Assembly: GCA_001784875.1 (NCBI GenBank)
Contig: MFSH01000006.1
Location: 1-60,556, forward strand
Reading direction: 5' to 3'
Length of the DNA: 60,556 bases
Origin: Candidatus Moranbacteria bacterium RIFOXYB1_FULL_43_19
GTDB taxonomy: Bacteria > Patescibacteriota > Minisyncoccia > Moranbacterales > UBA11712
Shown here: in pieces, positions 1 through 60,556 of the stretch
How the letters are laid out: each line of letters starts with the position of its first letter
Position numbering within the stretch: position 1 is the first letter of the stretch
Notes under the pieces: generated by a model
Seen by the model: only the letters and a program-made list of their open reading frames with translations
What the model was told of the DNA's origin: nothing
The model's database searches: none
Translations under genes and position numbers: made by a program

Positions 1-122
1 ATTGTTAGCTATCTCCAAGGTTAGATTTTAAATGATAAATCGAATAGAAGGAAACTTAGGTTTTGGATGATTTACTGCGAGAGCTTGAAAAAAATCAGGA
101 GATTTGCTAGTATTAGAAATAC

Positions 123-235
123 ACCCCCACACCAATCCGGGTAGAGCGCGCAAATTTATAATCAACGGAAAGCGAAGCGATTTCGCCTATCTGAAGTCGG
201 ATGATCAAGATACTTGCCAGGATTGTTGTGGGGGT
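123..235. mobile_element. MITE/REPIN-like element with 16-bp imperfect terminal inverted repeats
   Basis: ACCCCCACACCAATCC (123-138) vs GGATTGTTGTGGGGGT (220-235): 15/16 complementary; 113 bp, intergenic, no coding capacity. Confidence 0.65.
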
Positions 236-252
236 AAATTAACCACAAAAAT

Positions 253-510
253 ATGGCCGATCAAGAAGTGGGAAAAGTAATCCACTACTATGACAAGGCA
301 ATGGTGGCAGTGGTGAAGCTGGCAAAAAAAATCAAAGCCGGCGATCCGCTCAAAGTTGTGAAGGGAGAAAATGAGTTTGAGCTCACGGCGGATTCCATGC
401 AGCTCAACCACGAGCCGATAAGCGAGGGAAAACCCGGGGAAGAGGTGGCAATTAAGGTGCCAAGCCCGGCAAAAGAAGGAGCAATTGTTTTCAAGGTTGA
501 AGCTGCCTAA
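253..510 (+). CDS. Small beta-barrel protein, EF-Tu domain II-like / U32 C-terminal-like ('translation elongation factor-like protein')
   Basis: 85 aa; VGKVIHYYDKAMVAVVKL...IKAGD...SMQLNHEPISEGKPGEEVAIKV matches this family's pattern. Confidence 0.7.
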   Translation: MADQEVGKVIHYYDKAMVAVVKLAKKIKAGDPLKVVKGENEFELTADSMQLNHEPISEGKPGEEVAIKVPSPAKEGAIVFKVEAA

Positions 511-589
511 AAAGGACCGGGAGAATATTTTTCCGGGGTGGCAAAGAATACAACCCCGCTGTTTAATTTGTATCGCAAAATATTTTAAA

Positions 590-835
590 ATGAGTTCAAT
601 ACTTGAAAACTACTGGATTTTGATCCCGCTTATTATTTGGACACTTTTCTGGAAGGGCATTGCCCTTTGGAAGTCGGCGCGGCGCAGTGAAATGATTTGG
701 TTCGCCGCTCTTTTGGTCCTGAACACTCTTGGCATTCTTGAGATAATCTATTTTTTTTTCATTGCAAAAAATAAAACGGATGAAATTCAGCCCGACGCAA
801 GAATAGACGATCTTGTCAAAAAAAGAATTATTTAA
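590..835 (+). CDS. DUF5652-like small membrane protein
   Basis: LIIWTLFWKGIALWKSARRSEMIWFAALLVLNTLGILEIIY motif; start moved to ATG at 590 within ORF 485..835. Confidence 0.75.
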   Translation: MSSILENYWILIPLIIWTLFWKGIALWKSARRSEMIWFAALLVLNTLGILEIIYFFFIAKNKTDEIQPDARIDDLVKKRII

Positions 836-874
836 GTTCGCATACCAAAAAGTTAATTTATTTTTTCAAAAAAT

Positions 875-1150
875 ATGGCGAAAAAATCCAACATCGAGCC
901 TTTGGGCGAAAATGTCCTCATTGAACCGGCAAAGGCTGACCAAAAAACCGCCTCCGGCATCGTTCTCCCGGACACCAGCGAAGAAAAGCCGCAGGAAGGC
1001 CTGGTTGTCGCTGTCGGAACGGACAAAAAAATACGGGTCAAACCGGGACAAAAAGTGATTTATTCGAAATATTCCGGAAATGAAATAAAAGTCGGGGAAA
1101 CCGAATATCTGTTAGTGAAGAACGAGGATATTTTGGCGGTGGTGAAATAA
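875..1150 (+). CDS. groS: Co-chaperonin GroES
   Basis: IEPLGENVLIE, mobile loop KTASGIVLP, G.VVAVG, YSKYSGNEIK, EYLLVKNEDILA. Confidence 0.95.
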   Translation: MAKKSNIEPLGENVLIEPAKADQKTASGIVLPDTSEEKPQEGLVVAVGTDKKIRVKPGQKVIYSKYSGNEIKVGETEYLLVKNEDILAVVK

Positions 1151-1171
1151 GCTATACCGTTCCAAAAATAG

Positions 1172-1197
1172 AGACGCCCCTGGGGGGGCGTCTTTTT
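1172..1197 (+). terminator. Intrinsic terminator-like hairpin after groES
   Basis: AGACGCCCC-TGGG-GGGGCGTCT followed by TTTT, between convergent genes. Confidence 0.7.
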
Positions 1198-1238
1198 GAA
1201 GCAGAACAACAGGAAATATTTTTTTGAGAGCCAAATTC

Positions 1239-2069
1239 TTATTCGATTTTACCGCCCGCTTTTTTCCAGGCGTCGAGGCCTCCGTCCATCACAAAAACAT
1301 TGAAGAAGTTGAGGTCAAAAAGGATCACTGCCGCTTTGTTGGCGTCCTGCTCATTTTCGCCGTAAATTATAATTTTTTTTCCGGAAGAAATTGTTTTCTG
1401 GTCCTGCTCAAGAAGAGAAAGGGGGAGATTGGTCGCTTTGGGGACATGGCCGGAGTCGAATTTTTCTTTTTCCCTTAGATCAACAAACTGAATAAGCTCG
1501 TCTCCTCCCGCGAGGTCGCTGGCAATTTTTTCAACAGTGATTTTTTTGATCTTATTCTCGTCTCCCGGGGATTTCCCCTCCGAAACTAAAGTATATCCCT
1601 CGCTTCGCCAGTCTGCTATTCCTCCTCTAAGGTATTTTGCGTTTATAAAGCCGGCTGAAATGAGATTGTTCACAATTTTGGCGGTCTCAAAAACATCATT
1701 TCCTTCATTAAGTGTGATTATGGAGGCTGTTTTTTCCGCTCCAAGGAGGCCAAACTGCCTTTCGAGGTCTTTCCCGAACGGCAAATTCACCGCTCCAGCT
1801 ATGTGGCCCTTTGAAAATTCATCGGCGCTCCGCAGGTCAACGATGAATATTTTTTCATTGATGCCAGCCTGATCAGAAAAATCTTTTATGGTAATCGTCG
1901 GAGCCCTGAGAATTTCTTCGTTGATTTTTGTGTCTTCTTTTTCTTTCTCTGAATTTTTGAAAATAATCGGGCGGGCGAGAGACCAGGCCACAACTGCCAA
2001 GATCAAAACGAATCCCAGAAAGAATACCTTGTTCTGATTTTTTGGTTGAAATATCGGATTATTTTTCAT
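1239..2069 (-). CDS. Membrane-anchored tandem rhodanese-domain protein lacking catalytic Cys
   Basis: N-terminal TM helix; two domains with VDLR..EF..GHI/V.GA.N.P and L.GG...W motifs; no Cys anywhere in the 276 aa. Confidence 0.8.
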   Translation of the reverse strand: MKNNPIFQPKNQNKVFFLGFVLILAVVAWSLARPIIFKNSEKEKEDTKINEEILRAPTITIKDFSDQAGINEKIFIVDLRSADEFSKGHIAGAVNLPFGKDLERQFGLLGAEKTASIITLNEGNDVFETAKIVNNLISAGFINAKYLRGGIADWRSEGYTLVSEGKSPGDENKIKKITVEKIASDLAGGDELIQFVDLREKEKFDSGHVPKATNLPLSLLEQDQKTISSGKKIIIYGENEQDANKAAVILFDLNFFNVFVMDGGLDAWKKAGGKIE

Positions 2070-2084
2070 TTTGTTTTGATTTTC

Positions 2085-3041
2085 CTAAACTAAAACGCTG
2101 TTTAAAAATTCCTTGTTTCCTTTGGCAAAATCTTCCGCGTCCGTTATTTTTTTTCCTTCAAGCTGTATCTTTTCCAATATTATAAACCCCTTTCCCGTCT
2201 GAACGGCTATTTTGCTGTTGTATTTTACCACTTTTCCCGGAATTTCTCCAATGATCTTTTCTTCCGCCAATCCTATTTCCACGAGTTTAAGCCTTTTTTT
2301 GCCATTTTTCATCGGAAGGAAAGTGAATATTCCCGGCCAGCGAAAATAAGCTCGCCATTTCCTGAAAATTTTTTCTGCCGGATCGTTCCAGTTGATTTTT
2401 CCGTCTTCTTTTTTGACCGTCCGGCAATAAGCGGCTTCTTTTTCATTTTGCCGGGTTCCTTTGATTGCTCCGCCGATCCAGAGAGGGAGAGTCTCGACCA
2501 AAATCTTTCCCCCTGCCCGGGCCAGTTTCTCGGTCAAGGAGAGCGTATTTTCATCGGCTTCAATCCCAATTTCTTCCTGGTTTATGATTTCTCCGCTGTC
2601 CATCTTTTCGTTCATCAGCATCAGCGTTATGCCCGTCTTTTTTTCACCAGAAAGTATCGCTTCCTGGACAGGAGAGGCTCCGCGGAACTTTGGGAGGAGG
2701 GAAGCATGGATGTTTATGGCGCCGAATTTTGGAATTTCAAGAATACCCTTGGGAAGAATTTTTCCATAAGCGGCGACAACAATAAGATCCGGGCGCATTT
2801 GGGATATTTCATCTTTTGCCTTTCCGCGTTCCAAATTTTGCGGCTCAAAAACGGGAATGGACTTTTTTTCGGCCAATTCCTTAGCAGCTGACTTTTTCAT
2901 TTCTTGCGACCTTCCAAATTTTTTATCCGGCTGAGTGAAAACAGCGGAAATATTGTATTTACTTTCGATCAATGTTTGCAAAATCTCCGCCGCAAATTTC
3001 GGTGTGCCGAAAAAAACAATTTTTGTTTCTTGTGGATTCAT
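2085..3041 (-). CDS. fmt: Methionyl-tRNA formyltransferase
   Basis: FFGTPKFA, VVAAYGKILP, INIHASLLPKFRGASPVQ, MDSG motifs. Confidence 0.97.
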   Translation of the reverse strand: MNPQETKIVFFGTPKFAAEILQTLIESKYNISAVFTQPDKKFGRSQEMKKSAAKELAEKKSIPVFEPQNLERGKAKDEISQMRPDLIVVAAYGKILPKGILEIPKFGAINIHASLLPKFRGASPVQEAILSGEKKTGITLMLMNEKMDSGEIINQEEIGIEADENTLSLTEKLARAGGKILVETLPLWIGGAIKGTRQNEKEAAYCRTVKKEDGKINWNDPAEKIFRKWRAYFRWPGIFTFLPMKNGKKRLKLVEIGLAEEKIIGEIPGKVVKYNSKIAVQTGKGFIILEKIQLEGKKITDAEDFAKGNKEFLNSVLV

Positions 3042-3071
3042 GGCACAGTCTTTTTGTAGTTCGTAGAGATA

Positions 3072-3512
3072 TTACTTTATTGCTCTGTCAATAACCAAAA
3101 TTCCGTCAAGATGGTCGATCTCATGCTGAAGAACGCGCGCCAGGAGGCCGTTGGCTTTGATTTTTATTTTTTCCCCGCTCAGATCCCTGGCTTTGATTTT
3201 CACTTTTATCGGCCGCTCGACCGGAAAAAACTTTCCCGGGAAACTGAGACAGCCCTCTTCAAAAATTTCTTTTTTTCGGGAAGAAGATTTTATCTTCGGA
3301 TTGATCAAAGTGTGGACCGTATCATCAACCCGGACAACGCATATCCGAAGATCCGATCCCACTTGCGGCGCAGCCAGACCGATTCCTTTTTCCGCTTCCA
3401 TTGTTTTCACCATATCGGAAACCAGCCTCGGGAGATCGGGGTTTTTGAAATCTTCGACTTCCCGCGCCTTTTTGCGCAGAAAATCATCTGGATATTTTAG
3501 GACTTTAAGCAT
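3072..3512 (-). CDS. def: Peptide deformylase
   Basis: GIGLAAPQVG, EGCLS, QHEIDHLDG motifs. Confidence 0.98.
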   Translation of the reverse strand: MLKVLKYPDDFLRKKAREVEDFKNPDLPRLVSDMVKTMEAEKGIGLAAPQVGSDLRICVVRVDDTVHTLINPKIKSSSRKKEIFEEGCLSFPGKFFPVERPIKVKIKARDLSGEKIKIKANGLLARVLQHEIDHLDGILVIDRAIK

Positions 3513-3524
3513 CGCTTTGTTGCT

Positions 3525-5459
3525 CTAAATCGTTGATATCGGGTCCACATCAATAGCCCAGCCCTTTTTGAGCCCTCCCAGAAACGGAAAAATAGGCAGT
3601 TTTCTGATATCAGCGCCGGGCTTGGCTTTCAGCAATATGTTTTTGTAGTAGCAGCCTCTTTTCTTCGCTGAAAAAGGCTCGTAGGGCTCGCTTATATCAA
3701 TATTACTATCCGAAAGCGCATGAAGCAAGCTAAATACTTTTTGGGACTCGGCGTCAATTTTTTTCTTGTCTTTTTCGCGATAGAATATCTTCACCAGCCT
3801 GGAAAAGGGAGGGGCGGACGTTTTCTTCCTTTCCTTCAATTCTTTATCAAAAAATATTTCGTAATTTTTTTCTTGAAACGATGTGAGCAAGAAATTATCC
3901 GGATAAGTTGTTTGGACAAGCAAAATTCCGTCTCTTTTCGCCAGGCTTTCGGCCTGTCCCAGCAGCGAAAAAACCAATTCTCTCGAGTTGAAATCAGAAA
4001 TACTTCCCAAGTCGTCGAAACTGGGAAAAGAAACCAGATCAAATTCGCAAAGGCTGCCGGATTTCAAGGCGACCTGGGTGCCAACAAGAATATCGAAATC
4101 TCCATTTTCCAGGGCTTTCAAAACTCTCACACTTTCCTTTTTTGATTTTGAAACGCCTGAATCGAGACGCAAAACACGCGCTGAAGGAAAAAGCCTCATG
4201 ATTTTTTTTTCAACGATTTGAAGTCCTACTCCCTGATGCGAAAACTGGCAAGATCCGCATGTTGGGCAGGCGCTCAAAAGATCAATTTTATGGCGGCAAT
4301 GAAGGCATCGGTACTCTTCCTTTTCCTCGAAATAGACCAGGGCCCGGTCACAGTCCGGACAGCGCAAAACCGTTTTGCAACTTCGACAGACCGAATAGCT
4401 TGAAAATCCTTTGCGATTCACAACGAGAAGCGCTTTCTTGTTTTTTTCTATCGCATTTGAAAGCAAGCCATACAATTCTTTCCCGATAGGAAAATCCACC
4501 CCTTTCCTTTCCTTGAAAATATTTGATACTTCGATTTTGGGCTTTGCCGGATTCTCTGCGCCAATGCCAATTATTTTTAAACTTTCTTCCTTTTTTCTTT
4601 TCCATATTTCTACCGAAGGGACAGAATTTGAATATATTATTTTTGCCTTGTGAATGTCTGCCAGCGCCCTGGCTACCTGCGCCGCATTATATCTCGGATT
4701 CATATCCCACTGTTTGTGGGATATGTCCGCCGACTCCTCGACAAAAACCGCTCCCAAGTCGTGAAAAGGAAGAAAGAGGCCCATTTTTGTGGCAACGATT
4801 ATTTTTGCGCTGCCGCTTTTGACTTTTTCCCAGGCTTCGAAAATTTCTCCTTTTGAAATCGCCCCGTGGACCAAAGCAATTTCTTCTTCCGGAAAGTATT
4901 TTTTGAGCTTTTCGAAGAGAGCGGCGGCGGAAAATATTTCCGAGGCAAGATAAAGAAACTGCTTCTTTTTTTTCTGCATTTTTTCCATAGCCAAAAAAGC
5001 GACCTGGTCTCTTTCTTTTTTGGATCCGATGAGCGCGAATTCCTGGTCTCTAGATTTCACTATTTCTTTCGGCCAGCCGCTATTTTCCAGATTTTCCAGT
5101 CTCGTTGTTCCACCCCTTTCTCTCTTTTTTGTTTTTGCTATTTTCGGAATCATCATCTTGAAGGCTGTCCCAAGAGAAGAGAGGTAGGTGTCAGCCAATC
5201 TTTTCGCCAGTTCAATCTGTTTTTTAGAAACCATTCCTTCCCGGATTATTTTTTTCACTTTCTTTAGCTCAAAATTTCCCTTTCGGGGAAAATCGTTCCG
5301 GCTTTCCAGCGCAATTCCCAAAATTACCCGGCTGAAAAAGGGAACTTCTACCAAACTTCCGCGCTTGATTGGTTCATGGAACAAATACGAAAAAACCTGC
5401 GTTCTCGCGATTGGCAGGCGAATGAGAGGAACCACTTGTATGATAAAATCTTTTTTCAT
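3525..5459 (-). CDS. priA: Primosomal protein N' (degenerate helicase motifs)
   Basis: VEVPF N-terminus, four CxxC pairs, NRKGFSS, ILVGTQ, PPFSRL; priA-def-fmt synteny. Confidence 0.9.
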   Translation of the reverse strand: MKKDFIIQVVPLIRLPIARTQVFSYLFHEPIKRGSLVEVPFFSRVILGIALESRNDFPRKGNFELKKVKKIIREGMVSKKQIELAKRLADTYLSSLGTAFKMMIPKIAKTKKRERGGTTRLENLENSGWPKEIVKSRDQEFALIGSKKERDQVAFLAMEKMQKKKKQFLYLASEIFSAAALFEKLKKYFPEEEIALVHGAISKGEIFEAWEKVKSGSAKIIVATKMGLFLPFHDLGAVFVEESADISHKQWDMNPRYNAAQVARALADIHKAKIIYSNSVPSVEIWKRKKEESLKIIGIGAENPAKPKIEVSNIFKERKGVDFPIGKELYGLLSNAIEKNKKALLVVNRKGFSSYSVCRSCKTVLRCPDCDRALVYFEEKEEYRCLHCRHKIDLLSACPTCGSCQFSHQGVGLQIVEKKIMRLFPSARVLRLDSGVSKSKKESVRVLKALENGDFDILVGTQVALKSGSLCEFDLVSFPSFDDLGSISDFNSRELVFSLLGQAESLAKRDGILLVQTTYPDNFLLTSFQEKNYEIFFDKELKERKKTSAPPFSRLVKIFYREKDKKKIDAESQKVFSLLHALSDSNIDISEPYEPFSAKKRGCYYKNILLKAKPGADIRKLPIFPFLGGLKKGWAIDVDPISTI

Positions 5460-5462
5460 TTT

Positions 5463-5987
5463 TTATTCCTCGGAATATTTTTTGACTAAAAACCGGAAAA
5501 AGTCCAGCTTCTTTTCGGTCGCCAGATTTATGCCGGCCTTCTCGGAAGCGATGGAAATCTGTTGCCAGGCAGTTTCGATTGCTTCAAGGCCGGGCAGCAG
5601 CAATCCGCACCGCCCGTCAGGAGCTTTCACAATAACACCGTATTTTTTCGGGTCAAGGCTTTCAGGATTTGCAATTTTTTCCGGCTCGCTCAAGATGCTG
5701 ACTTCGATGGATAATTTCGGCAATTCCTCCGGACTCACAGGAAAGAAACGATTATCCTGAGAACAAGCGGTAACGGCGTTCAGAACGATTTCTTCGGCCA
5801 GATTTTTGTGGACCGGGAGATATGTGCCGATACATCCCCGCAATTCTTTGCCTTTATGAATACTCACGAAAACTCCATTTTTTTTCTCATAAAATTCCGG
5901 CGGCAAGTTGTCCGGAATATCGATAATTTTTCGGTGCTTGATGTATTTCTCTATCGCTCTTCGCGCTAATTTTGCGTATTCGTTCAT
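5463..5987 (-). CDS. amrA: AmmeMemoRadiSam system protein A (AMMECR1 family)
   Basis: GVFVSIHKGKELRGCIGT, DNRFFPV, IEVSILS, GLLLP motifs. Confidence 0.93.
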   Translation of the reverse strand: MNEYAKLARRAIEKYIKHRKIIDIPDNLPPEFYEKKNGVFVSIHKGKELRGCIGTYLPVHKNLAEEIVLNAVTACSQDNRFFPVSPEELPKLSIEVSILSEPEKIANPESLDPKKYGVIVKAPDGRCGLLLPGLEAIETAWQQISIASEKAGINLATEKKLDFFRFLVKKYSEE

Positions 5988-6005
5988 TTTGAAATGAATT
6001 GATCT

Positions 6006-6803
6006 TTATTTAATATTCAAGTTAACAACCATATACCCGACTCCGAACGGCGCTTCGTAGCTCAAGGATTTCACCTCCCATCTCAAATTTTCCAGAGCCC
6101 CCAAAAGCATGATAATCGACCTTAGTCCGCATTCCCCGGCGTCTTCAATAAGATACGGATCAAGATTGAGAATCCCCTTGGTATTTTTCCGCCGGATAAG
6201 ATCAGCAAGTGTCCTGTCGAAGATTCTTCCCTGGGGCGAATAGCCAGCCGGAGAGTCGGAAGTGACCCGGTGCGACAAGTCGCCGCTGGCAATGAAAGAA
6301 ACTATTTTGGGACTGCTCTCGAGAACTTTTCCCAAAACTTCTCCGAAATGGAAATGATAGTCAAAAGGCAACATGGAAAAAGACATATGGATAAGCCGCG
6401 GATTATAGCTTACGTCCTTTTCACTGATCAGATAGTGAAGGGGGACCAGCGCGCCATGGTCAAGTTCCAATTCTCTCGCCAGGCCGACCGGCAAGTGGGA
6501 TGAGCGGCAGTTTTTTACTATTTCGTCAATGAGCTCGCGGTCGTTTTCGAAGATGAATTTTCTATGGTCGCCGAAAGAGGAAAGATCGCCGCGAAGGGTG
6601 GGGGAGTAGTTTATAATGAACTTGTCGTATTGGACCGGTCCGTGGGGCGAAACAATCACAATCGTGTCCGCTTTCACGGAGCGGAATTTTTCTCCCGCCG
6701 CTTTCATCGCGTTCACGGTCTTTCGGCACAAATTCAAGTTGCTCCGGCCGATAGTCGGAATGATGATAGGCGGATGGGGGGTAATGGCGGCATATCTAAT
6801 CAT
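6006..6803 (-). CDS. amrB: AmmeMemoRadiSam system protein B (MEMO1 / extradiol dioxygenase-like)
   Basis: PHPP, SPHG, LDHGALVPL, ASGDLSH, ECG, SYEAPFGVGY motifs. Confidence 0.9.
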   Translation of the reverse strand: MIRYAAITPHPPIIIPTIGRSNLNLCRKTVNAMKAAGEKFRSVKADTIVIVSPHGPVQYDKFIINYSPTLRGDLSSFGDHRKFIFENDRELIDEIVKNCRSSHLPVGLARELELDHGALVPLHYLISEKDVSYNPRLIHMSFSMLPFDYHFHFGEVLGKVLESSPKIVSFIASGDLSHRVTSDSPAGYSPQGRIFDRTLADLIRRKNTKGILNLDPYLIEDAGECGLRSIIMLLGALENLRWEVKSLSYEAPFGVGYMVVNLNIK

Positions 6804-7696
6804 ATGTTTCCCGTATAAACATGCTTGAGTCCGGCTTTTTTTCCGATTTCACAGGCTTCTTTCACTTTTTCAACTGGCGTTTCGGAAAGGCGCTGGAGTT
6901 TCCAGGAGATGGCTCCCGAAAAAGCGCTCACGTGCCAGGGAACAAAATCACCCAGTTCTTTTCTGATGAAATTGGCAATTTTTTCAAGCATTTTTTTGTC
7001 GTCCGATAATTTTGGGATTATAAGGGTTGTAATCTCCAGCCAAATCTTTTTTTTCACAATCTCCTTGCAGTTTTCGAGAACCGGCTTGAGCCGGGCTCCG
7101 CAATTTTCAAGGTAGAATTTGTCATCGAAGGACTTGATGTCTATGTTTATGGCGTCGAGATAGGGCGCCACAAGCTCCAGAGTTTCCGGGCTCATAAAAC
7201 CGTTGGAAACCCAGATATTTTTGAGCCCCGCTTTTCTGGCCAGCTTCATGGTGTCAAGGGCATATTCGAGAAAGATTGTCGGTTCGGTGTAGGTATAGGA
7301 GATGCTCGGGCATCCGCTTTCCTTTGCCAGCCGGACAACTTCTTTCGGCGGAAGATTTTCTCCGCTTCCCGCGATCATCTCGCGGGTTGCTTTCCGACTT
7401 TTCGAAAATTGGGAAATTTGCCAATTCTGGCAGTTCCCACAGCGGAAATTGCACCCGACAGTGGCGATGGAAAAGGTGAATGTACCGGGCAAAAAATGAT
7501 AAAGCGGTTTTTTTTCCACCGGATCAATGCTGGCCGCAACAGCCCTTCCATAAGCGAGGAAGTATAGTTTTCCGTCCACATTCTCCCGCACTCCGCAAAC
7601 TCCGCGATGCCCCGGCGCCACTAGACAGAAATGATTGCAGGTTTTGCATCGGACATTATTATTTCCTAATCTTTCGTATAAAACGGATTCTTTCAT
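6800..7696 (-). CDS. amrS: AmmeMemoRadiSam system radical SAM enzyme
   Basis: N-terminal C..C...C zinc-like motif, DPVEKKPLYHF, CNFRCGNCQN (CxxxCxxC), YTYTEPTI. Confidence 0.95.
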   Translation of the reverse strand: MKESVLYERLGNNNVRCKTCNHFCLVAPGHRGVCGVRENVDGKLYFLAYGRAVAASIDPVEKKPLYHFLPGTFTFSIATVGCNFRCGNCQNWQISQFSKSRKATREMIAGSGENLPPKEVVRLAKESGCPSISYTYTEPTIFLEYALDTMKLARKAGLKNIWVSNGFMSPETLELVAPYLDAINIDIKSFDDKFYLENCGARLKPVLENCKEIVKKKIWLEITTLIIPKLSDDKKMLEKIANFIRKELGDFVPWHVSAFSGAISWKLQRLSETPVEKVKEACEIGKKAGLKHVYTGNI

Positions 7697-7775
7697 AATT
7701 TGCCTAAATGCGAAATATTTAATACAATCTTATCATAATCAACTTTTATTTTCAAAAAATATCCGCATCAAATTT

Positions 7776-8150
7776 ATGAATAAAGCAGAAACCGGAAAAA
7801 TTATTGAGCTGGCCCCGATTCGAAGACATAGGGAATATGAAAAACAAAAGTCTGAAATCCAAAAAACTGTGGAGTTCGGCAGTATTGCGCAAGTTGTGGA
7901 AATGATAGAAAACGGAGAAGTCGACCAAAAAATGCTTTTCAAGCGCAAAAATTCAACCGAAACAGAATTGTTTATGTTGAAAAAAATATGCGAATTAATG
8001 GAGCAAACTGACATTGATGCGCAATCTCAAGATCGGGCGGAAAGCGAAATTGCGCTTTTGAAAGAAGAACGAAATGATCTTAAACGACAGTTAGTGAAAG
8101 CAAAACAAATAATCGAAAGATTGGCTTCGAGGAAAGATACTAATACATAA
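7776..8150 (+). CDS. Hypothetical protein with C-terminal coiled coil
   Basis: 124 aa from ATG 7776; fills the gap between amrS and folD; heptad-like EIALLKEERNDLKRQLVKAKQIIERL. Confidence 0.65.
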   Translation: MNKAETGKIIELAPIRRHREYEKQKSEIQKTVEFGSIAQVVEMIENGEVDQKMLFKRKNSTETELFMLKKICELMEQTDIDAQSQDRAESEIALLKEERNDLKRQLVKAKQIIERLASRKDTNT

Positions 8151-8172
8151 CACCTTTTTCAGACTCATAAAT

Positions 8173-9006
8173 ATGGCTCTCCTCGACGGCAAAAAGCTGG
8201 CCGGAAAAATTATCCGGGATCTCAAAAAGCAGGTTTCGCGCCGAAAAAAGAAGCCTGTTTTGGCAATGGTTTTGGTCGGAAGCGATCCGGCGTCTTCGAT
8301 TTATGTCCGGCGAAAAGGCATATTTTGCGAAGAAGCGGGGATTATATCAAAAACCTTGAGGCTTCCCGCCGATACTTCCGAGAAAAAACTTCTGGCGATT
8401 ATAAATAAGTTGAATAAAGACAAAAACGTTTCCGCTATTATGGTCCAACTTCCACTTCCGAAACATATCAACAAGACCAAAATTATCGAAAGTATTGATC
8501 CCAAAAAAGACGCTGACTGCCTCCACCCGGAAAATTTTGGCAAGTTCGTGCAGGCCAATGAGGAATATTCAATTGTTGCCCCGGCCACGCCTTTTGGAAT
8601 CGTGAGGCTTCTTGAAGAATATAAAGTGAAAATTGAGGGCAAGCACGCCATCGTTGTCGGACGCTCAAATATCGTTGGGAAGCCAGTCGCCCAATTGCTC
8701 TTGAACCGCGGAGCGACTGTCACTGTCTGCCACCGCCATACGAAGAACTTGGCCGCTTTCACGCGCCAGGCGGACATTCTTGTCGTTGCTGCCGGGAAAA
8801 GAAATTTGATTCGGGCCAATATGGTCAAGAGAGGGGCGATTGTGATTGACGTCGGCGTCAACCATGTCGGAAAGAAAATTTTCGGTGATGTTGATTTTGG
8901 GAGTGTCTCGAAAAAAGCCTCGTATATTACTCCTGTTCCGGGAGGCGTAGGGCCAGTGACAATTGCGATGCTTTTGTGGAACACGGTGAGATTGGCGAAA
9001 AAATAG
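8173..9006 (+). CDS. folD: Bifunctional methylenetetrahydrofolate dehydrogenase/cyclohydrolase
   Basis: LLDGK, MVQLPLP, KDADCLH, GRSNIVGKP, ITPVPGGVGPVT. Confidence 0.97.
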   Translation: MALLDGKKLAGKIIRDLKKQVSRRKKKPVLAMVLVGSDPASSIYVRRKGIFCEEAGIISKTLRLPADTSEKKLLAIINKLNKDKNVSAIMVQLPLPKHINKTKIIESIDPKKDADCLHPENFGKFVQANEEYSIVAPATPFGIVRLLEEYKVKIEGKHAIVVGRSNIVGKPVAQLLLNRGATVTVCHRHTKNLAAFTRQADILVVAAGKRNLIRANMVKRGAIVIDVGVNHVGKKIFGDVDFGSVSKKASYITPVPGGVGPVTIAMLLWNTVRLAKK

Positions 9007-9035
9007 AATTTTTTAGTCGTCCTGACAAAACTTTC

Positions 9036-10526
9036 TCAGACAAGATCTTCAAGCTCTTCTTCGGGAGCTTTTTTCTTTCGCAGAAGCTGTTTCGCCAGCT
9101 CAAGCTCTTGTGAGCCGAATTCTTTGAGAACAAAAAGCAAAAGAAGGTATATTGCAAATAAAATTGCCGACCAAGCAATGAAAACATAATGCCCACCTGA
9201 AAAAAAAGTTGAGAGAAAATACATAATCGCCGATGCCAAAACTATTTTCAAAAAACTGGAAAGCTTAAACAAATACCCGAAATATTTGTAAGAATAAGCA
9301 AGAATCAGAGCCATCGCCACAAAAGAGGTGATTGAGGTGGCGACTGCCGCGCCAGGAAGGGCGTATTTTTTTATGAAAAAATAGCTCAAAACGATATTGG
9401 TTGCCAGTCCCACAAACGAAATAAGCATCGGGGTTTTCACACGTCCTGCGCCGTTCAAAGCAAAAGCCATAACATAAAATATCGTGAGAAACGCCACGCC
9501 GCCCATGAGAATTGACATCGGAAGAGCTGCGTCAAGAAATTTCTTGCCGTAGAATATTTGAAGTATCGGCGCTGAATAAACAGACATCAAAATTGAAATG
9601 GGGAGCAGAAACATCACCATGAGTCGAAGTGAATGGCTGATCAGTTTTTTTGTTTCAGCGTGATTTTCGCTCGAAGTGGATTTTGAAACGGCGGGCAGGA
9701 TAATGATTGTAAGGGCATAAAAAAGAAAATAGGGAATGCGCCCGACAGTAATTGCACCGTTGTAGAGTCCGGTCAGCCTGTCATCCCGCAAAATCCCTTT
9801 CACAAGATACAGATCAATTGTAATCAAGAACTCGTAGGCAATCAGGAAAAGCGTCATCGGCCAGGCGTAGCGGAGAAGCTTTCGCCAGTCAAAGAAGCCT
9901 TCCGGCTTTTGTTTTTTATAGGGATCAAATAAGGTTGCCGCCAGAAAAACAAAAAAAGGAGCAAAAACATACCCGATAATCGCTCCCTCAAGGGCCAACC
10001 CTCGAGATTTCAGATAATACGCAAGGCCAAGAATAAACCCCAGGCGCGCGACTGACCGGATGGTTTTGAGCCAGGCTTGGGTGCTGAACTGATGAAGACC
10101 GGTGTAATAATAGAAATAAAAAGATGCCAAAGAGAAAGCGGGGATAACGAGTGATGAAATTCGAAATAAATTCGTGAGGCTTGGATCGCCGAGAATCCAG
10201 GAAATGAACGGGGATAGGAGAAAAAATAAAATTGTTACGCCGCCGATCAAAAAAAGCTGGACTTTGGCCGTTTGTTTTTTAATGATCGGAATGAGACCAA
10301 GCTTTGTGTCGTATATTTCCCCGAGATATTTTGCCATCGCGGTCGGCACGCCTTGGCCGATGAGCACGACGACCATCGTTGTCAATGTGACAACGAGACC
10401 GTAGCGTCCATACTGGGCCGGACCCAAAATCCGCCCCATACCGGAATGGATGATGTATGCCGAGAGATTATATATCACTTCCGAGAGCGTGACCCAGAAA
10501 AATGATTTTACAAGAAACCTACTCAT
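9036..10526 (-). CDS. Polysaccharide flippase (Wzx/MOP superfamily)
   Basis: 496 aa with about 14 TM segments; ILGPAQYGRYG, TGLYNGA...GRIP, ILPAVS. Confidence 0.85.
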   Translation of the reverse strand: MSRFLVKSFFWVTLSEVIYNLSAYIIHSGMGRILGPAQYGRYGLVVTLTTMVVVLIGQGVPTAMAKYLGEIYDTKLGLIPIIKKQTAKVQLFLIGGVTILFFLLSPFISWILGDPSLTNLFRISSLVIPAFSLASFYFYYYTGLHQFSTQAWLKTIRSVARLGFILGLAYYLKSRGLALEGAIIGYVFAPFFVFLAATLFDPYKKQKPEGFFDWRKLLRYAWPMTLFLIAYEFLITIDLYLVKGILRDDRLTGLYNGAITVGRIPYFLFYALTIIILPAVSKSTSSENHAETKKLISHSLRLMVMFLLPISILMSVYSAPILQIFYGKKFLDAALPMSILMGGVAFLTIFYVMAFALNGAGRVKTPMLISFVGLATNIVLSYFFIKKYALPGAAVATSITSFVAMALILAYSYKYFGYLFKLSSFLKIVLASAIMYFLSTFFSGGHYVFIAWSAILFAIYLLLLFVLKEFGSQELELAKQLLRKKKAPEEELEDLV

Positions 10527-10530
10527 AAAT

Positions 10531-10593
10531 TCAAAATGCGAATATCAAAATGCAAAATGATAATGGAAAATGTAAAATTTTCGAATTTTGATT
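10531..10593. repeat. Degenerate 7-bp tandem repeat array (TCAAAAT-type), partly inverted
   Basis: TCAAAAT GCGAATA TCAAAAT GCAAAAT GATAATG GAAAATG TAAAATT TTCGAAT TTTGATT. Confidence 0.6.
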
Positions 10594-10643
10594 TGTCGGT
10601 TTGGCAGAATTTCGCTGAAAGCGAAAGAGGTGGTGTGACCTTT

Positions 10644-11222
10644 TTAATCTTTGATTTTTGATATAATACTTTCGAATATTTCCTCTTTGTCCTTCTCTCC
10701 ATCTAAAACCATCATATCCCAATCTTCTATTCTTTGCGCGTATATTTTTTCTTTCGCCGCCAAGTATTCCAACCCCTGATCCGGCTTTCGCTCGCGCCGC
10801 ATTATTTTTTCCGGATCAACTTTGAGATAAAAGGCAAAATCGGGCCAAGGAATGAATTTTTCCGCAAATATTTTACTTGGAAGTTCGGCTTCCAAGTAGT
10901 TTATATTCACCACGGTGTCATAAAAATATCTATCGCTTATAATATAATCAACCTTCAATTTCTTCAATAATCGATTAAATCTGCAAGTATCAATCATCAG
11001 CGCAAGTTTCCGCAATTGAATTTTCAACCAATTCGCTTTGGTTACGCTTCCAATATTTTGACTTTTGACCTTTGGCTTTTGACATAAATTCCCGATTGAA
11101 AACTCTACGGCATGAAAATAATAAAAAGACTTTCCCTGTGATCTCAGGCAATTTTTAAGCAATTCAATTTGAGTCGATTTTCCGGAGCCATCAGGACCGG
11201 AAATAGATAATAATATAGGCAT
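10644..11222 (-). CDS. Thymidylate-kinase-like P-loop kinase (divergent)
   Basis: ISGPDGSGKSTQ Walker A, IISDRYFYD, PD.AFYLKVDPE; start taken at MPILL (11222). Confidence 0.8.
   Translation of the reverse strand: MPILLSISGPDGSGKSTQIELLKNCLRSQGKSFYYFHAVEFSIGNLCQKPKVKSQNIGSVTKANWLKIQLRKLALMIDTCRFNRLLKKLKVDYIISDRYFYDTVVNINYLEAELPSKIFAEKFIPWPDFAFYLKVDPEKIMRRERKPDQGLEYLAAKEKIYAQRIEDWDMMVLDGEKDKEEIFESIISKIKD
10875..10897. repeat. Palindromic element inside the kinase CDS
   Basis: ACTTGGAAG-TTCGG-CTTCCAAGT; the 27-mer 10875-10901 is identical to 51805-51831. Confidence 0.85.
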
Positions 11223-11255
11223 TGACAAAATATATTTATTGTGCTTATATATAAT
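11222..11255 (+). promoter_or_regulatory. Putative sigma70 promoter for the small ORF at 11286
   Basis: TTGACA (11222-27), 18-nt spacer, TATATA(AT); followed by SD AAGGAGG (11269-75). Confidence 0.45.
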
Positions 11256-11285
11256 TAATCTGACGTTTAAGGAGGGAAGAAAAAT

Positions 11286-11513
11286 ATGGAAACTCAGATT
11301 GGGGCAAAAATGCCCGTCAGCCAACTATTAACCAACGCCTTCGTGACCCGAGGAGGAAAGCCCTTTTTGGCATCAGCGATTGGCGTAAACGTCACGATTT
11401 GCCCTGTTGACAGGGCGGGGCGAGTCATTGGCAAAAAAGAGCTCCTGCCAGCCGGTGAATTTTATCTCGAGGTCATCCATCCGGACGACCTGCGCAAATT
11501 TAGCGGGAGATAA
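11286..11513 (+). CDS. Small hypothetical protein (75 aa)
   Basis: Strong SD AAGGAGG, candidate promoter upstream and terminator downstream; opposite strand to both neighbours. Confidence 0.75.
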   Translation: METQIGAKMPVSQLLTNAFVTRGGKPFLASAIGVNVTICPVDRAGRVIGKKELLPAGEFYLEVIHPDDLRKFSGR

Positions 11514-11540
11514 CCCGAAATGCAGAAAAAACCTGTTCAG

Positions 11541-11584
11541 CGCCCTTATTATAGGCAGCCTCATCGCCTGTGATAAGGGCTTTT
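11541..11584 (+). terminator. Long-stem intrinsic terminator
   Basis: GCCCTTATTATAGGC-AGCCTCATC-GCCTGTGATAAGGGC (15-bp stem with G:U pairs) then TTTTT. Confidence 0.75.
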
Positions 11585-11605
11585 ATTTATCCTAAAAAAC
11601 TAATC

Positions 11606-13129
11606 CTAATACATCAGCACCGCCACCGGTTCCATTTTCGCCACTACGTGAGCAACACCATTGTCTTCAACACCTGCAATGACCTTGTTAATATCTTTAT
11701 ATCTTGCGGAATCCTGATCGACAACTATTCGCGACCGGGCGTTATAAAGCCGCACGCCTTTATCTTTCATTTTTGCAAACAGTTCATCTTTTGTGGTGAT
11801 GGATTTTTCTTTTTCATTTTTTCCTTTTCCGGTGCCGTGGGGAGCGGAGAAAAAACTATCCTCATTTTTGTCCGTCCCGACGCAAATATAGGCATCGGTG
11901 GACATGGAAGAGGGAACGAACACCGGCTCGCCGGTTTTTTTGTAAACCGGATGATTGGCCATTCTGGCCGGCCCAAAAGACCGCGAAGTGTTGCTGCGAT
12001 GGACCCAAACATCGTTCCCGAAATGATTTTCTTTGGATATTGATATGTGGGGCATATCATAAATCAAATCCATCTCCGGATCGCGGTTGAAAAGTTTTTT
12101 GATTGTTTGCGAGATGTTGTGAGTGATGACCGCCCTGTTAGCCGAGCCAAAATTGGAAGCAGCGGCTCGAGCGTCCATATACATTTTGCCATCCGGGCCG
12201 TCGGCACCGTACCTTAGGAGCGAGTTGTCTCCCCGCATATGGCGCTTTATATTCTTTTGCATTTCATAATAAATATCTTTTTTTCTCGAGCCGAATGTCA
12301 ATTTGCCCAGACTGACCATCGTTGATTGGGATATGTGCTCCCGTTTCTTGGCGGTATGGGTATACATAGTGTATTGTCCTAAAATTCCGGAACCGGTATG
12401 AACCATGAAAAGGTACTGCCCTTTTTTAAGTCCTAGAATTTCCGCCATTTCGGGATCAACGAGATCGGACACTTTCATGAGATCTAAAAAATGGTTCCCG
12501 GCCGCACCGAGGATGCCCAAGCGAAATTTGGCAAAAAATAGAAATAATTTCGGAATAACGTCAAAAATATCCTGGCGCGTCACTTCACGCGAAAAAAAAT
12601 TTCCGCCGTTTTGGGTATTTTCCAATTCGTTTTTAGTTTTGATTCCGAGGTAATCAATGACGGCTCGCGTGCCTTTCCGGCAGATGTCTACGACGACATC
12701 AAAAGGGACTTTTGTTCCGACGAGTTTTTTGGTAGGAACCGCTTTTATCAGCTCTTGAAAAAGTTTTTCAATCTGTTCCGGCGAAAAATTATCTTCCGAG
12801 AGATTCGTCTTGAGAAGTCGCATACCGCAGTTGGGATCGGAATCGTTGACTTGAGGAAGAATATATTTTTCGGAAACAACCACTGTTCCGGACGCATTTT
12901 TCCGGCCTGGTTTTGATGAGACATCCGGCATAGCCACAAGATTGTGAAAAAGGGTATCCGGATTGGAAGCCACGTCCTCCAGTTTGTTCCAGGTCTCATC
13001 TTCAGGAAGCAGGTCTTCGCTCATGAAAAAAATTGCCGGAACTTTCATTTTGTCCGTCTGGAATTTCTTTTTATGAGCGGTTAGGGATTCTATCTTGTGT
13101 TCCATGATTCTTGGTTCTTCAATCGACAT
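11606..13129 (-). CDS. Divergent RtcB-family protein
   Basis: MPDV, DPNCGMRL, GNHFL, MVHTGS, YDMPH, VHR, APHGTG, YKD motifs align with the RtcB metal and guanylylation sites. Confidence 0.88.
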   Translation of the reverse strand: MSIEEPRIMEHKIESLTAHKKKFQTDKMKVPAIFFMSEDLLPEDETWNKLEDVASNPDTLFHNLVAMPDVSSKPGRKNASGTVVVSEKYILPQVNDSDPNCGMRLLKTNLSEDNFSPEQIEKLFQELIKAVPTKKLVGTKVPFDVVVDICRKGTRAVIDYLGIKTKNELENTQNGGNFFSREVTRQDIFDVIPKLFLFFAKFRLGILGAAGNHFLDLMKVSDLVDPEMAEILGLKKGQYLFMVHTGSGILGQYTMYTHTAKKREHISQSTMVSLGKLTFGSRKKDIYYEMQKNIKRHMRGDNSLLRYGADGPDGKMYMDARAAASNFGSANRAVITHNISQTIKKLFNRDPEMDLIYDMPHISISKENHFGNDVWVHRSNTSRSFGPARMANHPVYKKTGEPVFVPSSMSTDAYICVGTDKNEDSFFSAPHGTGKGKNEKEKSITTKDELFAKMKDKGVRLYNARSRIVVDQDSARYKDINKVIAGVEDNGVAHVVAKMEPVAVLMY

Positions 13130-13131
13130 AT

Positions 13132-13157
13132 ATTCTAGTTCACTGGAGAACTAGAAT
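13132..13157. other. Perfect 10-bp hairpin just upstream of the RtcB-like start codon
   Basis: ATTCTAGTTC-ACTGGA-GAACTAGAAT; start codon at 13129. Confidence 0.6.
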
Positions 13158-13166
13158 CTTTGCTGA

Positions 13167-14297
13167 TTATTTGAAAATTATTTCGGAATAGATTTTTTCG
13201 TATTCCTCGACAATTTTCATTATATCAAAATTTTCCCTCGCGAATCGCAGGCCTTTTTCACCAAGCTCGCGCCGCGCCTCTGAATTGTTGTGTAAATAAA
13301 GTATCTTTTCTTTGAGCGCTGCATGGTCACCAACCTCAATTAAGATGCTGTTCTCACTGTTCAAAAAATATTTCAGCCTTTCCAGATTGCTTGCAATCAC
13401 CGGTTTTCCGCAAGCCATCGCCTCCGGAATTACAAGGGGAATATCGAATTTTCCGGCCATCGTCCGGGCGGGAAAAATAGAGATGTCGCAGAGGTTGAAA
13501 ATATCCTCCATGACATAACTCCCGTCATCGATAAATACCACTTGACCCAAAGCTTCTTCCTTCTCAAATCTTTTTCTCACTTCTTGCTTCTTTTCAGCGT
13601 CTTTTCCATTTTTCACCCGGACAGCCAGATGTAATTTGAGATTTTTGTTAACTTTCGCCAGATCGGAAAAAACCGAAACAATGTCGTCCATATCTCCCAG
13701 CCGAACATATTCGCCAGTATAATTTATCACGAAGTCATTTTCTTTTGTTTCAAATTTTTGCATCAGCTCCGGTTTTTTTGGGGCGGGAGAGAATAAACTG
13801 ATATCAATTCCAGGATAAATTCTTTTCACATTGCTAAATCCAATTTTTTCAAGTTTTTCTTTGGAATAGTCGGAGTAGGCGATGATTAGATCGGCGTAGA
13901 TTATTCTTTTTAAATGTTCGTCGCCATAAATATCATCCCGAAGCGTAGCCAGCGTCTGAATGGTTTTCAATTTCTTGTTTCGTAAACACATTTTCAGCGC
14001 AAAAACATTCAATTTTGTCGGTGTGAAAAAAGAGTGGATAATATCATAATCCTTCCCGCCCTTCAAAAAAATTTCTTTGACTAGGAATAAGTATGCCCGC
14101 ACTTTTTGCCCAAAATCCCACTTTGGAGATGTATAAATCTTGTGCTGAACAACATTTTCCGGAAGATCTGCTACTTTGCCAAAGGTCAAAAGATGCACCT
14201 CGAAATCCCGTGCGTGCTTTGCCAGAGTATACGCGAAATCTTTGGATCCCTCGTCCCACGGCGGACAAATCGGCCGGGTTAGTAAAAGTATTCTCAT
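13167..14297 (-). CDS. Glycosyltransferase family 4
   Basis: PWDEGSK, IYPGID, DIPLVIPEAMACGKPVIAS (GT-B EX7E-like region). Confidence 0.9.
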   Translation of the reverse strand: MRILLLTRPICPPWDEGSKDFAYTLAKHARDFEVHLLTFGKVADLPENVVQHKIYTSPKWDFGQKVRAYLFLVKEIFLKGGKDYDIIHSFFTPTKLNVFALKMCLRNKKLKTIQTLATLRDDIYGDEHLKRIIYADLIIAYSDYSKEKLEKIGFSNVKRIYPGIDISLFSPAPKKPELMQKFETKENDFVINYTGEYVRLGDMDDIVSVFSDLAKVNKNLKLHLAVRVKNGKDAEKKQEVRKRFEKEEALGQVVFIDDGSYVMEDIFNLCDISIFPARTMAGKFDIPLVIPEAMACGKPVIASNLERLKYFLNSENSILIEVGDHAALKEKILYLHNNSEARRELGEKGLRFARENFDIMKIVEEYEKIYSEIIFK

Positions 14298-14695
14298 TTC
14301 AAATTCTTATAAATTCTATACTTCAGGTCTTTCGCGCTGATTTCAAGCGAAACTCTTGCATCATTTTTTCTTTCAAGGTCAAAAAGCGGCGCGACCTGTC
14401 GTGTTTCGCCGGCTTCAATTTCGACTTGGCCTTCGGCAATCTTTTTTCCATCGGCCAAAATTTCATAGCTGTATTTCATTTTCTCGCCTTCATGGTTTTC
14501 AATCGCAAAATCAAGCGAATCACCCGCCTGCAGCGATGCAGCAGCTTCGGGAAGGTCCCGCGGATTTTCAAAATAGGCGACGCTCCACGATTTTTTGTAG
14601 TCGAGATCGTGGTTTTTTGTCTCGACGACGAAAAGCACCGAAAAACTGACAAGAAGAAGAATTATGGTTGCAATGACAATAATTTTGGAGGACAT
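14294..14695 (-). CDS. Membrane-anchored small hypothetical protein (DUF1616-like Ig-type domain possible)
   Basis: N-terminal TM from MSSKIIVI (14695), then a beta-rich domain; the in-frame upstream extension to 14758 is repeat-derived. Confidence 0.7.
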   Translation of the reverse strand: MSSKIIVIATIILLLVSFSVLFVVETKNHDLDYKKSWSVAYFENPRDLPEAAASLQAGDSLDFAIENHEGEKMKYSYEILADGKKIAEGQVEIEAGETRQVAPLFDLERKNDARVSLEISAKDLKYRIYKNLK

Positions 14696-14703
14696 AATTT
14701 TCC

Positions 14704-14763
14704 AAAGCTCGGCTTTTTCCTCCCTCCCTTCGCGAAGGGAGGGATTCCTCAAAGCCAAGCTTT
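14704..14763. repeat. Nested palindromic element
   Basis: AAAGCTCGGCTTT (14704-16) and AAAGCCAAGCTTT (14751-63) are inverted (12/13); they flank the perfect palindrome TCCCTCCCTTCGCGAAGGGAGGGA (14721-44). Confidence 0.75.
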
Positions 14764-16625
14764 TAGTTTCGTTTAAAAACCGAAATGTAATTTGAACTAT
14801 ATATCTTGGAAAAATCCGGATATTGTTCGAAACTGTTTCCTTCGAGTTGAGCGTTCAGGACGACGTAATTCACTCCTGTTTCTGAAAAGCACAGTCTTCC
14901 CTGGTCGCTTTCGGGCTCCATGATCATGTCCCTCGTGCAGATTTCCCGAGGTTTTGTCGGATCAACATAGCGTGACAAATTCCCGCGGCTCAAAGGATAT
15001 CTATAGTCTTTCATAAAAAACAACTTGTACCAGGAATCGGCGTATATGTTCACATGGTCCTTGAGCACCACGTCCTTCGCGGTGTCCAACCTGTCGGCCA
15101 AATACTGGGCGGAATGAAAGGTCTGGATGGCTTCCTGAAACTGCGGCCGGGTCTTGAATGCTTCGGCGCTGTCAGCCATTCCATCCGTGATCACAAAAAA
15201 CAGCAGAACGAAAAGGAGGACGGAAGAAAAAAAGACAGTCGAACTCTTTTTGAAAAGCCTCAAAAATTCAACCAGGCCAAAAGCGGCAAGCAGAGAAAGC
15301 GGAAGATACAGATAATTCCCGATCCGGTCGCTGGGAATATTGACATAGAGCCACCCCGGCTTCGCGCTCATGAGGAGCAATACGGCTGCCCAGGCGAGAG
15401 CGAAGCTGAATTGGTAATCTTTCCTATTAAAAACCCAAAAAAGCAATGCGAACCCCAAAGCGCCAAGAATTAGCCTCGCGCTTCCGGCATTTGCCTCTAT
15501 CTGATTGAAGCTTAGTCCGACTCTGGTTATTTTTGACGGCTCGCCGGTGGCCTGGCTGACAGCCGAAGGGTTGAAATAAGAGGGAGTAAATATAAGTAAA
15601 AAGTAAAAAGTTAAAAGAAAAAGGATGACTATCGGGAAAGGCTTTAAAAATATTTTCAGCCAATCGCCCATGATTTTGAAAGCCCGCTCAAAATTGAGCC
15701 CGAGATGGAGCAAAATAATCGCGGCGATTGAATAAAGCAAAATAAAACTTGAAAGATGGTGGGTATATAGAAGTCCGACACTCGAAAAAATAAAAAGGCT
15801 GGCAAAGACTGAATCTTTTTCTGAAAGCGCCCGATACAAAAAGTACAAAACAACCGGAATGAGCATGTTGCCGATGATATTTCCGACTACGCCGCCGCTA
15901 ACATACTTTGCTTGAGGGGCATTTATCGCGTATAAAACTCCGGTGACAAAAAAAGCCATGGCTGCTATTTTCGGGCTTTTGAAAATCCTTCCAGCGAGTA
16001 TTGACAGAGCAAATATCCCGACGATATTGAAAAAAAGCAAAACAAGGGCCGGCATCGCCCCTAAAATCGCCGCGCCGCTCAAAAGATTGAAAACCGAAAA
16101 AACCATATGTTCGCCGATAATAAAGTCCGGCATTCCGTAGTCAGGAAGCTGGCCGCTGTCAACAATTGCCTGACTCCAATACATATGGTGGCCCAGATCA
16201 GTGGAAGAGGGAATGATCGTATCCGAAAGATAAGTTGTTCGAATGAAAATCGCGAGAAATAGCGAGATCAGGATGAAAATTGCCTGCCAATAAGAAAAAT
16301 TAAAGAAATCATGCAATACTTCTTTTTTTCCGGCCTCTTTTTTTTCTTTTCCGGTGAAGCGAAATTGAAAAATTATATATCCGATAATCGAAAAAATGAG
16401 AATTGATCCAACGAGAACCGGTCCGCTCAAAAAAATATGCATCCGGTTGAGAAGCAAAACCAGAAAATCAACCGAAATCAAGCTCATAGGAACAGTGAGA
16501 ACTGCTTTTTCGAAAAAAGAAATTTTTGAATTTCTCCAGCCAAAAACAGCCAGTAAAAGACAGAATCCTGGGAGCACAAGCACGAAAGGAAAAGTCAAAA
16601 TGAGTTTTAGCAGATCTAAAATCAT
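14763..16625 (-). CDS. Multi-pass membrane protein, GT-C-like (DUF6541/DUF2206-like)
   Basis: 620 aa, more than 12 TM; VLPG...S.FEK N-terminus, luminal PSSTDLGHH, YTHHLS, C-terminal soluble domain. Confidence 0.7.
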   Translation of the reverse strand: MILDLLKLILTFPFVLVLPGFCLLLAVFGWRNSKISFFEKAVLTVPMSLISVDFLVLLLNRMHIFLSGPVLVGSILIFSIIGYIIFQFRFTGKEKKEAGKKEVLHDFFNFSYWQAIFILISLFLAIFIRTTYLSDTIIPSSTDLGHHMYWSQAIVDSGQLPDYGMPDFIIGEHMVFSVFNLLSGAAILGAMPALVLLFFNIVGIFALSILAGRIFKSPKIAAMAFFVTGVLYAINAPQAKYVSGGVVGNIIGNMLIPVVLYFLYRALSEKDSVFASLFIFSSVGLLYTHHLSSFILLYSIAAIILLHLGLNFERAFKIMGDWLKIFLKPFPIVILFLLTFYFLLIFTPSYFNPSAVSQATGEPSKITRVGLSFNQIEANAGSARLILGALGFALLFWVFNRKDYQFSFALAWAAVLLLMSAKPGWLYVNIPSDRIGNYLYLPLSLLAAFGLVEFLRLFKKSSTVFFSSVLLFVLLFFVITDGMADSAEAFKTRPQFQEAIQTFHSAQYLADRLDTAKDVVLKDHVNIYADSWYKLFFMKDYRYPLSRGNLSRYVDPTKPREICTRDMIMEPESDQGRLCFSETGVNYVVLNAQLEGNSFEQYPDFSKIYSSNYISVFKRN

Positions 16626-16626
16626 A

Positions 16627-17733
16627 CTAGGTTTTTTCTATGACTTCTAAATATCTTCTTGCAATCTTATCCCAACTATAATTCTCAAGCGTAAATTGGC
16701 TGGCTTTTTCTCCGAATTTTTTTCGGAAATCATCATCAGACAAGATTTTTTTTATTTTTTTTTCCCAGATATCCGCTTTTTCCGGCTCGAGAAGAAATCC
16801 GTTTTGTCCATCTTTTACTGCGTCCCGAAGCCCCTCAAGATCAGCCGCCAAAACAACTCTTCTGCAAGCGGCCGCCTCAATAGCAGTTATACCGAATCCT
16901 TCCAGAGACCCATGAACTTTTATGTTCGGGGAAATGTATAAATCGCACACATTGAAAAGAATCTTCATTTGCGGCCTTGGCAGGTTGAGCATCAGCTTCA
17001 CTCGATTTCGCATTCCCAGATCTTTGACCGCTTTTTCGCATTTCGGATAATAGTTTTCATCCCCCGCGGTTTTCCTCGCGATTCCGCCGCCCGCCGCGAC
17101 CAATAAATAATTTTCCGGAAGTTTCGTCATCACATTTCGAATAAACCATTCCACGCCCTTATGCTTTGTGAATCTTCCGCCCCTGAAAATCACTTTTTTA
17201 CCGCCAAGGTCAATTCCGAGTAGCTTCTCCAGGTCTTTTCCATTATCTTTGGAAATTATTTCATTCATGTCGAACCCATTGGGCACGAATTCGCATTTTT
17301 CTTCCGGAATTCCCAATTTTTGCGCTTCAGCAATCGTTTCTCTTCCGACCATGATCAAACGGTCAAGTTTTTTGAGAGATGGTATATTGACACTCCTGTA
17401 TACTTTTCCAAGAAATGATTTTTTATGTGCAAAAGTAATGTCCAAGCCATGCACTATAGAAATATATTTTTTCTTTCGGAAAAAAGTTTTCCAAAGAACT
17501 GCAAGGGGAGACAGAATGCCGTCACCAATGAGAACAACGTCATATTTTGGAATGACAAAAAAGGATTTCAGTGCAACCCAGGGCAAAAAAAACGGCAGAT
17601 TTTTTTTCCCAAGTTTATTGGCGATTATTCTCGTCGGGGTGATTTCGGAGAGGGCATGAGCAATGCCATAGTTCTGATTCTCGATGCCTCCCAAAACCGG
17701 CGGGTAAGCCCGGGAAATAAAGAGTATTTTCAT
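16627..17733 (-). CDS. Glycosyltransferase family 4
   Basis: YPPVLGGIE, VHGLD, VPNG, EGFGITAIEAAAC. Confidence 0.92.
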   Translation of the reverse strand: MKILFISRAYPPVLGGIENQNYGIAHALSEITPTRIIANKLGKKNLPFFLPWVALKSFFVIPKYDVVLIGDGILSPLAVLWKTFFRKKKYISIVHGLDITFAHKKSFLGKVYRSVNIPSLKKLDRLIMVGRETIAEAQKLGIPEEKCEFVPNGFDMNEIISKDNGKDLEKLLGIDLGGKKVIFRGGRFTKHKGVEWFIRNVMTKLPENYLLVAAGGGIARKTAGDENYYPKCEKAVKDLGMRNRVKLMLNLPRPQMKILFNVCDLYISPNIKVHGSLEGFGITAIEAAACRRVVLAADLEGLRDAVKDGQNGFLLEPEKADIWEKKIKKILSDDDFRKKFGEKASQFTLENYSWDKIARRYLEVIEKT

Positions 17734-17788
17734 AAAAAAGCCACAAAATTACTATACCACAGCCAGCCAAAAAAATCGAGCTTTCTAT

Positions 17789-17817
17789 TTGCCTTGGAAC
17801 TGCATTTATCGTATGAT
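17789..17817 (+). promoter_or_regulatory. Putative sigma70 promoter (near-leaderless) for GT4 at 17827
   Basis: TTGCCT-17 nt-TATGAT; ATG 9 nt downstream of the -10 box. Confidence 0.55.
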
Positions 17818-17826
17818 AATAGCAGC

Positions 17827-18954
17827 ATGAAAATCGGCATAAACGCCTCATTTTTGAGGAAAATCGACACTGGCATCGGCCAGGTGACACAAGGATTTGT
17901 CCAGGAGCTTGCAAAATCCCATTCGAAAAAGAACGAGTATTTTTTGTATCTCGAAAAAGACATCAACTTGAATCTCCCTAAAAATTTCCAAAAGCGCGTT
18001 TTTCTGCCGTTGCTTTGGCGGCGCGACGATTTGATTCGAAAAGTATGGTGGGAGAAAATTCTCTTGCCGCGACGCGCCAAAAAAGACGGATGTGATGTTT
18101 TTGTCTCGCTTTATCAATGCCCGACTTTTTTTCCGAAAAATATACGGCACAAAATGCTCGTCCATGACCTTATTCCGAAAGTTTTTCCGGAATATCTTGA
18201 TAACTGGCGCAAAAAAATATATTTCTTTTTTTCGAATCAGGCTGTTCGGAGCGCCGACAAAGTATTTACTGTTTCTGAATGGTCGAAAAAGGACATTCAC
18301 AAATATCTCAAGGTGCCGAATAAAAAGATAGAAGTAGTTCACCCAAGCGTCGGGGAGAATTTTTTCGAAAGAGCGAGCCACGAAAAAGATAACTCGGTTT
18401 TGGAAAAATATGGAATTTTTGGTCGCTATATTTTTTACGTCGGCGGATTCGACTTCCGGAAAAATGTTTCCGCACTCTTGAAGGCATATCGAAGGTTGAT
18501 TGAAAGATACGAGATAAACGACGTAAGCCTGGTTCTGGGAGGGGAAGACAAATCACGGTTCAGCCCTCTTTTCACCGATATAAAAAAGGAAATTGAGATA
18601 CTCGGGCTTGAAAAAAAAATAAAATTGACTGGTTTTATCGCGCAAAAAGATCTGCCGGCTTTTTATCGCCAGTGCGAACTTTTTGTCCTGCCAGCTTTGT
18701 ATGAGGGTTTCGGGCTTATGGCTCTTGAGGCAATGGCATCCGGCACGCCAGCGGTTGTTTCAAAAACTTCTTCTCTTCCCGAAGTCGGCGGCGACGCGGT
18801 TCTTTATTTCAATCCCTATGACGAAGAAGAGATGTCCCGGGTGATGGGAAAAATTCTGCAAAACGACAAATTGAAAAGGGCTTTGTCCGAGCGCGGAAAG
18901 AAAAGGGCCCAAAAATTCAGCTGGAAAAAATTCGTGGAAATAATTTTGAAATAA
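17827..18954 (+). CDS. Glycosyltransferase family 4 (mannosyltransferase-like)
   Basis: MKIGINASFL, VHDLIP, RKNV, YEGFGLMALEAMASGTP; true start at 17827 within ORF 17425..18954. Confidence 0.92.
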   Translation: MKIGINASFLRKIDTGIGQVTQGFVQELAKSHSKKNEYFLYLEKDINLNLPKNFQKRVFLPLLWRRDDLIRKVWWEKILLPRRAKKDGCDVFVSLYQCPTFFPKNIRHKMLVHDLIPKVFPEYLDNWRKKIYFFFSNQAVRSADKVFTVSEWSKKDIHKYLKVPNKKIEVVHPSVGENFFERASHEKDNSVLEKYGIFGRYIFYVGGFDFRKNVSALLKAYRRLIERYEINDVSLVLGGEDKSRFSPLFTDIKKEIEILGLEKKIKLTGFIAQKDLPAFYRQCELFVLPALYEGFGLMALEAMASGTPAVVSKTSSLPEVGGDAVLYFNPYDEEEMSRVMGKILQNDKLKRALSERGKKRAQKFSWKKFVEIILK

Positions 18955-19037
18955 TTTTCACTACAATTAGTTGTAGTATGCAATTTCAAAAATTTATTCC
19001 AATTAACATTCACTACGATATATCGTGGTGAGAAAAA

Positions 19038-20720
19038 ATGTCTATCTATAACAATCCAGGAAATATTATAAAAAATATTTTCAAAAGAGAACTCACCTGG
19101 GTTTGGGTTTTTGGTTTTGTCTTGAGTCTGGCTGCTGTGGCTCTTTCTGCAAAAAATAAACTGCCTCTCGGGAAAGGGGATTTTGTTTTTCTTGCTCTGG
19201 TGACTTTGCTTGTGGCGCTCTACCGTCCCCGCTGGATATTTTTTCTTTTCGTGGGAAGCATTTCTCTCGAAAACATAATTTTGACCGGCGGTTTTCTCCC
19301 GATTCAATTGCGGCTCTATCAGTTTTTCGGAGGAATATTGATTCTGGCTTTGGCTATTCTATTTGCCTCCAAACGGCTTAGTTTCAAACTGCTCAAACCA
19401 ATTTGGATCGATTGGCTTGTTTTTTCGCTGATTCCTTTCAGCTTCCTGGCTCTGATGGCCGCTCCGAACAAATCTGCCAGCCTTAAAAATAATTTCGTTT
19501 TAATTTCTTTTGTCGCCCTATATTATCTTTCCCGCAATTTCATGAGAAGCCGGAAGGATTTTGCCAAAACAGCCGCTTTTTTGACAATTTCTTTTTTGGC
19601 AACAACTTTATTCGGCTTTTGGCAGGTTTTCGCCGATAAATTCGGTGCCAAATCTCTTGAGGTGATGTTTGGGCGGCCAAATTCCACTTTTACGGAACCA
19701 GATTGGCTGGGGCTATATTTGTGCTTCGCGCTGGCCGTTTTTCTTTCGTTGATGTTTTATATCCTCCAGACAAAGAAAAAGGCATTCGTTTCAAAAAAAT
19801 CTTCCGCCTTGATTTTGGATATTTTGATTTTTCTCGACGTGACATTGATTGTTCTGACACTTTCCCGCTCGGCTTGGATTGGAGCGGCCGCCGTTTTCAC
19901 TTTTTACTTCCTTGCGCTTGTGCCATCGCAAAAATATATTTCCGCCAGAAAATATGCTGCGGGCTGGAGAGGATTTTTGAGAGAAGCGGCAATAATATTT
20001 TCGATTGTTGTTATCTCTCTGGCAACAGTTCATTTTGGAAAACTTTCGAAGTTTGATCTAAGCGACCGGGCGCGTTCAGCGGCTACCAGCGAACAAAAAA
20101 TCACAATCGCCTGCGAAAATAGTACGAGTATTTTGCAAACAGTTTCCAACACGGACGAACTGAAAAAATTCAATTGCCGGCATATCAATCTCGAGGAAAT
20201 TAATTTCTATAAATCGCAGGGAAAAGTCGTCACTGAAATTTTCCGGAAAGACCCGAATGTGATGACTCGAAGCGCGATTTATCAAAAAAGCTGGGAGATT
20301 CTCAAAATTCATCCAATCACGGGAGTCGGCTTTGGATCAATCACGCAAAATCTGGGAGCTGACGAGCGGGGAGCGGGGCTCAATGAGAGCAACGTTTTCC
20401 TTCAGGTCTGGGCGGGAAGCGGAATCTTTGGACTTATAGCTTTCGTTGTGGCAATTGGATATTTATTTGTTTACGCGTTTCGACGTGTATCTCCAGTCTG
20501 CCCAATGAATAAATTTTTTGGCTGTCCGATTATAAAGGATGATTTTGAAAAAATTTTATCTGTTTTCGCGGTCTTAGGCATTTCAGCCTTGATAATTCCA
20601 AATCTTTTCAACGCGGGGCTATTCATGGGAATTTTTTGGCTTGGATTGGCGGTTGTTGTAAATATTCGTGATTTTATTGAGGTCGAACCTCGCTCGGGCA
20701 AGGTGTTAGATATAATTTAG
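19038..20720 (+). CDS. O-antigen ligase / Wzy-like membrane protein
   Basis: Many TMs; RPNSTFTEPDWLG, LTLSRSAWIG, R..IYQKSWEI..HPITGVGFG, ESNVFLQ. Confidence 0.82.
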   Translation: MSIYNNPGNIIKNIFKRELTWVWVFGFVLSLAAVALSAKNKLPLGKGDFVFLALVTLLVALYRPRWIFFLFVGSISLENIILTGGFLPIQLRLYQFFGGILILALAILFASKRLSFKLLKPIWIDWLVFSLIPFSFLALMAAPNKSASLKNNFVLISFVALYYLSRNFMRSRKDFAKTAAFLTISFLATTLFGFWQVFADKFGAKSLEVMFGRPNSTFTEPDWLGLYLCFALAVFLSLMFYILQTKKKAFVSKKSSALILDILIFLDVTLIVLTLSRSAWIGAAAVFTFYFLALVPSQKYISARKYAAGWRGFLREAAIIFSIVVISLATVHFGKLSKFDLSDRARSAATSEQKITIACENSTSILQTVSNTDELKKFNCRHINLEEINFYKSQGKVVTEIFRKDPNVMTRSAIYQKSWEILKIHPITGVGFGSITQNLGADERGAGLNESNVFLQVWAGSGIFGLIAFVVAIGYLFVYAFRRVSPVCPMNKFFGCPIIKDDFEKILSVFAVLGISALIIPNLFNAGLFMGIFWLGLAVVVNIRDFIEVEPRSGKVLDII

Positions 20721-20771
20721 CTTGTCGGCAATATTTTTTGTTATTAATCGGCCGTAGCGAGGTTCGACCTC
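20679..20771. mobile_element. 93-bp element with perfect 16-bp inverted termini overlapping the end of the ligase gene
   Basis: GAGGTCGAACCTCGCT (20679-94) and AGCGAGGTTCGACCTC (20756-71). Confidence 0.8.
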
Positions 20772-20779
20772 TCAATTTT

Positions 20780-21913
20780 ATGAGAATCGGCATAGACATT
20801 CGAGTGATCGGCAAAAAACGCACCGGGGACGAAGTGTATTTTTTCAATTTGGTGAAAAACTTAGCGGCTATCGACCAAAAAAATGAATACTCTTTATATA
20901 CCGACCGCGATCCGGAAAAAGACGAGGGCTTGGCGCGAGAGATAGCCAAACTCGAGCTGGGCGAGAATCTCAAAGTCGTATTCGTCAAAAATACGAACCG
21001 CTTTTGTTGGAATTTCCGGTATCTGCCGATGTATCTCAAAAAAAATCCAGTGGATATTTTTCATACCCAGTATATCGCGCCCTTTCGGCTGCCGAAAAAT
21101 ATTAAATTAGTTCTCACAATTCACGATATTTCATTCAATTTTTTCCCGCAGCATATCAAAAAGTCCGATTTGGTTTTTCTAAAAACACTTATCCCTCGAA
21201 GCATCCAGCGAGCCGATAAAATCATAGCTGTTTCCAAAAGCGAAAAGAAAAATATCATTGATTTTTATAAACTATCTCCTGAAAAAGTAGATTTCACCTA
21301 TAACGGCGTGAACTACCAGAAATTCAATCAAAAATTTTCACCTGAAAAAATAAAAGAAATAAATACCAAATACCAAATACCAAATACCAGATACATACTT
21401 TATATCGGCACCTTCCAGCCGAGAAAAAACATTCCGGTTCTTATTGAATCGATAAAAAATCTGGACATAAAATTGATCCTGGCCGGAAACAGAGAAGCTC
21501 ATAATTTTGACAAAAGAATTGACGAAGCAATCGAGAAAAACAATCTCAAAAATAAAGTGATTTTCCCCGGTTGGATTGATGAGGATGACAAACCCTTCCT
21601 GCTCCAATCCGCCAGCTGTTTCGTTTTTCCATCACTTTATGAAGGCTTTGGAATTCCCGTCATTGAAGCGATGTCTGCCGGAACGCCAGTTATTTGCTCT
21701 AACATTCCCGTCCTTCAGGAATTAGCGGACGATACGGCGCTTTTCTGCGATCCGAAGAACAGTGGTGATTTCACAAAAAATATTCAAAAAATACTAATCA
21801 ACGAAAATTTGCGGAATAACTTGGTCAAAAAAGGTCGAGATACCGCCCAAAAATTCATCTGGCAAAAAACGGCTGAAAAAACGCTTGAAATTTACACTTC
21901 CCTTATAAAATGA
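20780..21913 (+). CDS. Glycosyltransferase family 4
   Basis: MRIGIDIR, TIHDISF, QPRKNI, YEGFGIPVIEAMSAGTP. Confidence 0.92.
   Translation: MRIGIDIRVIGKKRTGDEVYFFNLVKNLAAIDQKNEYSLYTDRDPEKDEGLAREIAKLELGENLKVVFVKNTNRFCWNFRYLPMYLKKNPVDIFHTQYIAPFRLPKNIKLVLTIHDISFNFFPQHIKKSDLVFLKTLIPRSIQRADKIIAVSKSEKKNIIDFYKLSPEKVDFTYNGVNYQKFNQKFSPEKIKEINTKYQIPNTRYILYIGTFQPRKNIPVLIESIKNLDIKLILAGNREAHNFDKRIDEAIEKNNLKNKVIFPGWIDEDDKPFLLQSASCFVFPSLYEGFGIPVIEAMSAGTPVICSNIPVLQELADDTALFCDPKNSGDFTKNIQKILINENLRNNLVKKGRDTAQKFIWQKTAEKTLEIYTSLIK
21361..21395 (+). repeat. In-frame heptamer tandem repeat (AAATACC)4-AGATACA inside GT4
   Basis: Four perfect copies at 21361-88 plus one degenerate copy; encodes NTKYQIPNTRY. Confidence 0.9.
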
Positions 21914-21921
21914 TTCAGCAC

Positions 21922-21950
21922 TTGCCTTTTTATATTTTGTATGGTATAGC
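21922..21950 (+). promoter_or_regulatory. Putative sigma70 promoter for the small ORF at 21987
   Basis: TTGCCT-17 nt-TATAGC with extended -10 TG. Confidence 0.55.
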
Positions 21951-21986
21951 TTCATGATTTCAAAAATCATTAGGGAGGAAGAGATC

Positions 21987-22166
21987 ATGTCTAAGGGAGG
22001 AAAATGTTACGTCCATGAGAAGCACTATCCTCATGGAAAACCAGTAGCAAAAAAGGTCGCGCCTCCGGTTGTTTCAACGGAAATCATGCAAAGGGCCCTC
22101 GACTCTATCGGGCGTTTTCAAAAAAGGACCGCGGATTCAATTCCCGGCTCCAGCACGCCCAAATAA
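21987..22166 (+). CDS. Small basic hypothetical protein (59 aa)
   Basis: SD AGGGAGG 8 nt upstream; candidate promoter upstream and hairpin terminator downstream. Confidence 0.7.
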   Translation: MSKGGKCYVHEKHYPHGKPVAKKVAPPVVSTEIMQRALDSIGRFQKRTADSIPGSSTPK

Positions 22167-22202
22167 CTGCGGACGCTAAGCTGAATCTGGCTTAAAACCC
22201 CT

Positions 22203-22226
22203 AAGGCGGCCAACGGTCGCCTTTAT
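22203..22226 (+). terminator. Hairpin, probable terminator
   Basis: AAGGCGGCC-AAC-GGTCGCCTT then TAT. Confidence 0.5.
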
Positions 22227-22361
22227 CATTTCCAAGTCAAATACTTGCAAAAATAACGAGGATATTGTATTTTGTATATTGAAAAAAGGAGCAGGAGGGC
22301 TCTGTTTTTTTGACAGATTCCTGCCCTTTAAAAACCTGCAAAGGAAAGGTGGTGATCCCGA

Positions 22362-25037
22362 ATGTCTGAGTTTGATGAAGAAATTCTGGAAATGGTTACC
22401 AGAATAATCCCGGAAGAAGATCCCGAAGAAGACCTCGGGATACCGTTTTTTCCTGTTGAACCATCTAGGGAAGATTTTCCGGAAAACGAAGAGCTGCAAT
22501 CTGGCGAAGGGATTGACCCTTTTTCGGCCAAATTCAATGATCCGGTTCGGCTATATCTCAGGGATATGGCAACCTTTCAAGTTCTTACCCGCGAAGGAGA
22601 AATTGGGATTGCTCAACGGATCGAAGCCGGAGAAAAAGATGTGTTTCTTGCTCTTTTGGAAATTCCCTACACCGCCAAAGTAATTGCCGGTCTTCTCCAC
22701 GTGTTTGAGTTGGAACCGGAACAGGAAAAACCGAATCCGGAAGAATATTCCATTGATTTTTTCGGGAATGGAGTTGTTCCAGAACAAAACCAACTCACTC
22801 AAAAGAAAAGAATGCTGGGTTTTATCCGGAACTTTCTCCTAAAAGACGACAAAGTCCAACAATTGGAAAAGAACCTTGCTTCCTTTCCGGAAAAGAGCGA
22901 GATGCGCGGCCGAATCCAACTGAAAATTGTAAGCCTTCGCCGCCACATGGCCGATCTTCTCAACGCTTTGCATTTTGATCTCTTGGATATGGATCCGGCC
23001 CTGAGTGTATTGCGCCAGTCAGCATCCCGGCTTCGTGATCTAAACCGAAAAATGAGCCGCGCTCTGGCTCCGTTCGGCTTTTCGGTGACCAGATTCCGCG
23101 AGCTTGTCAGGAAAGCCAACAAAGACGAAAATTCATTTCTTCATTTAAAAATGAATCCGGAACAATTGGCGGAACTAGTTGGGATGCAAAAAGAAATCCG
23201 CAAAGAATCATACGGAATTGAGCAAAAAATCGGTTTAACCGGCCCTCGACTCTTGGCTGCTATGGACCGGCTGGAAAAAGCCGATCGGGAGATCCAAAAG
23301 GCAAAACGGGATATGGTCCAAGCCAACCTCCGGCTTGTCGTGAGTATCGCGAAAAAATATACTCACCGGGGTTTGCAATTTTTGGATCTTATTCAGGAAG
23401 GCAATACAGGTCTCATGAAATCTGCGGGAAAGTTTGAATATAAACGCGGCTACAAATTTTCGACCTATGCGACCTGGTGGATCCGCCAGGCCATCACCCG
23501 GGCGATTGCCGACCAAGCGCGGACTATCCGCATCCCGGTTCATATGATCGAATCCATCAACAAGATCCTTCGCACGTCCCGCTACCTGGTTCAGGAACTG
23601 GGGCGCGAACCTACCCCGGAGGAAATTGCGGCTAAAATGGAGATGCCTTTGGGAAAGATCCTCAAAGGCCTCTGTATTGCCAAAGAGCCGTTCTCTCTTG
23701 AAACGCCCATCGGTGACGATGGCGACGACTTTTTGGGAAATTTCATTGAGGATAAAATAATTCCCACTCCCTTTAAAGCCGTAAGTGACATCAATTTAGC
23801 GGATCAAATCCGCAAGACGCTCACTGCCTTAAGCCCTCGCGAGGAAAAGGTTGTCCGCAAAAGGTTTGGCATCGGCGAAAAGCATGATCAAACATTGGAA
23901 GAAATCGGCCAAGAATTTGAGGTGACCCGGGAACGCATACGCCAAATCGAGGCAAAGGGATTGCAGAAGTTGCGGCATCCGTCCCGAGCAAAACGCTTGG
24001 GGGGCTTCACTGAAGATTGCGGAAAAGAAAAAAAACGGTACAATGCCGGAAATCCTCCTCCCTCACCGGTGCTTGCTGACCCTGAACCGGTTCCCAAAAT
24101 CATCTTCAACCCAAACCATTGGAGCCCGAAAGAAGTAGAAGATGATTCGCCTCCGGAGTTCTTCAAAATCTCTGAAATTCCTGAATCTCGACCCAAAAGT
24201 CCGCTGTCTTCAAAAACGCCGACCAAAGCGGGTTTCGGTAATCCTGGACCAAGGGTTTTCCCTCCGGAAAACTTGCCCCGAATTTTTGAGATCGTTCTTT
24301 CGCCGATCCAATGGGAAATAGTCCGCCGTTTCTTCAACGGTGGAGCGGAGAAACTCGAGTGTTCAGAGATCGGCTGTCTGGAATCCGTGCGAAAGCTGAA
24401 TAGCGGATTTTCGATGCAGCCAAGCCGAGTGGCAAGAATAAAGGACAGGGCCCTGAATATCCTGGCAACTTTTGTCGGGCATTCGCTGCCCGATAGTTTG
24501 TATGTCTGGGACACATGGCTGCATAATCTCGTTCTTGCGATTGAGAGGCGTAAATCGGCTCTGCGTCTTGGACTCGAAACGACACTATGTCTGACCGAAT
24601 TTTTCAAACCCGTTGCAATCAACGACGGGGATCGCCGCATATCCAAAACCAAAAAACCGGAAAGGTACGAAGAAACTGCAAATATGATTATCGCACGCGT
24701 GCCGCCGGAAGGATCTCAAGGTATCGGCGAAAACAGGCAGCTCGTGATTTTCAGGGATAGGAAAGCATTAATTCTTTATCCTGAACTTGCCGAGGCTATT
24801 CGTATCCGGCTGAAAAAAGGAGGTAAAAACCTTCAGAAAAATAGCGTCAGTCCGGAAATCGCCAAGATTATCACAGGTCTCAAGCCTTCTGATATGAAAC
24901 TGCTCAAGCTACTTGGCATAGACCAGTTGAAAGTTGGAAAGGCAACGAGCCATCAGCTTAATGTAACGCCCCTAGTTCTCATTTCGATGGTGGAGGAACT
25001 TATCGAAAAGATAACCGGCCTGTCTTCAGGCTCTTGA
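22362..25037 (+). CDS. RpoD-like group-1 sigma factor with a C-terminal extension of about 340 aa
   Basis: DPVRLYL (region 1.2), [66 protein letters not shown]; ORF stays open to 891 aa. Confidence 0.9.
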
Positions 25038-25039
25038 CC

Positions 25040-25070
25040 AACGCCCACAGCATAGCTTTGGGCGTTTTTT
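25040..25070 (+). terminator. Intrinsic terminator after the sigma gene
   Basis: AACGCCCA...TGGGCGTT followed by TTTT. Confidence 0.75.
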
Positions 25071-25074
25071 ATAT

Positions 25075-25103
25075 TTGCATTGCCATAATTATTATTTTAT
25101 AAT
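25075..25103 (+). promoter_or_regulatory. Putative sigma70 promoter for the LCP-GT2-S41 operon
   Basis: TTGCAT-17 nt-TATAAT. Confidence 0.65.
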
Positions 25104-25173
25104 ATACTCGCTAATGATGCCTTTGGGGCAAGTTATTTTTATTTTGAGCGTAAACCAATAAAGAGCAAAAAAT

Positions 25174-26232
25174 ATGGGATTTTTTTCACGAAACCATGAA
25201 GATGAAAATATGAAGCTGAGAAAGAACAGATTCTGGAAAAAAAGATGGTTTAAAGTTTTGGTGATCATCCTTTTTCTTTTGATCGCCACCGGCGGATACG
25301 CCATGTATCGAACCGGAACGACTCTCAGCAAAATTTCAACCAAAGACGGGTTCATGAAATCGCTCTGGAAATCCATCCCGGGTGTCGGCCCCGACCAGCT
25401 CCAAGGAGAAGAAGAGGGACAAATCAATGTCCTCTTGCTAGGCATGCGCGGAAACAATATGCCCGGCGGAGGCCTTCTGGCGGACTCAATAATGGTCGTT
25501 ATGGTCAGACCCAAGGAAAACAAGGTGGCAATTGTTTCCGTTCCCCGCGACCTGTGGGTGAACTATCCCGAAACTTCCAACCAGGGAAAAATAAATTCTG
25601 TTCACGCCCTTTATGAAGAAAAAGGCGAAGGAAAAGGCATGGAAGCCATGAAAAAAGTTGTCGGCGACATCACGGGTCTCCCGGTACACTATGCCGTCCG
25701 AATCGATTTCAACGGCTTCAAGGAATTGGTCGACACTGTCGGGGGAGTGGATGTTTATCTCGACCAGCCTTTTTCCGAACCAACTCAATTTGAAGGCGAG
25801 AATGCTCTCGATTTTTCGCTTCCGGCAGGTAAAAATCACATTGACGGATCGAAGGCCTTGTTTTTTGTCCGGGCCCGATACGCTTCTTCCGATTTTGACC
25901 GGGCAAAACGGCAGCAGCAAGTCCTGCTGGCCCTCAAAGACAAGCTTTTGAGCCTTGGAACGCTCACTGATTTTGGGAAAGTGAACAACATTCTCAACGT
26001 GCTTGGAGAAGATGTCCGCACCGATATGGATATTTCCGAAATGAAGAAATTTTTCAATCTGGCAAGCTCAATGCAAAATCCTGACATACAGCAAAAAGTT
26101 TTTGACACATCGGAAGAGGGTTTGCTGTATTCCACTAAAGCTGACACTCCGGAAGGAAAAACATATGTGCTCCTGCCAACGGGAGGGAATTATGATAAAA
26201 TTCGACAGGTGTGCCAGAATATTTTCCAATAA
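25174..26232 (+). CDS. LytR-CpsA-Psr (LCP) family protein
   Basis: TM helix, INVLLLG, ADSIMV, VSVPRDLWV, KINS, ARYASSDFDRAKRQQQVL. Confidence 0.93.
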   Translation: MGFFSRNHEDENMKLRKNRFWKKRWFKVLVIILFLLIATGGYAMYRTGTTLSKISTKDGFMKSLWKSIPGVGPDQLQGEEEGQINVLLLGMRGNNMPGGGLLADSIMVVMVRPKENKVAIVSVPRDLWVNYPETSNQGKINSVHALYEEKGEGKGMEAMKKVVGDITGLPVHYAVRIDFNGFKELVDTVGGVDVYLDQPFSEPTQFEGENALDFSLPAGKNHIDGSKALFFVRARYASSDFDRAKRQQQVLLALKDKLLSLGTLTDFGKVNNILNVLGEDVRTDMDISEMKKFFNLASSMQNPDIQQKVFDTSEEGLLYSTKADTPEGKTYVLLPTGGNYDKIRQVCQNIFQ

Positions 26233-26253
26233 CAGGGAATTTTGTCGAGAAAA

Positions 26254-27072
26254 ATGAATAAGGATTTATCAATCATTGTCACGAGCTACAAAAACCCTTC
26301 GGTTCTTCGGCTTTGCCTTGAGTCCCTGAAGAAGAACGTTCTCAACGAAAACTTCGAAGTCCTGGTTCTCGATAGCTCCACTGAAGAAGACACGGAATTG
26401 ATGATGAGAGAGAATTTTCCGGATGTTCATTTTTTTCCGTTCAAAGAAAATATGGGCTTTTCAAGGCTTGTAAACAGCGGCCTTCGGAAAGCCAAGGGAA
26501 ATTATATTCTCATTCTGAATGCCGACATCATCGTTGAAAAAAAATCGGCCGACATGCTGCTCCAAGAGCTGAAAAAAAATCCCCAGATAGGGATTATCGG
26601 GCCAAAACTCATGAATTTTGACGGAAATGTGCAGCCTTCGTGCTTCCGGCTTTATACCCCACCCGTCATAATCTATCGCCGCACATTTCTGGGAAAATTT
26701 CCTTTTGCCAAAAGAAAAATAGACAAATTTTTGTATAAGGACAAAGACCTCGGAAAAACCCAAGAAGTTGACTGGGTGATGGGATCTGCCATGATGACCA
26801 GCCGAAAAGCCTTTGAGAAAGTCGGTTTTATGGAAGAAAATTTTGGCTTTATGTATTTTGAAGATGTTGACTGGTGTCGCCGTTTTTGGGATAAGGGACT
26901 GAAAGTCGTTTATTATCCGCACGTGAAGATGTTCCACTACCACGGAAAAGGTTCAGCCAGCCAGAGCGCTCTGGGAGCAATATTTTTGAACAAGCTTACT
27001 CGGGAACATATAAAAAGCGCTCTTAAGTATTTTTGGAAATATATTGGAAAAGAAAGTCCGCACAAAAAATGA
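26254..27072 (+). CDS. Glycosyltransferase family 2 (WbbL-like)
   Basis: LSIIVTSY, NMGFSRLVN, LILNADI, DWVMGSA, FMYFEDVDWCRR. Confidence 0.9.
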   Translation: MNKDLSIIVTSYKNPSVLRLCLESLKKNVLNENFEVLVLDSSTEEDTELMMRENFPDVHFFPFKENMGFSRLVNSGLRKAKGNYILILNADIIVEKKSADMLLQELKKNPQIGIIGPKLMNFDGNVQPSCFRLYTPPVIIYRRTFLGKFPFAKRKIDKFLYKDKDLGKTQEVDWVMGSAMMTSRKAFEKVGFMEENFGFMYFEDVDWCRRFWDKGLKVVYYPHVKMFHYHGKGSASQSALGAIFLNKLTREHIKSALKYFWKYIGKESPHKK

Positions 27073-28376
27073 CACAAAGACCTATGAATGATATAAAATT
27101 GCCTGAAGAAAAAAATATAGAGCCGGCCAGAAGCTCTTTTCGAAAGCATTTTCGCTTTTTTTTGGTAATCGCGCTTTTGTGCGTCAGTTTTTACGGCGGA
27201 GTCTTTTATTCCCAGCATAAGTCCGCCAAAACCAACAAAACTGATATAATTCAAAATCTTCTTCTGGAAAGCCACGACAAAAATCAGCCGGGCGATGTTG
27301 ATTCGGATCTTTTTTGGGAAGCCTGGAACCTCGTCACTGAAAAATACGTCGACCCCTCGAAAGTTGACAAGAACAAGATGCTCTATGGCGCCATTTCCGG
27401 TATGGTAAAATCACTCGGCGATCCGTTTTCAAGCTTCATGAGTCCGGAAGAAAGCGATCAGTTTTCAGCCGACATGCAGGGAACTTTTGAGGGAATAGGC
27501 ACAGAAATAAGCATGAAAAATGATATTTTGACTGTTATCGCCCCGATCGGAGGAACTCCCGCAGATCAAGCGGGTCTCAAGGCCGGGGATATGATCTTGA
27601 AAATTGACGATACGGTGACGACTGATATGAGCGTCGACGAGGCGGTTTCAAAAATTCGCGGTCCGAAAGGAACGGAAGTGAGGCTGACGATCCTCCGTGA
27701 AAAAAACGGCAGCCCCAAGGAAATAGCCATTGTCCGCGATACCATAAACGTCAAGAGCGTAAAAATTGAATTCAAGGAAAACAACATCGCCGTCATCAAA
27801 ATATCCAAATTTGGAGACGACACAAGCTTTGAATTCAATAAGGCTGCCAATGAAATTGTCAACCGTAAAGCCTCGGGCATAATCGTCGACCTTCGAAACA
27901 ACCCGGGAGGATATCTGGAAACATCCGTCGAAATTGCCTCCAAGTTCGTTCCGAAAGACGCTCTCGTGGTCGCTGAAGAAAACCGGGGGGGAAGCCGAAC
28001 TGAATATAAAGCCGAAGGCGGAGACATCCTCAAGGGAATTCCCCTGGTGATTCTTGTGAATGGCGGCAGCGCCAGCGCTTCGGAAATATTGTCCGGCGCC
28101 TTGAGAGACGATTTGGGAGCAAAGCTCGTCGGCGCCAAGACTTTCGGGAAAGGCTCGGTCCAACAGCTTGAAAAAATGTCTGGCGGATCAAGTTTGCGCA
28201 TCACCATTGCGCGCTGGCTTACTCCCAAGGGAGATTATATAATGGAAAAAGGAATTGAGCCGGACATCAATGTTGATATTTCTGAGGAAGATTACAACAG
28301 CGGCCGCGATCCCCAGATGGACAAAGCGCTTGAAATTTTAAAAGAGGAAATAAGCGCCCTGTCAAAAAATTCGTAG
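27069..28376 (+). CDS. S41 family carboxyl-terminal processing protease (PDZ)
   Basis: GMVKSLGDPFS, FEGIG, DLRNNPGG, VNGGSASASEI, KTFGKGSVQ; ATGA overlap with GT2. Confidence 0.94.
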   Translation: MTQRPMNDIKLPEEKNIEPARSSFRKHFRFFLVIALLCVSFYGGVFYSQHKSAKTNKTDIIQNLLLESHDKNQPGDVDSDLFWEAWNLVTEKYVDPSKVDKNKMLYGAISGMVKSLGDPFSSFMSPEESDQFSADMQGTFEGIGTEISMKNDILTVIAPIGGTPADQAGLKAGDMILKIDDTVTTDMSVDEAVSKIRGPKGTEVRLTILREKNGSPKEIAIVRDTINVKSVKIEFKENNIAVIKISKFGDDTSFEFNKAANEIVNRKASGIIVDLRNNPGGYLETSVEIASKFVPKDALVVAEENRGGSRTEYKAEGGDILKGIPLVILVNGGSASASEILSGALRDDLGAKLVGAKTFGKGSVQQLEKMSGGSSLRITIARWLTPKGDYIMEKGIEPDINVDISEEDYNSGRDPQMDKALEILKEEISALSKNS

Positions 28377-28432
28377 TTTTTTGATTGTCGGCATTTATTG
28401 TTTTGGAGCAGGGCGAAATAATTTTCCAGGCC

Positions 28433-28461
28433 TTGGCAGCTTTTGAATTTTTCTATATAAT
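28433..28461 (+). promoter_or_regulatory. Putative sigma70 promoter of rplI
   Basis: TTGGCA-17 nt-TATAAT. Confidence 0.6.
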
Positions 28462-28484
28462 CATTGCAAGGGACCGAAAAAAAT

Positions 28485-28937
28485 ATGAAAGTCATACTAA
28501 CGAAAGATGTCGAAAATCTCGGCAAGGAGGGAGAGATAAAGGAGGTCGCAGATGGATTTGCGAGAAATTTTTTGATTCCAAGGAATATGGCGGAGCCGGC
28601 GACAGACACAGCCATAAAAAACGCTGAAGGGAGAAAGAAACAGAAGACCGAAACTGCCAAAGTCGAGCTTGAAGAGGCTCAAAAACTTGCCGAACAGCTT
28701 GAGGGACGCGAACTCTTCATAAAAGTCAAAGAAGAAGAAGGGAAGCTTTTCGGTTCAGTGAACGAAAAAACGATTGCCAAAACTTTCAAAGACGAGGGAA
28801 TTTCCATCAATCCGGAAAGCATCAAGCTGGCTGAGCCAATCAAGGATATAGGTGAATACGACGCTCAAATCAGCCTCGACCACGGCCTTGAAGCCAATAT
28901 CAAACTGATTCTTGTAAGCGAAGAGGAAGAGAAATAA
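28485..28937 (+). CDS. rplI: 50S ribosomal protein L9
   Basis: MKVILTKDVENLGKEGEIKEVADGFARNFLIP, GKLFGSV. Confidence 0.97.
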   Translation: MKVILTKDVENLGKEGEIKEVADGFARNFLIPRNMAEPATDTAIKNAEGRKKQKTETAKVELEEAQKLAEQLEGRELFIKVKEEEGKLFGSVNEKTIAKTFKDEGISINPESIKLAEPIKDIGEYDAQISLDHGLEANIKLILVSEEEEK

Positions 28938-28970
28938 TTCTTTTTCCTGCATTTTGATAATTTTGGATAG

Positions 28971-28995
28971 GGGTGAGTTTATCACCCTTATTTTC
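28971..28995 (+). terminator. Possible terminator hairpin after rplI
   Basis: GGGTGA-GTTTA-TCACCC then TTATTTT. Confidence 0.45.
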
Positions 28996-29006
28996 GTAAA
29001 ATGCTT

Positions 29007-29076
29007 TACGAATATGCGAATCCAAGAAAATTCGTAATTCGTATATTTGTAGAGCGAAGCGAATTCGTAATTCATA
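29007..29076. repeat. Inverted plus direct heptamer array (ATTCGTA) upstream of pyrG
   Basis: TACGAAT and TGCGAAT (reverse complement units), then ATTCGTA x2, GAGCGAAGCGA, ATTCGTA ATTCATA. Confidence 0.7.
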
Positions 29077-29086
29077 AAGAATATCC

Positions 29087-30712
29087 ATGAAACCGAAATA
29101 CATTTTTGTCGTAGGGGGAGTAATGAGCGGAGTCGGAAAAGGAACCACGACGGCTTCGATCGGAAATATTCTTCAATCCAAAGGATACCGTATTACAGCC
29201 ATGAAAATTGACCCGTACCTCAATGTTGACGCAGGCACGATGAATCCGACCGAGCACGGAGAAGTTTTTGTTTTGAACGACGGGATGGAAACCGACCAGG
29301 ATATGGGGCATTATGAAAGATTTATCAATCTGACCCTCCCTAACATAAACTATATGACCAACGGGATGGTCTACAAAGCCATTATCGACCGAGAGCGATC
29401 GATGGGCTATGGCGGCCGGTGCGTTGATGTCGTTCCGGATGTCCCGAGGGAAATCATCAGCCGGATTCGAAAAGCGCAACAAAAATCGAATGCAGAAATA
29501 ATGCTTATCGAAATCGGAGGGACACTTGGAGAATACCAGGGACTTCTTTTCCTTGAAGCAGGAAGGATGCTTCGCCTTGAAAACCGGGGTGACGTTCTTT
29601 TTGTCCTTGTGAGCTATCTCCCTGTTCCGCCAAAAATTGGAGAAATGAAGACTAAGCCGACGCAATACGCCGTCCGGTCTTTGAACGCTGCCGGCATCCA
29701 GCCGGATATGATTATTGCCCGGTCGGAAATAGCCCTTGACAAAAAACGCAAAGAAAAACTGGCCGACCATTGCAACTTGAAGGAAGAAGACATCATCAGC
29801 GCGCCAGATGTTGACAGCGTCTATGAAGTTCCGCTTAACTTCGAAAAAGACGAACTTAGCAAGACAATTCTTAAAAAATTAGGCCTCCGGCCTAAAAAAA
29901 AGGATCTGGTAAAATGGCGGGCCATGGTCAATAATATCAAAGCCTCGAAAAAGCCGCTTCGCATCGGGATTGTTGGAAAATATTTTGGCACAGGAGACTT
30001 TGTCCTTTCGGACGCTTATATTTCTGTCATTGAGGCCATAAAGCACGCTTGCTATTTCCACCGGCGAAAGCCAGTTGTCGACTGGCTCAATTCCGAGGAA
30101 TATGAAAAGAATCCGGCCAAAGTCCGGGAACTCAAAAAATACGCCGGCATCATTGTGCCTGGAGGATTTGGGGAGCGGGGAGTGGAGGGAAAGATCAAGG
30201 CCATTGAATTCTGTCGCAAAAACAAAATTCCCTATTTCGGCCTTTGCTACGGAATGCAGCTCCTCGTGATTGAATTCGCGCGAAATGTCTTGGGCCTCAA
30301 GGGCGCAAACACAACTGAAATAAACCGCAACACGAAATTTCCGGTGATCGATATTATGCCTGAACAGAAGAAAAATCTGGCCGACAAAAATTACGGCGCT
30401 TCGATGCGGCTGGGTTCTTATCCGGCAGCCCTCAAGAAAAATACTATCGCTTTTGACGCCTATAAAAGCCAGCTGATTTCCGAACGCCACCGCCACCGCT
30501 GGGAAGTAAATCCGGAGTATATTGAGAAAATTGAAGCCATGGGACTTGTCTTTTCCGGAAAATCTCCCGACGGACGCCTGATGGAAATCGCCGAACTGTC
30601 CAAAAAATCACACCCTTTCTTTTTAGGAACCCAGTTCCATCCTGAATTCAAATCTTCGCCAGTGATTCCTCATCCGCTTTTCAGGAATTTTATCAAAAGT
30701 GCGATAAAATAA
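29087..30712 (+). CDS. pyrG: CTP synthase
   Basis: GGVMSGVGKG, KIDPYLNVDAGTMNPTEHGEV, KTKPTQ, GLCYGMQ, QFHPEF. Confidence 0.98.
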   Translation: MKPKYIFVVGGVMSGVGKGTTTASIGNILQSKGYRITAMKIDPYLNVDAGTMNPTEHGEVFVLNDGMETDQDMGHYERFINLTLPNINYMTNGMVYKAIIDRERSMGYGGRCVDVVPDVPREIISRIRKAQQKSNAEIMLIEIGGTLGEYQGLLFLEAGRMLRLENRGDVLFVLVSYLPVPPKIGEMKTKPTQYAVRSLNAAGIQPDMIIARSEIALDKKRKEKLADHCNLKEEDIISAPDVDSVYEVPLNFEKDELSKTILKKLGLRPKKKDLVKWRAMVNNIKASKKPLRIGIVGKYFGTGDFVLSDAYISVIEAIKHACYFHRRKPVVDWLNSEEYEKNPAKVRELKKYAGIIVPGGFGERGVEGKIKAIEFCRKNKIPYFGLCYGMQLLVIEFARNVLGLKGANTTEINRNTKFPVIDIMPEQKKNLADKNYGASMRLGSYPAALKKNTIAFDAYKSQLISERHRHRWEVNPEYIEKIEAMGLVFSGKSPDGRLMEIAELSKKSHPFFLGTQFHPEFKSSPVIPHPLFRNFIKSAIK

Positions 30713-30763
30713 ATTCAGGGGAGGTTTGCAGTTCGTTTCCAACAAAATTTGCGGAGGGCAATC

Positions 30764-31192
30764 ATGATAGCAATTCACAAAAAAAAGGCCCGCAACTGTG
30801 GGAAATGCGATACTGTCAAAAACCTGACGCTACACCATATTTTGCCGAAAAGATGGTTTCAGAACAGCTTGAAAATAACCCTATGCCGGCATTGTCATGA
30901 CAAGCTGGAAGTGCTTATTCACGAAAAAGAAAGAGTGAACAGAGGCACACTTTCTGTTTGTGAATATTTCAACCTGGCTATCGGCTTTGTTCTTGTCGAA
31001 ACCCGTGACTTGGAAAATGAGCCGCTGATTCTAGACAGCTATACTCTCGTTCTTGACAATCCGGAAAGCGTCAAAAGAAAAAACGGTCAACTGACCATTT
31101 TTCTCAAGAAATCCATTGACTATCTTTCTGATTTAAACATCAGCAATGTCTGCTTTTTTCAGGATATACTTTTTATTTGTGAAAACATTTGA
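30764..31192 (+). CDS. HNH-endonuclease-like protein with C-terminal extension
   Basis: CGKC...LTLHHILP...ITLCRHCHDKLE; SD GGAGG 6 nt before ATG 30764. Confidence 0.7.
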   Translation: MIAIHKKKARNCGKCDTVKNLTLHHILPKRWFQNSLKITLCRHCHDKLEVLIHEKERVNRGTLSVCEYFNLAIGFVLVETRDLENEPLILDSYTLVLDNPESVKRKNGQLTIFLKKSIDYLSDLNISNVCFFQDILFICENI

Positions 31193-31225
31193 CGCCACCG
31201 CCAAAAACGGTGGCGCAACTTTTTT
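31193..31225 (+). terminator. Intrinsic terminator after the HNH gene
   Basis: CGCCACCG-CCAAAAA-CGGTGGCG then CAACTTTTTT. Confidence 0.7.
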
Positions 31226-31285
31226 ATTAAGAATAGTCAAAAATATAATACAATTTAATAAGAAGTTCTTAAAATCGCGATAAAA

Positions 31286-31314
31286 TAAAAAGCTCCAGGC
31301 CTGAAGACCTGGAG
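31286..31314 (-). terminator. Intrinsic terminator of the 31769 gene
   Basis: Minus strand CTCCAGG-TCTTCAGG-CCTGGAG then CTTTTTATTTT. Confidence 0.65.
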
Positions 31315-31331
31315 AGATACAGTTTGTATTT

Positions 31332-31769
31332 TTAGGCTTCGATAACAATGTTATTGCAATTGCCTAACAATACAGGAGCCGGGGATGATAATACGGCTAC
31401 CCTGAAATGCCGGTAAAGGACCACTATAGTGTCATATGACACTTGATGCCTTGCAATGCGTTGGTCCTCGTTTCCGTTGTATTCCCAGACCGTTACCCAA
31501 CATCCAAGATTAGGGTCATAATTTGAATCATCTTTTCCCTTGGCGATCAAAACGGCCGGGACAAAAAACGTTTTCACATATTCCGAGTGATCCGGGCAGA
31601 TATGGAATTTGTTTTCTTCCAAAACCACGTCTCCCCGCCGTGCCTCCTTGACTTTAGGATGAACACCGAAAACGATTTCCAGGCTATTGTTCCTCAAATT
31701 CTCCTTCCACGGCCCGAAGTGACATCCAATAATATCGCATACCTTATGAGGAATTTGTATTGTGGCCAC
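31332..31769 (-). CDS. Hypothetical protein with a possible zinc site
   Basis: GTG start with SD AAGGAGGAG; CDIIGC...HICPDH motif; 145 aa. Confidence 0.7.
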   Translation of the reverse strand: MATIQIPHKVCDIIGCHFGPWKENLRNNSLEIVFGVHPKVKEARRGDVVLEENKFHICPDHSEYVKTFFVPAVLIAKGKDDSNYDPNLGCWVTVWEYNGNEDQRIARHQVSYDTIVVLYRHFRVAVLSSPAPVLLGNCNNIVIEA

Positions 31770-31813
31770 TTCCTGTCTCCTCCTTAGGAAATATAAATCT
31801 TTGAAGCAAAATA

Positions 31814-32086
31814 TCACTCCACATTCACAAACTGCGCTCTTTCGAGTTTTCCCGTGAATTTGCGGATTTTTTTGGCAGTGAATTTCACGACTCCATCGGC
31901 CATGGCAAAAAGCGTGTCATCGCTGCCGCGTTTCACGTTTTTTCCCGCCCGAAATTTCGTCCCGCGCTGGCGGATGATAATATTCCCAGTTTTTACTTTT
32001 TCTCCGCCGAATTTTTTGACGCCGAGCCGTTTTGAGATTGAATCGCGGCCCAGTTGAGTCGAACCACCGGCTTTTCTGTGTGCCAT
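31814..32086 (-). CDS. rpmA: 50S ribosomal protein L27
   Basis: [28 protein letters not shown]. Confidence 0.98.
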
Positions 32087-32125
32087 AGAAGAAATCTAAA
32101 TCTAAAATCGAAAATTTTTAAACTT

Positions 32126-32154
32126 TTGAAGACTATTGGATTTTATATTATAAT
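32126..32154 (+). promoter_or_regulatory. Putative leaderless sigma70 promoter
   Basis: TTGAAG-17 nt-TATAAT; ATG at 32162 lies 7 nt after the -10 box. Confidence 0.6.
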
Positions 32155-32161
32155 ATGGCAA

Positions 32162-32632
32162 ATGTCAACCTTCGAGGAAATATACAACAAAAAATTGCCT
32201 TTGAAACCTGCGCCTCCGCGAAGAATAAAGTCTTTTTGGCTTAAGTATGGGGAAAAAATCATTCTTGCCTTCGGCATAATCTTGATTGCGCTGGTTTCTT
32301 TTGAAGCCGGATATCTCAAAGGCCAGAAAAACAATGAAGAACCGATCGAAATCAAACAACCGGCTTGCGCGCCTTGTCCGAAGACTGCTGAAAAAGCAAA
32401 TGCTAATTCTGCCAGCAGCAATTCCCAGCAAAATTATCAGGATAAAACCGGCAATCAGCCCAATGCCGAAAATCAAAAATGTTCTTTCGTGGCCAGCAAA
32501 AATTCGAACAAATATCACCTCGCAACCTGCCAATGGGCGGAAAGAATAAAACCGGAAAATAAAATATGTTTTTCCTCTGAAGAAGAGGCGGAGAGCAGGG
32601 GATACCAGGGCGCCAAATGCTGTATCAAATAA
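32162..32632 (+). CDS. Membrane-anchored protein with a C-terminal Ada-type metal-binding domain
   Basis: TM helix LAFGIILIALVSFEAGY; FVASKNSNKYHLATC.WAERIKPENKICFSSEEEAESRGY. Confidence 0.8.
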   Translation: MSTFEEIYNKKLPLKPAPPRRIKSFWLKYGEKIILAFGIILIALVSFEAGYLKGQKNNEEPIEIKQPACAPCPKTAEKANANSASSNSQQNYQDKTGNQPNAENQKCSFVASKNSNKYHLATCQWAERIKPENKICFSSEEEAESRGYQGAKCCIK

Positions 32633-32644
32633 GGCTTGAAAGGG

Positions 32645-33151
32645 CTAATCTCCCAAATCTTCCTTGTGAAGCAGATGGATATTTTTTCGATTTCCCTTGA
32701 AGTTCAGAAAAAACAGCAAAAGAAAATAGGCGGCTAGCGCGGCAATCCCGGCCGCAAGAAAATACCCGCACGCCAGAGGAAGCGTGAGATCAAAAAAAAC
32801 GGACTTTGTAAAAAAACTTTTTATGCCAAGCCGATAAGTATCCTCAAAGCAGGTCTTCATGTCCTGGTAATCTACTCCGAAAATCGCGCCCCCGATGAAC
32901 GCCGCCGGAGCGAAAAACAAAAAATTTGTCCAGATATTCATCACACCGGCGACAGCCAGCGCGGCTAAACGGTTGAAACGAAGAATGCTCGAAATGACAA
33001 GCGTGGCTAGAAAACCCATTCCCGGGACGACACCCAGAAATATGCCCAGCGCCGCACCCGCCGCGATCTTGTGCGGCGTGTCATCAATCAAAAAAAATCG
33101 TTTCAAAAAATATTTTACTTTATCCTTGAAATAATTCACAGAGACTGCCAT
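32645..33151 (-). CDS. DUF2062 family membrane protein
   Basis: DDTPHKIAAGAALGIFLGVVP, RFNRLAA...NIWT. Confidence 0.88.
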   Translation of the reverse strand: MAVSVNYFKDKVKYFLKRFFLIDDTPHKIAAGAALGIFLGVVPGMGFLATLVISSILRFNRLAALAVAGVMNIWTNFLFFAPAAFIGGAIFGVDYQDMKTCFEDTYRLGIKSFFTKSVFFDLTLPLACGYFLAAGIAALAAYFLLLFFLNFKGNRKNIHLLHKEDLGD

Positions 33152-33184
33152 TGCTAAATCTTGCTATCGCAAAAATTAGCAATA

Positions 33185-34336
33185 TTATGACTTTTTAATA
33201 AAAAAACTCTTGCTTTCTTTGTCTACGATTTTCGCTTTTTCAGCTTCCTTGCGCGTTTTAAATGGCAAAACGCCGAGAATATTTTTCAAGGCGATGCCGT
33301 CAATCTTGAGCACGTCTTCCCATTTGTCCAGCGGCTCTAAAATCGCGCGCAGTTTTTCTTTGTCGTATTTATAAGCCTTTCGAAGCGTCCGCAAAATTCG
33401 CCCGGCATCGGAAAAAACCTGTTCCACGTTCTCCTGGTCCATATAGCCGGATAATATCTCCTGCAGCTCTCCGATGCGATCCGTTTTTGATTTCACTTCG
33501 TCCTTAAGCGAAATATACTCTTCAATAATCTTTTCCGTATCGATATCTTTTTTCGCTTTATCTTTGAATTTGTGTTTCCACATCGGGCAGATATTCTGGT
33601 ATCCGCACCAGTCGCAAAGCCCGGAAATCTGCGGTTCAAACTTTGATTGGCTTATTTGATTGATGAGGTCGAGCATTAATTCTTCGCTTTTCTTTACCTC
33701 GTCAAGTGTCCTTTGCGAGGTGAGTTTCACTCCGTGCTTGAGATAATAGAGGCTGACTTTTATTTTTCCAAGATTGTCAATTTCTTTCGGATAGCGCTTG
33801 AGAAATCCCGCGAGATATATCGAAAGCTGGAGATCGTTGTCCACTTTTTCCTGGCTCGGCAGCTTGCGGGTGGTTTTATAATCAATAATTTCGTATCCGT
33901 CTTCAGTTTTATCTATCCTATCAATTATGCCACTTACTATGTGATTTTCTTTTTTTACCCCGTGGTCCGACTTGTCGGACTTTACGGAGCCTATTTCGAC
34001 CTGAAAACGGGATTCAAGATCTATGATGTTTGTCTTTGCTGGATCATTTTTTTTGTAATAATCCTGAAGCATGGAAACTCCCTGCGCGAAGGCCGATCGC
34101 TCTTCCGTTTCATCCGCAAAAACCTCGGCGTTCCAATTTTTGGAAAAAAAATCAAGCGCCTGCTCGAGAGTTGGAGAAAGAATACCCGGCGTGTGGACAA
34201 CTTTCAAAGTGTTATGAAGAAGCGTGCCGAAAAACTGCTCTTTTGATTTCGGAGTTTTTAGGCGGTCTATTTGCTGGTATTTGTATTTCCGGGGACACGT
34301 CAGAAACGTGTCGAGGGCGGAATAGGAGGTGTTCAT
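33185..34336 (-). CDS. PD-(D/E)XK nuclease (AddB/RexB C-terminal-like, 4 Cys)
   Basis: SYSALDTFLTCP, GTLLH, GIIDRID, IIDYKT, QLSIY, CDWCGYQNICP; start taken at MNTSYS (34336). Confidence 0.88.
   Translation of the reverse strand: MNTSYSALDTFLTCPRKYKYQQIDRLKTPKSKEQFFGTLLHNTLKVVHTPGILSPTLEQALDFFSKNWNAEVFADETEERSAFAQGVSMLQDYYKKNDPAKTNIIDLESRFQVEIGSVKSDKSDHGVKKENHIVSGIIDRIDKTEDGYEIIDYKTTRKLPSQEKVDNDLQLSIYLAGFLKRYPKEIDNLGKIKVSLYYLKHGVKLTSQRTLDEVKKSEELMLDLINQISQSKFEPQISGLCDWCGYQNICPMWKHKFKDKAKKDIDTEKIIEEYISLKDEVKSKTDRIGELQEILSGYMDQENVEQVFSDAGRILRTLRKAYKYDKEKLRAILEPLDKWEDVLKIDGIALKNILGVLPFKTRKEAEKAKIVDKESKSFFIKKS
33960..33987. repeat. In-frame palindrome within the nuclease gene
   Basis: CCGT-G-GTCCGAC-TT-GTCGGAC-TTT-ACGG; encodes VKSDKSDHG. 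Confidence 0.55.
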
Positions 34337-34342
34337 GTTGGC

Positions 34343-34407
34343 TTGAAGGTTCGACATTGAGGAATTTTCCGACGAATAGTCGGAAAAGGGAAAGGTCGAA
34401 CCTTGAA
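34343..34407. repeat. Nested palindromic element upstream of the nuclease gene
   Basis: TTGAAGGTTCGACATT vs AAGGTCGAACCTTGAA (14/16 inverted), flanking TTTTCCGAC-GAATA-GTCGGAAAA. Confidence 0.75.
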
Positions 34408-34473
34408 ATTCAAGATTCAAAATTTACCAGTGCCTAATACGCATCTTAACCGCCTTTCCTTCCTTCCGCAAGC

Positions 34474-34482
34474 TGGTATAAT
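34474..34482 (+). promoter_or_regulatory. Extended -10 promoter upstream of the methyltransferase
   Basis: TGGTATAAT (TGn-TATAAT). Confidence 0.45.
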
Positions 34483-34609
34483 GAAAGAAATCAGCCTGTT
34501 TGAAATACCGCCCTTGCGCGAATAGTGATATAGTGATAATATATTGCCAAACAAGTATTTGAAAGATGGCAGCGCAACGAGAAAGAGTGCAGGAGCAAGA
34601 AATAAATTT

Positions 34610-35740
34610 ATGGCGACCAAATCATCGAACAAAAATTTGCACAAGGCGAGCCTTGCCAAGAAAGACGAGTTTTACACTCAACTTGACGATATTGAGAAAG
34701 AGCTAAAACACTACAAAGATCAATTTCGGGGCAAGGTTGTTTATTGCAATTGCGATGATCCGTTTGAGAGCAATTTTTTTAAGTATTTTGCTTCCAATTT
34801 CAACGCGTTAAAGCTAAAAAAACTTATCGCCACAAGCTATGTCAAGTCGCCGATTGTTGGTGGCCAATTGTCTTTATTTGAAATGGAAGGATTGAAGCCG
34901 GAAGGCAAGGAGCCGTTCAAAATCGAAATTAGCGAGGTGTCGGACGTTAATTCTGATGGTGCGGTTGGCCTCACAGATATCGAGTGGTTGCTTCGACATG
35001 ATGCCAATGTCTCGTCGTCCCTCAAGGATGGCGGCGATTTCCGCAGCCAGGAATGTATTGAGCTACTCAAAGAAGCTGATATAGTCGTAACTAATCCGCC
35101 ATTCTCTCTGTTTCGGGAGTATCTCACACAACTCATTGAATACAACAAAAAATTTTTGATTATTGGTAACGTAAATGCAATTACTTATAGAGAGTGTTTC
35201 AAGCTTATAAAAGATAATAAAATGTGGCTCGGGGCAAGCATTCATAGTGGCGATCGAGAGTTTCGAGTGCCCGACAGTTATCCGCTTAATGCGGCAGGGT
35301 TTAGAGTTGATGAAAATGGCAATAAATACATTCGTGTCAAAGGCGTACGTTGGTTCACAAATTTAGACTACAAGGAGCGTCACGAAGAGTTGACCTTGTA
35401 TAAAAATTACAATCCTGAAGAATATCCAAAATATGAGAATTATGATGCAATTAATGTCAATAAGGTTTTAGAAATTCCGAAGGATTATAATGGTATTATT
35501 GGTGTACCAATTACCTTTCTCGATAAATATAATCCGGAACAATTCGAGATTATTGGTTTAGGTATATCTAATTCGGGAAAAGAAATTGGGGTTAAGCCAT
35601 ATAAAGAAGAGCATAAAAAATATAGAAAAGAAATTCAAAAAAGAGGTGCCGTTGATGGTGATTTATATATGATTACAAAAGGAATAGTTGATGTTCCCTA
35701 TGCGAGAGTTATTATAAAAAATAAGAAAGCAAAAAAATAA
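34610..35740 (+). CDS. Adenine-specific DNA methyltransferase, EcoRI family
   Basis: KKDEFYTQL, VYCNCDDPFESNF, GDFRSQEC, VVTNPPFSLFREY (motif IV NPPF), WFTNLD, YARVIIK. Confidence 0.92.
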   Translation: MATKSSNKNLHKASLAKKDEFYTQLDDIEKELKHYKDQFRGKVVYCNCDDPFESNFFKYFASNFNALKLKKLIATSYVKSPIVGGQLSLFEMEGLKPEGKEPFKIEISEVSDVNSDGAVGLTDIEWLLRHDANVSSSLKDGGDFRSQECIELLKEADIVVTNPPFSLFREYLTQLIEYNKKFLIIGNVNAITYRECFKLIKDNKMWLGASIHSGDREFRVPDSYPLNAAGFRVDENGNKYIRVKGVRWFTNLDYKERHEELTLYKNYNPEEYPKYENYDAINVNKVLEIPKDYNGIIGVPITFLDKYNPEQFEIIGLGISNSGKEIGVKPYKEEHKKYRKEIQKRGAVDGDLYMITKGIVDVPYARVIIKNKKAKK

Positions 35741-35761
35741 ATTAGGAAAAATGTATAGACT

Positions 35762-35784
35762 TTCCTAAAGTCGAACTTTAGGAA
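35762..35784. repeat. Perfect palindrome at the MTase-rhuM junction
   Basis: TTCCTAAAGT-CGA-ACTTTAGGAA; same GT-CGA-AC core as the 20679 and 34392 repeats. Confidence 0.75.
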
Positions 35785-35795
35785 TAAGATAACTT

Positions 35796-36833
35796 ATGCC
35801 CAAGAAAAAATTGCCGGACAATCAAATAGCGTTTTATCAGACTCCGGACGGGTCGGTGAACATTGAAGTGCTTTTCGCCCGCGAAAACATGTGGCTCACG
35901 CAAAAGCGAATGGCCGAGCTTTTTGATACGACCGCTCAAAATATTACGATGCATCTGAAAAATATCTACTCTGAAGGAGAATTAGAAGAGCGGGCAACTT
36001 GTAAGGATTTCTTACAAGTTCAAAAAGAGGGAGAAAGAGAAGTAAAGAGAAATCTGACTTTTTATTCCCTCGAAGCCATTATAGCTGTCGGTTATCGCGT
36101 CAATTCTGAACGCGGCACTCAATTCCGCCAGTGGGCGATTGCCATCTTGAAAGAATATATTCACAAGGGCTTTGCTTTGGACAGCGACCGTTTCAAACAC
36201 GGATCAAGATTCAGCGCCAGATTCTTTGACGATTTGCTGGAAGAAATTCGTGACATCAGAAGCAGCGAGAGGATGCTTTATCAGAAAATCACCGATATTT
36301 ACGCGACAGCGATCGATTATTCGCCGAAAACGGAAATCACCAAAAAATTTTTCGCCGCCGTCCAAAACAAATTGCATTTCGCCATCACTGGCAAAACCGC
36401 CGCGGAAATAATCAGCGAGCGGGTGAGCAGCAAAAAGAATAAATTAGGTCTGACCTCGTGGCACCGTGGACCGAAAGGAAAAATAATGCCAAGCGACGTC
36501 GTAATCGCAAAAAATTATTTGAACAGGAAAGAACTCGATCATCTGAACAGAATAGTTTCCTTGTATCTTGATTATGCCGAATTGCAGGCCGCGAGAAGAA
36601 AGCCGATGCGCATGAAAGATTGGGCGGAAAAACTGAACGCATTTTTGAAATTTAGCGAATATGAAATTTTGACCAACGCCGGGAAAATAAGCCATGAAGT
36701 CGCGGAGAGTTTGGCTTTGGGTGAATACGAAAAATTCAACAAGATTCAGGATAAAAACTATATTTCCGATTTTGACCGCGAAGTCAAGAAAATATTAGGC
36801 GTTAAAAATAAGAAAAAAAAGCATGAAAATTGA
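35796..36833 (+). CDS. RhuM family protein
   Basis: WLTQKRMAELF, YSLEAIIAVGYRVNSERGTQFRQWA, IRDIRSSER..YQKITDIYA, VQNKLHFA. Confidence 0.93.
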   Translation: MPKKKLPDNQIAFYQTPDGSVNIEVLFARENMWLTQKRMAELFDTTAQNITMHLKNIYSEGELEERATCKDFLQVQKEGEREVKRNLTFYSLEAIIAVGYRVNSERGTQFRQWAIAILKEYIHKGFALDSDRFKHGSRFSARFFDDLLEEIRDIRSSERMLYQKITDIYATAIDYSPKTEITKKFFAAVQNKLHFAITGKTAAEIISERVSSKKNKLGLTSWHRGPKGKIMPSDVVIAKNYLNRKELDHLNRIVSLYLDYAELQAARRKPMRMKDWAEKLNAFLKFSEYEILTNAGKISHEVAESLALGEYEKFNKIQDKNYISDFDREVKKILGVKNKKKKHEN

Positions 36834-37915
36834 TCTACATAAAATTACAATCCGCAAAGTAATCGTTGGCTATAAAGATAGTGCCGAGGAGGGCGTTGTG
36901 GCTTACGACGGCAAGCTTGATATTCGTCCGAAATATCAGCGTGAGTTCGTGTATAAAGAGAAGCAACGCAATGCCGTGATAGAAACTATCAAAAACAGTT
37001 TTCCATTGAATGTGATGTATTGGATGATAAGAGATGATGGTGGTTTTGAAGTGTTGGACGGCCAACAGCGCACCATCAGCATTGGGCAATATGTGAATGG
37101 CGATTTTTCGCTGAACGACCGTTTTTTTCATAATCTCACCAAAGAAGAACAGGACAAAATTTTGGATTATGAATTGATGATATATTTTTGCGAAGGCACG
37201 GACAAAGAAAGATTGGATTGGTTCAGAATCATCAATGTCGCCGGAGAAAAGTTGACCGACCAGGAAATCCGCAACGCGGTTTACACGGGGCCGTGGCTTT
37301 CTGACGCAAAACTGAAATTCAGCAAATCAAACTGCACGGCATATCTGTTGGCGAATGACGGCGGGCAATTAGTCGGTGGTTCGCCAATCCGGCAGGAGTA
37401 TCTCGAAACTGCTCTTTCGTGGATAAACGACGGCAAGATAGAAGATTATATGGCCAAGCACCAACATAATCAGAACGCTGAAGAATTGTGGCAGTACTTT
37501 CAAGAAGTGATTGCATGGACGCGAAAGATTTTTCCGAATTATCGCCGGGAAATGAGCGGCGTGCAGTGGGGCGAGCTGTATAACCGATTCAAAGATAAAA
37601 AATTTGATTCAAAGAAACTGGAAAAAGAAATAACCAAGTTGATGCAAGACGAAGATGTGACAAAAAAATCCGGAATTTATCCGTATGTTTTGACTCGAAA
37701 TGAAAAATTTTTGAACATTAGGGCGTTTACGGAGAAACAAAAAAAGAGAAGCATATGAAAGGCAAAAAGGTAACTGCAAAAAATGCAAGAAACACTTCGA
37801 AATAGAAGAAATGGAAGCCGATCATATAAAACCTTGGCATGAGGGCGGAAAAACTGTTTCAAAAAATTGCCAAATATTGTGCAAGCAAGACAATCGGACT
37901 AAATCCGGGAAGTAA
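36823..37915 (+). pseudogene. DUF262 (ParB/GmrS-like)-HNH nuclease interrupted by a +1 frameshift
   Basis: RPKYQREFVY and EVLDGQQR in 36823..37758; the next frame after the A7 run (37739-45) reads REAYERQKGNCKKC...EADHIKPWHEGGKT...NCQILCKQDNRTKSGK*. Confidence 0.85.
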
Positions 37916-37983
37916 TCATTCCTAAAATTAAACATTGGAAAATTAAGGCAAGCAAAAAAATAAATTTTAATCTTTCAAAAACA

Positions 37984-38169
37984 ATGAAAAGCAAAAAGCC
38001 GAAAAAAGCGAAAAGGGGAGCGAAGTTGGACGATTTTCTTTTTGATGATTGCCCGATCTGCCGGGCCATGAAAAAAGCCAACGAGCAGGGAAAAAATTTA
38101 GATGGAGAAGATCTTCTGAAAGCGTTTGCCGAAGCGAACAAAAAAACGAAACATTCCAAAATGCCATGA
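37984..38169 (+). CDS. Small hypothetical protein with CxxC
   Basis: 61 aa, DDCPICRAMK; ATGA overlap with the next gene. Confidence 0.7.
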   Translation: MKSKKPKKAKRGAKLDDFLFDDCPICRAMKKANEQGKNLDGEDLLKAFAEANKKTKHSKMP

Positions 38170-38915
38170 AGCCGCGTTATGCCTTGGATAAAATAAAATT
38201 CGCGACCGACGCCCCGACATTCGAGCGGGGGATTGGGCTGTATGAAAGCGGAAAAGTGAAAGATTTCCAGGAAAATATTCACGGATATTCGGCGATTGTC
38301 CTAGGGAGCAAGCCATATAATGTTTCCATTTCAAATCGCTATTACGATCAGGGAAATTGCGATTGTTATCTTGGGGAAAATGATATCCTCTGCAAGCACA
38401 TGGTGGCAGTGGCGCTTCAAGCGGTTTTGGGTGGGAAAAAAATCTCCAGTGAAGATAAAAAGCAGCCTAGTGAAGCAAGTTGCAGCGGCAAAATCGGAAA
38501 ACTTTCCAAAACAGAAATCTCTTCCGTAAAAAAATTAATCACTGATGCCATGCGGTACATTAAGCCCTATAATGGCCCATCGCGCGTCTGGTTTCAATAT
38601 CAAGACTCTTTGAGCGAAGGATGCGCTAGATTGTCGGCAATTGTATCCAGTTTGCCGGTGAGCAAGGATACCGCGAAAATTTTAGTTGGCATGCTTTTGC
38701 GACTCGATAAAAAAATATGCGGCGGAGTTGATGATTCAGACGGCACAGTCGGCGGTTTTATCGAAGAAACCACCGTAGTTCTCCGAAAATACGCTGAACT
38801 GGATCCAAAATGCATTGAAGCATTTGAAAAACTAAGGGGCGAGGAAACCTGTTTTGGCTGGGAAGATCCGCTTCTGAATATTTCAACGAGAAACCGTTCA
38901 TCAAACACAAACTAA
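38166..38915 (+). CDS. SWIM zinc-finger domain protein
   Basis: FERGIGLYESGKV, CDCYLGENDILCKHMVA (SWIM CxC...CxH), DDSDGTVGG. Confidence 0.85.
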   Translation: MKPRYALDKIKFATDAPTFERGIGLYESGKVKDFQENIHGYSAIVLGSKPYNVSISNRYYDQGNCDCYLGENDILCKHMVAVALQAVLGGKKISSEDKKQPSEASCSGKIGKLSKTEISSVKKLITDAMRYIKPYNGPSRVWFQYQDSLSEGCARLSAIVSSLPVSKDTAKILVGMLLRLDKKICGGVDDSDGTVGGFIEETTVVLRKYAELDPKCIEAFEKLRGEETCFGWEDPLLNISTRNRSSNTN

Positions 38916-38942
38916 CATAAAGAAGAAATTTTGACCCTAATT

Positions 38943-38976
38943 TTTTCTTGCAAGAAAACGCCTAAGGCTTTAGTAT
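38943..38976 (+). promoter_or_regulatory. iscS promoter with a perfect 16-bp palindrome over the -35 box
   Basis: TTGCAA-17 nt-TAGTAT; palindrome TTTTCTTGCAAGAAAA (38943-58). Confidence 0.5.
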
Positions 38977-38986
38977 TATATTACAT

Positions 38987-40192
38987 ATGCGAAAGAAAAA
39001 GGTTTATCTTGATTATGCTTCGACCACCCCGCTTGATCCGCGGGTTTTTGCCGCGATGAAGCCATATTTTTCGCAAAAGTTTGGAAACCCGATGTCTCTC
39101 CATTCTTTCGGGAAAGAGGCGAGTGAAGCAGTTGAAAAGGCCCGCAAGCAAGCGGCTGATTTTTTCGGATGCGAACCGAGTGAAATTATTTTCACCTCAG
39201 GAGCGACAGAAAGCAACAATTTCGCCGTCAAAGGGACAGTGATAGCTTTTGCTTCCCATTCCAGAAAAAAAACAAAGCCTCACATTATTACTACGCAGTT
39301 TGAGCACTCCTGCGTTCTTGCTTCGTGCAAAAAAATTGAAGAGCAGGGGATGGCTGATGTTTCTTTGGTCCCGGTTTCCCGGGAAGGGATTATTAGCATA
39401 AATGACCTGAAAAATGAAATCCGGGAAAATACGATTCTTGTTTCAGTGATGTATGCAAACAACGAAATCGGCACCATCCAGCCGATAAAAGAAATCGGTA
39501 AAATTCTTGAAAAAATAAACCGTGAGCGGGAAATGAAAAATCTTCCCCAGATCGCGTTCCACACCGATGCAGTGCAAGCGATAAACTATCTCGACTGCCG
39601 CGTAGACAGCCTTGGAGTTGACCTCCTCACAGCTTCAGGACACAAAATATACGGCCCAAAGGGCATTGGATGTCTCTATATCCGCAAGAACACGCCCATT
39701 CGGCGCATCCAGGATGGCGGAGGGCACGAAAGCGGCCTTAGGGCCGGAACTTTGAACGTCCCCGGAATCGTCGGATTCGGGGAGTCTCTCCGGATCGCCG
39801 AAAAAGAAAGAAGGAGAAATTACAAAATAGTTGAGAAAATGAGAGATTACCTGATTTTAAGAATTCTCAAGGAGATAAAAGGAGTGAGGCTCAACGGATC
39901 AAGAATAAAAAGAATTCCCAATAATATTAATCTGACTCTGATAAATGTTGAGGGAGAGGGAATGCTCCTGGGACTTGATATGAAGGGTGTTGCCGTCTCA
40001 ACCGGAAGCGCTTGCTCGTCCGGAGACCTTCGCCCATCGCACGTCCTCACGGCTATCGGAGTGAGCGAGGAAGAAAGCCACGGAAGCCTTCGGGTGACGC
40101 TCGGAAAATACACAACCAAACAGGAGGCTGATTATTTTTTGAATTCGCTGAAAGAGGTGGTCACCCGGCTTCGAAAAATCGCGGGGAAATGA
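38987..40192 (+). CDS. iscS: Cysteine desulfurase (IscS/NifS)
   Basis: YLDYASTTP, FTSGATESNN, HTDAVQA, SGHKIYGPKG, STGSACSS. Confidence 0.96.
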   Translation: MRKKKVYLDYASTTPLDPRVFAAMKPYFSQKFGNPMSLHSFGKEASEAVEKARKQAADFFGCEPSEIIFTSGATESNNFAVKGTVIAFASHSRKKTKPHIITTQFEHSCVLASCKKIEEQGMADVSLVPVSREGIISINDLKNEIRENTILVSVMYANNEIGTIQPIKEIGKILEKINREREMKNLPQIAFHTDAVQAINYLDCRVDSLGVDLLTASGHKIYGPKGIGCLYIRKNTPIRRIQDGGGHESGLRAGTLNVPGIVGFGESLRIAEKERRRNYKIVEKMRDYLILRILKEIKGVRLNGSRIKRIPNNINLTLINVEGEGMLLGLDMKGVAVSTGSACSSGDLRPSHVLTAIGVSEEESHGSLRVTLGKYTTKQEADYFLNSLKEVVTRLRKIAGK

Positions 40193-40194
40193 TT

Positions 40195-40274
40195 TTGGTA
40201 TCTAGTGTTTAGTATTTTGTATAATAGATGTCCCATTATAGTATGCTAAATACCAGATACTAAATACTAGATAT
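40195..40274. repeat. Head-to-head heptamer arrays between iscS and iscU
   Basis: TTGGTAT CTAGTGT TTAGTAT TTTGTAT ... TAAATAC CAGATAC TAAATAC TAGATAT. Confidence 0.75.
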
Positions 40275-40280
40275 AAAATT

Positions 40281-40703
40281 ATGTATTCCAATCTCGTTCT
40301 CAAACATTTTACCAAACCCAAAAACCAGGGCCGGATGAAAAATCCTGACGGAGTCGGCACGGTCGGAAATCCGACTTGCGGAGATATCATGACTGTTTAT
40401 ATCAAAGTGAAAAAAAAGAACGACAAAGAAATTATCTCTGACATCAAATTTGAGACGCTTGGCTGCGCTGCCGCGATAGCGACATCATCTATGGTGACGC
40501 AAATGGCTAAGGGGAAAAATTTGGACGCGGCATCGGAAATTACCCGCAGTGATATCGCCGAAGGCCTCGAGGGGCTCCCGCCAGCCAAAATGCATTGTTC
40601 AAACCTGGCTGCAGATGCCTTGAAGCGGGCAATTGAAGATTATAGGATCAGGGACTTGAAGAAAAACAAAACGTCGACTAAAACAAAGAAAATGGGAAAA
40701 TAA
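40281..40703 (+). CDS. iscU: Fe-S cluster scaffold, IscU/NifU N-terminal type
   Basis: HFTKPKN.G, GNPTCGD, FETLGCAAAIATSS, LPPAKMHCSNLA. Confidence 0.94.
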   Translation: MYSNLVLKHFTKPKNQGRMKNPDGVGTVGNPTCGDIMTVYIKVKKKNDKEIISDIKFETLGCAAAIATSSMVTQMAKGKNLDAASEITRSDIAEGLEGLPPAKMHCSNLAADALKRAIEDYRIRDLKKNKTSTKTKKMGK

Positions 40704-40736
40704 TTTTTTCTATATATACTGATTATATAAGGAATG

Positions 40737-40766
40737 AGCCCCCAAAGAAAAGAGTGGGGGCTTTTT
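40737..40766 (+). terminator. Intrinsic terminator after iscU
   Basis: AGCCCCCA...TGGGGGCT followed by TTTT. Confidence 0.75.
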
Positions 40767-40840
40767 GTATGAAAAATATTCTTTTTATAAATTCCTTTTA
40801 TTCAAGGGAAAAATAGAAGGGAGGGGGTTTGGGATTGATA

Positions 40841-40876
40841 TAATATGTCGTACAATGTTGCTTATGCGACATATTA
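40841..40876. repeat. Intergenic inverted repeat (terminator or repeat element)
   Basis: TAATATGTCG (40841-50) and CGACATATTA (40867-76), perfect 10-bp stem. Confidence 0.55.
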
Positions 40877-40918
40877 AGTGGATTTTAAGCTGACTCAGCT
40901 AAAAGAAAAATTATTTTT

Positions 40919-42343
40919 TTATTTGTGATAAATTATCATCTGGTCAATCGTTACTCCGCTCCCGTACAAGGCGCCTACGTATGCTTTTGTCGAGCTCAAG
41001 AAAATATTCGATCCCCAATAAGGATCATGGACAACGTATTCGCCGTTTTTGTCCTTTCCGTGAATGACTACGTAATGGCCCGCTCCCCTCTTGGTGGCTT
41101 TCACGAAAACGATGACCGGATTATCATTTTTTATTTCTTTATCCACTGTGTCCCAGTCTATGTTTCCATGCCCGGTCGACGAAGCCAGGCTGACGCCTTT
41201 CCAGGCCTGAGGCCAGACAATCAGGTCATGATAAAAAATTGGCTGCTGGGCGAGGGTGCCTGGATTGATGTCGACGCCATGGTAGCGGAAAACCATCGCC
41301 ACCGCCGTCACCGCGCAGCCATAACTTTTCATCAGCGTATTTGAAAACCCGATATGCTGGTCTCCCCAGCGGGAATCGCGCTGTGAAAAATACCACTTCG
41401 TCGAAGCCAGACCCGATTTCGGTTTTTCAAGTTTTGCTTCGATAGCCGCCAACTCCGAACTTTTTTCTTCCGAAAGCTCAGAGATGTCTCCGAGAAGTTC
41501 CTGCTTCTGCTCTTCAACTCTCGCCAGGAGATCCTGGTATTTTTGCTCCTCTCCCTGCGTTTGGCTCAAGAGACTTTCTTTGGAAGCCTGCTCGTTGTCA
41601 ATGCTGCGCTTTTTTTCCAAAATTTTTCCTTGCTTTTCTTTCTGCTCGTCATTTTTCTTTTGGAGTTCCTTCTGGTCGTTTTCAAGTTCGTCTCTGGCGC
41701 TGATGACCGTCGCAAGGATCTCGTCAACTTTCGCCCCCGTCTGTGCCGCATAGTCCGACTGGCTCAAAAATTCGGAGAGGTTTGTGTTCCGTAAAAAAAA
41801 TTCTACCAGGGAGTCCTGGTTTGTCTCATAATATGACTGGATGACACCGGCCAGTATTTTTTTCTTGTTCTCGATATCTTCTTCCTTTTCCCCGATTTGC
41901 AACGAAAGACCGTTGATCTCTCCTGTTGTCTTGTTGATATCCTCCTGCAGCCTGACAATATCACTCGTGAGGCTCGCAATTTGGCCTTCCATGAGGTCAA
42001 TCTGGTTTTGGAGGGTCTGGGCCTTGTTCTGCTTCATTTCAATCATCTGGCGGTAGCTTTCGGCTTTTTTTTGAAGATCTTCGATCTGCTCTTGCTTGTC
42101 CTCGATCTGCTGTTGATTGGCATTGTCCGTGCTGCTCGGTGTTGTGCTTTGAGCAATAACATTATTTTTCAAATAATAAGAAAAAATTGCGATCAGGAAA
42201 ATATATAAAAATGTCGTGGCGAAGCCTGACAGAAACTGCGATACCGTTGCAGGAGGGCGATACCATATTTTTGTTTTTTTCCGCCCGAAACGGATAAGCC
42301 TTTGGCGGAGATTTTTGATTTTTGATTTATTATTGTCTAACAT
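40919..42343 (-). CDS. Secreted coiled-coil protein with a C-terminal C39-like (papain-fold) peptidase domain
   Basis: TM/signal helix, long Q/E/K coiled coil, YFSQRDSRW...YGCAVTAVAM...HYVVIHG...VHDP. Confidence 0.85.
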   Translation of the reverse strand: MLDNNKSKIKNLRQRLIRFGRKKTKIWYRPPATVSQFLSGFATTFLYIFLIAIFSYYLKNNVIAQSTTPSSTDNANQQQIEDKQEQIEDLQKKAESYRQMIEMKQNKAQTLQNQIDLMEGQIASLTSDIVRLQEDINKTTGEINGLSLQIGEKEEDIENKKKILAGVIQSYYETNQDSLVEFFLRNTNLSEFLSQSDYAAQTGAKVDEILATVISARDELENDQKELQKKNDEQKEKQGKILEKKRSIDNEQASKESLLSQTQGEEQKYQDLLARVEEQKQELLGDISELSEEKSSELAAIEAKLEKPKSGLASTKWYFSQRDSRWGDQHIGFSNTLMKSYGCAVTAVAMVFRYHGVDINPGTLAQQPIFYHDLIVWPQAWKGVSLASSTGHGNIDWDTVDKEIKNDNPVIVFVKATKRGAGHYVVIHGKDKNGEYVVHDPYWGSNIFLSSTKAYVGALYGSGVTIDQMIIYHK

Positions 42344-42346
42344 GAA

Positions 42347-43825
42347 CTAATTCTCAGTTAAACTTATTGCTTTTTTAATTCTCTTTACGCTCTCCTTTTT
42401 CCCCACCACCCACGCAATTTCCCAGGGAGAAGGACTTTTTTCTTTTCCGGTAAGCGCCACCCGAAGCGGCCAAAGAAGCGCCCCTCTGTTTTTTGGATCA
42501 GCCACGGCCATCAATTTATTTTTCAAATTTACCAAATCCCAATTTTTTTCTTCGGCCTCCCCCATCACCTCCAAAGATTTTTGAAGCGAAGTTAAAATTT
42601 CTTTTTTGTCCATTTTTTTCCAGACTAAAAGATTCTTTTCATATACAGGTTCCTCGAGATATATTTTTGCAGCTTCCTTAATATCCGACAATTTTTTCAT
42701 TCTTTCTTTTTCAACTGTAATGATTTTTTCAAGATATTCATCTGACAACCTATCATTATCTTCCCCTAGGTATGGCCGACTCGGCTCAACAAGTTCGGCA
42801 TCTTTCTTTTCTCGAGTATAAATTCCGTTCATCCAATCCAGTTTTTCCCTGTCAAAAATTGCACCAGACTTATTGAGTTTTGATAAATCGAATTCTTCGA
42901 TTAATTCTTCCAAAGAGAAAATTTCTTTTTCCGTTTTGGGGTTCCAGCCAAGCAGAGCAATAAAATTTATCACTGCCTCTGGAAGGTATCCTTTTTTCGT
43001 AAAGTCTTCAACGCTCACGTCACCGTCGCGTTTGGATAGTTTGCGCTTGGTAGTCTTGTTAAGTATCACACAAAGATGAGCGTATTCCGGCGCTTCCCAC
43101 CCAAAGGCCTGAAACATAAGGATGTGCTTGGGCGTGCTCGGCAGCCACTCTTCTCCCCGGAATACCAGACTCGTTTTCATCAAATGGTCGTCAATGACAT
43201 GCGCCAAATGATAGGTCGGATAGCCGTCTGATTTTAAAATCACAAAATCGTCAAGGTTTTTGTTTGCGAAGCTTATTTTCCCGCGCACCGCGTCCGTGAA
43301 CCCGGTCTCCCCTGTTTCTGGAACATCAAATCGAACGACGTATTTTTCCCCGCCAGCGATTCTTTTTTTCGCCTCCTTCAGTGAAACATCCTTTCGGCAC
43401 AGTTTGTCGTAAGCCGGAGCAAGCTTTGCCTGTTCCTGAACCGCCCGCAGGCTGTCGAGCCTTTCCGGCGTGCAGAAGCAATAATAGGCTTTCCCCTTCT
43501 CGACAAGCTCGTGGGCGTATTCTTGGTAAATATTGAGTCTCTTCGATTGGATATACGGCCCATACTTGCCTCTTTCAGAAATATCTCCTGATTTTCCCGC
43601 GAAAACTCCTTCTTCGGGCATTACTCCGGCCCATTTCAATGATTCAATAAGTTTTGCAATCGCGTCCGGAACAATTCTTTTTTGGTCTGTATCTTCGATC
43701 CGCAAAAAATAATCTCCCCCTTTTTTTTTGGCATAGAGAAAATTATAAAGCGCCGTCCGAAGGCCTCCGATATGCAAATATCCGGTTGGACTGGGAGCAA
43801 ATCGCACCCTTGGTTTTTCTTTCAT
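42347..43825 (-). CDS. gltX: Glutamate--tRNA ligase
   Basis: RFAPSPTGYLHIGG, RIEDTD, PTYHLAHVIDD, KLSKR. Confidence 0.98.
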   Translation of the reverse strand: MKEKPRVRFAPSPTGYLHIGGLRTALYNFLYAKKKGGDYFLRIEDTDQKRIVPDAIAKLIESLKWAGVMPEEGVFAGKSGDISERGKYGPYIQSKRLNIYQEYAHELVEKGKAYYCFCTPERLDSLRAVQEQAKLAPAYDKLCRKDVSLKEAKKRIAGGEKYVVRFDVPETGETGFTDAVRGKISFANKNLDDFVILKSDGYPTYHLAHVIDDHLMKTSLVFRGEEWLPSTPKHILMFQAFGWEAPEYAHLCVILNKTTKRKLSKRDGDVSVEDFTKKGYLPEAVINFIALLGWNPKTEKEIFSLEELIEEFDLSKLNKSGAIFDREKLDWMNGIYTREKKDAELVEPSRPYLGEDNDRLSDEYLEKIITVEKERMKKLSDIKEAAKIYLEEPVYEKNLLVWKKMDKKEILTSLQKSLEVMGEAEEKNWDLVNLKNKLMAVADPKNRGALLWPLRVALTGKEKSPSPWEIAWVVGKKESVKRIKKAISLTEN

Positions 43826-43832
43826 ATGCGGT

Positions 43833-44354
43833 TTAAGCCGTTATGATTATGAAAGGATTTTGCCAGTATAAAAAAATTGTGAGCAGAACCGCCGCCAGCC
43901 AAAGATTTCTCAAAACAAAATATGCTGTCGGATTGTTGAAAAACTTCCATCCAGAAAGAAATCCTGTTCTTGAAAAACTGCTTTCCGCCGCTGTCGCTAT
44001 GATGAATATAAGAGCAAAAAAAAGAAAAAAGAAAAGAGCCAGAGTGTCAGAAACAAATGCTGCTTTTTGGATCATGTTTCCAAACAAATAGCGGGCAACC
44101 GGAGCATATATCATCTGGAAAAAAAATATGAAAGAAATGAGCGCTGAACTCGCCATCCTTTCAATTCTTGCTGCAAAGTCTTCTTCATATTGCTGATTCG
44201 AAACAAGAACCGCTAAAAAATAAAAAAACAAAATTATGTGGATAAAATAAGCCAGCCGTCCGTCCATATCAATGCTCCCTTTGAGCAGAAAAAGGCCGAG
44301 CGCTGCCGCTAAGACTGTCGACACAACTAATGAAAATTTCCTTTGGCTCGTCAT
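43833..44354 (-). CDS. Hypothetical membrane protein (about 5 TM)
   Basis: 173 aa hydrophobic ORF tightly packed between wecB/tagA and gltX. Confidence 0.7.
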   Translation of the reverse strand: MTSQRKFSLVVSTVLAAALGLFLLKGSIDMDGRLAYFIHIILFFYFLAVLVSNQQYEEDFAARIERMASSALISFIFFFQMIYAPVARYLFGNMIQKAAFVSDTLALFFFLFFALIFIIATAAESSFSRTGFLSGWKFFNNPTAYFVLRNLWLAAVLLTIFLYWQNPFIIITA

Positions 44355-44358
44355 CTGA

Positions 44359-45081
44359 TCATTTTTTATGGGTTAAGAATATCCAGGGAAAAACAATGAC
44401 CGCGTTTTTTATTCTCTTTATTCTTTTGGGTTCCTCAAGAAGCCGCCAGAGCCATTCAAGTCCAATTCTTCTCACCCATCGCGGCGCCCGCTTCATTTTT
44501 CCGCTGAGAAAATCGAAAGTTCCCCCCACTCCCGCCAAAATTTTCGCCCTTGGAAACTTTGAGCGATTTTCAAAAATAAAATTTTCCTGCTCCGGGGCTC
44601 CAAAATTCAAAAAAACAATTTCCGCTGATTTTGCCTCCTCGTTTTCAAAAAATTTTTCCCCGTTCCAATATTTCGCCCGTGTCTTGAAATTATATTTGCG
44701 CCCTATCCCCCGCTCTATTTCCTCGGGGCTGCTCAAGCTTTTTTTCGAAACGATAATCAGCGCAGTGATGCTTTTTTCTCTTGCCAGTTTCAGAACTCGT
44801 TCAACCAGGTCAACTCCGGTGTATCTCGAGTTTATTTTTCGACCCTTGATGCTGAATAAAAATTTTATCCCGAATCCGTCACAGAGATTCAAGTCGGCGC
44901 TATTGAGGACCTCTCGATATTCTTTGTTTTGATGCGCTTCAAGAACGATTTCCGGATTGAGCGTAGTCACAAATTTACGTTCCGGCGGATTATCAAGAGT
45001 ATTTTCTATCCAGCCGTTTATTTCGGCTCTTGAAAGATTATCAACTCTCACTCCCATTATTTTCAATGCATTCTCTCCCAT
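44359..45081 (-). CDS. WecB/TagA/CpsF family glycosyltransferase (GT26)
   Basis: TLNPE, ADLNLCDGFG, TGVDL, GAPEQE, GVGGTFD, KRAP.W....GLEWLWRL. Confidence 0.93.
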   Translation of the reverse strand: MGENALKIMGVRVDNLSRAEINGWIENTLDNPPERKFVTTLNPEIVLEAHQNKEYREVLNSADLNLCDGFGIKFLFSIKGRKINSRYTGVDLVERVLKLAREKSITALIIVSKKSLSSPEEIERGIGRKYNFKTRAKYWNGEKFFENEEAKSAEIVFLNFGAPEQENFIFENRSKFPRAKILAGVGGTFDFLSGKMKRAPRWVRRIGLEWLWRLLEEPKRIKRIKNAVIVFPWIFLTHKK

Positions 45082-45101
45082 TCGCTTTTGATTTTTCCGA
45101 A

Positions 45102-45647
45102 TTAGCGCAAAGAAAATGACTCCAGAACGTAATAAACTCTTTTTCCTTTCTCGAATTTGCTTTCAAAAAGCTCAATCGAAGAAACAGGCGCAGAAAATTC
45201 AAAGTTTTTTTCAATTTTCAGAGGAGGAGAAATTATTTTCCATTCTTTTTTTTGAATTCTTCCGAGCGTTATATGCGGCCTGAAGTCCTTTTTCTCTCTC
45301 GTGAAAAAACCCAGCGCCTTGTCTAATTGATATTTGAATTCTGAAAGCTCTTTGTTCTTTTCCCCTCTTATCCAGATCATTTTTTTTGCTTTGCTGTTTG
45401 GCCCCAGCTCCGCTCCCAAAAATTTGAGATCAAATGATTGGAAATTTTGGGCTAAGGCTTCAATTGAATGGCAAATGTCCAAAACATTTTCGTCCAGAAT
45501 ATAGCCTAAAAAATTCAATGTTATATGAAAATTTTCCTTCCGCACCCATTTTACGGGCAAATTCCTGTACTCTTTTTCGACAAATCGAAACAGGCGCTTT
45601 TTGATATCTTCCGGCAAGCTTATGGCCACAAATAAGCGCTTTTGCAT
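45102..45647 (-). CDS. thpR: RNA 2',3'-cyclic phosphodiesterase (2H family)
   Basis: RLFVAI; two HxT motifs (FHITLNFLG, PHITLGR); LFES. Confidence 0.93.
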   Translation of the reverse strand: MQKRLFVAISLPEDIKKRLFRFVEKEYRNLPVKWVRKENFHITLNFLGYILDENVLDICHSIEALAQNFQSFDLKFLGAELGPNSKAKKMIWIRGEKNKELSEFKYQLDKALGFFTREKKDFRPHITLGRIQKKEWKIISPPLKIEKNFEFSAPVSSIELFESKFEKGKRVYYVLESFSLR

Positions 45648-45754
45648 CCCGGTAGTAGTCCGCCCCCAAATTATTTGGCGGGAAAAATAATTAGCCGAAA
45701 AAACTGAAACTTAGCCCGAAAAATGACCTGATTTTTTGGCGGATCACTACCGGG
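45648..45754. mobile_element. 107-bp MITE-like element inserted at the thpR start codon
   Basis: Termini CCCGGTAGTAGTCCGCC / GGCGGATCACTACCGGG (15/17), flanked on both sides by CAT (minus-strand ATG). Confidence 0.8.
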
Positions 45755-45763
45755 CATGAGTAA

Positions 45764-45792
45764 ATTATAGCATTTTTTCAATTATATTTCAA
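45764..45792 (-). promoter_or_regulatory. Sigma70 promoter upstream of thpR
   Basis: Minus strand TTGAAA-17 nt-TATAAT with extended TG; predicted start about 45757. Confidence 0.7.
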
Positions 45793-45803
45793 CCCAAAAA
45801 AGC

Positions 45804-48110
45804 CTATTGATCTATGCTCAGCTGGTAGACCACAATCGTATCCGATTTTTTGTCGGAACGGATTTCTGTTCCATCCGCCGCAAAAACACCAAAGGTAATG
45901 TCATTTTCTCCCGGCTGGATATCGCTTAGGTCCACTGAAATCGCCTGCTTTTGATTGATACTGGTGATATATTTGTTATAAACTTCGTTTCCGTTGAGAA
46001 ACACTTTTGCTCTGAGAGGTTTTGCCACTTTCAAATTGAAATTCATCTCGCCGCTTTGCACAGCGCCGGTCATATTCACCAGCTTCACTCCCGCCCCATT
46101 TTCGGCCCAGCGATGAAGGCCATTTTTCGACTTGCTTTTTCCGACCCAGTGATTGTTTGAATAGTCCATCGCCAGAAACATATGATTGGGCTTTTCTCCG
46201 ACATCAATCTTGCAGGCATAAAGATACTCATCCTGATATTCATCCGCGCATTTTATCACATTCTGGACATATGCTTGAGCTGAATAAAACATATTCAAAT
46301 CGCCCTTGGCCGGATTGCCTTTGAGCCCCTCTTTGTCCAATATTATATAGCGAATATTGTAATAATTCAGTATTTCACTTGAAATGTCATAATATGAATC
46401 TTTCATCATGTCCCGGTCATTGCCGTTGCTCCCGCCCGGCAAATCATAAAGAATTGTTCGAATGATCGGAGTTCCCCGCTGGAAAGTATAGTGATCGTCA
46501 ATCACCCGGGCAAAGTCATATCCGTTGACGGTGTTTTTGCGATGAATGCTTTTCCAGACCAAATCGCGCGATGCAAAGTCGTAATCCGTGCTTCCAGGAA
46601 CTTCAAGGACGCTGTAGTTTTCTTTGTCCTGCCCAAGCTTTTCATAAAAAGAAGAATGCAGCAGTAAGTTTGTTTTGATCGGAACAGCAAGATACTCAAT
46701 GACAATTATTATGGAAATTGCAAAAAATATAATCTTCTGCCCGAGATTGTTCCCGAATAAATAGGCTAACTCTTTTTCCTCTTTGTTTTCATTCAGAACT
46801 TCTTCTTTTATTTTTTCGCTTTTATTTCTTTTTTTTGATATCAAGTACGCAGCTCCCCACGCCGCCAGGACAGAAAATGCCAGCATCGAATACACGAAAA
46901 GCCGCCCGACAGTGCGGATATTATTGAAAAACGGAAGGTAGTTGTAGGTCAAAAGATACGGCATCTTGACCGGCGGCTCGATTTGTCCCTTGAAGTGAAG
47001 ATACGGCCCGAGAGACAAAACATAGAAGCCGAGGGCAACTGCCAGCCAAAACCACTTTTTTGAAATTCGATCCTTGAAAAATGCGAAGATGGATAGCGCC
47101 AGCACCAGAAAACCGACGTAGACAGAAAAAGAGCTTTCAATTTTTCGCTCAAATGTGCCGCGCAGCTTGGCAAAGGCATCCGGCCAAAATGCGTGAAAGC
47201 TCGGCGGGATAAAAACGCTCAAGGTGTCATTTGAGTACTTCACGGCCGCTTTGAATCCCGGATTGAGATAATTATTTTCCGAGGAAGCAATCTTGAAAAG
47301 CGAGCGGAACATAAAAAAGAAAACCAGGGAAAGAACCAGAGCGCCAACAACAGCGTAAATCCAGAATTTTTTCCGCAGAAACACCTTTGGCTGGGTAAAA
47401 ATCTTATATACAAGAAAAAACAAGACAAAAATAAGAGAAAAAGCCAAAAGCTGGTGCTCCGTAAAGGCAATGATGGCCAGAAAAAGTCCGGCAAGAAAAA
47501 AGTATTTTACCTTGAGATTGCCTGCCCCGTTAGAAATTTCCGATGGTCCAGAGATTCGACCATTCGAAATATTTGCGTCTATATTTTTTGAACTGTTATC
47601 ATAATTTCTAACGGGGTCGAAAAATTTGAAAAGATACAGCGCGAAAAAAGGCAGCCACTCTTGATGCATTGTTCCCACGTTCGTGCTCAAAGAATTGTGA
47701 ACGTGGAACGGAGAAAAAGCAAAGATTATTCCGGCGATAAGAGAAGCCGGCTTGCTTCGGGTGAAATAAAAGGCCAAAAGATACATCCCAAAACCGGAAA
47801 GCACAAAAGACAAGAAAAAGAGAAGGTTATAGCCGGCTACGCGCCCGAAAATGATTTCAAAATAGGCATAGATCGTGACTATGTTGAATTCAGAACGCTT
47901 GGCAAGCTCAAGTGTTCCGCCAAAAAAACCATTGTCTTTGAGAACATTGACCCGTTCCCCCGCAACGCCGATAACCTGCATGGTGTCCGAGCCGAGACTT
48001 GGAACCGACGAGAAAAAATGCCAAGCAACCGGCCAAGTGAGGATGACCGTCAGCACTGCATAGAAAAGAATAACTCTAACTTTTTCGTTTTTAAAAATTT
48101 CTGTCTTCAT
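45804..48110 (-). CDS. Large multi-pass membrane protein, GT-C / YfhO-like
   Basis: LGSD, GRVAGYNLL, FAFSPFH, LSLGP, IRTVGR, C-terminal extracellular domain; 768 aa. Confidence 0.75.
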   Translation of the reverse strand: MKTEIFKNEKVRVILFYAVLTVILTWPVAWHFFSSVPSLGSDTMQVIGVAGERVNVLKDNGFFGGTLELAKRSEFNIVTIYAYFEIIFGRVAGYNLLFFLSFVLSGFGMYLLAFYFTRSKPASLIAGIIFAFSPFHVHNSLSTNVGTMHQEWLPFFALYLFKFFDPVRNYDNSSKNIDANISNGRISGPSEISNGAGNLKVKYFFLAGLFLAIIAFTEHQLLAFSLIFVLFFLVYKIFTQPKVFLRKKFWIYAVVGALVLSLVFFFMFRSLFKIASSENNYLNPGFKAAVKYSNDTLSVFIPPSFHAFWPDAFAKLRGTFERKIESSFSVYVGFLVLALSIFAFFKDRISKKWFWLAVALGFYVLSLGPYLHFKGQIEPPVKMPYLLTYNYLPFFNNIRTVGRLFVYSMLAFSVLAAWGAAYLISKKRNKSEKIKEEVLNENKEEKELAYLFGNNLGQKIIFFAISIIIVIEYLAVPIKTNLLLHSSFYEKLGQDKENYSVLEVPGSTDYDFASRDLVWKSIHRKNTVNGYDFARVIDDHYTFQRGTPIIRTILYDLPGGSNGNDRDMMKDSYYDISSEILNYYNIRYIILDKEGLKGNPAKGDLNMFYSAQAYVQNVIKCADEYQDEYLYACKIDVGEKPNHMFLAMDYSNNHWVGKSKSKNGLHRWAENGAGVKLVNMTGAVQSGEMNFNLKVAKPLRAKVFLNGNEVYNKYITSINQKQAISVDLSDIQPGENDITFGVFAADGTEIRSDKKSDTIVVYQLSIDQ
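47525..47616. mobile_element. 92-bp inverted-repeat element inserted in frame
   Basis: CCCCGTTAGAAATT / AATTTCTAACGGGG, perfect 14-bp termini; encodes PVRNYDNSS...SEISNG between TM segments. Confidence 0.85.
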
Positions 48111-48111
48111 G

Positions 48112-48173
48112 TTCTAATTTCTAATAAAATGACCAATATCTAATGCCGAAAAATTAGTAATTGGAAATTGGAA
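48112..48173. repeat. Head-to-head heptamer arrays
   Basis: TTCTAAT x2, GACCAAT, ATCTAAT ... ATTAGTA ATTGGAA ATTGGAA. Confidence 0.7.
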
Positions 48174-48176
48174 ATT

Positions 48177-48905
48177 TTATTTATATTTACCCTTCCAATA
48201 ATTCACCCTGATTTTCACAAGATCAAGGATCATATTAATCGGATCGCGAACCAGCCTTACGTGACTCTCGGGAGGATTTTGGAGCGATATTGGGAGTTCC
48301 CTGATTTTGTATTTCAATTTATTGGCAATGAATATGACTTCTGCGTCAAAAGCAAACCTCTCCACCGTCACTCGGGAGAAAATATCCATAGCTGCTTTTC
48401 TTCGGAATACTTTGAAGCCGCATTGAGTGTCCCTCACGTTCCAGTCATTGATTATAGTCATACGAAGAATTTGGAAAACCTTTTCCATAATCCGCCGATA
48501 CCAAACAACCGGCCGCACTATGCGAAGCCCTGGCACAAATCTCGAGGCGATAACAATATCGTACCCATTATCAAACTCAAGAACAAATTTTGGCAGTTCC
48601 TCAATCGGGATGCCAAGATCCGCGTCCAAAAACATCACCAGTTCGCAGGAGCTTTCTAAAATTCCCTGCTTCACAACCTTGCCTTTTCCCTGATTTGTTT
48701 TGTTGTCAATGATGCGAAGATGCAGATTCTCTTGAATTTTTTTCAGTTCTTTTGACGTTCCGTCAAAACTTCCGTCGTTCACGACAATTATTTCAAAAAC
48801 TCCAAACCGGTCTTTGAGAAAATTGTGTATCTTTGTTAGGTTTCTTTGGATAGTCTGCTCTTCGTTATACGCAGGAATAATGACTGATATTGCCTTGTTT
48901 TTCAT
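48177..48905 (-). CDS. GT2 polyprenyl-phosphate glycosyltransferase (Dol-P-Glc synthase-like)
   Basis: SVIIPAYNEE, VNDGS.D, NQGKG, FLDAD, DTQCGFK, RFAFDAE; start at MKNK (48905). Confidence 0.9.
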   Translation of the reverse strand: MKNKAISVIIPAYNEEQTIQRNLTKIHNFLKDRFGVFEIIVVNDGSFDGTSKELKKIQENLHLRIIDNKTNQGKGKVVKQGILESSCELVMFLDADLGIPIEELPKFVLEFDNGYDIVIASRFVPGLRIVRPVVWYRRIMEKVFQILRMTIINDWNVRDTQCGFKVFRRKAAMDIFSRVTVERFAFDAEVIFIANKLKYKIRELPISLQNPPESHVRLVRDPINMILDLVKIRVNYWKGKYK

Positions 48906-48966
48906 AAAAAAATAAGCCCGCAGTCTTTTCAAAACCATTATGCTATATTTTACAACAAATGGGCAT

Positions 48967-50709
48967 TTATTTCCACAAATCTTTCCAAAATATACGGTTT
49001 GATTTCTCGTTTTCCTCTCCTGCGCTTTTATAGGTCGGCAAGAGCTGGCCGGCAAAATTTTCTTTCAGAGCCAATTTGTATACTCCTACAGCGCCGATTT
49101 TGTTTTGCTCGCCAGCCTCAAATTCCGCCTGTATTTTTTTATCAATCGGCAATTTTTTCGTCCGTGTCAGCCCCATTGCGAAAACGCATTTTTCCTCGTC
49201 TCCTGTTTTCAGGCTGCTTATGGAAATAGCTTTTATTCCTTTTTGCTCCAACAAATATTTCACGGGCCTTTTATACTCGGCAGGCGCATTGTAATACACT
49301 TCCTTTTCTGAACAGTTTTTCTCCATATATTCTGTGGCTTTTTCAAGGTGCCAAAGAACAATTCCGTCTTTAGCTTTGAGAATTATTGTCCGCCGGGGAT
49401 AAGTCCCTTTTTTCTGGGCTGCTTCGATTTCCTTAAACCAGGCAAATGTCCCAACCAAGTTTCCGAAGAATATGACCAGAAGGACAGCCGCGACACAAAC
49501 CTTCCAAAATGCGTGCCTCTTTCGCCAGAATAATGTCGCGATATACCCTGCAAATATGAACGGCAGCCCTAAAAGAGGAAGAAAAAATCTCGGCCGGATC
49601 TGATAGGCCACAGGAATATACGTGAGAAAATAAACCAAAAACCAGAGGAGCGAAACCAGGATAAAGTTTTTTTTCACCAAGTTTTTTTCCTGACGGAAAG
49701 ATCGAAGACCGACGTAAAGCGCCGGTAAAATTGCGCCCAACCAGGCTAGAGCCGCGCTGCTTATCCCGCTTTTACGGCTTATCCAACTGGTCAGAATAAG
49801 CAACCAATTCTGCCCCCAATACCGCACATCCCGATTCACATTTTTCCAAAAACTGTGCGCTGATGGCTTTTCTTTGAGCGCCAGCATGAATTGACGGGTA
49901 TTTTCTCCTTTGGAGGCAATTTCATTCAAAATCACCGGGATATACACCAAAAGGACAATCGCCAAAAACAAAAGGATATATTTCCAGTTGAGCGCTTTTC
50001 TTGCATATTTCCAGTTGAAAATAATGAATAATACTGTAATCACAGGCAGCGTAAGAAAAGAAAGAAAATGAAGCTGGGTCGAAACGGCGAAAGAAAATCC
50101 GGCCAGAACCACCCAGCGAAGCCGGTATTTTATTCCCTCGCCCCGCACTGTTTTCCCTTTTTCAACAGGGTGCGGTATTTCTTTGTCCTGCTTATTTTTT
50201 GCTAAAGAAGTGGCGCAGGGTAAATCGAATACATTGAGAAGCGAAAAGAAAAAAAGAAGATTGAAGAAGACGAGACCGTTTGGATTCCAGGCAAAGCGGG
50301 AATATTGGACTCCCAAAAAGCAAACGGCGTAGAGGCTCGCCAGGATCATCGACCAGTCACGCGAAAAGTATTTCTTGGAAAACACATAGAAAAGCGGGAT
50401 GGACAGAATTCCGAACAGAAGATCCGGAAATGCCAGGACCGCCGGATGGGCGCTTTGAAAAAGAACGGCCGCAGCATATTGGAAATAGTAGAAGGCCGGC
50501 CCAAGATTGAGATCTGTTCCGCCAGCTTTTGGTCCAAGGAGCGGCAGCCAGCCGGGGCCCAGTTCAAGGGCTTGCCGAATGGTAGATGCGTCCCGCGCCT
50601 GGTCCATCTTGAAAAAAAGCCAATCGGAAAAATTTGATACGCGAAGAAAAACCGCGAGGGCAATAATGGCAAAAAATAAGATTATTTTCCAGTTTGGTTT
50701 GGATTTCAT
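48967..50709 (-). CDS. GT39/ArnT/PMT-like membrane glycosyltransferase
   Basis: LRVSNF...KMDQARD, LLGPKAG...LGPAFYYF, YSRFAWNPN, QLHF, PRFF. Confidence 0.8.
   Translation of the reverse strand: MKSKPNWKIILFFAIIALAVFLRVSNFSDWLFFKMDQARDASTIRQALELGPGWLPLLGPKAGGTDLNLGPAFYYFQYAAAVLFQSAHPAVLAFPDLLFGILSIPLFYVFSKKYFSRDWSMILASLYAVCFLGVQYSRFAWNPNGLVFFNLLFFFSLLNVFDLPCATSLAKNKQDKEIPHPVEKGKTVRGEGIKYRLRWVVLAGFSFAVSTQLHFLSFLTLPVITVLFIIFNWKYARKALNWKYILLFLAIVLLVYIPVILNEIASKGENTRQFMLALKEKPSAHSFWKNVNRDVRYWGQNWLLILTSWISRKSGISSAALAWLGAILPALYVGLRSFRQEKNLVKKNFILVSLLWFLVYFLTYIPVAYQIRPRFFLPLLGLPFIFAGYIATLFWRKRHAFWKVCVAAVLLVIFFGNLVGTFAWFKEIEAAQKKGTYPRRTIILKAKDGIVLWHLEKATEYMEKNCSEKEVYYNAPAEYKRPVKYLLEQKGIKAISISSLKTGDEEKCVFAMGLTRTKKLPIDKKIQAEFEAGEQNKIGAVGVYKLALKENFAGQLLPTYKSAGEENEKSNRIFWKDLWK
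50141..50221. repeat. Degenerate inverted-repeat element in frame in the GT39 gene
   Basis: CCCCGCAC...TGGCGCAGGGT with an internal CCGCAC-TGTT / AACA-GG-GTGCGG hairpin; hydrophilic insert of about 27 aa. Confidence 0.45.
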
Positions 50710-50779
50710 GAAACCATTCTTTGAATTAAAAAGTTTTTATGAAAGGGGAAGCTTGCTATGGCCTCCCCCTCCAGACTGT

Positions 50780-50980
50780 CTAGAGATTGTCAAATATTCT
50801 TGATTTGAACCACTCCGGGTCGGGGTTTGGAGGACCGGCGAGTGGATTGGCGTAATAGAATCCATCTCGATGATTCATACGATCGAATCTTTTCCGGAAT
50901 TCCCTTTTTTCTCTCCGCAGGCGCTTAATCATTTTTCTCATGCGCCAAAAAAGCAAGAAACGACTTCTCCAGTTCCGCAT
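50780..50980 (-). CDS. Small, very basic hypothetical protein (66 aa)
   Basis: SD GAGGAGG 5 nt before ATG; Arg/Lys-rich N-terminal half, Pro-rich C-terminal half. Confidence 0.7.
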   Translation of the reverse strand: MRNWRSRFLLFWRMRKMIKRLRREKREFRKRFDRMNHRDGFYYANPLAGPPNPDPEWFKSRIFDNL

Positions 50981-50991
50981 ATGTCCCTCCT

Positions 50992-51984
50992 CTATTTGCC
51001 ACGTTTGGCAATTTTAAAAATAAAAATTCTTTTTTTTATTAATCCAAATAAATTCCAAATAACGCTCCCCCATGCTTTGAGAATCACAAGCGCTACTTTG
51101 CCCTTGCTGTATCCTTTTACAAATTCAGTTTCCCGCTTCTTGTTTTTGAATATGTTCAAGACTAACTGCAGATAGCTCAAAAATCGCCAAAAAAATGCTT
51201 CTATCATTTCTCCGAAGGAGAAATTCTTGATAACCATGAAAAAATAATTCCGATGCAGATAATAGGCTTTCAAAAGCGATGCCTTTCCCGCCGTTCCGCT
51301 ATGGACATGGTATGCCAACGCTTGCGGACAAAAATAGGATTTGAATCCGGCTTTTTTCATCCGCCAGGCCAAATCCACGTCCTCATAAAAAGCAAAATGG
51401 TCTTCGTCAAAATAATTATTCCCGGGAAAAGCCGTCTTTTCCAGCGCTTGCCGGGTAAACAGCGAAGCTGTCCCGTTTGCGCCAAAAATTTCTTTTTCGT
51501 CGCTGTATTTTTTTTCATCTTTTCCGTATCCCCTGTTGTGCGCCGTCCCGTCACGTGAAATATATATTCCCGCGCAGTCGATTTTATTTTTTTCAAAAAA
51601 ATTCAGAACCTTCGGCTGGATCGATCCGGCCTCGGGACGATTTTCGGCGCAACTCTGCAACTCCTTGACGTATTTTTCATCCAGCTTCGTGTCGTTGTTG
51701 AGAACAATGACATAATTGATATTTTTGTCTTCGAGAGCTTTTTTTATTCCTGTGTTGTATCCAAAGCAAAAGCCAGTATTCGCTCTCAACTGAACAATCT
51801 CCAAACTTGGAAGTTCGGCTTCCAAGTAGTTAGCTTTTATAAAATCAACCGAATCGTCTTCCGAACCATTGTCCACAAAAATCACTTTGAAATTTTTTTC
51901 TGTCTGCGCTTCGAGCGAATCAAAACAATCTTTGAGATACTTTTTTCCGTTCCAGTTGACAATGATAACTGCAATTTTATACAT
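50992..51984 (-). CDS. Glycosyltransferase family 2
   Basis: IIVNWNG, VDNGSED, NTGFCFGYN, LNNDT, GANGTASL, FAFYEDVDLAWR. Confidence 0.92.
   Translation of the reverse strand: MYKIAVIIVNWNGKKYLKDCFDSLEAQTEKNFKVIFVDNGSEDDSVDFIKANYLEAELPSLEIVQLRANTGFCFGYNTGIKKALEDKNINYVIVLNNDTKLDEKYVKELQSCAENRPEAGSIQPKVLNFFEKNKIDCAGIYISRDGTAHNRGYGKDEKKYSDEKEIFGANGTASLFTRQALEKTAFPGNNYFDEDHFAFYEDVDLAWRMKKAGFKSYFCPQALAYHVHSGTAGKASLLKAYYLHRNYFFMVIKNFSFGEMIEAFFWRFLSYLQLVLNIFKNKKRETEFVKGYSKGKVALVILKAWGSVIWNLFGLIKKRIFIFKIAKRGK
51805..51827. repeat. Palindromic element inside the GT2 CDS
   Basis: ACTTGGAAG-TTCGG-CTTCCAAGT, identical to 10875-10897; both encode LEAELPS. Confidence 0.85.
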
Positions 51985-52022
51985 AATGCATTTCGAAAAA
52001 CTAAAATAGCAGCTTGTGTCAG

Positions 52023-52062
52023 CCTGCCTGCCCGACTCGCTTTGCGATTCGAAGCGGGAGGG
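52023..52062. repeat. Intergenic GC-rich palindromic element
   Basis: CCTG-CCTGCCCG ... TCGC-TTT-GCGA ... CGGGAGG. Confidence 0.5.
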
Positions 52063-52094
52063 TTTAAAAAATTCTATTTTTCGCTTTTCTTTTT

Positions 52095-53270
52095 TTACAG
52101 TTTCGACCGCAAATAATCATAATACTCTTTACCGTGGCTGTTTTTTGTGGTATATTCCCGCATTGACTTCTCCCGCGCTTCTTTCCCCATATTCCGCCGA
52201 AGCTCCTCGTTGTTTATCAATTTTTCAATTTTTTCAAACCACTCATCTTCGCTTCCCGCCAAAAATCCGTCCGCTCCGTCGTCAATTGCTTCGCGATAGG
52301 TCCCATTATCAACCGCCACCGAAGGCACACTTAAAATCCCCGCCTCAAAAAATTTGAGTTCCGATTTCCCTTCACGGAATGGATCTCCTTTCAAAAGCGG
52401 AATGATATTGATGTCTACGTTTGAAATATTTCTGAAGTGCTCTTCTCTTGGGGAAAAGGGCAGTTTTTCCACTTGATTTGAAAAATTATTGAATCTATTG
52501 CTTATATTCAGCGGTCCGGCGAGAACCAGGCTTACTTTCGGATATTTTCCAAGAATCCGGACGAGCGCGGTTTCAATTGATGCAAAATCTTCATCATGTC
52601 CCTTTGTCCCGGAAAAATAACCGATCTTTAGGCCTATAGTGTTTGACGAAGGTTCAACTTTCGTCAAAATATTTTCAACGATTTCGAGATCTTTGAGGGA
52701 TAATTTGTTTTTCGATATAAAAACTTTTTTTTCATATTTTTCCAATATTTTCCCAATATAAGTCGTTGAAGTTATACAAGTTTTCACATAAGGGTCTTTC
52801 AACATCTCTTCCCCCACTCCCTTTTCATATTGCTTGCGTTCGAAAGAGTTCATTTTTTTGAAATGCTCCGTCTCCTGGATATATTTTGGGTCAAAAACAA
52901 GATCGTCCGTTTCAAAAATTATCTCTTTTCCCATCTTTTTCGCGTTTTCTACAAGTTTTGCGATTTTTGAAGTAAAAAGCGTCCGATGAAAAATAAATAT
53001 CTTGAATTTTTCCGCATATTTCGGAAGAAACGGATTATCCTGGATAGTCACCGAACACTTGAAGCCATGGAGACGCAGCTCTTCGGCCTGATTATGGGTG
53101 CGAAACATCGCGCTGTCACCGACTCCCGTTGTCACAAACAAAATGTCCCCCGGCCGCACCCGTCCAAACTGCGCCACAAAAGATTTCGCCACTCTTTTTC
53201 CGCCTCGAACCAATCCCTCCTGCTTGAGGGCATTCCACGCTTTTCCGGTTTTTATAAGGATTGTTTTCAT
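52095..53270 (-). CDS. Glycosyltransferase (GT4-like)
   Basis: IFETDDL, IGYFSGT, GKSELKFFEAG, DGADGFLA. Confidence 0.85.
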   Translation of the reverse strand: MKTILIKTGKAWNALKQEGLVRGGKRVAKSFVAQFGRVRPGDILFVTTGVGDSAMFRTHNQAEELRLHGFKCSVTIQDNPFLPKYAEKFKIFIFHRTLFTSKIAKLVENAKKMGKEIIFETDDLVFDPKYIQETEHFKKMNSFERKQYEKGVGEEMLKDPYVKTCITSTTYIGKILEKYEKKVFISKNKLSLKDLEIVENILTKVEPSSNTIGLKIGYFSGTKGHDEDFASIETALVRILGKYPKVSLVLAGPLNISNRFNNFSNQVEKLPFSPREEHFRNISNVDINIIPLLKGDPFREGKSELKFFEAGILSVPSVAVDNGTYREAIDDGADGFLAGSEDEWFEKIEKLINNEELRRNMGKEAREKSMREYTTKNSHGKEYYDYLRSKL

Positions 53271-53272
53271 TG

Positions 53273-54421
53273 TTATTTTGTGAGCAGGCGGAAAATGGCC
53301 ATCAGTTTTTGGACTTCTTTTTTGGGGCTCACATTTTGCAAATTGTATTCAATCTTTTCCCGTCCGTTGATTTTTTTCAAGATTCCTTCGAGATTGGAAA
53401 ATGTCTTCATGAAATATCCTTTTTCTTCAAGGCGCGACCGGTTGAAATCATTGTCAAAACAGATTATCGGCAGTTTGGTCGCCATCAGATTGACCAGTTT
53501 GCCGCTTGATTCAGAGCTTGATCTCTTTGGATCAATGGCCGCGTCCCCGAGAGCCATGAAAGCCGGCAAAGAGAAATAAGCCACTTTCCCGGCAAAATGG
53601 ACGAAATTTTCAAAATTATTTTCCTTGGCATACCTCTTATATTTTTCTTCGTCGCTTCCGAATCCGCCAACCAACAGTTTCCACTCGCCATCCGGCGCCG
53701 CGAAATTGCCAAATGCTTCCAAGAGATCGCCTACTCCTTTATTGTCGCTCAAGCCGCCGATATAGACCAGCAGTTTCTTTTCTCCTTTCCATTCTTTTAT
53801 TTCTTCAATTTTTTTCTGCTCCTTCCCGGCGAGCTTCGGCGCCTCGCCGAACAGCTCTGTGTCAACGCCGTCCTTTATCACAAAAATCCTGTCTTTGTAA
53901 GGAAATATTTTTTCTATTTTCGGCAGCATATTCTCGCTGCTGAGAACCAGCCAATCGCACCGCCCGATGAATTTTTTTGAAAGCCAGACAAAAAAATGGC
54001 GGGCTGCATAATTTTTCCTGTTGTAGCTTTTGAATTCTTCTTCGAGGTCCCCCTGCAAGTCAAAAACAATGGGTACGCTGCTCCCGGCGAGAATTTTCGC
54101 AATGTAGCCAACGCCCAGCCCTTCATAAAGATGGGCATGGATAATGTCCGGTTCAAAAGTTTTTATTTGCCTTCGGCACAGGAAAATCAGCTTCAAATCC
54201 AACCAAAATTTTCCCCAAGAAAATCCCGGGGCCGTTCTTTTGTACCACTTTACTTCTTTTATTCTCTCAACATCGAGGCCGCCAATATCTTTTCCGTAGT
54301 GGTAAGCGCAGATTTTCACAACAGAGCCAAATCTTTGCAAAAACTTCGCTTCATTGTATATCCTCATGTGGCAGCCGCGATCGGAAAAAAAAGGAGTAGC
54401 CGTAATAGTCAATATTTTCAT
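53273..54421 (-). CDS. Glycosyltransferase family 4
   Basis: TPFFSDRGCHMRI, IHAHLYEG, YIGGL...KGV, ESSGKLVNLMA. Confidence 0.88.
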   Translation of the reverse strand: MKILTITATPFFSDRGCHMRIYNEAKFLQRFGSVVKICAYHYGKDIGGLDVERIKEVKWYKRTAPGFSWGKFWLDLKLIFLCRRQIKTFEPDIIHAHLYEGLGVGYIAKILAGSSVPIVFDLQGDLEEEFKSYNRKNYAARHFFVWLSKKFIGRCDWLVLSSENMLPKIEKIFPYKDRIFVIKDGVDTELFGEAPKLAGKEQKKIEEIKEWKGEKKLLVYIGGLSDNKGVGDLLEAFGNFAAPDGEWKLLVGGFGSDEEKYKRYAKENNFENFVHFAGKVAYFSLPAFMALGDAAIDPKRSSSESSGKLVNLMATKLPIICFDNDFNRSRLEEKGYFMKTFSNLEGILKKINGREKIEYNLQNVSPKKEVQKLMAIFRLLTK

Positions 54422-54467
54422 AGCTTTTGGCGCTTTTCAAGAATGGCAAAAGAAAAAATATCCCGGT

Positions 54468-55283
54468 TTATTCTCCCCTGATCCTGTCGTTGCTCTCAAG
54501 AACCGCTTTCACAAATTTTGGATCATATCCCGCTTTTTCACTGGCTTTGGCGATGGCATTCACGTCTTTTGGAAGGCATTTTCCCTCAAAACCGCGTTTG
54601 TCTGGAAAAACAGCCGTAAACATTCTTCCTACCCGCTCATCGAGAAGCCAAAGCTCGCGAAGTTCCTTGTACTCAATTCCCATCGTCTCGGCAATGTTAT
54701 AAAATTCATTGCAAAAAGTCACTTTCGTGGCGATGAAAGCATTTTCCATGTATTTCACCAGCTCGGCCGTTTTTGAACTGGTGAGATGGAATCTGGCTTC
54801 CGGCCCCATCACCCGCACAAAAAAATCCATTATTTTGGAAGCCGTCTCCCTGTCACCGCCTATTATTTGAAAACTGTGCTTTTTCATGTCCTTTGGATCG
54901 GGATATTTCCAGTAAGGAACGAAATAGCCCCCTTCTCCCATATACTCGGGAGAAAAGCATATTTTCTTGCCGGTCTCCTTTTCCAGGCTCTCTGTCGTCC
55001 CGGGCGGAATAGTGCTTTTGATGAGAATCAGAGGGGTATCCAGCCAACCCAGGGTTTCTCTTATGATTGCTAGGTCGCATGACCCGTCGTCGCCCATCGG
55101 GGTCGGAACCGAGACCACGGCAAAATCACACTTATTCACTTCTTCCTTGCTGGCTGATCCTTCCACGTTCGGATCGAAATAAATGGTTTCGAATTTGCCT
55201 TCGAAGAAGTTATACACTCCTTTTCCTACATAGCCATAGCCAACTATGGCAATTTTTTTGGGGGTCTTCTTTGCTTCTGTCAT
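54468..55283 (-). CDS. Short UDP-glucose/GDP-mannose dehydrogenase family protein
   Basis: GYGYVG, VPTP, KSTIPPGTT, SPEY, AELVKYMENAFIATKV, GFEGKCLPKD; 271 aa, C-terminal domain absent. Confidence 0.88.
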   Translation of the reverse strand: MTEAKKTPKKIAIVGYGYVGKGVYNFFEGKFETIYFDPNVEGSASKEEVNKCDFAVVSVPTPMGDDGSCDLAIIRETLGWLDTPLILIKSTIPPGTTESLEKETGKKICFSPEYMGEGGYFVPYWKYPDPKDMKKHSFQIIGGDRETASKIMDFFVRVMGPEARFHLTSSKTAELVKYMENAFIATKVTFCNEFYNIAETMGIEYKELRELWLLDERVGRMFTAVFPDKRGFEGKCLPKDVNAIAKASEKAGYDPKFVKAVLESNDRIRGE

Positions 55284-55351
55284 AAGATAAGTTTAAATAA
55301 TAATTACGCTGATTAAGGCATTTTACATAATGCCATGGGACAAAAATATTT

Positions 55352-55819
55352 TCAATTCTTATGGATAATCGTTTCGTCCTCCAAAATCGGCTCTTTGGCA
55401 AAAACAAATTTTTTTCTCATGAAAAAATTCCATTGGAGAACTAGCACGATTGATACCATTTTGGCAAACATTATATAAATATTGAGCTTATCCACTAAAA
55501 TCCAAAGGATGATTTCCGTCCAAATGAGCCCTCCGATGCCGATAATCGCAAAAATAGGAAATTCTTTTTTTACTTCACCGCTGCTTTTGAAAACAAGGAT
55601 CGTATTGAGAGAATAATTGACAATTATGCCAGTCAAAAACGCGCCAGCGGCAGCAACAAGATAATTGATGTGGAAAATGTGCGTCAAAAAAAACAAAATG
55701 CTGATATCCGTCACCGTCGCCACCCCACCGCACATAAGGTAGCGAAAATATTGCAAAAGCCCTTTGTTCACTTTCCGGCCCAGCACTTTTTCAACAAATT
55801 TATCTATTTTTTGTTTCAT
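55352..55819 (-). CDS. GtrA family flippase-like protein
   Basis: FRYLMCGGVAT..D, VNYSLN..LVF, AKMVSI...WNFFMRKKFVF. Confidence 0.9.
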   Translation of the reverse strand: MKQKIDKFVEKVLGRKVNKGLLQYFRYLMCGGVATVTDISILFFLTHIFHINYLVAAAGAFLTGIIVNYSLNTILVFKSSGEVKKEFPIFAIIGIGGLIWTEIILWILVDKLNIYIMFAKMVSIVLVLQWNFFMRKKFVFAKEPILEDETIIHKN

Positions 55820-55831
55820 TGGATAGCTTTC

Positions 55832-57667
55832 TTATTGGCCCAAATCCTGGGGCGGATTGATAATTTTCACGAAATCGTTGGGATTATGATTGATCAAAAC
55901 TTCGTATACAAAATCTTTGCTCGCATAAAGTTTTTCAAAATTGATTTCTTTTTTCATATGCTTTGTTCTTTTCAGGCTGCGGGATTTCCGGTCAGTAGAC
56001 AAAACAAAAAAATCAAATTTGTCTTCTTTGAATTTTTCCCTTTTGAAATCAGTGGCGCACTTGCCCACGAAGGCTTCGCATACTGCGCCTTTGTCCGACC
56101 AGATGACCAGTTCTCTGGCATTGGGCAAATTATTCAAATAACTCGCGGCTTCGTAGCTCCCTTCTCCCATGCCTTTGAGATTGACGATGAAATTTTTAGG
56201 AAGAATCTCCGAAGCATAGGCTAAAAAATGGGGCTTTACGATAAACAGGCTGGCCAACAGAACCATCGCTGAAGCGACATAAACCGTGAGAAGAGGCACA
56301 TTCTTTTTGACTTTTTTGATTTCCAGAAATTGGGACGCGCCAATAGCCGCCACGACAAAAATCAGGGGATAAACCATTATCTGGTATCTGACGGTGGTGA
56401 TGACCTTGTTCACGGCCGCCCCGAGATAAAAAATGAAAATAAACAGAATTATATAAACGGCGATAATCGAATCCCGCTTCAACTCTTTTTTTCGGAAAAA
56501 ATTTGCCGCGGCGAACAACAAAAAAACGAGAACGAGCGGCGAAATGCTGAACATAAGGCTGTAGACGTCGGCTGACAAAGCACCCGTATATTTCTGAATC
56601 ACGTTCCCCTCTCCGATTCCCTTCGGCGAAGCAATAATCTTTTGGAGGTCAAAAAAAGAAAGCTGCGCGTATACCTGCAAAAAAACAAACGCGGCCAGAA
56701 GCAAAAAAAATCCCGCCGCAGCTTTGGCAATAACGATTTTATGTTTTGCCAAAAAACTGAAGACTACATTCGAAAACCTGGCCTCGAAAACCAGGATGTC
56801 GACAGCCAAGAGGCCAATGACGCCGGCAAAAAGAGGCCAGGTGGATGAGAAAACCTTGTTTCCGACTGTCGCTCCGATAAGAAGAGAAAGATTCACCCAT
56901 GTCGCCGGAAAAAAGACAAAAGCCGTCGCCATTGCGGTCAAAAAAAGAATGGCATAGTCCCGAAGAGCCTGTTTCATATATTTTGCGATAGGAACACGCT
57001 CGTGCGCGTAAAATATATATTCCAGGAGATATATCAGGAAGAAATAAACAAAGAGAATATTGGCGACATATTTGGTGATCACGGACAGCCCGAGCAAAAA
57101 CCCCGAGAGAAGAAGAAATTTTCTCTCTCCCGCCTTGAGATACGCAAAAAGGCTAAGAGTGGACAGTCCTCCCAAAATCCAAAGCATCGCGTCCGAATTG
57201 ATAATCAGGGAGATGCCCAAAAGCACCGGCGACAGGCCGATGAATAAAAGGGAAAATCTGGCGGTATTTTTCCCCAGCAGTTTTTTGATGAGAAAATAAA
57301 AAACGGGAAGAATCGCCAAAGTGAACAGAAAAACCGGCAGGCGCAAGAAAAAATAAACATCTTGAATCTTCTGGAGCTCTTCGGCTGTTTTCGGCTCAAA
57401 GCGCAGATATTTGTAGTTTTTCGGATGCTCCCCGATGAAGGGCAAGCCGATCCCGGAAACAATCGCCAGCGGTATGCCCGGCTTGTCGCTTATGTTGGTC
57501 GCTCCCCAGTCCTTTTCTTTCACGTTTTTCCAGAGTTTGGGCACCCTTCCATACGCCCAGAGCGGCTCATCCACACCGGAAAAATTTTCGAGGCGCGAAA
57601 ACCCGAAAAAAAAACTTGAAGAAACAACAACAAAAAAAATCAAAATTGTGATTATTCTTTCTCTCAT
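55832..57667 (-). CDS. GT39/ArnT-like membrane glycosyltransferase
   Basis: GVDEPLW, SDKPG, RLPV, INSDA, LSVITKY, RYQI; more than 11 TM. Confidence 0.8.
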   Translation of the reverse strand: MRERIITILIFFVVVSSSFFFGFSRLENFSGVDEPLWAYGRVPKLWKNVKEKDWGATNISDKPGIPLAIVSGIGLPFIGEHPKNYKYLRFEPKTAEELQKIQDVYFFLRLPVFLFTLAILPVFYFLIKKLLGKNTARFSLLFIGLSPVLLGISLIINSDAMLWILGGLSTLSLFAYLKAGERKFLLLSGFLLGLSVITKYVANILFVYFFLIYLLEYIFYAHERVPIAKYMKQALRDYAILFLTAMATAFVFFPATWVNLSLLIGATVGNKVFSSTWPLFAGVIGLLAVDILVFEARFSNVVFSFLAKHKIVIAKAAAGFFLLLAAFVFLQVYAQLSFFDLQKIIASPKGIGEGNVIQKYTGALSADVYSLMFSISPLVLVFLLFAAANFFRKKELKRDSIIAVYIILFIFIFYLGAAVNKVITTVRYQIMVYPLIFVVAAIGASQFLEIKKVKKNVPLLTVYVASAMVLLASLFIVKPHFLAYASEILPKNFIVNLKGMGEGSYEAASYLNNLPNARELVIWSDKGAVCEAFVGKCATDFKREKFKEDKFDFFVLSTDRKSRSLKRTKHMKKEINFEKLYASKDFVYEVLINHNPNDFVKIINPPQDLGQ

Positions 57668-57795
57668 CCCGGTAGTAGAATTTCGGCATTTATACCTAAA
57701 TGTCGCAAAATTTTATCAGTTTTAAGACTAAAAATATCACTTATAGACCCCGGCAGTTTTTTCCGCGCAAACTCATCCGAAATTTTACTACCGGG
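57668..57795. mobile_element. 128-bp MITE-like element inserted at a start codon
   Basis: Termini CCCGGTAGTAGAATTTCGG / CCGAAATTTTACTACCGGG (18/19); 4-bp direct repeat TCAT (minus-strand ATGA) on both sides. Confidence 0.85.
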
Positions 57796-57801
57796 TCATG
57801 T

Positions 57802-58821
57802 TCAGTTTTCCACAATCTCTTTTATCTTATAGTTCATTCTTCCCTTCATCTTATAGTAGTTTTTCACGGAAATGTCAGCCAGGAGCCCAAAAACGAAAAG
57901 CTGAATGCCCATCAAAATCATGAAGAGCGCGATAAGAGGCCAAATTTTGTCCGATAGCGGGACAGCATAGAAAATTCGGGCGACAATAAGGACCGAACTG
58001 ATAATCGCCCCGAGAGTAAAAATAATCAGTCCCCCGGCTCCGAACAGATGCAGAGGCCGATTGGCATATTTTTTCCAGAACCAAACCGAAATCATGTCAA
58101 CAAAGCCTTTCAGTCCCCGCTTCCAATTATATTTTGTCGCGCCGTGCTTGCGCGGGTGATGCGATACGACAACTTCGCTGATTTTGAATCCCTGGATCTT
58201 GAGAAGCGCCGGAATGAAACGGTGCATTTCGCCGAAAAGGTCAACATCCTCAAAGCATTCCCGCCGGTAGGCTTTCAAGCTGCATCCGCTGTCATGAATC
58301 CCGTCATTGATCAGAATCTTCCTCAAGGCATTCGCCATGCGCGAATTGAAGTGTTTGAGAAACGGGTCTTTCCTGTTTTTTCTCCAGCCGGAAACAACAT
58401 CGTAGCCTTCGTTTATTTTTTCAAGCAGCAGAGGGATGTCAGCCGGATCATTTTGAAGATCGCCGTCCATGGTCACGATGATTTCCCCTTTCGAATTTTT
58501 TATTCCCGCGTCCATTGCCGCAGTCTGCCCGAACCATTTGCGCTGGACAATCAGCTTCAGCGGACTCAAGGCCATGGCGATCTCTTTTGTCCTGTCTGTG
58601 CTTCCGTCATCGACAAAAACAACCTCAAAAGGCTTGCCAAGCGCCCGGCAGGCTTCGACAATTTTTTTGTGGAGTTCTCCGACATTCCCCTCTTCATTGT
58701 AGAGAGGAACGACGACCGACAGGAAAGGTTTTTTATCCCCACGCCAATTTTTTCGCCTGAATTGTTCTTCACTTTCTTTCTTCGCTGAATCTTGGTATGG
58801 GGATGAGCTGGCATTTTCCAT
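57802..58821 (-). CDS. GT2 undecaprenyl-phosphate glycosyltransferase (ArnC/GtrB-like)
   Basis: LSVVVPLYNEE, DDGSTD, FGQTAA, MDGDLQNDP, SGWRKNRKD, DSGCSLKAYR, two C-terminal TMs. Confidence 0.92.
   Translation of the reverse strand: MENASSSPYQDSAKKESEEQFRRKNWRGDKKPFLSVVVPLYNEEGNVGELHKKIVEACRALGKPFEVVFVDDGSTDRTKEIAMALSPLKLIVQRKWFGQTAAMDAGIKNSKGEIIVTMDGDLQNDPADIPLLLEKINEGYDVVSGWRKNRKDPFLKHFNSRMANALRKILINDGIHDSGCSLKAYRRECFEDVDLFGEMHRFIPALLKIQGFKISEVVVSHHPRKHGATKYNWKRGLKGFVDMISVWFWKKYANRPLHLFGAGGLIIFTLGAIISSVLIVARIFYAVPLSDKIWPLIALFMILMGIQLFVFGLLADISVKNYYKMKGRMNYKIKEIVEN
58735..58804. mobile_element. 70-bp inverted-repeat element in frame at the GT2 N-terminus
   Basis: ATCCCCACGCCAA / TTGGTATGGGGAT (11/13), same terminal family as 123-235. 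Confidence 0.6.
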
Positions 58822-58890
58822 GTATTTATGTTAACTTAAAATAGTATTTAAGGCAATGAAATCTGCTTTGTTTGTTGAATTTGGCCCCTT

Positions 58891-60468
58891 ATGAACTCTA
58901 AATTGAAATTATCCCACACAAAATTTCATCTGTCAATCATAGTCGTCTTGTCCCTTGCTGCCAGCTTCGCCACTTGTTATTTCGCTACCCCGAGTGTTTT
59001 TGGCGGACGCGACCAGGGCGCCATTGCCACCGCCGCAATTGATCTTGCGGAATATAAGTCTTTCACTTTCTCAACGCCCGTATCGCGCGACTTGTTCCAG
59101 AAATACGGAGCCGGAAAAGCGCTCAATTATCCGGGATTTGACTATACGAAAGACGGCCAGCTGACAAGCCGCTTTCCCAAGGCTTATATCGCCTATCTGG
59201 CGATTGGCTACAAATTTTTTGGGCTGAAAGGCCTTCAGTATGCCAATCTCCTCCCCCTCTTTCTCTTTCTCTTTCTCTTCTGGCTTACTCTCCGCTATTT
59301 TTTCTCCGAAAAAATTTCTTTTCTCGGGTTTCTGGTTGCCGCGACTTTTTTTCCGTTTCTCTGGTTCGCAAAATACACTCTTACGGAAATTTTCATGCTT
59401 TTTCTGGTCTGGGCGGGAATTTATTTTCTGACTTCTTATCGTAGAGGTTTAATCTCTACGAAAGCAATATATTTTTCGCTGACCTTTTTCGCCTTTTCCG
59501 CTCTCGCCCGGATTGAGGGAATTATTTTCTTTCTGCTGGCCGCCGGCTATGCCTACGCCCTCGACAGGAAAAAAATTGTCGCGCTGCCGAAAAATTTCAA
59601 AAAATATGCCTTGGTTTTCTCTTTGCTGCTGATAATAGCTTGCGCGTATTTCAATTTTCCGACTCTTCTCGACAGCCTGAAAAATTTCGCCAAAACATTT
59701 CTTCCGAATTCGACAAAAGATTCCGCTCCTTCGGCAAATTTATACTCTCACCTGGCCAGAGTTTTCTTCAGCTATAATATTGTTCTCTATCTCATTTTTG
59801 GGCTAACCGGAATATTTTGGCTCTTCAAAAATACCAAAAAAAATTGGCCAAGACTTGAATATATTCCTCTGCTGATAACTTTTCCTGCTTTTTTCTATCT
59901 CCTGAGCCCCCAAATTTCACTCGATGATCCCTGGCTTCTGCGCCGCTTTGTTTTTGCGGTTTTCCCTGTTTTGATTTTCTATTCTATTTATCTTCTTGAT
60001 CGCTTTTTTTACCATAAAATATTTTTGCATATAATACTTGTTGCCCTGATTCTTGGAAATTTTGTTATCAGCTGGCGATTCCTCCCGGTTTCGGAAAACA
60101 AAGGCCTCCTTCCTCAAATTGAAAAAATATCCCAAAAATTCGGACCTGAAGACCTCGTTCTGGTTGATCGAATGGCAACCGGCAGCGGGTTTTCGCTTAT
60201 GAGCGAGCCGATGGCTTCCCTTTTTGGAAAAAACGCTGTTTATTTTTTCAACGCGGATGACTTGAAGCTTATCGACCGCGCGAAATACAAAAATATATAT
60301 TTGGCCGTCCCCGCAGAAGACGGCAAAAAATGGTATACCGGCGTTGAAAAGCTTCCCGCCGGATTTTCGGTGATCACCAACAATTTTCTTGAACCGTCAG
60401 AAAAAAAATGGGGCCTCGCCATCAACACGGAATTTGAGGGAGCAATCATATTTTGGAAAGTGAAATGA
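58891..60468 (+). CDS. Multi-pass membrane protein, GT-C-like
   Basis: GGRDQG, YPGF, SRFP, KYTLTE, ARIEG, PWLLRRF; about 11 TM. Confidence 0.72.
   Translation: MNSKLKLSHTKFHLSIIVVLSLAASFATCYFATPSVFGGRDQGAIATAAIDLAEYKSFTFSTPVSRDLFQKYGAGKALNYPGFDYTKDGQLTSRFPKAYIAYLAIGYKFFGLKGLQYANLLPLFLFLFLFWLTLRYFFSEKISFLGFLVAATFFPFLWFAKYTLTEIFMLFLVWAGIYFLTSYRRGLISTKAIYFSLTFFAFSALARIEGIIFFLLAAGYAYALDRKKIVALPKNFKKYALVFSLLLIIACAYFNFPTLLDSLKNFAKTFLPNSTKDSAPSANLYSHLARVFFSYNIVLYLIFGLTGIFWLFKNTKKNWPRLEYIPLLITFPAFFYLLSPQISLDDPWLLRRFVFAVFPVLIFYSIYLLDRFFYHKIFLHIILVALILGNFVISWRFLPVSENKGLLPQIEKISQKFGPEDLVLVDRMATGSGFSLMSEPMASLFGKNAVYFFNADDLKLIDRAKYKNIYLAVPAEDGKKWYTGVEKLPAGFSVITNNFLEPSEKKWGLAINTEFEGAIIFWKVK
59439..59461. 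repeat. REP-like GTAG palindrome in frame
   Basis: TCGTAGAG-GTTTAAT-CTCTACGA; encodes YRRGLIST. Confidence 0.5.
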
Positions 60469-60470
60469 AT

Positions 60471-60497
60471 TACCCAGCCGCAGCAAGCTGCGGGGTA
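60471..60497. repeat. Intergenic palindromic element between convergent genes
   Basis: TACCC-AG-CCGCAGC-AA-GCTGCGG-GGTA. Confidence 0.6.
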
Positions 60498-60502
60498 TCC
60501 TG

Positions 60503-60556
60503 TTAAAATTTAAACAGCCTGAGTTGATTTGATTGAACTTTTTCCTGATGGTCGCC
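60503..60556 (-). CDS. 3' end of a gene running off the window edge (…GDHQEKVQSNQLRLFKF*)
   Basis: Open minus-strand frame from the window edge to TAA at 60505-60503; too short to identify. Confidence 0.35.
   Translation of the reverse strand, partial: GDHQEKVQSNQLRLFKF

Follow-up and report, generated by a model that had tools for sequence, protein, structure and literature searches.

In sigma-70 family factors of the primary type, the chain normally stops just past region 4.2. This end lies at the upstream edge of the promoter complex, the place where the polymerase is met by activators and upstream DNA. Large non-conserved regions are typical of the proteobacterial-type RpoD. Regulation by fused C-terminal domains is known from ECF41, ECF42 and related ECF groups; these group-4 factors possess just regions 2 and 4, and are extended by SnoaL-like, TPR or Cys-rich sensor domains. 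OrbS is a further ECF sigma factor with a C-terminal extension (PMC9023288). An RpoD-like core joined to a large extra region is also seen in MzaA of the MZA anti-phage system (NF041931).

The DNA considered here, hereafter the window, is a stretch of 60,556 nucleotides whose host is a tiny-celled groundwater Moranbacteria bacterium of the Candidate Phyla Radiation (CPR). To our knowledge, transcriptional regulation in this radiation is almost unexplored and its members are not yet genetically tractable; a literature search on CPR or Moranbacteria sigma factors, or on C-terminally extended primary sigma factors, returned nothing relevant. A check of the open reading frames of the window finds a complete frame at 22362..25037 on the forward strand, encoding 891 amino acids plus a stop, with the following layout:

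22248..22361, + strand: conserved upstream region, aligned across four sigma-fused and three sigma-less loci
22362..22538, + strand: acidic N-terminal segment, residues 1-59 (32% D/E, net charge -16)
22539..22637, + strand: sigma-70 region 1.2, residues 60-92 (Pfam PF00140, E = 6e-9)
22638..23312, + strand: non-conserved region, residues 93-317, 225 aa, of proteobacterial/Desulfobaccales type by homology
23313..24014, + strand: sigma regions 2, 3 and 4 (Pfam matches at residues 318-388, 397-472 and 487-539)
24015..24281, + strand: proline-rich linker, residues 552-640 (22% Pro)
24291..24464, + strand: second, degenerate sigma-region-4-like segment, residues ~644-701, detected by hhalign
24720..25034, + strand: conserved C-terminal domain, residues 787-891 (AlphaFold2 model, pLDDT 85.8, pTM 0.75)

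A full RpoD-type sigma factor with apparent region-4-like domains borne on a linker is an architecture without an earlier description in the literature searched. It resembles the extended ECF factors, by analogy only, in that a domain added behind region 4 could tune the activity of its own sigma part; unlike them, it also has region 1.2, region 3 and the non-conserved region, and its helical, apparently region-4-like extension belongs to no Pfam family. In MzaA the extra region is N-terminal (the match of the window protein starts at model position 331), whereas here it is C-terminal; the window protein reaches 377.5 bits on NF041931 against a cut-off of 800, and no defence genes flank the sigma gene in the window.

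Judged by its domain content, the stretch of the first 551 residues is a complete sigma-70 factor of primary (RpoD) type with a proteobacterial-type insert, as a sequence-only reading of this DNA had recognized. Regions 1.2, 2, 3 and 4 occur in order (PF00140, PF04542, PF04539 and PF04545, each above its gathering score). The alignment to the NCBIfam RpoD model PRK05658 is unbroken over residues 56-551 (model positions 114-630), inclusive of the non-conserved region, which places the end of the sigma part at about nt 24014, close to the 24018 first proposed. The scores fall narrowly below the RpoD cut-offs, with 541.2 bits against 555 for PRK05658 and 352.8 against 354 for TIGR02393 (RpoD_Cterm). 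The interval between regions 1.2 and 2.1, initially put at roughly 230 aa, measures 225 aa, and Pfam Sigma70_ner has no match in it. Region 1.1 has no Pfam match either (Sigma70_r1_1, E <= 1, window protein), and the closest Desulfobaccales homologs likewise lack a precomputed match to this family. The acidic segment that was said to stand in its place does exist, but the figure of about 55 acidic residues holds for its length (55-59 residues) and not for its composition, as only 19 of the 59 residues are D or E; its conservation across the fused orthologs is weak. Beyond the sigma part, the frame continues for 340 aa (residues 552-891), a lineage-specific tail that opens with the proline-rich linker, which contains a short conserved motif, IIFNPNHW.

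The suggested resemblance to deltaproteobacterial RpoD is supported. The sigma core is 53-58% identical over ~500 residues, the non-conserved region included, to RpoD proteins of the Desulfobaccales/Thermodesulfobacteriota, and the organism names among the best 120 matches are all of these groups or generic metagenome labels of the “Proteobacteria/Pseudomonadota bacterium” kind. The non-conserved region itself is ~40% identical to that of Desulfobaccales RpoD, and regions 2-4 of the window protein reach 78-80%. With these proteins it shares regions 1.2-4, the ~225-aa non-conserved region and the residues at the -10 and -35 contact positions that were checked. It differs from them in its N-terminus (59 residues as opposed to ~85), in the additional 340 aa (Desulfobaccales RpoD has ~575 aa and ends a few residues past region 4.2), in its much faster evolution, and in its residence in an envelope-glycan locus of a CPR genome. 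In regions 2-4, each fused sigma shares 78-89% identity with Desulfobaccales RpoD and 69-84% with the other fused sigmas, so that they are at least as close to the Desulfobaccales proteins as among themselves. In a neighbor-joining tree rooted on E. coli and otherwise confined to fused sigmas and sampled Desulfobaccales-type proteins as the unfused set, the four fused sigmas form an exclusive clade that is sister to the 118 unfused ones and not nested within them, at distances of 0.44-0.61 to the unfused sigmas and 0.88-1.10 to E. coli. From the best matches and the non-conserved region, we infer a horizontal origin of the sigma part. The GC3 of the gene (50.6%) lies within the host range of 44-54%, and its composition carries no foreign signal; because of this host-like GC3 and the presence of the fusion in five divergent lineages, the transfer should be old.

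A trivial explanation of the architecture would be that two adjacent genes have been joined by a missed stop (the point after ...GGFTED had been singled out for this) or a frameshift, or that the contig is a CPR-Desulfobaccales chimera. We reject this artefact and assign it a negligible chance of being correct. Sixteen contigs, drawn from ENA, NCBI, JGI and Logan assemblies, encode the identical 891-aa product, and four divergent orthologs are fused over their full length (P0002, 896 aa; P0122, 795 aa; L014, 860 aa; P0133, 910 aa) and occupy syntenic loci. As the 16 contigs were assembled independently and the four further orthologs share the fusion, it does not stem from assembly. The frame is open over ~550 sigma codons in all five lineages, that is, the window and the four orthologs, and the host-like GC3 also argues against a chimera. 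In favor of an artefact one could cite GCA_003154175.1 and GCA_003157295.1, where the ortholog is broken into two ORFs; however, this break is due to a run of N in the scaffold, and six ENA contigs carry the gene unbroken, with 910 aa.

The segment following the linker had been read as a second sigma4-like unit at about 24297-24468, and profile comparison backs this in part. Region 4 of the same protein aligns to it in register (hhalign P = 2.6e-4, score 24.9), a score reached by none of 200 column shuffles (mean 9.6, sd 2.2, maximum 18.6). A 9-residue insertion precedes its putative recognition helix, and a second alignment register exists. The equivalent segment of P0002 is clearer (Pfam Sigma70_r4, E = 0.003, below the gathering score), and the version in the window may be a remnant of the fuller unit seen there. 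The segment is present in P0133 and P0122 but absent in L014, and hence is not a universal part of the tail. Taken alone, the extension of the window protein matches no Pfam family even at E <= 10, and the extensions of all family members give only sub-threshold Pfam matches. A profile search of the middle segment against PDB sequences yields no meaningful match, the one retrieved being a spurious leucine-rich repeat protein. An AlphaFold2 model of the whole 340-residue extension, built with three sequences, is unusable (pLDDT 39), with the linker likewise at low confidence.

The terminal domain is modeled with confidence. Its predicted fold of 105 residues comprises a β-hairpin and five helices in a sigma4/LuxR-like arrangement, and sigma region 4, ECF sigma and LuxR-type structures, sigma/anti-sigma complexes among them, dominate the Foldseek matches from both libraries searched, although the best E is only 0.04, all matches have E >= 0.04 and the query-normalized TM-score is ~0.5. 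Proteins at the head of the structural match lists, such as FliA (sigma-28), DosR and EL222, share with it a helical, region-4-like topology, as predicted. It departs from sigma region 4 and the LuxR-GerE HTH in an extra N-terminal β-hairpin and helix and in a “recognition” helix that is not basic, and the extension reaches no sequence family at curated thresholds. Its profile does not match true region 4 significantly (P = 0.26), and a profile search against PDB sequences gives insignificant matches only, of ArsR type at E ~0.7. Together with the profile comparison of the middle segment, the model and its structural matches lend moderate support to the HTH-like character that the sequence-only reading saw in the extension. 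The suggestion that the added modules bind DNA fares less well for the terminal domain: its putative recognition helix is acidic and hydrophobic (net charge -2, one basic residue), making DNA binding by this domain doubtful; the domain as a whole is basic (net charge +7). Scans of viral contigs with both terminal-domain subtypes found no relatives, giving no sign of a phage origin, and nothing in the analysis supports the suggestion that the protein is a host-directed regulator.

The extension has a small family. A profile search of 1.84 billion proteins recovers nine representatives, four of them sigma-less; the index-free search of representatives was the productive one, while word-indexed searches returned one match with the extension and two with the family alignment. 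What the sigma-less proteins share with the tail is only its last ~95-190 residues (BLASTP 1e-30 to 5e-46, 44-56% identity over the last 93-187 residues), and the terminal domain is the sole part common to all fused and sigma-less members. Short peptides, LPLF and MLFSEIG, are repeated in the homologs. The sigma-less proteins could be thought to be decayed sigma cores, but we reject this, as their N-terminal parts match only region 4.1 and do so non-significantly (hhalign P = 0.06-0.26).

Both forms occur at the same locus. The shared gene order is GT4-WzyC-GT4-[gene]-LCP-GT2-S41-L9-CTP synthase-L27, and the window locus is syntenic with one of Candidatus Moraniibacteriota, a Patescibacteria group; flanking proteins share 58-87% identity with their counterparts in the window. 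Of the sigma-less proteins, P0126 has GT4 on its upstream side and LCP-GT2 on the other, with one further gene that is cut at the contig end, and P0127 and P0125 each follow immediately downstream of that GT4. In sister lineages with a sigma-less protein at this position the flanking GT4 is 69-82% identical; between L012, a sigma-less locus, and the fused L007 that is its nearest relative, GT4 identity is 82%. Among close relatives the two forms are interleaved, which points either to recombination that later exchanged the 5' part or to repeated gain and loss. A tblastn search (E <= 10) of the fused genes and their upstream DNA for traces of the sigma-less N-terminus gives nothing significant. 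These relationships modify the original picture of an extension added onto a horizontally acquired sigma factor: the fusion and the Desulfobaccales affinity stand, while the end of the tail is homologous to sigma-less proteins, three of them placed at this locus in sister lineages.

A near-invariant leader precedes fused and sigma-less forms wherever the DNA is at hand. It includes a putative promoter, TTGCAA/TTGCCA-N17-TAnnTT, an invariant 18-mer AAGGAGCAGGAGGGCTCT at 22286-22303, its single occurrence in the window, and a long Shine-Dalgarno sequence GGAAAGGTGGTGATCC. Exact copies of the 18-mer are found in six of the seven distinct loci, the remaining one, L007 with its duplicates L008/L009, having it with a 2-nt insertion. 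RNAalifold predicts a stem-loop in the leader with almost no covariation; the upstream region has no Rfam match at E <= 1, and the whole window none at gathering scores.

We lean, without strong conviction, toward the view that this protein is an anciently acquired, probably accessory sigma factor fused to a resident module: an rpoD gene would have been captured long ago and joined to a gene of the envelope-polysaccharide locus. The sigma part evolves in an accessory-like manner. Between the window and L014, dN is 0.143 in regions 2-4, 0.60 in the non-conserved region and 0.76 at the N-terminus, the flanking genes having 0.07-0.20; because dS is saturated, dN/dS values are only rough. Of 282 positions with at least 97% conservation in Desulfobaccales-type RpoD, 60 are changed in the window protein. 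None of these changes affects the E. coli Y425, Y430, W433, W434, Q437 and T440 positions, which we take to contact the -10 element, or R584, E585, R586, R588 and Q589, presumably the -35 contacts. As these checked residues are kept, the protein probably still works as a sigma factor for ordinary -35/-10 promoters.

It may be asked whether the sigma part is instead a decaying passenger, the N-terminal two-thirds being a relic headed for the loss seen in the sigma-less relatives and only the C-terminal module mattering. The fused sigmas carry 30-73 core changes at the positions >= 97% conserved in the Desulfobaccales-type set, the sigma-finger motif has gone from DSHLGD to DDFLGN, P0122 has lost ~80 residues of the non-conserved region, and at the same locus the sigma part is interchangeable with a non-sigma N-terminus. 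Yet a relic would hardly keep ~550 codons open in five lineages, with regions 2-4 79-89% identical to Desulfobaccales RpoD, the checked contact positions intact and a dN of 0.143 in these regions, far below the saturated dS. We therefore regard decay as very improbable.

A different reading would make the protein the sole housekeeping sigma factor of its host, either because a foreign rpoD replaced the native one or because this type is native to the clade, with the tail as a lineage-specific embellishment. The complete set of regions with the checked promoter-contact positions conserved, scores that lie 2-14 bits from the NCBIfam RpoD equivalog cut-offs, a very strong ribosome-binding site with a conserved promoter, and intactness in five divergent lineages would all suit such a role, as would the lack of a second sigma gene in the 60-kb window. 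However, the sister lineages whose flanking GT4 is 69-82% identical have no sigma at this locus and must therefore encode their essential sigma factor elsewhere. Moreover, the window protein and L014 differ by 22% in regions 2-4, as against 13-17% for the LCP, GT2 and S41 proteins, whereas two Desulfobaccales RpoDs differ by merely 2%, and P0122 does without ~80 residues of the non-conserved region. We consider a housekeeping role unlikely. The faster evolution relative to the neighboring genes and the sigma-less state of the sister lineages instead suggest that this is probably an accessory sigma factor.

In such an acquired accessory factor, one or two additional region-4-like domains would hang on the flexible linker close to where the promoter complex has its upstream edge. 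From that position they could recognize an element in the upstream DNA, for which the strictly conserved leader is a candidate, and so confer promoter selectivity or autoregulation. Alternatively, they might gate the activity of the sigma part in cis, by mimicking region 4 or by binding a partner. Carried further, the latter option becomes a tail that is a cis-acting regulatory module of anti-sigma-like or autoinhibitory kind and not DNA-binding at all, its extra domains occupying the polymerase flap or sigma surfaces until released by a signal or partner. The acidic and hydrophobic helix of the terminal domain, the sigma/anti-sigma complexes among its best structural matches, the resemblance of the LPLF and MLFSEIG repeats to docking motifs and the precedent of the ECF41 and ECF42 groups all accord with this. 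Against it, the tail has no detectable similarity to known anti-sigma domains, the terminal domain is basic overall (+7), and the sigma-less homologs would need a separate sigma factor to act upon, with none adjacent. A purely regulatory tail is thus conceivable, though we would not expect it.

The interleaving of fused and sigma-less genes also admits a bolder interpretation of the slot between GT4 and LCP, to which we give limited credence: it might be a modular, recombining locus in which the 5' part is a cassette open to exchange, a complete, domesticated sigma-70 in one form and a short N-terminus of non-sigma type in the other, set between the conserved promoter and leader and the conserved, region-4-like C-terminal domain, the fused form uniting a sigma factor with its own promoter-specific factor. 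Were this the case, one polypeptide would possess up to three region-4-like domains, RNA polymerase would be delivered directly to a cognate element, with the invariant leader as the candidate, and gene-specific control would be wired into a genome with very few regulators.

The reach of these observations is narrow, as the family is very small, with its nine representatives among 1.84 billion proteins. Within it, the pairs of fused and sigma-less genes at one locus offer a natural comparison for the role of the tail. If functional, the protein would document a cross-phylum transfer of rpoD that was retained, ameliorated and rebuilt, and would represent a natural fusion of a sigma factor and a regulator in the Candidate Phyla Radiation.

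The fused sigma gene is a single complete ORF with the following layout:

22362-25037, + strand: complete ORF, 891 aa (ORF listing)
Residues 60-92: region 1.2 (Pfam)
Residues 318-388: region 2 (Pfam)
Residues 397-472: region 3 (Pfam)
Residues 487-539: region 4 (Pfam)

The ORF, Pfam and NCBIfam boundaries bear out the domain layout proposed in a sequence-only reading. The core is of the same type as the Desulfobaccales/proteobacterial-type RpoDs while lying narrowly under the curated equivalog scores: the top NCBIfam model, PRK05658 (proteobacterial-type RpoD), aligns unbroken over residues 56-551 at 541 bits against a cut-off of 555, and TIGR02393 reaches 352.8 against 354. Regions 1.2 and 2 are separated by 225 residues. 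Pfam detects no region 1.1 in the 891-aa protein; residues 1-59 form an acidic segment (32% D/E, net charge -16), as that reading had noticed, although its figure of 55 acidic residues was wrong. The sigma part is followed in frame by an extension of 340 residues, the initial 89 of which are 22% proline, and which matches no Pfam family even at E <= 10.

An identical 891-aa product is found on 16 contigs from ENA, NCBI, JGI and Logan assemblies (NCBI copy: GCA_001784975.1, contig MFSN01000027.1), the remaining members of its 90% cluster being the same sequence truncated by contig ends. Sigma and tail also occupy a single frame in four more full-length orthologues:

P0002: 896 aa
P0122: 795 aa
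Orthologue on locus L014 (438-kb JGI contig): 860 aa
P0133: 910 aa

A chimera or missed stop codon, against which the earlier reading had advised a check, is excluded by these 16 contigs and four one-frame orthologues. The gene for P0133 is called as two overlapping ORFs on L007 (8695-11434) and its duplicate L008 (GCA_003154175.1, GCA_003157295.1); this apparent split in two NCBI assemblies is due to an N run inside region 2, and six ENA contigs, the longest of 294 kb, encode the intact 910-aa protein.

Once the window fragment and P0002 are set aside, the best 120 matches to the sigma core among 5.8 billion proteins searched are all RpoDs of 500-576 aa (mostly about 575), 53-58% identical across the whole sigma; where an organism is named, the label is Desulfobaccales, Thermodesulfobacteriota or a generic Proteobacteria MAG name, and no CPR organism is among them. 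The non-conserved region of the window protein can be aligned with that of the Desulfobaccales-type RpoDs. Over regions 2-4, the fused sigmas are 78-89% identical to Desulfobaccales RpoD and 69-84% to one another, each being at least as close to the former as to the other fused sigmas, and two Desulfobaccales RpoDs are 98% identical to each other, the pattern of a single donor-like branch that evolves slowly and several recipient branches that evolve fast. At 282 positions conserved at >= 97% in 118 Desulfobaccales-type proteins, the fused sigmas show 30-73 alterations (60 in the window). A neighbor-joining tree of the fused sigmas and these 118 unfused proteins, rooted with E. coli RpoD, groups the window, L014, P0002 and L007 versions as an exclusive clade sister to the unfused ones, with P0122 branching just below this clade and no unfused protein placed among the fused. 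At 50.6%, the GC3 of the sigma gene falls inside the 44-54% seen in the host, so any transfer must be old. With fused, Desulfobaccales-type and E. coli sequences as the sampling of the tree, a horizontal origin of the sigma part is the best-supported reading, short of proof.

The description of the tail as repeated HTH-like modules is fair. Its middle segment (residues ~644-701) can be aligned in register to region 4 of the same protein, apart from 9 residues inserted ahead of the putative recognition helix; the hhalign P-value is 2.6e-4 and the score 24.9, against 9.6 +/- 2.2 (maximum 18.6) in 200 column shuffles. The equivalent in P0002 is a cleaner unit (Pfam Sigma70_r4, E = 0.003, below the gathering score), and its alignment with the window suggests that 27 residues of a more complete unit may be lost from the latter; L014 lacks the segment and has two copies of the MLFSEIGTPIFP motif in its place. 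The model of the terminal domain (last 105 residues, nine sequences; pLDDT 85.8, pTM 0.75) comprises a β-hairpin and five helices. Foldseek against the PDB and viral models yields no match at E <= 0.001; the top ranks of both lists are nevertheless occupied by sigma-28, WhiG, SigW, SigH, SigE region 4, ECF sigmas and regulators of the LuxR type, with E = 0.04, probability 0.99 and a query-normalised TM-score of 0.51 for the best of them. The sequence profile of this domain has no significant match to true region 4. The domain has a net charge of +7 and its last, would-be recognition helix one of -2. The middle unit could plausibly bind DNA; for the terminal domain this is doubtful.

The variable middle of the family also carries repeated short peptide motifs (P0123, P0126, P0127, P0002, L014 5730-8312, P0133, P0125): there are two to four copies per protein of 'E-x-LPLFSG' and 'SLFFWLDWEATGLPLFE', and two of 'GERRFIFGxPPxxxxMLFSEIGTPIFP' in L014, the window protein retaining only a degenerate trace. 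These look like docking motifs, and LPLF bears a loose resemblance to sliding-clamp-binding peptides.

An index-free search of 1.84 billion representatives with the extension profile recovers only nine proteins. P0001, P0002, P0121 and P0122 are full-length or fragmentary sigma fusions and P0124 is the end of the L014 fusion; P0123, P0125, P0126 and P0127 (296-463 aa) have no sigma domain. The homology of the tail to these sigma-less proteins is restricted to its last 93-187 residues (44-56% identity, E = 1e-30 to 5e-46, BLASTP), and their N-terminal parts are unrelated to sigma. P0126 is flanked by a GT4 gene and by LCP-GT2 with another gene that the contig end truncates, P0127 and P0125 follow immediately downstream of the same GT4, and P0123 is on a 1.8-kb contig with no flanking gene. 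Judged by the adjoining GT4 (82%), the fused L007 has the sigma-less L012 as its closest relative, and both subtypes of the terminal domain contain fused and sigma-less members. Hence, the two forms are old and interleaved, implying that lineages exchanged 5' parts or that these were gained and lost repeatedly. At synonymous sites, the window sigma (22362-24014) and its closest relative on L014 (5730-7400) differ to saturation (pS 0.73-0.79), with lower values for the flanking genes (0.59-0.67); this is compatible with 5'-part exchange without proving it, and is a hint that the genome backbone around the sigma alleles is younger than these alleles, the result to be expected of allelic exchange.

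The locus order is GT4 glycosyltransferase, Wzy_C-type protein, GT4, the fusion gene, LytR-CpsA-Psr (LCP), GT2, S41 peptidase, ribosomal protein L9, CTP synthase and L27, and all fused orthologues share the GT4-to-L27 neighbourhood. The proteins encoded on either side share 58-87% identity with their counterparts at a syntenic locus in Candidatus Moraniibacteriota, a member of the Parcubacteria group within Patescibacteria. Otherwise the window encodes the usual housekeeping and envelope functions of a small genome, with no second sigma gene within the 60 kb. Other features observed are:

5463-7696, - strand: consecutive AMMECR1, LigB-family (Memo-like) and radical SAM genes, a widespread conserved trio of unknown function
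14763-16625 (-, 620 aa), 45804-48110 (-, 768 aa), 48967-50709 (-, 580 aa) and 58891-60468 (+, 525 aa): large ORFs in or adjoining glycosyltransferase clusters, without Pfam match at E <= 1e-5; orthologues of the first match DUF6541 or DUF1616 weakly
21987-22166, + strand: 59-aa ORF (MSKGGKCYVHEKHYPHGKP...) with its own ribosome-binding site, between GT4 and the sigma gene; kept in L014 (MSRSGKNYVHEKHHPFGRP...), missing from L007, L011, L012 and L013, where the gap is only ~105-125 nt
22203-22223: terminator-like hairpin after this ORF
25068-25108, + strand: strong sigma-70-like promoter matches between the sigma and LCP genes (TTGCCA-N17-TATACT, TTTGCA-N18-TATAAT), with a -35 of the TTGCCA type seen upstream of the sigma gene's relatives
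33185-37758: PD-(D/E)XK (Cas4-like) protein, EcoRI-type methylase, RhuM-family protein and GmrSD N-terminal domain protein, probably a restriction or defence islet

A ~110-nt upstream region, better conserved than the surrounding coding sequences, is common to the four fused and three sigma-less loci for which DNA is available:

Window: 22248-22361
L014: 5628-5729
L007: 8573-8694
L011: 7895-8000
L012: 1288-1391
L013: 461-574
L010: 22-140

It combines a putative promoter, an 18-mer (AAGGAGCAGGAGGGCTCT) whose only variation is two inserted nt in L007, a predicted stem (AAAGG.GCAG/CTGCCCTTT) enclosing a small hairpin, and a 13-nt Shine-Dalgarno sequence with which the CCCTTT arm could alternatively pair. 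L011 and L013 show apparent compensatory stem changes (CTCTATT..AATAGAG). No Rfam family matches the region.

In a literature search, no primary-type sigma extended at its C-terminus by region-4-like modules came up, nor did anything on Moranbacteria sigma factors. ECF sigma factors are known to have C-terminal regulatory extensions; these are group-4 proteins and their domains are unrelated to the tail. The score against its model and the placement of its extra region both rule out MzaA. The fusion is real and unusual, and limited to a very small clade.

The checked -10 and -35 contact positions are kept, and regions 2-4 are under purifying selection by comparison with L014 (dN 0.143, dS saturated); hence, we regard the fused protein as a sigma that works on ordinary promoters. 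That it is the housekeeping sigma seems unlikely: it evolves faster than LCP, GT2 and S41 of the same genomes, divergence in its non-conserved region and N-terminus is four to eight times faster than in the flanking genes, the non-conserved region has been shortened in one lineage, and close relatives have no sigma at the same locus. These features lead us to lean toward an accessory role. In a promoter complex, the sigma C-terminus lies at the upstream edge, from where the 89-residue proline-rich linker would give the extra domains access to upstream DNA or to the polymerase flap. The tail could regulate sigma activity in cis; alternatively, it could act as a tethered module that recognises an upstream element. 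The invariant leader is the obvious candidate for this element, and such recognition would make the gene autoregulated.

Follow-up and report, generated by a model that had tools for sequence, protein, structure and literature searches.

Elements inserted on start codons in a Moranbacteria contig are probable MITEs of a Patescibacteria family encoding a GIY-YIG nuclease

Two short inverted-repeat elements, E1 and E2, are real mobile-DNA insertions that lie exactly on gene start codons in a contig of Candidatus Moranbacteria bacterium RIFOXYB1_FULL_43_19 (the window, by which we mean the whole stretch of DNA analyzed, comprises 60,556 nucleotides). They are probably internally deleted, non-autonomous MITEs of a Patescibacteria element family whose full-length members encode a GIY-YIG nuclease.

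Results

The features of the two loci are as follows.

45648-45754, no strand: E1, a non-autonomous element (MITE) of 107 bp with termini CCCGGTAGT...ACTACCGGG
45645-45647, minus strand: the ATG copy next to the gene, now serving as the thpR start codon (a single ATG in relatives)
45755-45757, minus strand: promoter-proximal copy of the duplicated ATG, which opens a 28-codon uORF
45764-45792, minus strand: thpR promoter, with -35 TTGAAA at 45787-45792 and -10 TATAAT at 45764-45769
45102-45647, minus strand: thpR (2'-5' RNA ligase / LigT_PEase family), coding sequence intact despite E1
57668-57795, no strand: E2, a non-autonomous element of 128 bp with termini common to E1
57664-57667, minus strand: gene-proximal ATGA copy, which includes the start codon of the PMT_2 gene
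57796-57799, minus strand: distal ATGA copy, which follows the stop codon (TGA, 57802-57804) of the GT2 gene upstream after a gap of 2 nt
55832-57667, minus strand: PMT_2 (GT39-type) membrane glycosyltransferase, coding sequence intact
57802-58821, minus strand: Glycos_transf_2 gene upstream, with a stop codon formerly coupled to the ancestral ATG

A sequence-only reading of this DNA had described E1 with these termini and with arms matching at 15 of 17 positions, and we found both exactly as described; a repeat search extends the arms to 24 nt, matching at 79%. E1 is flanked on the plus strand by CAT on either side, corresponding to ATG...ATG on the coding (minus) strand, a 3-bp target duplication compared with a family norm of 4 bp. 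The uORF that starts at 45755-45757 enters E1 and stops 26 nt ahead of the thpR ATG. The TTGAAA-17-TG-TATAAT promoter that had been proposed in front of this gene can be read directly from the sequence. Its 17-nt spacer ends in the letters TGC, and 6 nt separate the -10 box from the ATG at 45755-45757, which is a leaderless arrangement. The inner inverted repeat AGTCCGCC/GATCCGCC defines the subfamily of E1, whose similar members are L027, L051, L073, L083, and L111.

E2 likewise occupies the position, with E1-type termini, that the same reading had given it. Its arms comprise 19 nt at 95% (repeat search), and its inner repeat, AGAATTTCGG/AAAATTTCGG, places it in the main subfamily. The flanks are TCAT on both sides, or ATGA...ATGA on the coding strand, and the coupled junction with the upstream gene reads TGA-ac-ATGA[E2]ATGA, as had been inferred. 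The distal ATGA opens a uORF of three codons (ATG ACC CGG TAG).

The interiors of E1 and E2 are unrelated, confirming the earlier description. The exact terminal 9-mer occurs four times in the window, only as the inverted pairs of the two elements, compared with ~0.5 exact matches expected by chance from the window length. Folding either strand of E1 or E2 gives a long hairpin (-35 to -44 kcal/mol, z = -4.2 to -4.9). A search of the whole window against Rfam 15 at the gathering threshold gave no match, and no GIY-YIG gene lies within the window. Because the spacing between E1 and E2 is identical in every contig with the identical proteins, both may be old and immobile.

Single-ATG empty alleles had been predicted at both loci. 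At thpR, the predicted empty site is present in three relatives, in which the ortholog of the upstream gene is 69-73% identical; a single ATG lies 6-7 nt behind a conserved -10 box and is followed by CAAAAGCGC... The -10 box is conserved in these relatives (L261-L264), the -35 TTGAAA in L261 and L263/L264, and in two of the three relatives TTGAAA precedes the -10 box at 17 nt. At the PMT_2 locus, however, no empty allele was found for E2. Another family copy, L133, can be compared with an empty site in L148, where the start of CysRS shows a single CATA. Evidence for mobility also comes from copies that are 81-92% identical within unrelated flanks and from tandem arrays, which have the duplicated target in common; one of them (L126) shows re-use of the regenerated TATG.

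We scanned for the termini while ignoring the flanks, using one genome per species. The scans accepted only termini that were exact over 10 nt and that fell within one of two length windows (up to 330 bp), and gene starts were assigned by ORF heuristics. The resulting counts are lower bounds, and since the set of copies listed is also incomplete, they are samples and not a census. At least 116 loci were recovered, nearly all from Patescibacteria and mostly with ATG-type duplications at ORF starts, so the expectation that other copies with these termini exist was fulfilled. The scan also caught genuine GC-rich GTAG palindromes in Stenotrophomonas (L050, L071). Of the 216 non-redundant copies listed, 138 have a 4-bp duplication, 25 one of 3 bp, and 13 one of 5 bp. 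An ATG lies inside the flanking repeat in 116 of these 216, and the commonest repeat overall is TATG. Several single genomes carry at least three to five copies each.

The MITE copies listed are 103-141 bp long and contain no ORF. Inverted-repeat arms of ~20 bp are found in ~200 copies listed, and the terminal-inverted-repeat criterion for a MITE is met by these as well as by E1 and E2. The remaining criteria are also met: the target duplication is verified at empty sites; the elements are small, non-coding, and multi-copy; and a coding parent has the same termini. The inner segments of the two arms covary, indicating that the stem is kept. The interiors, by comparison, are unconstrained; the elements are inserted in both orientations; and no strand bias of -10 or Shine-Dalgarno motifs was detected inside the MITEs. 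The frames of the uORFs that start at the upstream ATG are distributed 25:24:24, that is, randomly, and nearly all of them stop within the element; only one of 73 is open throughout and would give a fusion.

Approximately 75-85% of the copies listed adjoin an ATG that opens a long ORF, and a start codon opening at least 60 codons adjoins 62 of 81 strictly filtered copies (~77%). A thymine occupies position -1 at 86% of the ATG sites versus 37% of background starts. All 10 host ORFs tested (CysRS, RuvA, class II aaRS, SecA, LeuRS, SMC, PNPase, DnaG, TypA-like GTPase, and TyrRS) match housekeeping Pfam families from profile position 1-4. As a chance control, gene starts account for 6-9% of TATG sites overall and for 33-44% of those outside genes, whereas 81-86% of the insertions outside called genes are at starts (p ~1e-9 versus non-genic TATG). 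Relative to non-genic TATG this excess is no more than 2- to 2.5-fold, and selection after insertion could account for part of it.

These data support the proposal that start codons are targeted, in that they are the main target, but not an exclusive one. Hexamers at -35 constitute ~10% of the sites, with a -10 box at 16-18 bp in 13 of 20, and the last codons at the 3' end of rny another ~5%. The rny site is TA(C/T)G, is filled in at least 12 divergent lineages, and leaves the protein preserved. At start codons that carry insertions, a -10 box 4-9 nt upstream is enriched (28% versus 12%). Even when the duplication is displaced by a base or two (ATGA, ATG, or TGAA following an A), it overlaps the ATG, and a T at -1 is missing from some of the ATG-overlapping duplications.

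The same termini also enclose elements of 300-320 bp with a single gene, an ORF of 90-100 amino acids of the GIY-YIG type, which is conserved in at least 65 non-redundant elements. Their terminal inverted repeats are ~20 bp long, with a conserved outer CCC(G/C)GTAGT. The ORF matches Pfam PF01541 (GIY-YIG) with E values of 1e-14 to 1e-16. Sequence matches in the PDB are 1zg2, 1ywl, and SLX1 (7wme), and the top Foldseek matches are 1zg2 (UPF0213 BH0048) and Slx1, with I-TevI well below. Invariant or near-invariant residues comprise Y12/Y14, Y25-G27, R35, E59, and R69-E71. The protein consists of the GIY-YIG core alone, and a DNA-binding domain is absent. By sequence and fold it qualifies as an Slx1/UPF0213-like stand-alone GIY-YIG nuclease; that it has structure-specific nuclease activity is inferred. 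It had been suggested that a transposase or RAYT gene would be flanked by these termini. An enzyme gene is indeed present, but its product is the GIY-YIG nuclease, not a RAYT or a transposase of any known class.

The nuclease ORF has the same orientation as the duplicated ATG in 32 elements and the opposite one in 1, and it is in frame with that ATG in 18 of the 32, often being fused to it through the terminal repeat as MPGSE... Of three homologs retrieved by protein similarity alone, every one was bounded by the repeats and by a (T)ATG duplication that lay at the start of a host gene; the host ORFs of two of these were tested (RuvA and class II aaRS). Repeats and nuclease co-occur across proteins that are 38-99% identical and across several repeat subfamilies. 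Two MITEs, L052 and L110, keep the C-terminal 28 codons of the nuclease gene, linking the short and full forms. Such a remnant is found in only 2 of 125 MITEs, the interiors being otherwise unrelated. Free-standing GIY-YIG homologs without repeats also exist (L097, L060). In 2.08 Mb of mostly Patescibacteria sequence, we found no other gene between matching termini, and no matching termini 335-6000 bp apart enclosed anything.

Discussion

The best explanation of these results, which we regard as likely, is that E1 and E2 are MITEs of a family of 300-320 bp GIY-YIG elements that insert at start codons. Insertion generates a staggered target duplication of 3-5 bp, mostly 4 bp, with a strong preference for T-ATG. 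The sites are overwhelmingly true host start codons, many of them leaderless; -35 hexamers (at their TTG) and the final codons of rny are hit less frequently. The duplication leaves the host signal at each end of the element, so that the host coding sequence is undamaged. In a full-length element, the nuclease ORF runs in the direction of the ATG and is driven by one of the two copies of the signal.

How insertion proceeds can only be inferred. The nuclease itself may mobilize the full elements and, in trans, the MITEs; there is no biochemical or genetic evidence that it cuts either the ends or the targets. It would probably recognize the base of the hairpin or cruciform formed by the repeats together with the conserved terminal 9-11 bp. 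The enzyme might then make a 4-nt staggered cut in the target, with host repair or ligation completing the insertion. A host gene behind a MITE would be transcribed from its old promoter and could be translated downstream of the short uORF or once the hairpin has undergone RNase III-type processing. More tentatively, and with a serious but not a prevailing case, the 300-bp element could be the smallest autonomous DNA transposon and its ~90-amino acid nuclease a mechanistically new class of prokaryotic transposase. Such an element would be recognized through the base of the hairpin or cruciform at its ends, integrate at melted or signal-bearing promoter DNA (leaderless +1 ATG, -35 TTG), and borrow the duplicated signal while leaving the host gene intact. 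A full-text literature search retrieved no published description of such an element.

The elements might instead merely prefer TATG (or WTG) without any recognition of initiation regions, the start-codon pattern being a survivor effect in genomes that are ~90% coding. We consider this unlikely, although it deserves weight. T-A-T-G is strongly preferred as such, a third or more of non-genic TATG sites (33-44%) are already gene starts, tandem arrays such as L126 re-use the regenerated TATG, and the rny site is a TA(C/T)G at which the protein is preserved. On the other hand, the observed 81-86% at starts exceeds that expectation (p ~1e-9), shifted duplications still overlap the ATG, in some cases without a T at -1, real -35 hexamers with properly spaced -10 boxes (13 of 20 at 16-18 bp) form a second target class, and upstream -10 boxes are enriched (28% versus 12%). 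A host-beneficial role for the hairpins as regulatory RNA or DNA (5'-UTR riboregulators, RNase III sites, or terminators) under selection, rather than as selfish DNA, is highly improbable. It would account for the stable folds on both strands (z ~ -4 to -5), the covarying arms that keep the stem, and the location in the 5' UTR of many essential genes, but orthologs in relatives lack the element at an otherwise conserved promoter-ATG junction. Furthermore, both orientations and unconstrained interiors occur, no Rfam match was found, the uORF frames are random (25:24:24), and the target duplications, the tandem arrays, and the presence of near-identical copies in unrelated genes point to mobile DNA.

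The identity of the mobilizing enzyme leaves room for further alternatives. The elements could be ordinary MITEs moved by an unseen conventional (e.g. DDE) transposase, with the GIY-YIG gene as cargo or a homing-type hitchhiker. A duplication of 3-5 bp with terminal inverted repeats is the classical DDE signature, and to our knowledge GIY-YIG enzymes act by hydrolysis, with none known to be a transposase or to catalyze transposition. In addition, repeat-free homologs exist (L097, L060), and our length windows (up to 330 bp) would directly miss a parent of 1-2 kb. Nevertheless, we judge this explanation distinctly unlikely: nothing is enclosed by termini 335-6000 bp apart in the 2.08 Mb of mostly Patescibacteria sequence, repeats and nuclease stay together across 38-99% identity and several repeat subfamilies, the repeats were found with all three protein-retrieved homologs, and the orientation and frame of the gene are tied to the element ends and the duplicated ATG. 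If the protein were a homing endonuclease, the element would spread only by double-strand-break repair into allelic sites, without transposition. The fold is the classical one for such enzymes, and the rny 3' end, filled in at least 12 divergent lineages, resembles a homing site, yet there is little to recommend this idea. Dozens of unrelated sites carry short duplications, whereas homing leaves none and needs flank homology, and the protein has no DNA-binding domain beyond its ~90-amino acid core and is closest to Slx1/UPF0213, not I-TevI. Mobilization as REP/REPIN-type elements by a RAYT (HUH Y1) transposase is barely credible. The terminal motif contains GTAG, the hairpin unit is ~100 bp, and the scan did catch the Stenotrophomonas palindromes (L050, L071); however, the target duplications are real and verified by empty sites, the arms are not themselves palindromic REPs, the enclosed gene is GIY-YIG and not HUH, and the elements occupy 5' ends and start codons, not 3' intergenic regions.

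The proposed GIY-YIG family can be compared with several known systems. As a rule, the parents of bacterial MITEs are IS elements that encode DDE transposases. An insertion sequence with a DDE, DEDD, HUH, Ser, or Tyr transposase was rejected here, as the sole ORF is PF01541 and the 2.08 Mb of sequence contain no longer element with matching termini. Correia elements (CREE) of Neisseria are similar in size (~100-150 bp), terminal inverted repeats, short fixed duplication, and high copy number, and they also form long hairpins co-transcribed with neighboring genes, which are reportedly processed by RNase III. They duplicate TA, however, and have no established parent, whereas the present family duplicates T-ATG or TTG(A), at start codons and -35 boxes, and has a parent encoding only GIY-YIG. 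REP/REPIN-RAYT systems share the short hairpin repeats, the conserved GTAG-containing end, and the small enzyme gene flanked by repeats. REPINs differ in lacking a target duplication, in residing mostly at gene 3' ends, and in using an HUH enzyme, and membership is ruled out by the target duplications, found here at 5' ends, and by GIY-YIG as the flanked gene. IS200/IS605 elements, the smallest autonomous insertion sequences known (~0.6-0.7 kb), are comparably minimalist, with end hairpins thought to be important over long protein-bound repeats and a target specificity on the tetranucleotide scale. They use an HUH Y1 enzyme and have neither a duplication nor terminal inverted repeats, whereas the present element, about half their size, has both. 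Rickettsia palindromic elements (RPE), also small palindromes from a lineage with reduced genomes, likewise spare the genes that they enter but lie in frame inside coding sequences and are translated. Assignment to this type is excluded by the random frames (25:24:24) and the single frame in 73 that is open through the element.

GIY-YIG homing endonucleases (I-TevI, I-BmoI, and phage Seg) have the same catalytic fold and are likewise selfish elements. In contrast to the present nuclease, they possess a long C-terminal DNA-binding domain and one long target, have no inverted repeats or duplication, and spread via recombinational repair; membership is ruled out by the 90-100-amino acid core-only protein and the many unrelated sites with duplications. 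UPF0213 proteins (BH0048, 1zg2; EF2693, 1ywl) and eukaryotic Slx1 belong to the same lineage by sequence and fold; Slx1 itself is a structure-specific nuclease of branched DNA. The stand-alone bacterial Slx1-like group has been described as a minimal GIY-YIG domain without an auxiliary domain, with a predicted role in DNA repair for the prokaryotic homologs and mainly vertical descent inferred for the Slx1 family (PMC1564403). Unlike the family described here, the homologs in that study come with no mention of terminal repeats, target duplications, or multi-site insertion.

The element family is widespread in ultra-small groundwater bacteria and, among the matches listed, almost confined to Patescibacteria. 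If our interpretation is correct, a cut-and-paste-like bacterial element would be driven by a nuclease fold that is otherwise familiar from DNA repair, homing endonucleases, and Penelope retroelements. The few enzyme classes that serve as prokaryotic transposases would gain a further one, and the minimum size of an autonomous mobile element would fall to ~300 bp. Thousands of entries named "GIY-YIG nuclease family protein" or "putative endonuclease" would have to be re-read as element-encoded, and many of their annotated N termini (MPGSE...) as translated terminal repeats. With its defined end and target, such a ~90-amino acid nuclease would have further appeal as a tool.

For the host, selfish DNA would survive in reduced, ~90%-coding genomes by way of the start codon, the -35 box, and the stop region. 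Regeneration of the signal on either side lets essential genes (secA, dnaG, smc, and those of several aminoacyl-tRNA synthetases) survive insertion. They are evidently still expressed behind a long hairpin (-40 kcal/mol) and a short uORF, in a manner that is unexplained. Many of the targets look leaderless, and Shine-Dalgarno-like motifs are rare (~10% of starts). The element would thus offer a handle on gene expression in uncultivated Patescibacteria.

Two inverted-repeat elements at gene starts in the window

Sequence and repeat checks located the window's two small terminal-inverted-repeat elements, E1 and E2, exactly where the sequence-only reading had placed them. The elements and the coding sequences behind them are as follows:

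E1, 45648-45754, 107 bp, flanked by a duplicated ATG at the thpR start
E2, 57668-57795, 128 bp, flanked by a duplicated ATGA at the PMT_2 gene start
thpR, 45102-45647, minus strand, coding sequence behind E1
PMT_2/GT39-type gene, 55832-57667, minus strand, coding sequence behind E2

Both elements run from CCCGGTAGT to ACTACCGGG, and the four exact occurrences of this 9-mer in the window are only those of the E1 and E2 ends. As had also been claimed, each element carries its own longer inverted repeat (15/17 in E1, extendable to 24 nt at 79%; 19 nt at 95% in E2), and the two interiors are unrelated. Each folds on either strand as a single long hairpin, with energies of -35 to -44 kcal/mol and z scores from -4.2 to -4.9. 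Because searches of the window returned 0 matches to Rfam families and no tRNA or tmRNA, E1 and E2 correspond to no known RNA. The coding (minus) strand reads ...TATAAT-TTACTC-ATG[E1]ATG-CAAAAG... at thpR and TGA-ac-ATGA[E2]ATGA-GAGAAA... at the PMT_2/GT39-type gene, in agreement with the proposed junctions, and the thpR promoter is as described: a -35 TTGAAA (45787-45792), a 17-nt spacer, a -10 TATAAT (45764-45769), and 6 nt to the ATG.

Proteins identical to those of the window were found in many groundwater metagenome contigs and in GCA_001784775.1, with gene spacing unchanged in all of them; E1 and E2 are therefore fixed in that population and may be old, fixed copies. Named homologs of the 768-aa protein next door belong to Moranbacteria or the Parcubacteria group, and the window is assigned to the Patescibacteria on this basis. 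Two repeat subfamilies coexist in this one genome, E2 representing the main one (AGAAnTTCGA) and E1 a second (AGTCCnnC).

The window also holds a different 93-bp inverted-repeat unit, GAGGTCGAACCTCGC...GCGAGGTTCGACCTC (20679-20771), with a promoter-like TAGATATAAT within it and its end 9 nt ahead of an ATG, and a smaller repeat with a GGTTCGA core (34343-34407); these may constitute a second palindromic element family of the same genome. Adjacent genes at ~35000-37800 (17890-20546 in locus L001) have precomputed Pfam tags GmrSD_N, Virulence_RhuM, and EcoRI_methylase, and this neighborhood may be a small defense or restriction cluster.

Empty sites in relatives

Loci from other genomes or metagenomes are denoted by L and a number, with coordinates local to each locus. 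Relatives in which the upstream gene's ortholog is 69-73% identical have the same gene order and short spacers, and they supplied the empty thpR site that had been predicted, with a single ATG where the window has ATG[E1]ATG.

Empty thpR junctions in relatives
L261: GGGTTGAAAATTGGTTGGTAAAATGCTATAATTTTCTT-ATG-CAAAAGCGC
L263 and L264: ...TTGAAAATTGGGTGAGAAAATGCTATACTTTATTC-ATG-CAAAAGCGC
L262: ...GGTATAATGTGATT-ATG-CAAAAACGC

The leaderless-type promoter is kept at these empty sites. A second filled/empty pair was identified at a CysRS start, where L133 is filled (620-751) and L148 is empty, with a single CATA. An empty allele for E2 was not found in L261-L264, which offer no comparable junction because the PMT_2-GtrA-UDPGDH block after the GT2 gene is wholly absent from them.

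A family of short elements in Patescibacteria

A flank-blind scan for short non-autonomous copies (MITEs) with the pattern CCCGGTAGTR-N(83-113)-YACTACCGGG, using one genome per species, returned at least 116 loci, almost all in Patescibacteria; Moranbacteria, Buchananbacteria, Kaiser-, Jorgensen-, Sung-, and Portnoybacteria, among others, are represented in the listed loci. We set aside a minority in GC-rich genomes that either lacked extended repeats or were Stenotrophomonas GTAG palindromes. The latter (L050 3485-3611, L071 79-193, and L112 6265-6374) are GC-rich perfect palindromes that match the 9-mer by way of a GTAG motif. Their appearance is that of REP/SMAG-type repeats, and they are not related to the Patescibacteria family. 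A scan of viral contigs gave 5 matches, four of which had neither extended repeats nor a duplication and look like chance; the viral-scan locus L024 has 11 nt in common at each end. All copy counts are samples, because the scans demanded exact 10-nt ends in two size windows and did not return every match, and this design is itself in part responsible for the conservation seen across the outer 10 nt.

Direct repeats form the flanks: of 216 non-redundant copies of all sizes, 138 have a 4-bp repeat, 25 a 3-bp one, and 13 a 5-bp one. The repeat contains ATG in 116 of the 216, TATG being by far the most frequent form, followed by ATGA, ATG, and CATG; other repeats contain TTG (22 copies) or are TACG (10 copies). 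T occupies position -1 in 86% of ATG sites. Interiors are unrelated between copies, and the inner arm halves vary by subfamily while remaining complementary within each copy. Near-identical elements (81-92%) occur in unrelated flanks, and tandem arrays share a duplicated target. In two such arrays (L126 7439-7864 and L230 5895-6299), at least three elements lie head to tail, separated solely by the duplicated target (TATG and TGAAG, respectively), and adjacent units of the L126 array are partly identical and partly different.

A GIY-YIG nuclease gene in the full elements

The sequence-only reading had suggested looking for a transposase or RAYT gene flanked by the same termini. No conventional transposase was found in the 2.08 Mb examined, but an enzyme gene does lie between such termini. 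Two units of 317-320 bp with the family termini were present among the genome loci, both with a GIY-YIG ORF, and a metagenome scan for termini 295-325 bp apart yielded at least 120 loci, which reduced to 65 non-redundant elements. Each of the 65 has one GIY-YIG ORF of 89-100 aa, with pairwise identities from 38% to 99% and the conserved motifs Y.Y...Y.G.T..L..R..EHN...STK..PW..IY.E.C...DA.RRE.Y.KT..GRR. A longer parent with a conventional transposase was rejected, as none lies between matching termini 335-6000 bp apart in the 2.08 Mb examined, and no other genes were found between matching termini anywhere in this sequence. The nuclease gene is absent from the window itself; the MITEs at L052 and L110 keep the last 28 codons of such a gene.

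Relative to the ORF, ATG-containing duplications run sense in 32 elements and antisense in a single one. The ORF begins at the duplicated host ATG in 18 of the 32 sense cases and translates through the terminal repeat (MPGSE[T/N]S...); in the other 14 its start lies ~25 nt into the element. The stop codon of the nuclease precedes the host ATG by a median of 20 nt. Copies at TTG-type and rny (RNase Y) sites also point the same way as the host signal. As an orientation marker, the AG/GA mismatch at repeat positions 10-11 was rejected, since in full elements it takes either arrangement with respect to the ORF (35 versus 19); the 35:23 split among MITEs therefore carries little information.

The element protein has more than 2,300 clusters in the protein database, named just "GIY-YIG nuclease family protein" or "putative endonuclease." In each of three homologs picked on protein similarity alone (3/3), the repeats and a (T)ATG duplication are present and the start of a host gene follows. 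One of the three has a variant end, CCCCGTAGT, also seen in L083; the two host ORFs tested encode RuvA (L265) and a class II aaRS (L270). Among solved structures, its nearest sequence relatives are the UPF0213 proteins BH0048 and EF2693, plus SLX1. The AlphaFold model (pLDDT 82.5), in which the repeat-encoded residues 1-6 are disordered, is nearest to BH0048 and the Slx1 nuclease domain, with I-TevI and UvrC well behind. Prokaryotic Slx1-like proteins have been described as a minimal GIY-YIG domain, with descent of the Slx1 family inferred to be mainly vertical and an earlier prediction of a repair role cited; neither repeats nor mobility are mentioned for them there (PMC1564403).

Several other loci carry related genes. 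A more distant homolog (~40% identical) at L106 3340-3740 lacks CCCGGTAGT ends and has on each side a copy of a tRNA gene's 5' portion (GGGCCCGTAGTTCAGCTGGTTAGAATGCCTGC); it may be a tRNA-targeting relative. Free-standing homologs without recognizable terminal repeats occur at L097 (2845-3093 and 3123-3245) and L060 (1822-2061). The gene at L097, with a TTGACG...TATAAT promoter of its own, lies 30 bp from an E1-type MITE, and a trans-acting or domesticated copy is possible. Upstream of one GIY-YIG element (L269 1-2864) is a UvrD-type helicase whose Hint/intein-splicing Pfam tags mark it as intein-containing.

Start codons as the main target

Insertion at start codons, proposed from the two cases in the window, extends to 62 of 81 copies in a strictly filtered set, where the junction start codon opens at least 60 codons away from the element. 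Gene starts were taken from ORF heuristics with Pfam backing for 10 cases only; all ten host ORFs tested (CysRS, RuvA, class II aaRS, SecA, LeuRS, SMC, PNPase, DnaG, TypA-like GTPase, and TyrRS) match from profile positions 1-4, and therefore the junction ATG is the true N terminus of an essential gene.

A preference for TATG combined with loss of intragenic insertions could by itself concentrate copies at starts. As a control, elements were deleted in silico, ORFs were called, and every TATG in 842 kb of Patescibacteria loci was classified. Only 6-9% of all TATG sites, and 33-44% of those outside genes, lie at gene starts, whereas 81-86% of the TATG-duplication insertions outside called genes do (p ~1e-9). 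The pattern is therefore far above chance, with a ~2- to 2.5-fold excess of starts over the prediction from TATG preference plus intragenic loss.

A -10-like box lies 4-9 nt upstream of 28% of insertion-site starts versus 12% of background T-ATG starts (p = 2e-4). On this sequence evidence many targets look leaderless, which is merely suggestive because background start calls are noisy. In the same 842 kb, Shine-Dalgarno-like motifs are rare throughout (~9-14% of candidate starts). T is the most frequent base at -1 (37%), and a -10 box precedes a considerable fraction of the starts by 4-9 nt. This suggests that leaderless or SD-independent initiation is widespread in these Patescibacteria genomes.

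Other target sites

Start codons are not the only target, and the original proposal held for the main one, ATG, but did not cover the -35 TTG and the rny stop region. TTG-type duplications correspond to the TTG of -35 hexamers (TTGACA, TTGCTT, and others), and 13 of 20 are followed by a -10 box at 16-18 bp; a reading as TTG start codons was discarded, as long ORFs are lacking. The TACG/TATG class is a single site within the final codons of rny that recurs in at least 12 divergent lineages; there the element end G|CC CGG TAG restores the original Ala-Arg-stop. In these genes (RNase_Y_N+KH+HD), TA(C/T)G within ...E-Y-A-R-stop serves as the target, and the former tail, CGAGATAA, persists behind the element. 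A full GIY-YIG element occupies this site at L074 3517-3833, and further rny-site loci are L151, L186, L156, L159, L167, L170, L171, L220, L235, L252, and L221. The site is either an ancient inherited one or a homing-like hot spot.

Proposed mechanism and novelty

The repeat-bounded unit inserts with a staggered duplication of ~4 bp, preferentially at T-ATG start codons (many of them behind a -10 box), the -35 TTG, and the rny stop region. The host signal is regenerated at every insertion, and full copies place their sole gene directly behind it in the sense direction. We infer, without transcript, protein, or activity data, that the GIY-YIG nuclease is the mobilizing enzyme. Given its small size (~90 residues) and Slx1-type fold, the enzyme probably recognizes a structure, the base of the repeat stem including the conserved CCCGG/CCGGG end, and not a sequence of 20 bp. 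Such recognition would also account for the presence in one genome of both the E1 and E2 subfamilies, whose inner repeats differ. The final step of the reaction would fall to host ligation or repair.

A host gene behind a MITE would presumably still be transcribed from its old promoter, and a short uORF starts at the upstream ATG (28 codons long in E1; ATG-ACC-CGG-TAG in E2). An in-frame translated insertion like the Rickettsia RPEs was excluded, as MITE uORF frames are random and almost all end inside the element. Restoration of host expression by an outward promoter or Shine-Dalgarno sequence in the MITEs gained no support, the motifs showing no strand bias (TATAAT, 9 versus 13; 5/6 matches, 65 versus 69; SD-like, 8 versus 8). 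The downstream ATG might instead be used through reinitiation, or through RNase III-type cleavage of the ~20-bp stem, which would re-create a near-leaderless 5' end.

The full-text literature searched, which excluded subscription-only papers, described neither repeat-bounded GIY-YIG elements nor start-codon-duplicating MITEs in bacteria. As MITEs, E1 and E2 are a familiar kind of object; their parent element and its choice of targets lie outside every transposon class compared.

Follow-up and report, generated by a model that had tools for sequence, protein, structure and literature searches.

A 92-bp sequence with perfect inverted termini, read in frame as a hydrophilic loop of a membrane protein, is very probably a MITE-like non-autonomous DNA transposon, belonging to a family recognized by its 12-14-bp termini and a 4-bp TNNA target-site duplication. 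It lies on the minus strand at positions 47525-47616 of the window, the 60,556-nucleotide stretch of Candidatus Moranbacteria DNA analysed here. The assignment follows from the family that the termini define, from orthologous sites that are filled in some organisms and empty in others, and from the TNNA duplications.

The element runs from CCCC to GGGG. Its plus-strand left arm, CCCCGTTAGAAATT (47525-47538), is the distal arm on the coding strand and encodes I-S-N-G, while the right arm, AATTTCTAACGGGG (47603-47616), is the proximal one and encodes P-V-R-N. The arms are 100% complementary over all 14 bp across a 64-nt spacer, just as an earlier, sequence-only reading of this DNA had claimed, and the first 12 nt of the left arm are the core that defines the family. 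On the coding strand the element reads C CCC GTT AGA AAT ... ATT TCT AAC GGG G. The interior, also described in that reading as partly self-complementary, does contain an imperfect palindrome at 47536-47570, with 13-nt arms (ATTTCCGATGGTC at 47536-47548 and GACCATTCGAAAT at 47558-47570) that are 85% complementary; it is specific to the window copy, and is not present in the 80-bp copies found in orthologous genes. The predicted folding energy of the element is -18.7 kcal/mol as DNA and -32.6 kcal/mol as mRNA, in both cases with a z of -4.5 against shuffles. On the coding-strand upstream side the element is adjoined by TCGA (47617-47620), which comes from the F-D codons TTC GAC and occupies the position of the family's target-site duplication. 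The 4 nt on the other side are CCTG (47521-47524; CAGG on the coding strand), and these are the extra 4 nt of a 96-nt net insertion. TCGA and CAGG match at one of four positions, though all 28 terminal nucleotides are perfect, so the duplication is not intact in the window copy. The 60-kb window holds no second copy, whether sought with the 14-mer terminus at up to 2 mismatches or with the 9-mer core at 1 mismatch.

The host gene (45804-48110, minus strand) encodes a 768-residue polytopic membrane protein, and its reading frame is the only one that passes through the element. The frame continues uninterrupted across it (...LFKFFD-PVRNYDNSSKNIDANISNGRISGPSEISNGAG-NLKVKYFF...), as the sequence-only reading had it. 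Relative to empty orthologues the protein gains 32 residues, or 96 nt (92 + 4), at residues 166-197; the 31-residue peptide described earlier corresponds to residues 166-196. The inserted peptide is hydrophilic, with a mean Kyte-Doolittle value of -0.92, and is flanked by a helix at 152-164 and a hydrophobic helix at 201-217, in keeping with the loop originally proposed. An AlphaFold2 model of the host protein (pLDDT 89.7, pTM 0.88) gives average pLDDT values of 54-60 in ten-residue blocks over the insert, and values of at least 95 in the flanks. The earlier guess of a GT-C-like protein agrees with this predicted model, in which the N-terminal polytopic membrane domain has a GT-C glycosyltransferase fold resembling ArnT, STT3, AftD and DPY19 (top Foldseek PDB matches: 6wby AftD, E 1.8e-5; 5f15 ArnT, TM-score 0.51 on target; 6ftg STT3; 7zli DPY19), and the C-terminus is a carbohydrate-binding-module-like beta-sandwich. 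Sequence-level searches of PDB and Pfam with the host protein gave no matches above threshold; some of its homologues carry PF19830/DUF6311 or PF09586. Judging from the continuity of the reading frame, the loop is probably translated along with the rest of the protein. A look for the locus among RNA runs turned up none containing it; the tryptic peptides NYDNSSK and ISGPSEISNGAGNLK would report its translation.

Alignment to orthologues, the check that had been proposed for the element, gave the opposite of a loop conserved without the DNA symmetry: the insert is mostly missing, and the bearers of the PVRN and SNGV motifs keep the symmetry. About 66 of 76 orthologues (~87%), the closest included, have no insert of any kind at the element's position, and the nearest relatives (P0002-P0004, 77-80% identity over trimmed alignment columns) read FFD|NLK. 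Three distant orthologues, which came from protein homology and not from repeat searching, carry an 80-bp element at exactly the same nucleotide, here called L001 (in P0014), L003 (in P0020) and L004 (in P0052). All three have the same termini, ACCCCGTTAGAAAC...GTTTCTAACGGGGT, and their translated inserts begin PVRN and end SNGV, with the DNA symmetry kept exactly (CCCCGTTAGAAAC...GTTTCTAACGGGG). Among the other orthologues, P0005, P0053 and P0062 also carry inserts at this point, but these are unrelated and lack an inverted repeat. The P0012 protein reads PARKKENK...DISNETK there, apparently a decayed copy. A metagenome scan added about 25 close orthologues with a single, already known bearer among them, and the flanks of related genes, about 1 Mb in all, contained only one further copy, the P0014 locus itself.

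Each 80-bp orthologue copy is flanked by a 4-bp direct repeat, either TCAA or TTGA. The filled L001 site reads ..TTCTTCAA (80 bp) TCAATAAC.. and its empty relative L127, which is 92.6% identical, reads ..TTTTTCAATGAC.., so that the 4-bp repeat of L001 is single in the nearest empty allele. The filled L003 site reads ..TATTTTGA (80 bp) TTGACAAT.. and its empty relative L128, 90.3% identical, reads ..TATTTCGACGAT.., with TCGA, one base off, at the corresponding position.

We considered whether these four copies might descend from a single ancient insertion followed by many precise losses, with the termini kept by selection, either for an mRNA hairpin that slows translation at membrane insertion or for mobility. 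The identical nucleotide position in all bearers would fit such a history, as would the likeness of the three 80-bp copies in length and in about 65% of the interior, the rarity of the family in the bearer genomes, and the terminal stem, which outranks every other predicted structure in each of the four copies (z -4.5 to -6). In a neighbor-joining tree, however, the four bearers are spread over four clades, in each of which the nearest neighbours are empty, and at least ten precise losses would be required. The flanking 4-mers track the local codons (TCAA/TCAA in FFN context, TTGA/TTGA in FFD), which is not expected from one old event, and the window copy differs from the others in length and has an interior unrelated to theirs. 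The fourfold-degenerate third positions of the bearer genes are only 32-52% identical, near saturation, whereas the termini (2 x 12-13 nt) are 100% identical, synonymous sites included, and thus have not been passively inherited. Finally, the same termini recur in other phyla, where they mark at least 120 unrelated loci, most of them intergenic. We therefore think a single ancient insertion unlikely, and infer that Moranbacteria-like lineages acquired MITE-like elements at this site in at least four separate events, which would make the site a hot spot.

The wider family came from a scan of 185,579 species genomes, which returned at least 120 loci with the element termini against a chance expectation of about 0.07 (596 Gb x 31 spacings / 4^24). 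Among the matches listed, the family spans at least 10 phyla, with 41 Patescibacteria, 33 Desulfobacterota-type, 15 Planctomycetota, 6 Omnitrophota, 4 Pseudomonadota and others by record name, and one copy is in a complete chromosome (CP113000.1). The ends are CCCCGTTAGAAA(Y)...TTTCTAACGGGG, forming 12-14-bp terminal inverted repeats. Perfect 4-bp duplications flank 72 of 128 copies (56%), compared with at most 5 in shifted-register controls; another 21 copies have one mismatch, for a total of 73% perfect or with at most one mismatch, and the flanking 4-mers of 27% of copies differ at two or more positions. The consensus of the duplication is TNNA, the first base being T in 85% and the fourth A in 87%; TTTA, TAAA, TTGA, TTCA and TGAA dominate, and TTAA accounts for 1 of 72. 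Copies in the duplication tally are 61-130 bp long, their interiors are unrelated between subfamilies, and clustering left 98 of 128 as singletons at the threshold used. Single MAGs (CAZEKS01, PEUO01) hold several copies with different flanks. Four identical copies in another MAG, DX4.bin27, were considered as a sign of recent activity and rejected as such: they sit inside a larger, 320-bp inverted repeat flanking a 686-aa ORF, and so are not independent transpositions. Most copies are intergenic and about 12% lie within long ORFs. For all 16 of the long-ORF copies the length plus 4 is divisible by 3, and 13 of the 16 use the PVR(N/K)...SNG(V/A) frame. Some copies provide downstream genes with start codons and -10-like boxes. 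Viral contigs yielded one match in 2.9 million, so the element is not typically phage-borne.

The window copy is thus small (92 bp), has no transposase ORF, and is bounded by perfect 14-bp inverted arms; a fixed-length target-site duplication is seen in the family (the 72 perfect copies of 128 and the filled/empty pairs) but not in the window copy itself, which has TCGA against CAGG; and the family is multi-copy, with filled and empty orthologous sites, though represented once in the 60-kb window. The earlier suggestion of a MITE tolerated in coding sequence is accordingly sustained by the mostly empty orthologues, the duplications in the filled/empty pairs and the size of the family. We looked for an autonomous copy by way of long-range terminus pairs, orphan termini, a detailed inspection of L038, and clustering of 616 neighbouring ORFs with comparison of representatives to Pfam. 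No transposase gene bounded by the element termini was found in 124 loci (up to 8 kb each) or in the roughly 1 Mb of related flanks, and the neighbouring ORFs were housekeeping genes only (LeuRS, IleRS, GT4, SDR, T2SS ATPase, ABC ATPase, RecG).

Against a transposon stand the mismatched flanks of the window copy, its lone occurrence in 60 kb, the failure to find a transposase in the loci searched, the 27% of family copies with two or more mismatches in the 4-mer, and a set of mini-copies (L083, L067, L010, L036, L124 and L130) of 29-41 nt in total. With a 10-12-nt stem and a 5-9-nt loop, these would be exceptionally small substrates for a DDE cut-and-paste enzyme. L083 is a 29-nt copy nested inside another and has its own TAAG duplication. 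Minimal copies that extend hardly beyond stem and loop, conservation confined to the stem, a mostly intergenic distribution and the lack of any hit in the DDE transposase search would all suit a REP/REPIN-like hairpin repeat, moved as single-stranded DNA by an HUH/Y1 enzyme (RAYT or IS200/IS605-type) rather than by a DDE transposase, and REP/REPIN systems with their RAYTs are likewise hairpin-forming, abundant, mostly extragenic and very short in their minimal units. HUH/Y1 transposition and REPs are not known to make target duplications, however, while duplications are the rule in this family, and in the L001 pair the target 4-mer is single in the empty allele and doubled in the filled one (the empty allele of L003 being one base off). 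Clustering of the neighbourhoods also gave no RAYT-like gene, and we consider membership in the REP/REPIN group rejected and movement of this kind quite improbable.

A module retained by host selection, whether as a structured RNA, as a DNA site bound by a protein or as a useful loop in the host protein, seems to us very improbable. Conservation of the 12-nt termini across phyla, repeated insertion at one site of a single gene family, and the copies that provide start codons with -10-like boxes downstream could be taken as signs of function. Nevertheless, about 87% of orthologues lack the loop, its structure is not confident in the model, the subfamily interiors are unrelated, and the duplications point to transposition. 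Searched against Rfam, neither the window nor 12 family loci matched anything at the gathering score, and nothing credible emerged when the element region was scanned under relaxed settings.

A chance palindrome or assembly artefact, which the single copy in the window and the abundance of short AT-rich palindromes in low-GC genomes might have suggested, can be dismissed, as identical termini recur in the orthologues and at at least 120 other loci, Markov-1 simulations of the window yield just 0.145 perfect 14-mer inverted pairs spaced by up to 100 nt (the window has two such loci, 47525-47616 and 20679-20771), and contigs from two independent groundwater runs (X7, X9) cross the element with no differences. 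No contigs skipping the element were seen, among assembler contigs, which cannot show absence. Intein and intron readings were ruled out on anatomy.

Returning to the MITE-like transposon, we envisage that a transposase acting in trans would cut a T-rich TNNA site with a 4-nt stagger, in this gene within the F-F-D codons TTT TTC GA|C, and that the element would then be joined in. The GT-C enzyme would otherwise stay intact and gain, between two of its helices, a flexible 32-residue loop. The element may be tolerated because adding 4 to its length gives a multiple of 3 and because its termini are free of stops in frame; in this register they read P-V-R-N and (I/V)-S-N-G, which are polar and turn-forming.

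As to the enzyme, the ends offer a lead toward an IS1380/piggyBac-like transposase, on the basis of motif resemblance and general properties of those families. The published terminal strings of piggyBac (CCCTAGAAAGATA) and ISEcp1 (CCTAGATTCTACGT) were confirmed, and a comparison of TTAA|CCCTAGAAAGATA for piggyBac and CCTAGATTCTACGT for ISEcp1 with TNNA|CCCCGTTAGAAAT here brings out CC or CCC starts with TAGA(A) within. The present family has CCCC ends, a TAGAAA motif and a 4-bp duplication with outer T and A. The duplication of IS1380 is 4-5 bp, and the hairpin chemistry of piggyBac permits seamless excision, which, if true here, would suit reversible in-frame insertion. The target in this family is TNNA, however, and not strictly the TTAA of piggyBac; the resemblance covers about 8 nt and may be coincidental, and no such transposase was found with the family termini in the loci searched. 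More tentatively still, the CCCCGTTAGAAA termini might mark a cross-phylum superfamily of coding-compatible miniature elements, with two of three frames open through both ends (one of them P-V-R-N ... S-N-G) and some subfamilies having their own -10-like box and ATG. Such elements would repeatedly hit T-rich TNNA sites (F-F-D codons, ATGAA start codons), acting as a general generator of protein loops and N-terminal tags in uncultivated bacteria, and would be mobilised by a prokaryotic piggyBac/IS1380-like transposase and reversible by seamless excision.

In-frame insertion of a MITE is already known from the Rickettsia palindromic elements (RPEs; Ogata et al. 2000, 2002), at least as outlined in PMC10969869. 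As far as that account describes them, RPEs are, like the present element, short palindromic repeats lying in frame within unrelated protein-coding genes, read as an extra surface or loop peptide that the fold tolerates, and patchy among orthologues (PMC10969869). RPEs are about 100-150 bp long and limited to Rickettsia, whereas the present family extends over at least 10 phyla with about 12% of its copies in long ORFs. We know of no clear signature of terminal inverted repeats plus duplication in RPEs, in contrast to the sharp termini and evident 4-bp TNNA duplication here. As our hosts are Patescibacteria and other phyla, and RPEs were compared by description, we say that the element works like an RPE and do not assign it to that group.

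Bacterial MITEs such as Correia/NEMIS, ERIC, BOX, Nezha and QMITE (PMC10969869) share with this family small size, terminal inverted repeats, a target-site duplication, the lack of a transposase and multiple copies, and they too are mostly intergenic, with occasional in-frame fusions and some promoter-like or start signals. Most of the MITEs described so far do not extend beyond one genus or family and can be linked to an IS that is already known, whereas here an identical 12-nt terminus occurs across phyla and one nucleotide position of one gene is hit in separate lineages. The literature we searched (8.3 million papers) contained neither the 12-mer terminus (36 matches to shorter 10-mers were unrelated) nor a description of the element family, nor any report pairing MITEs with its phyla. 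Integron attC sites are also imperfect palindromes (57-141 bp) with GTTRRR / YYYAAC cores, and occur in part in the same phyla. An attC assignment was rejected, as the order is inverted (RYYYAAC...GTTRRRY in attC, GTTAGAA...TTCTAAC here) and the family copies are solitary and duplication-flanked, not arrayed behind cassettes.

In-frame MITE insertion is among the few routes by which a protein can gain 30 residues in one step, and it is best documented in Rickettsia. The present case offers clean filled and empty alleles, a defined terminus and target, and a family that reaches across at least 10 phyla, its hosts being groundwater and sediment bacteria, mostly uncultivated. With the mobilising enzyme in hand, it would become testable how the terminus stays identical across phyla, whether excision is seamless, and at what rate new loops, N-terminal extensions and start sites arise. 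Reads joining TTTTTCGA straight to CAATCTC would signify seamless excision or an empty allele. For annotation, the patterns PVR[NK]...[IVLF]SNG[VA] and PLE...FLTG flag MITE-derived segments in proteins predicted from MAGs.

The inverted-repeat element described in the sequence-only reading is present at 47525-47616: its left terminus, CCCCGTTAGAAATT (47525-47538), is matched by the exact reverse complement at 47603-47616 across a 64-nt spacer, and the interior holds a second, imperfect palindrome (13 nt, 85%). Markov simulations of the window predict 0.145 perfect 14-mer inverted pairs at most 100 nt apart per window, against two loci in the real one. Whether taken as DNA or as mRNA, the element folds far more strongly than shuffled sequence (z about -4.5 in each case), and groundwater contigs from two independent runs span it with zero differences. 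The minus-strand ORF around it (45804..48110, 768 aa) reads across it uninterrupted, and the peptide quoted earlier is residues 166-196, hydrophilic by hydropathy as claimed. The sole other long inverted repeat in the window (arms at most 100 nt apart), at 20679-20771, has 21-nt arms GAGGTCGAACCTCGCTCGGGC and GCCGTAGCGAGGTTCGACCTC, 90% complementary and 51 nt apart; it extends from the last part of ORF 19038..20720 into the beginning of ORF 20738..21913, and is probably the other "MITE family" of the same reading. A perfect 27-nt repeat, ACTTGGAAGTTCGGCTTCCAAGTAGTT, with a 9-bp stem and TTCG loop, occurs at 10875-10901 and 51805-51831, one copy intergenic and the other within minus-strand ORF 50992..51984.

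The host protein matches no Pfam model above threshold and no solved structure by sequence. Its AlphaFold2 model (107 homologues) is confident, with a pLDDT of 89.7 and pTM of 0.88; in the PDB it most resembles the GT-C enzymes AftD, ArnT, STT3 and DPY19, and the C-terminal beta-sandwich has carbohydrate-binding-module-like matches. Because of these structural matches, and because orthologues in relatives neighbour GT2, PMT_2-type GT-C, GT4 and WecG genes, the label "GT-C-like membrane protein" is correct. The insert (residues 166-197) lies between helices 152-164 and 201-217, each with pLDDT of at least 95, while its own ten-residue blocks average 54-60, falling below 50 at 189-193. Named homologues come from Moranbacteria and Parcubacteria. 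The gene sits within a conserved glycan-related block (45102-50709) comprising a LigT-like 2',5' RNA ligase (45102..45647), a GT2 (48177..49055) and a second GT-C/PMT_2-like membrane protein (48967..50709), with the same neighbours at three loci in relatives (L125, L129 and L003).

Were the loop a conserved protein feature, orthologues should keep it without the DNA symmetry, and this is not the pattern found. About 66 of 76 orthologues (50-80% identity), including the three closest (P0002-P0004), lack the insert and read FF(D/E/N)-(D/N)L(K/S). Three others, P0014, P0020 and P0052, carry a 28-residue insert at the identical point, beginning PVRNK and ending (A/V)VSNGV, encoded by an 80-bp element with termini ACCCCGTTAGAAAC and GTTTCTAACGGGGT; since they came from homology and not from a repeat search, the symmetry is kept in independently found proteins. 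The filled P0014 locus reads ..TTCTTCAA[80 bp]TCAATAAC.., and its nearest empty allele (L127; P0025, protein 92.6% identical) reads ..TTTTTCAATGAC.., with the 4-mer at both flanks of the element present once. The P0020 locus reads ..TATTTTGA[80 bp]TTGACAAT.. and its nearest empty relative (L128; P0047, 90.3%) ..TATTTCGACGAT.., with TCGA, one base off TTGA; the P0052 locus (L004) has TTGA at each flank. At the first two loci the flanking 4-mer tracks the local codons (FFN giving TCAA and FFD TTGA), and this filled and empty pattern is the classic signature of staggered-cut insertion.

In a neighbor-joining tree the four bearers fall in four separate clades, the nearest neighbours of each being empty. 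Fourfold-degenerate third positions of the host genes are 32-52% identical between bearers, whereas the element termini (12-13 nt) are 100% identical, and therefore the termini were not passively inherited from a common ancestor. Interior identity among the 80-bp copies is about 65%; the window copy differs from them in length, and its interior is unrelated. Read most economically, one hot spot received at least four separate insertions, although a TNNA target preference alone does not explain so many at one nucleotide position. The 4-mers flanking the window copy, TCGA and CAGG, match at only one position of four, yet its 28 terminal nucleotides are perfect; possible causes are an atypical integration and selection acting at the junction residues (V-D to A-G), and drift, with three substitutions in four nucleotides, is unlikely. 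The P0012 insert, PARKKENK...DISNETK, resembles at the protein level a decayed version of the element. Different inserts without an inverted repeat occur at the same point in P0005, P0053 and P0062, and reflect either complete decay of former elements or separate indels in a loop that tolerates them; these unrelated stretches of 8-27 residues directly follow FFD (L125 3520-3600, L126 610-675 and L144 at about 1050-1075, respectively).

Scanning one genome from each of 185,579 species for CCCCGTTAGAAA-N(45-75)-TTTCTAACGGGG gave at least 120 loci, against a chance expectation of about 0.07 (596 Gb x 31 spacings / 4^24). By record title, the matches listed include 41 loci from Patescibacteria/CPR, 33 Desulfobacterota-type, 15 from Planctomycetota, six from Omnitrophota, four from Pseudomonadota, two Nitrospirota-type, two from Elusimicrobia, one each from KSB1, Stahlbacteria, Edwardsbacteria, Nitrospinota and Clostridia, and 12 unclassified. 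One copy is in a complete 3.3-Mb chromosome, and thus the cross-phylum spread is not a binning artefact. Viral contigs gave one match in 2.9 million, and in Moranbacteria-like DNA copies are rare: the 60-kb window contains one, and about 1 Mb of flanks contains one, which was previously known.

Among 128 copies with usable flanks, a direct 4-bp repeat abuts the termini perfectly in 72 and with one mismatch in 21, shifted registers giving at most five. The target is TNNA (T 85%, A 87%), most commonly TTTA, TAAA, TTGA, TTCA and TGAA. Outside it, loci L005-L124 show a weaker palindromic preference for G/A at -5 (68%) and C/T right after the duplication (70%), and the target looks like R-TNNA-Y. 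The 128 copies span 61-130 nt, their lengths peaking at 78-80 and 94-95; one subfamily's interior is unrelated to the next, 98 copies being singletons at the clustering threshold used, and one Desulfobacterota subfamily has 18 members among the copies listed. Several copies with differing flanks occur within single MAGs. Mini-copies of 29-41 nt, with a 10-12-nt stem, a short loop and their own 4-bp duplications, are also present (L083 7794-7891, L067 5895-5968, L130 3962-3990 and L050 at about 1000-1027); one, CCCCGTTAGAGGCCACGTCTCTAACGGGG between two TAAG repeats, lies nested within a larger copy's loop. Apparently identical copies in MAG DX4.bin27 are explained by the inverted repeat of about 320 bp to which they belong (L007 2046-2369 and 4832-5155, 89-95% complementary), which brackets a 2.5-kb segment encoding a 686-aa secreted-looking protein; the segment may be invertible or duplicated.

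A trans-acting transposase would make cuts at TNNA staggered by 4 nt, the F-F-D codons, being T-rich, would provide such a site, and the translated loop would be tolerated in the GT-C protein. No transposase-sized ORF was found between terminus pairs within the family loci, and recurrent neighbours of the copies are housekeeping genes. The IS1380 family has CC ends and 4-5-bp duplications, and piggyBac is its eukaryotic relative. In piggyBac hairpin chemistry the donor is left with complementary 4-nt overhangs whatever the duplicated 4-mer, and such chemistry would therefore permit seamless excision. These are the closest match to the family ends and 4-bp duplication, and their terminal strings (for piggyBac, TTAA followed by CCCTAGAAAGATA) are found as such in papers. 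A link to them is nonetheless doubtful on these likenesses, and the 29-nt copies, very short for a DDE substrate, do not fit.

Of 130 copies, 92 have no long frame across the element (intergenic-like), 16 are internal to a long ORF, 15 are at an ORF 5' end and seven at a 3' end. For each of the 16 internal copies (length + 4) is a multiple of 3, as it is for the window element (92 + 4 = 96), and 13 of the 16 use the frame PVR(N/K)...SNG(V/A). This is because the termini are open in two frames, as CCC GTT AGA AAY and NTT TCT AAC GGG or as C CCG TTA GAA and TTT CTA ACG GGG (PLE...FLTG), the third having TAG and TAA stops; when the length is 2 mod 3, the two ends share one frame whichever way the element is oriented. 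The 4-bp duplications, filled and empty alleles and frame-compatible termini uphold the earlier proposal of a MITE tolerated in coding sequence. In-frame insertion is of a known kind, since it is established for the palindromic repeats (RPEs) of Rickettsia and also occurs with ERIC, BOX and other MITEs (review PMC10969869). For this family we found no earlier description: the 12-mer terminus is in no paper that our literature search returned, and no Rfam model matches. What sets it apart is the combination of identical termini across at least ten phyla, a clean 4-bp TNNA duplication, coding-compatible ends and one site hit repeatedly.

Many copies occupy the TGAA of an ATGAA(A) start codon, giving N-terminal tags of the form M-N-PVRN...ISNG-V-K... 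(L027 2401-2480, L034 1866-1942, L021 5239-5333, L033 1170-1247, L074 2947-3024 and L104 1232-1308). Where the length would break the frame, an ATG within the element appears to be used instead, preceded by a TATAAT-like box, as in MVNQISNGV-KYSK... and, in leuS, MSKKENISNGV-KYEAQKIEKKWQ; the element is at the leuS 5' end in two unrelated CPR genomes.
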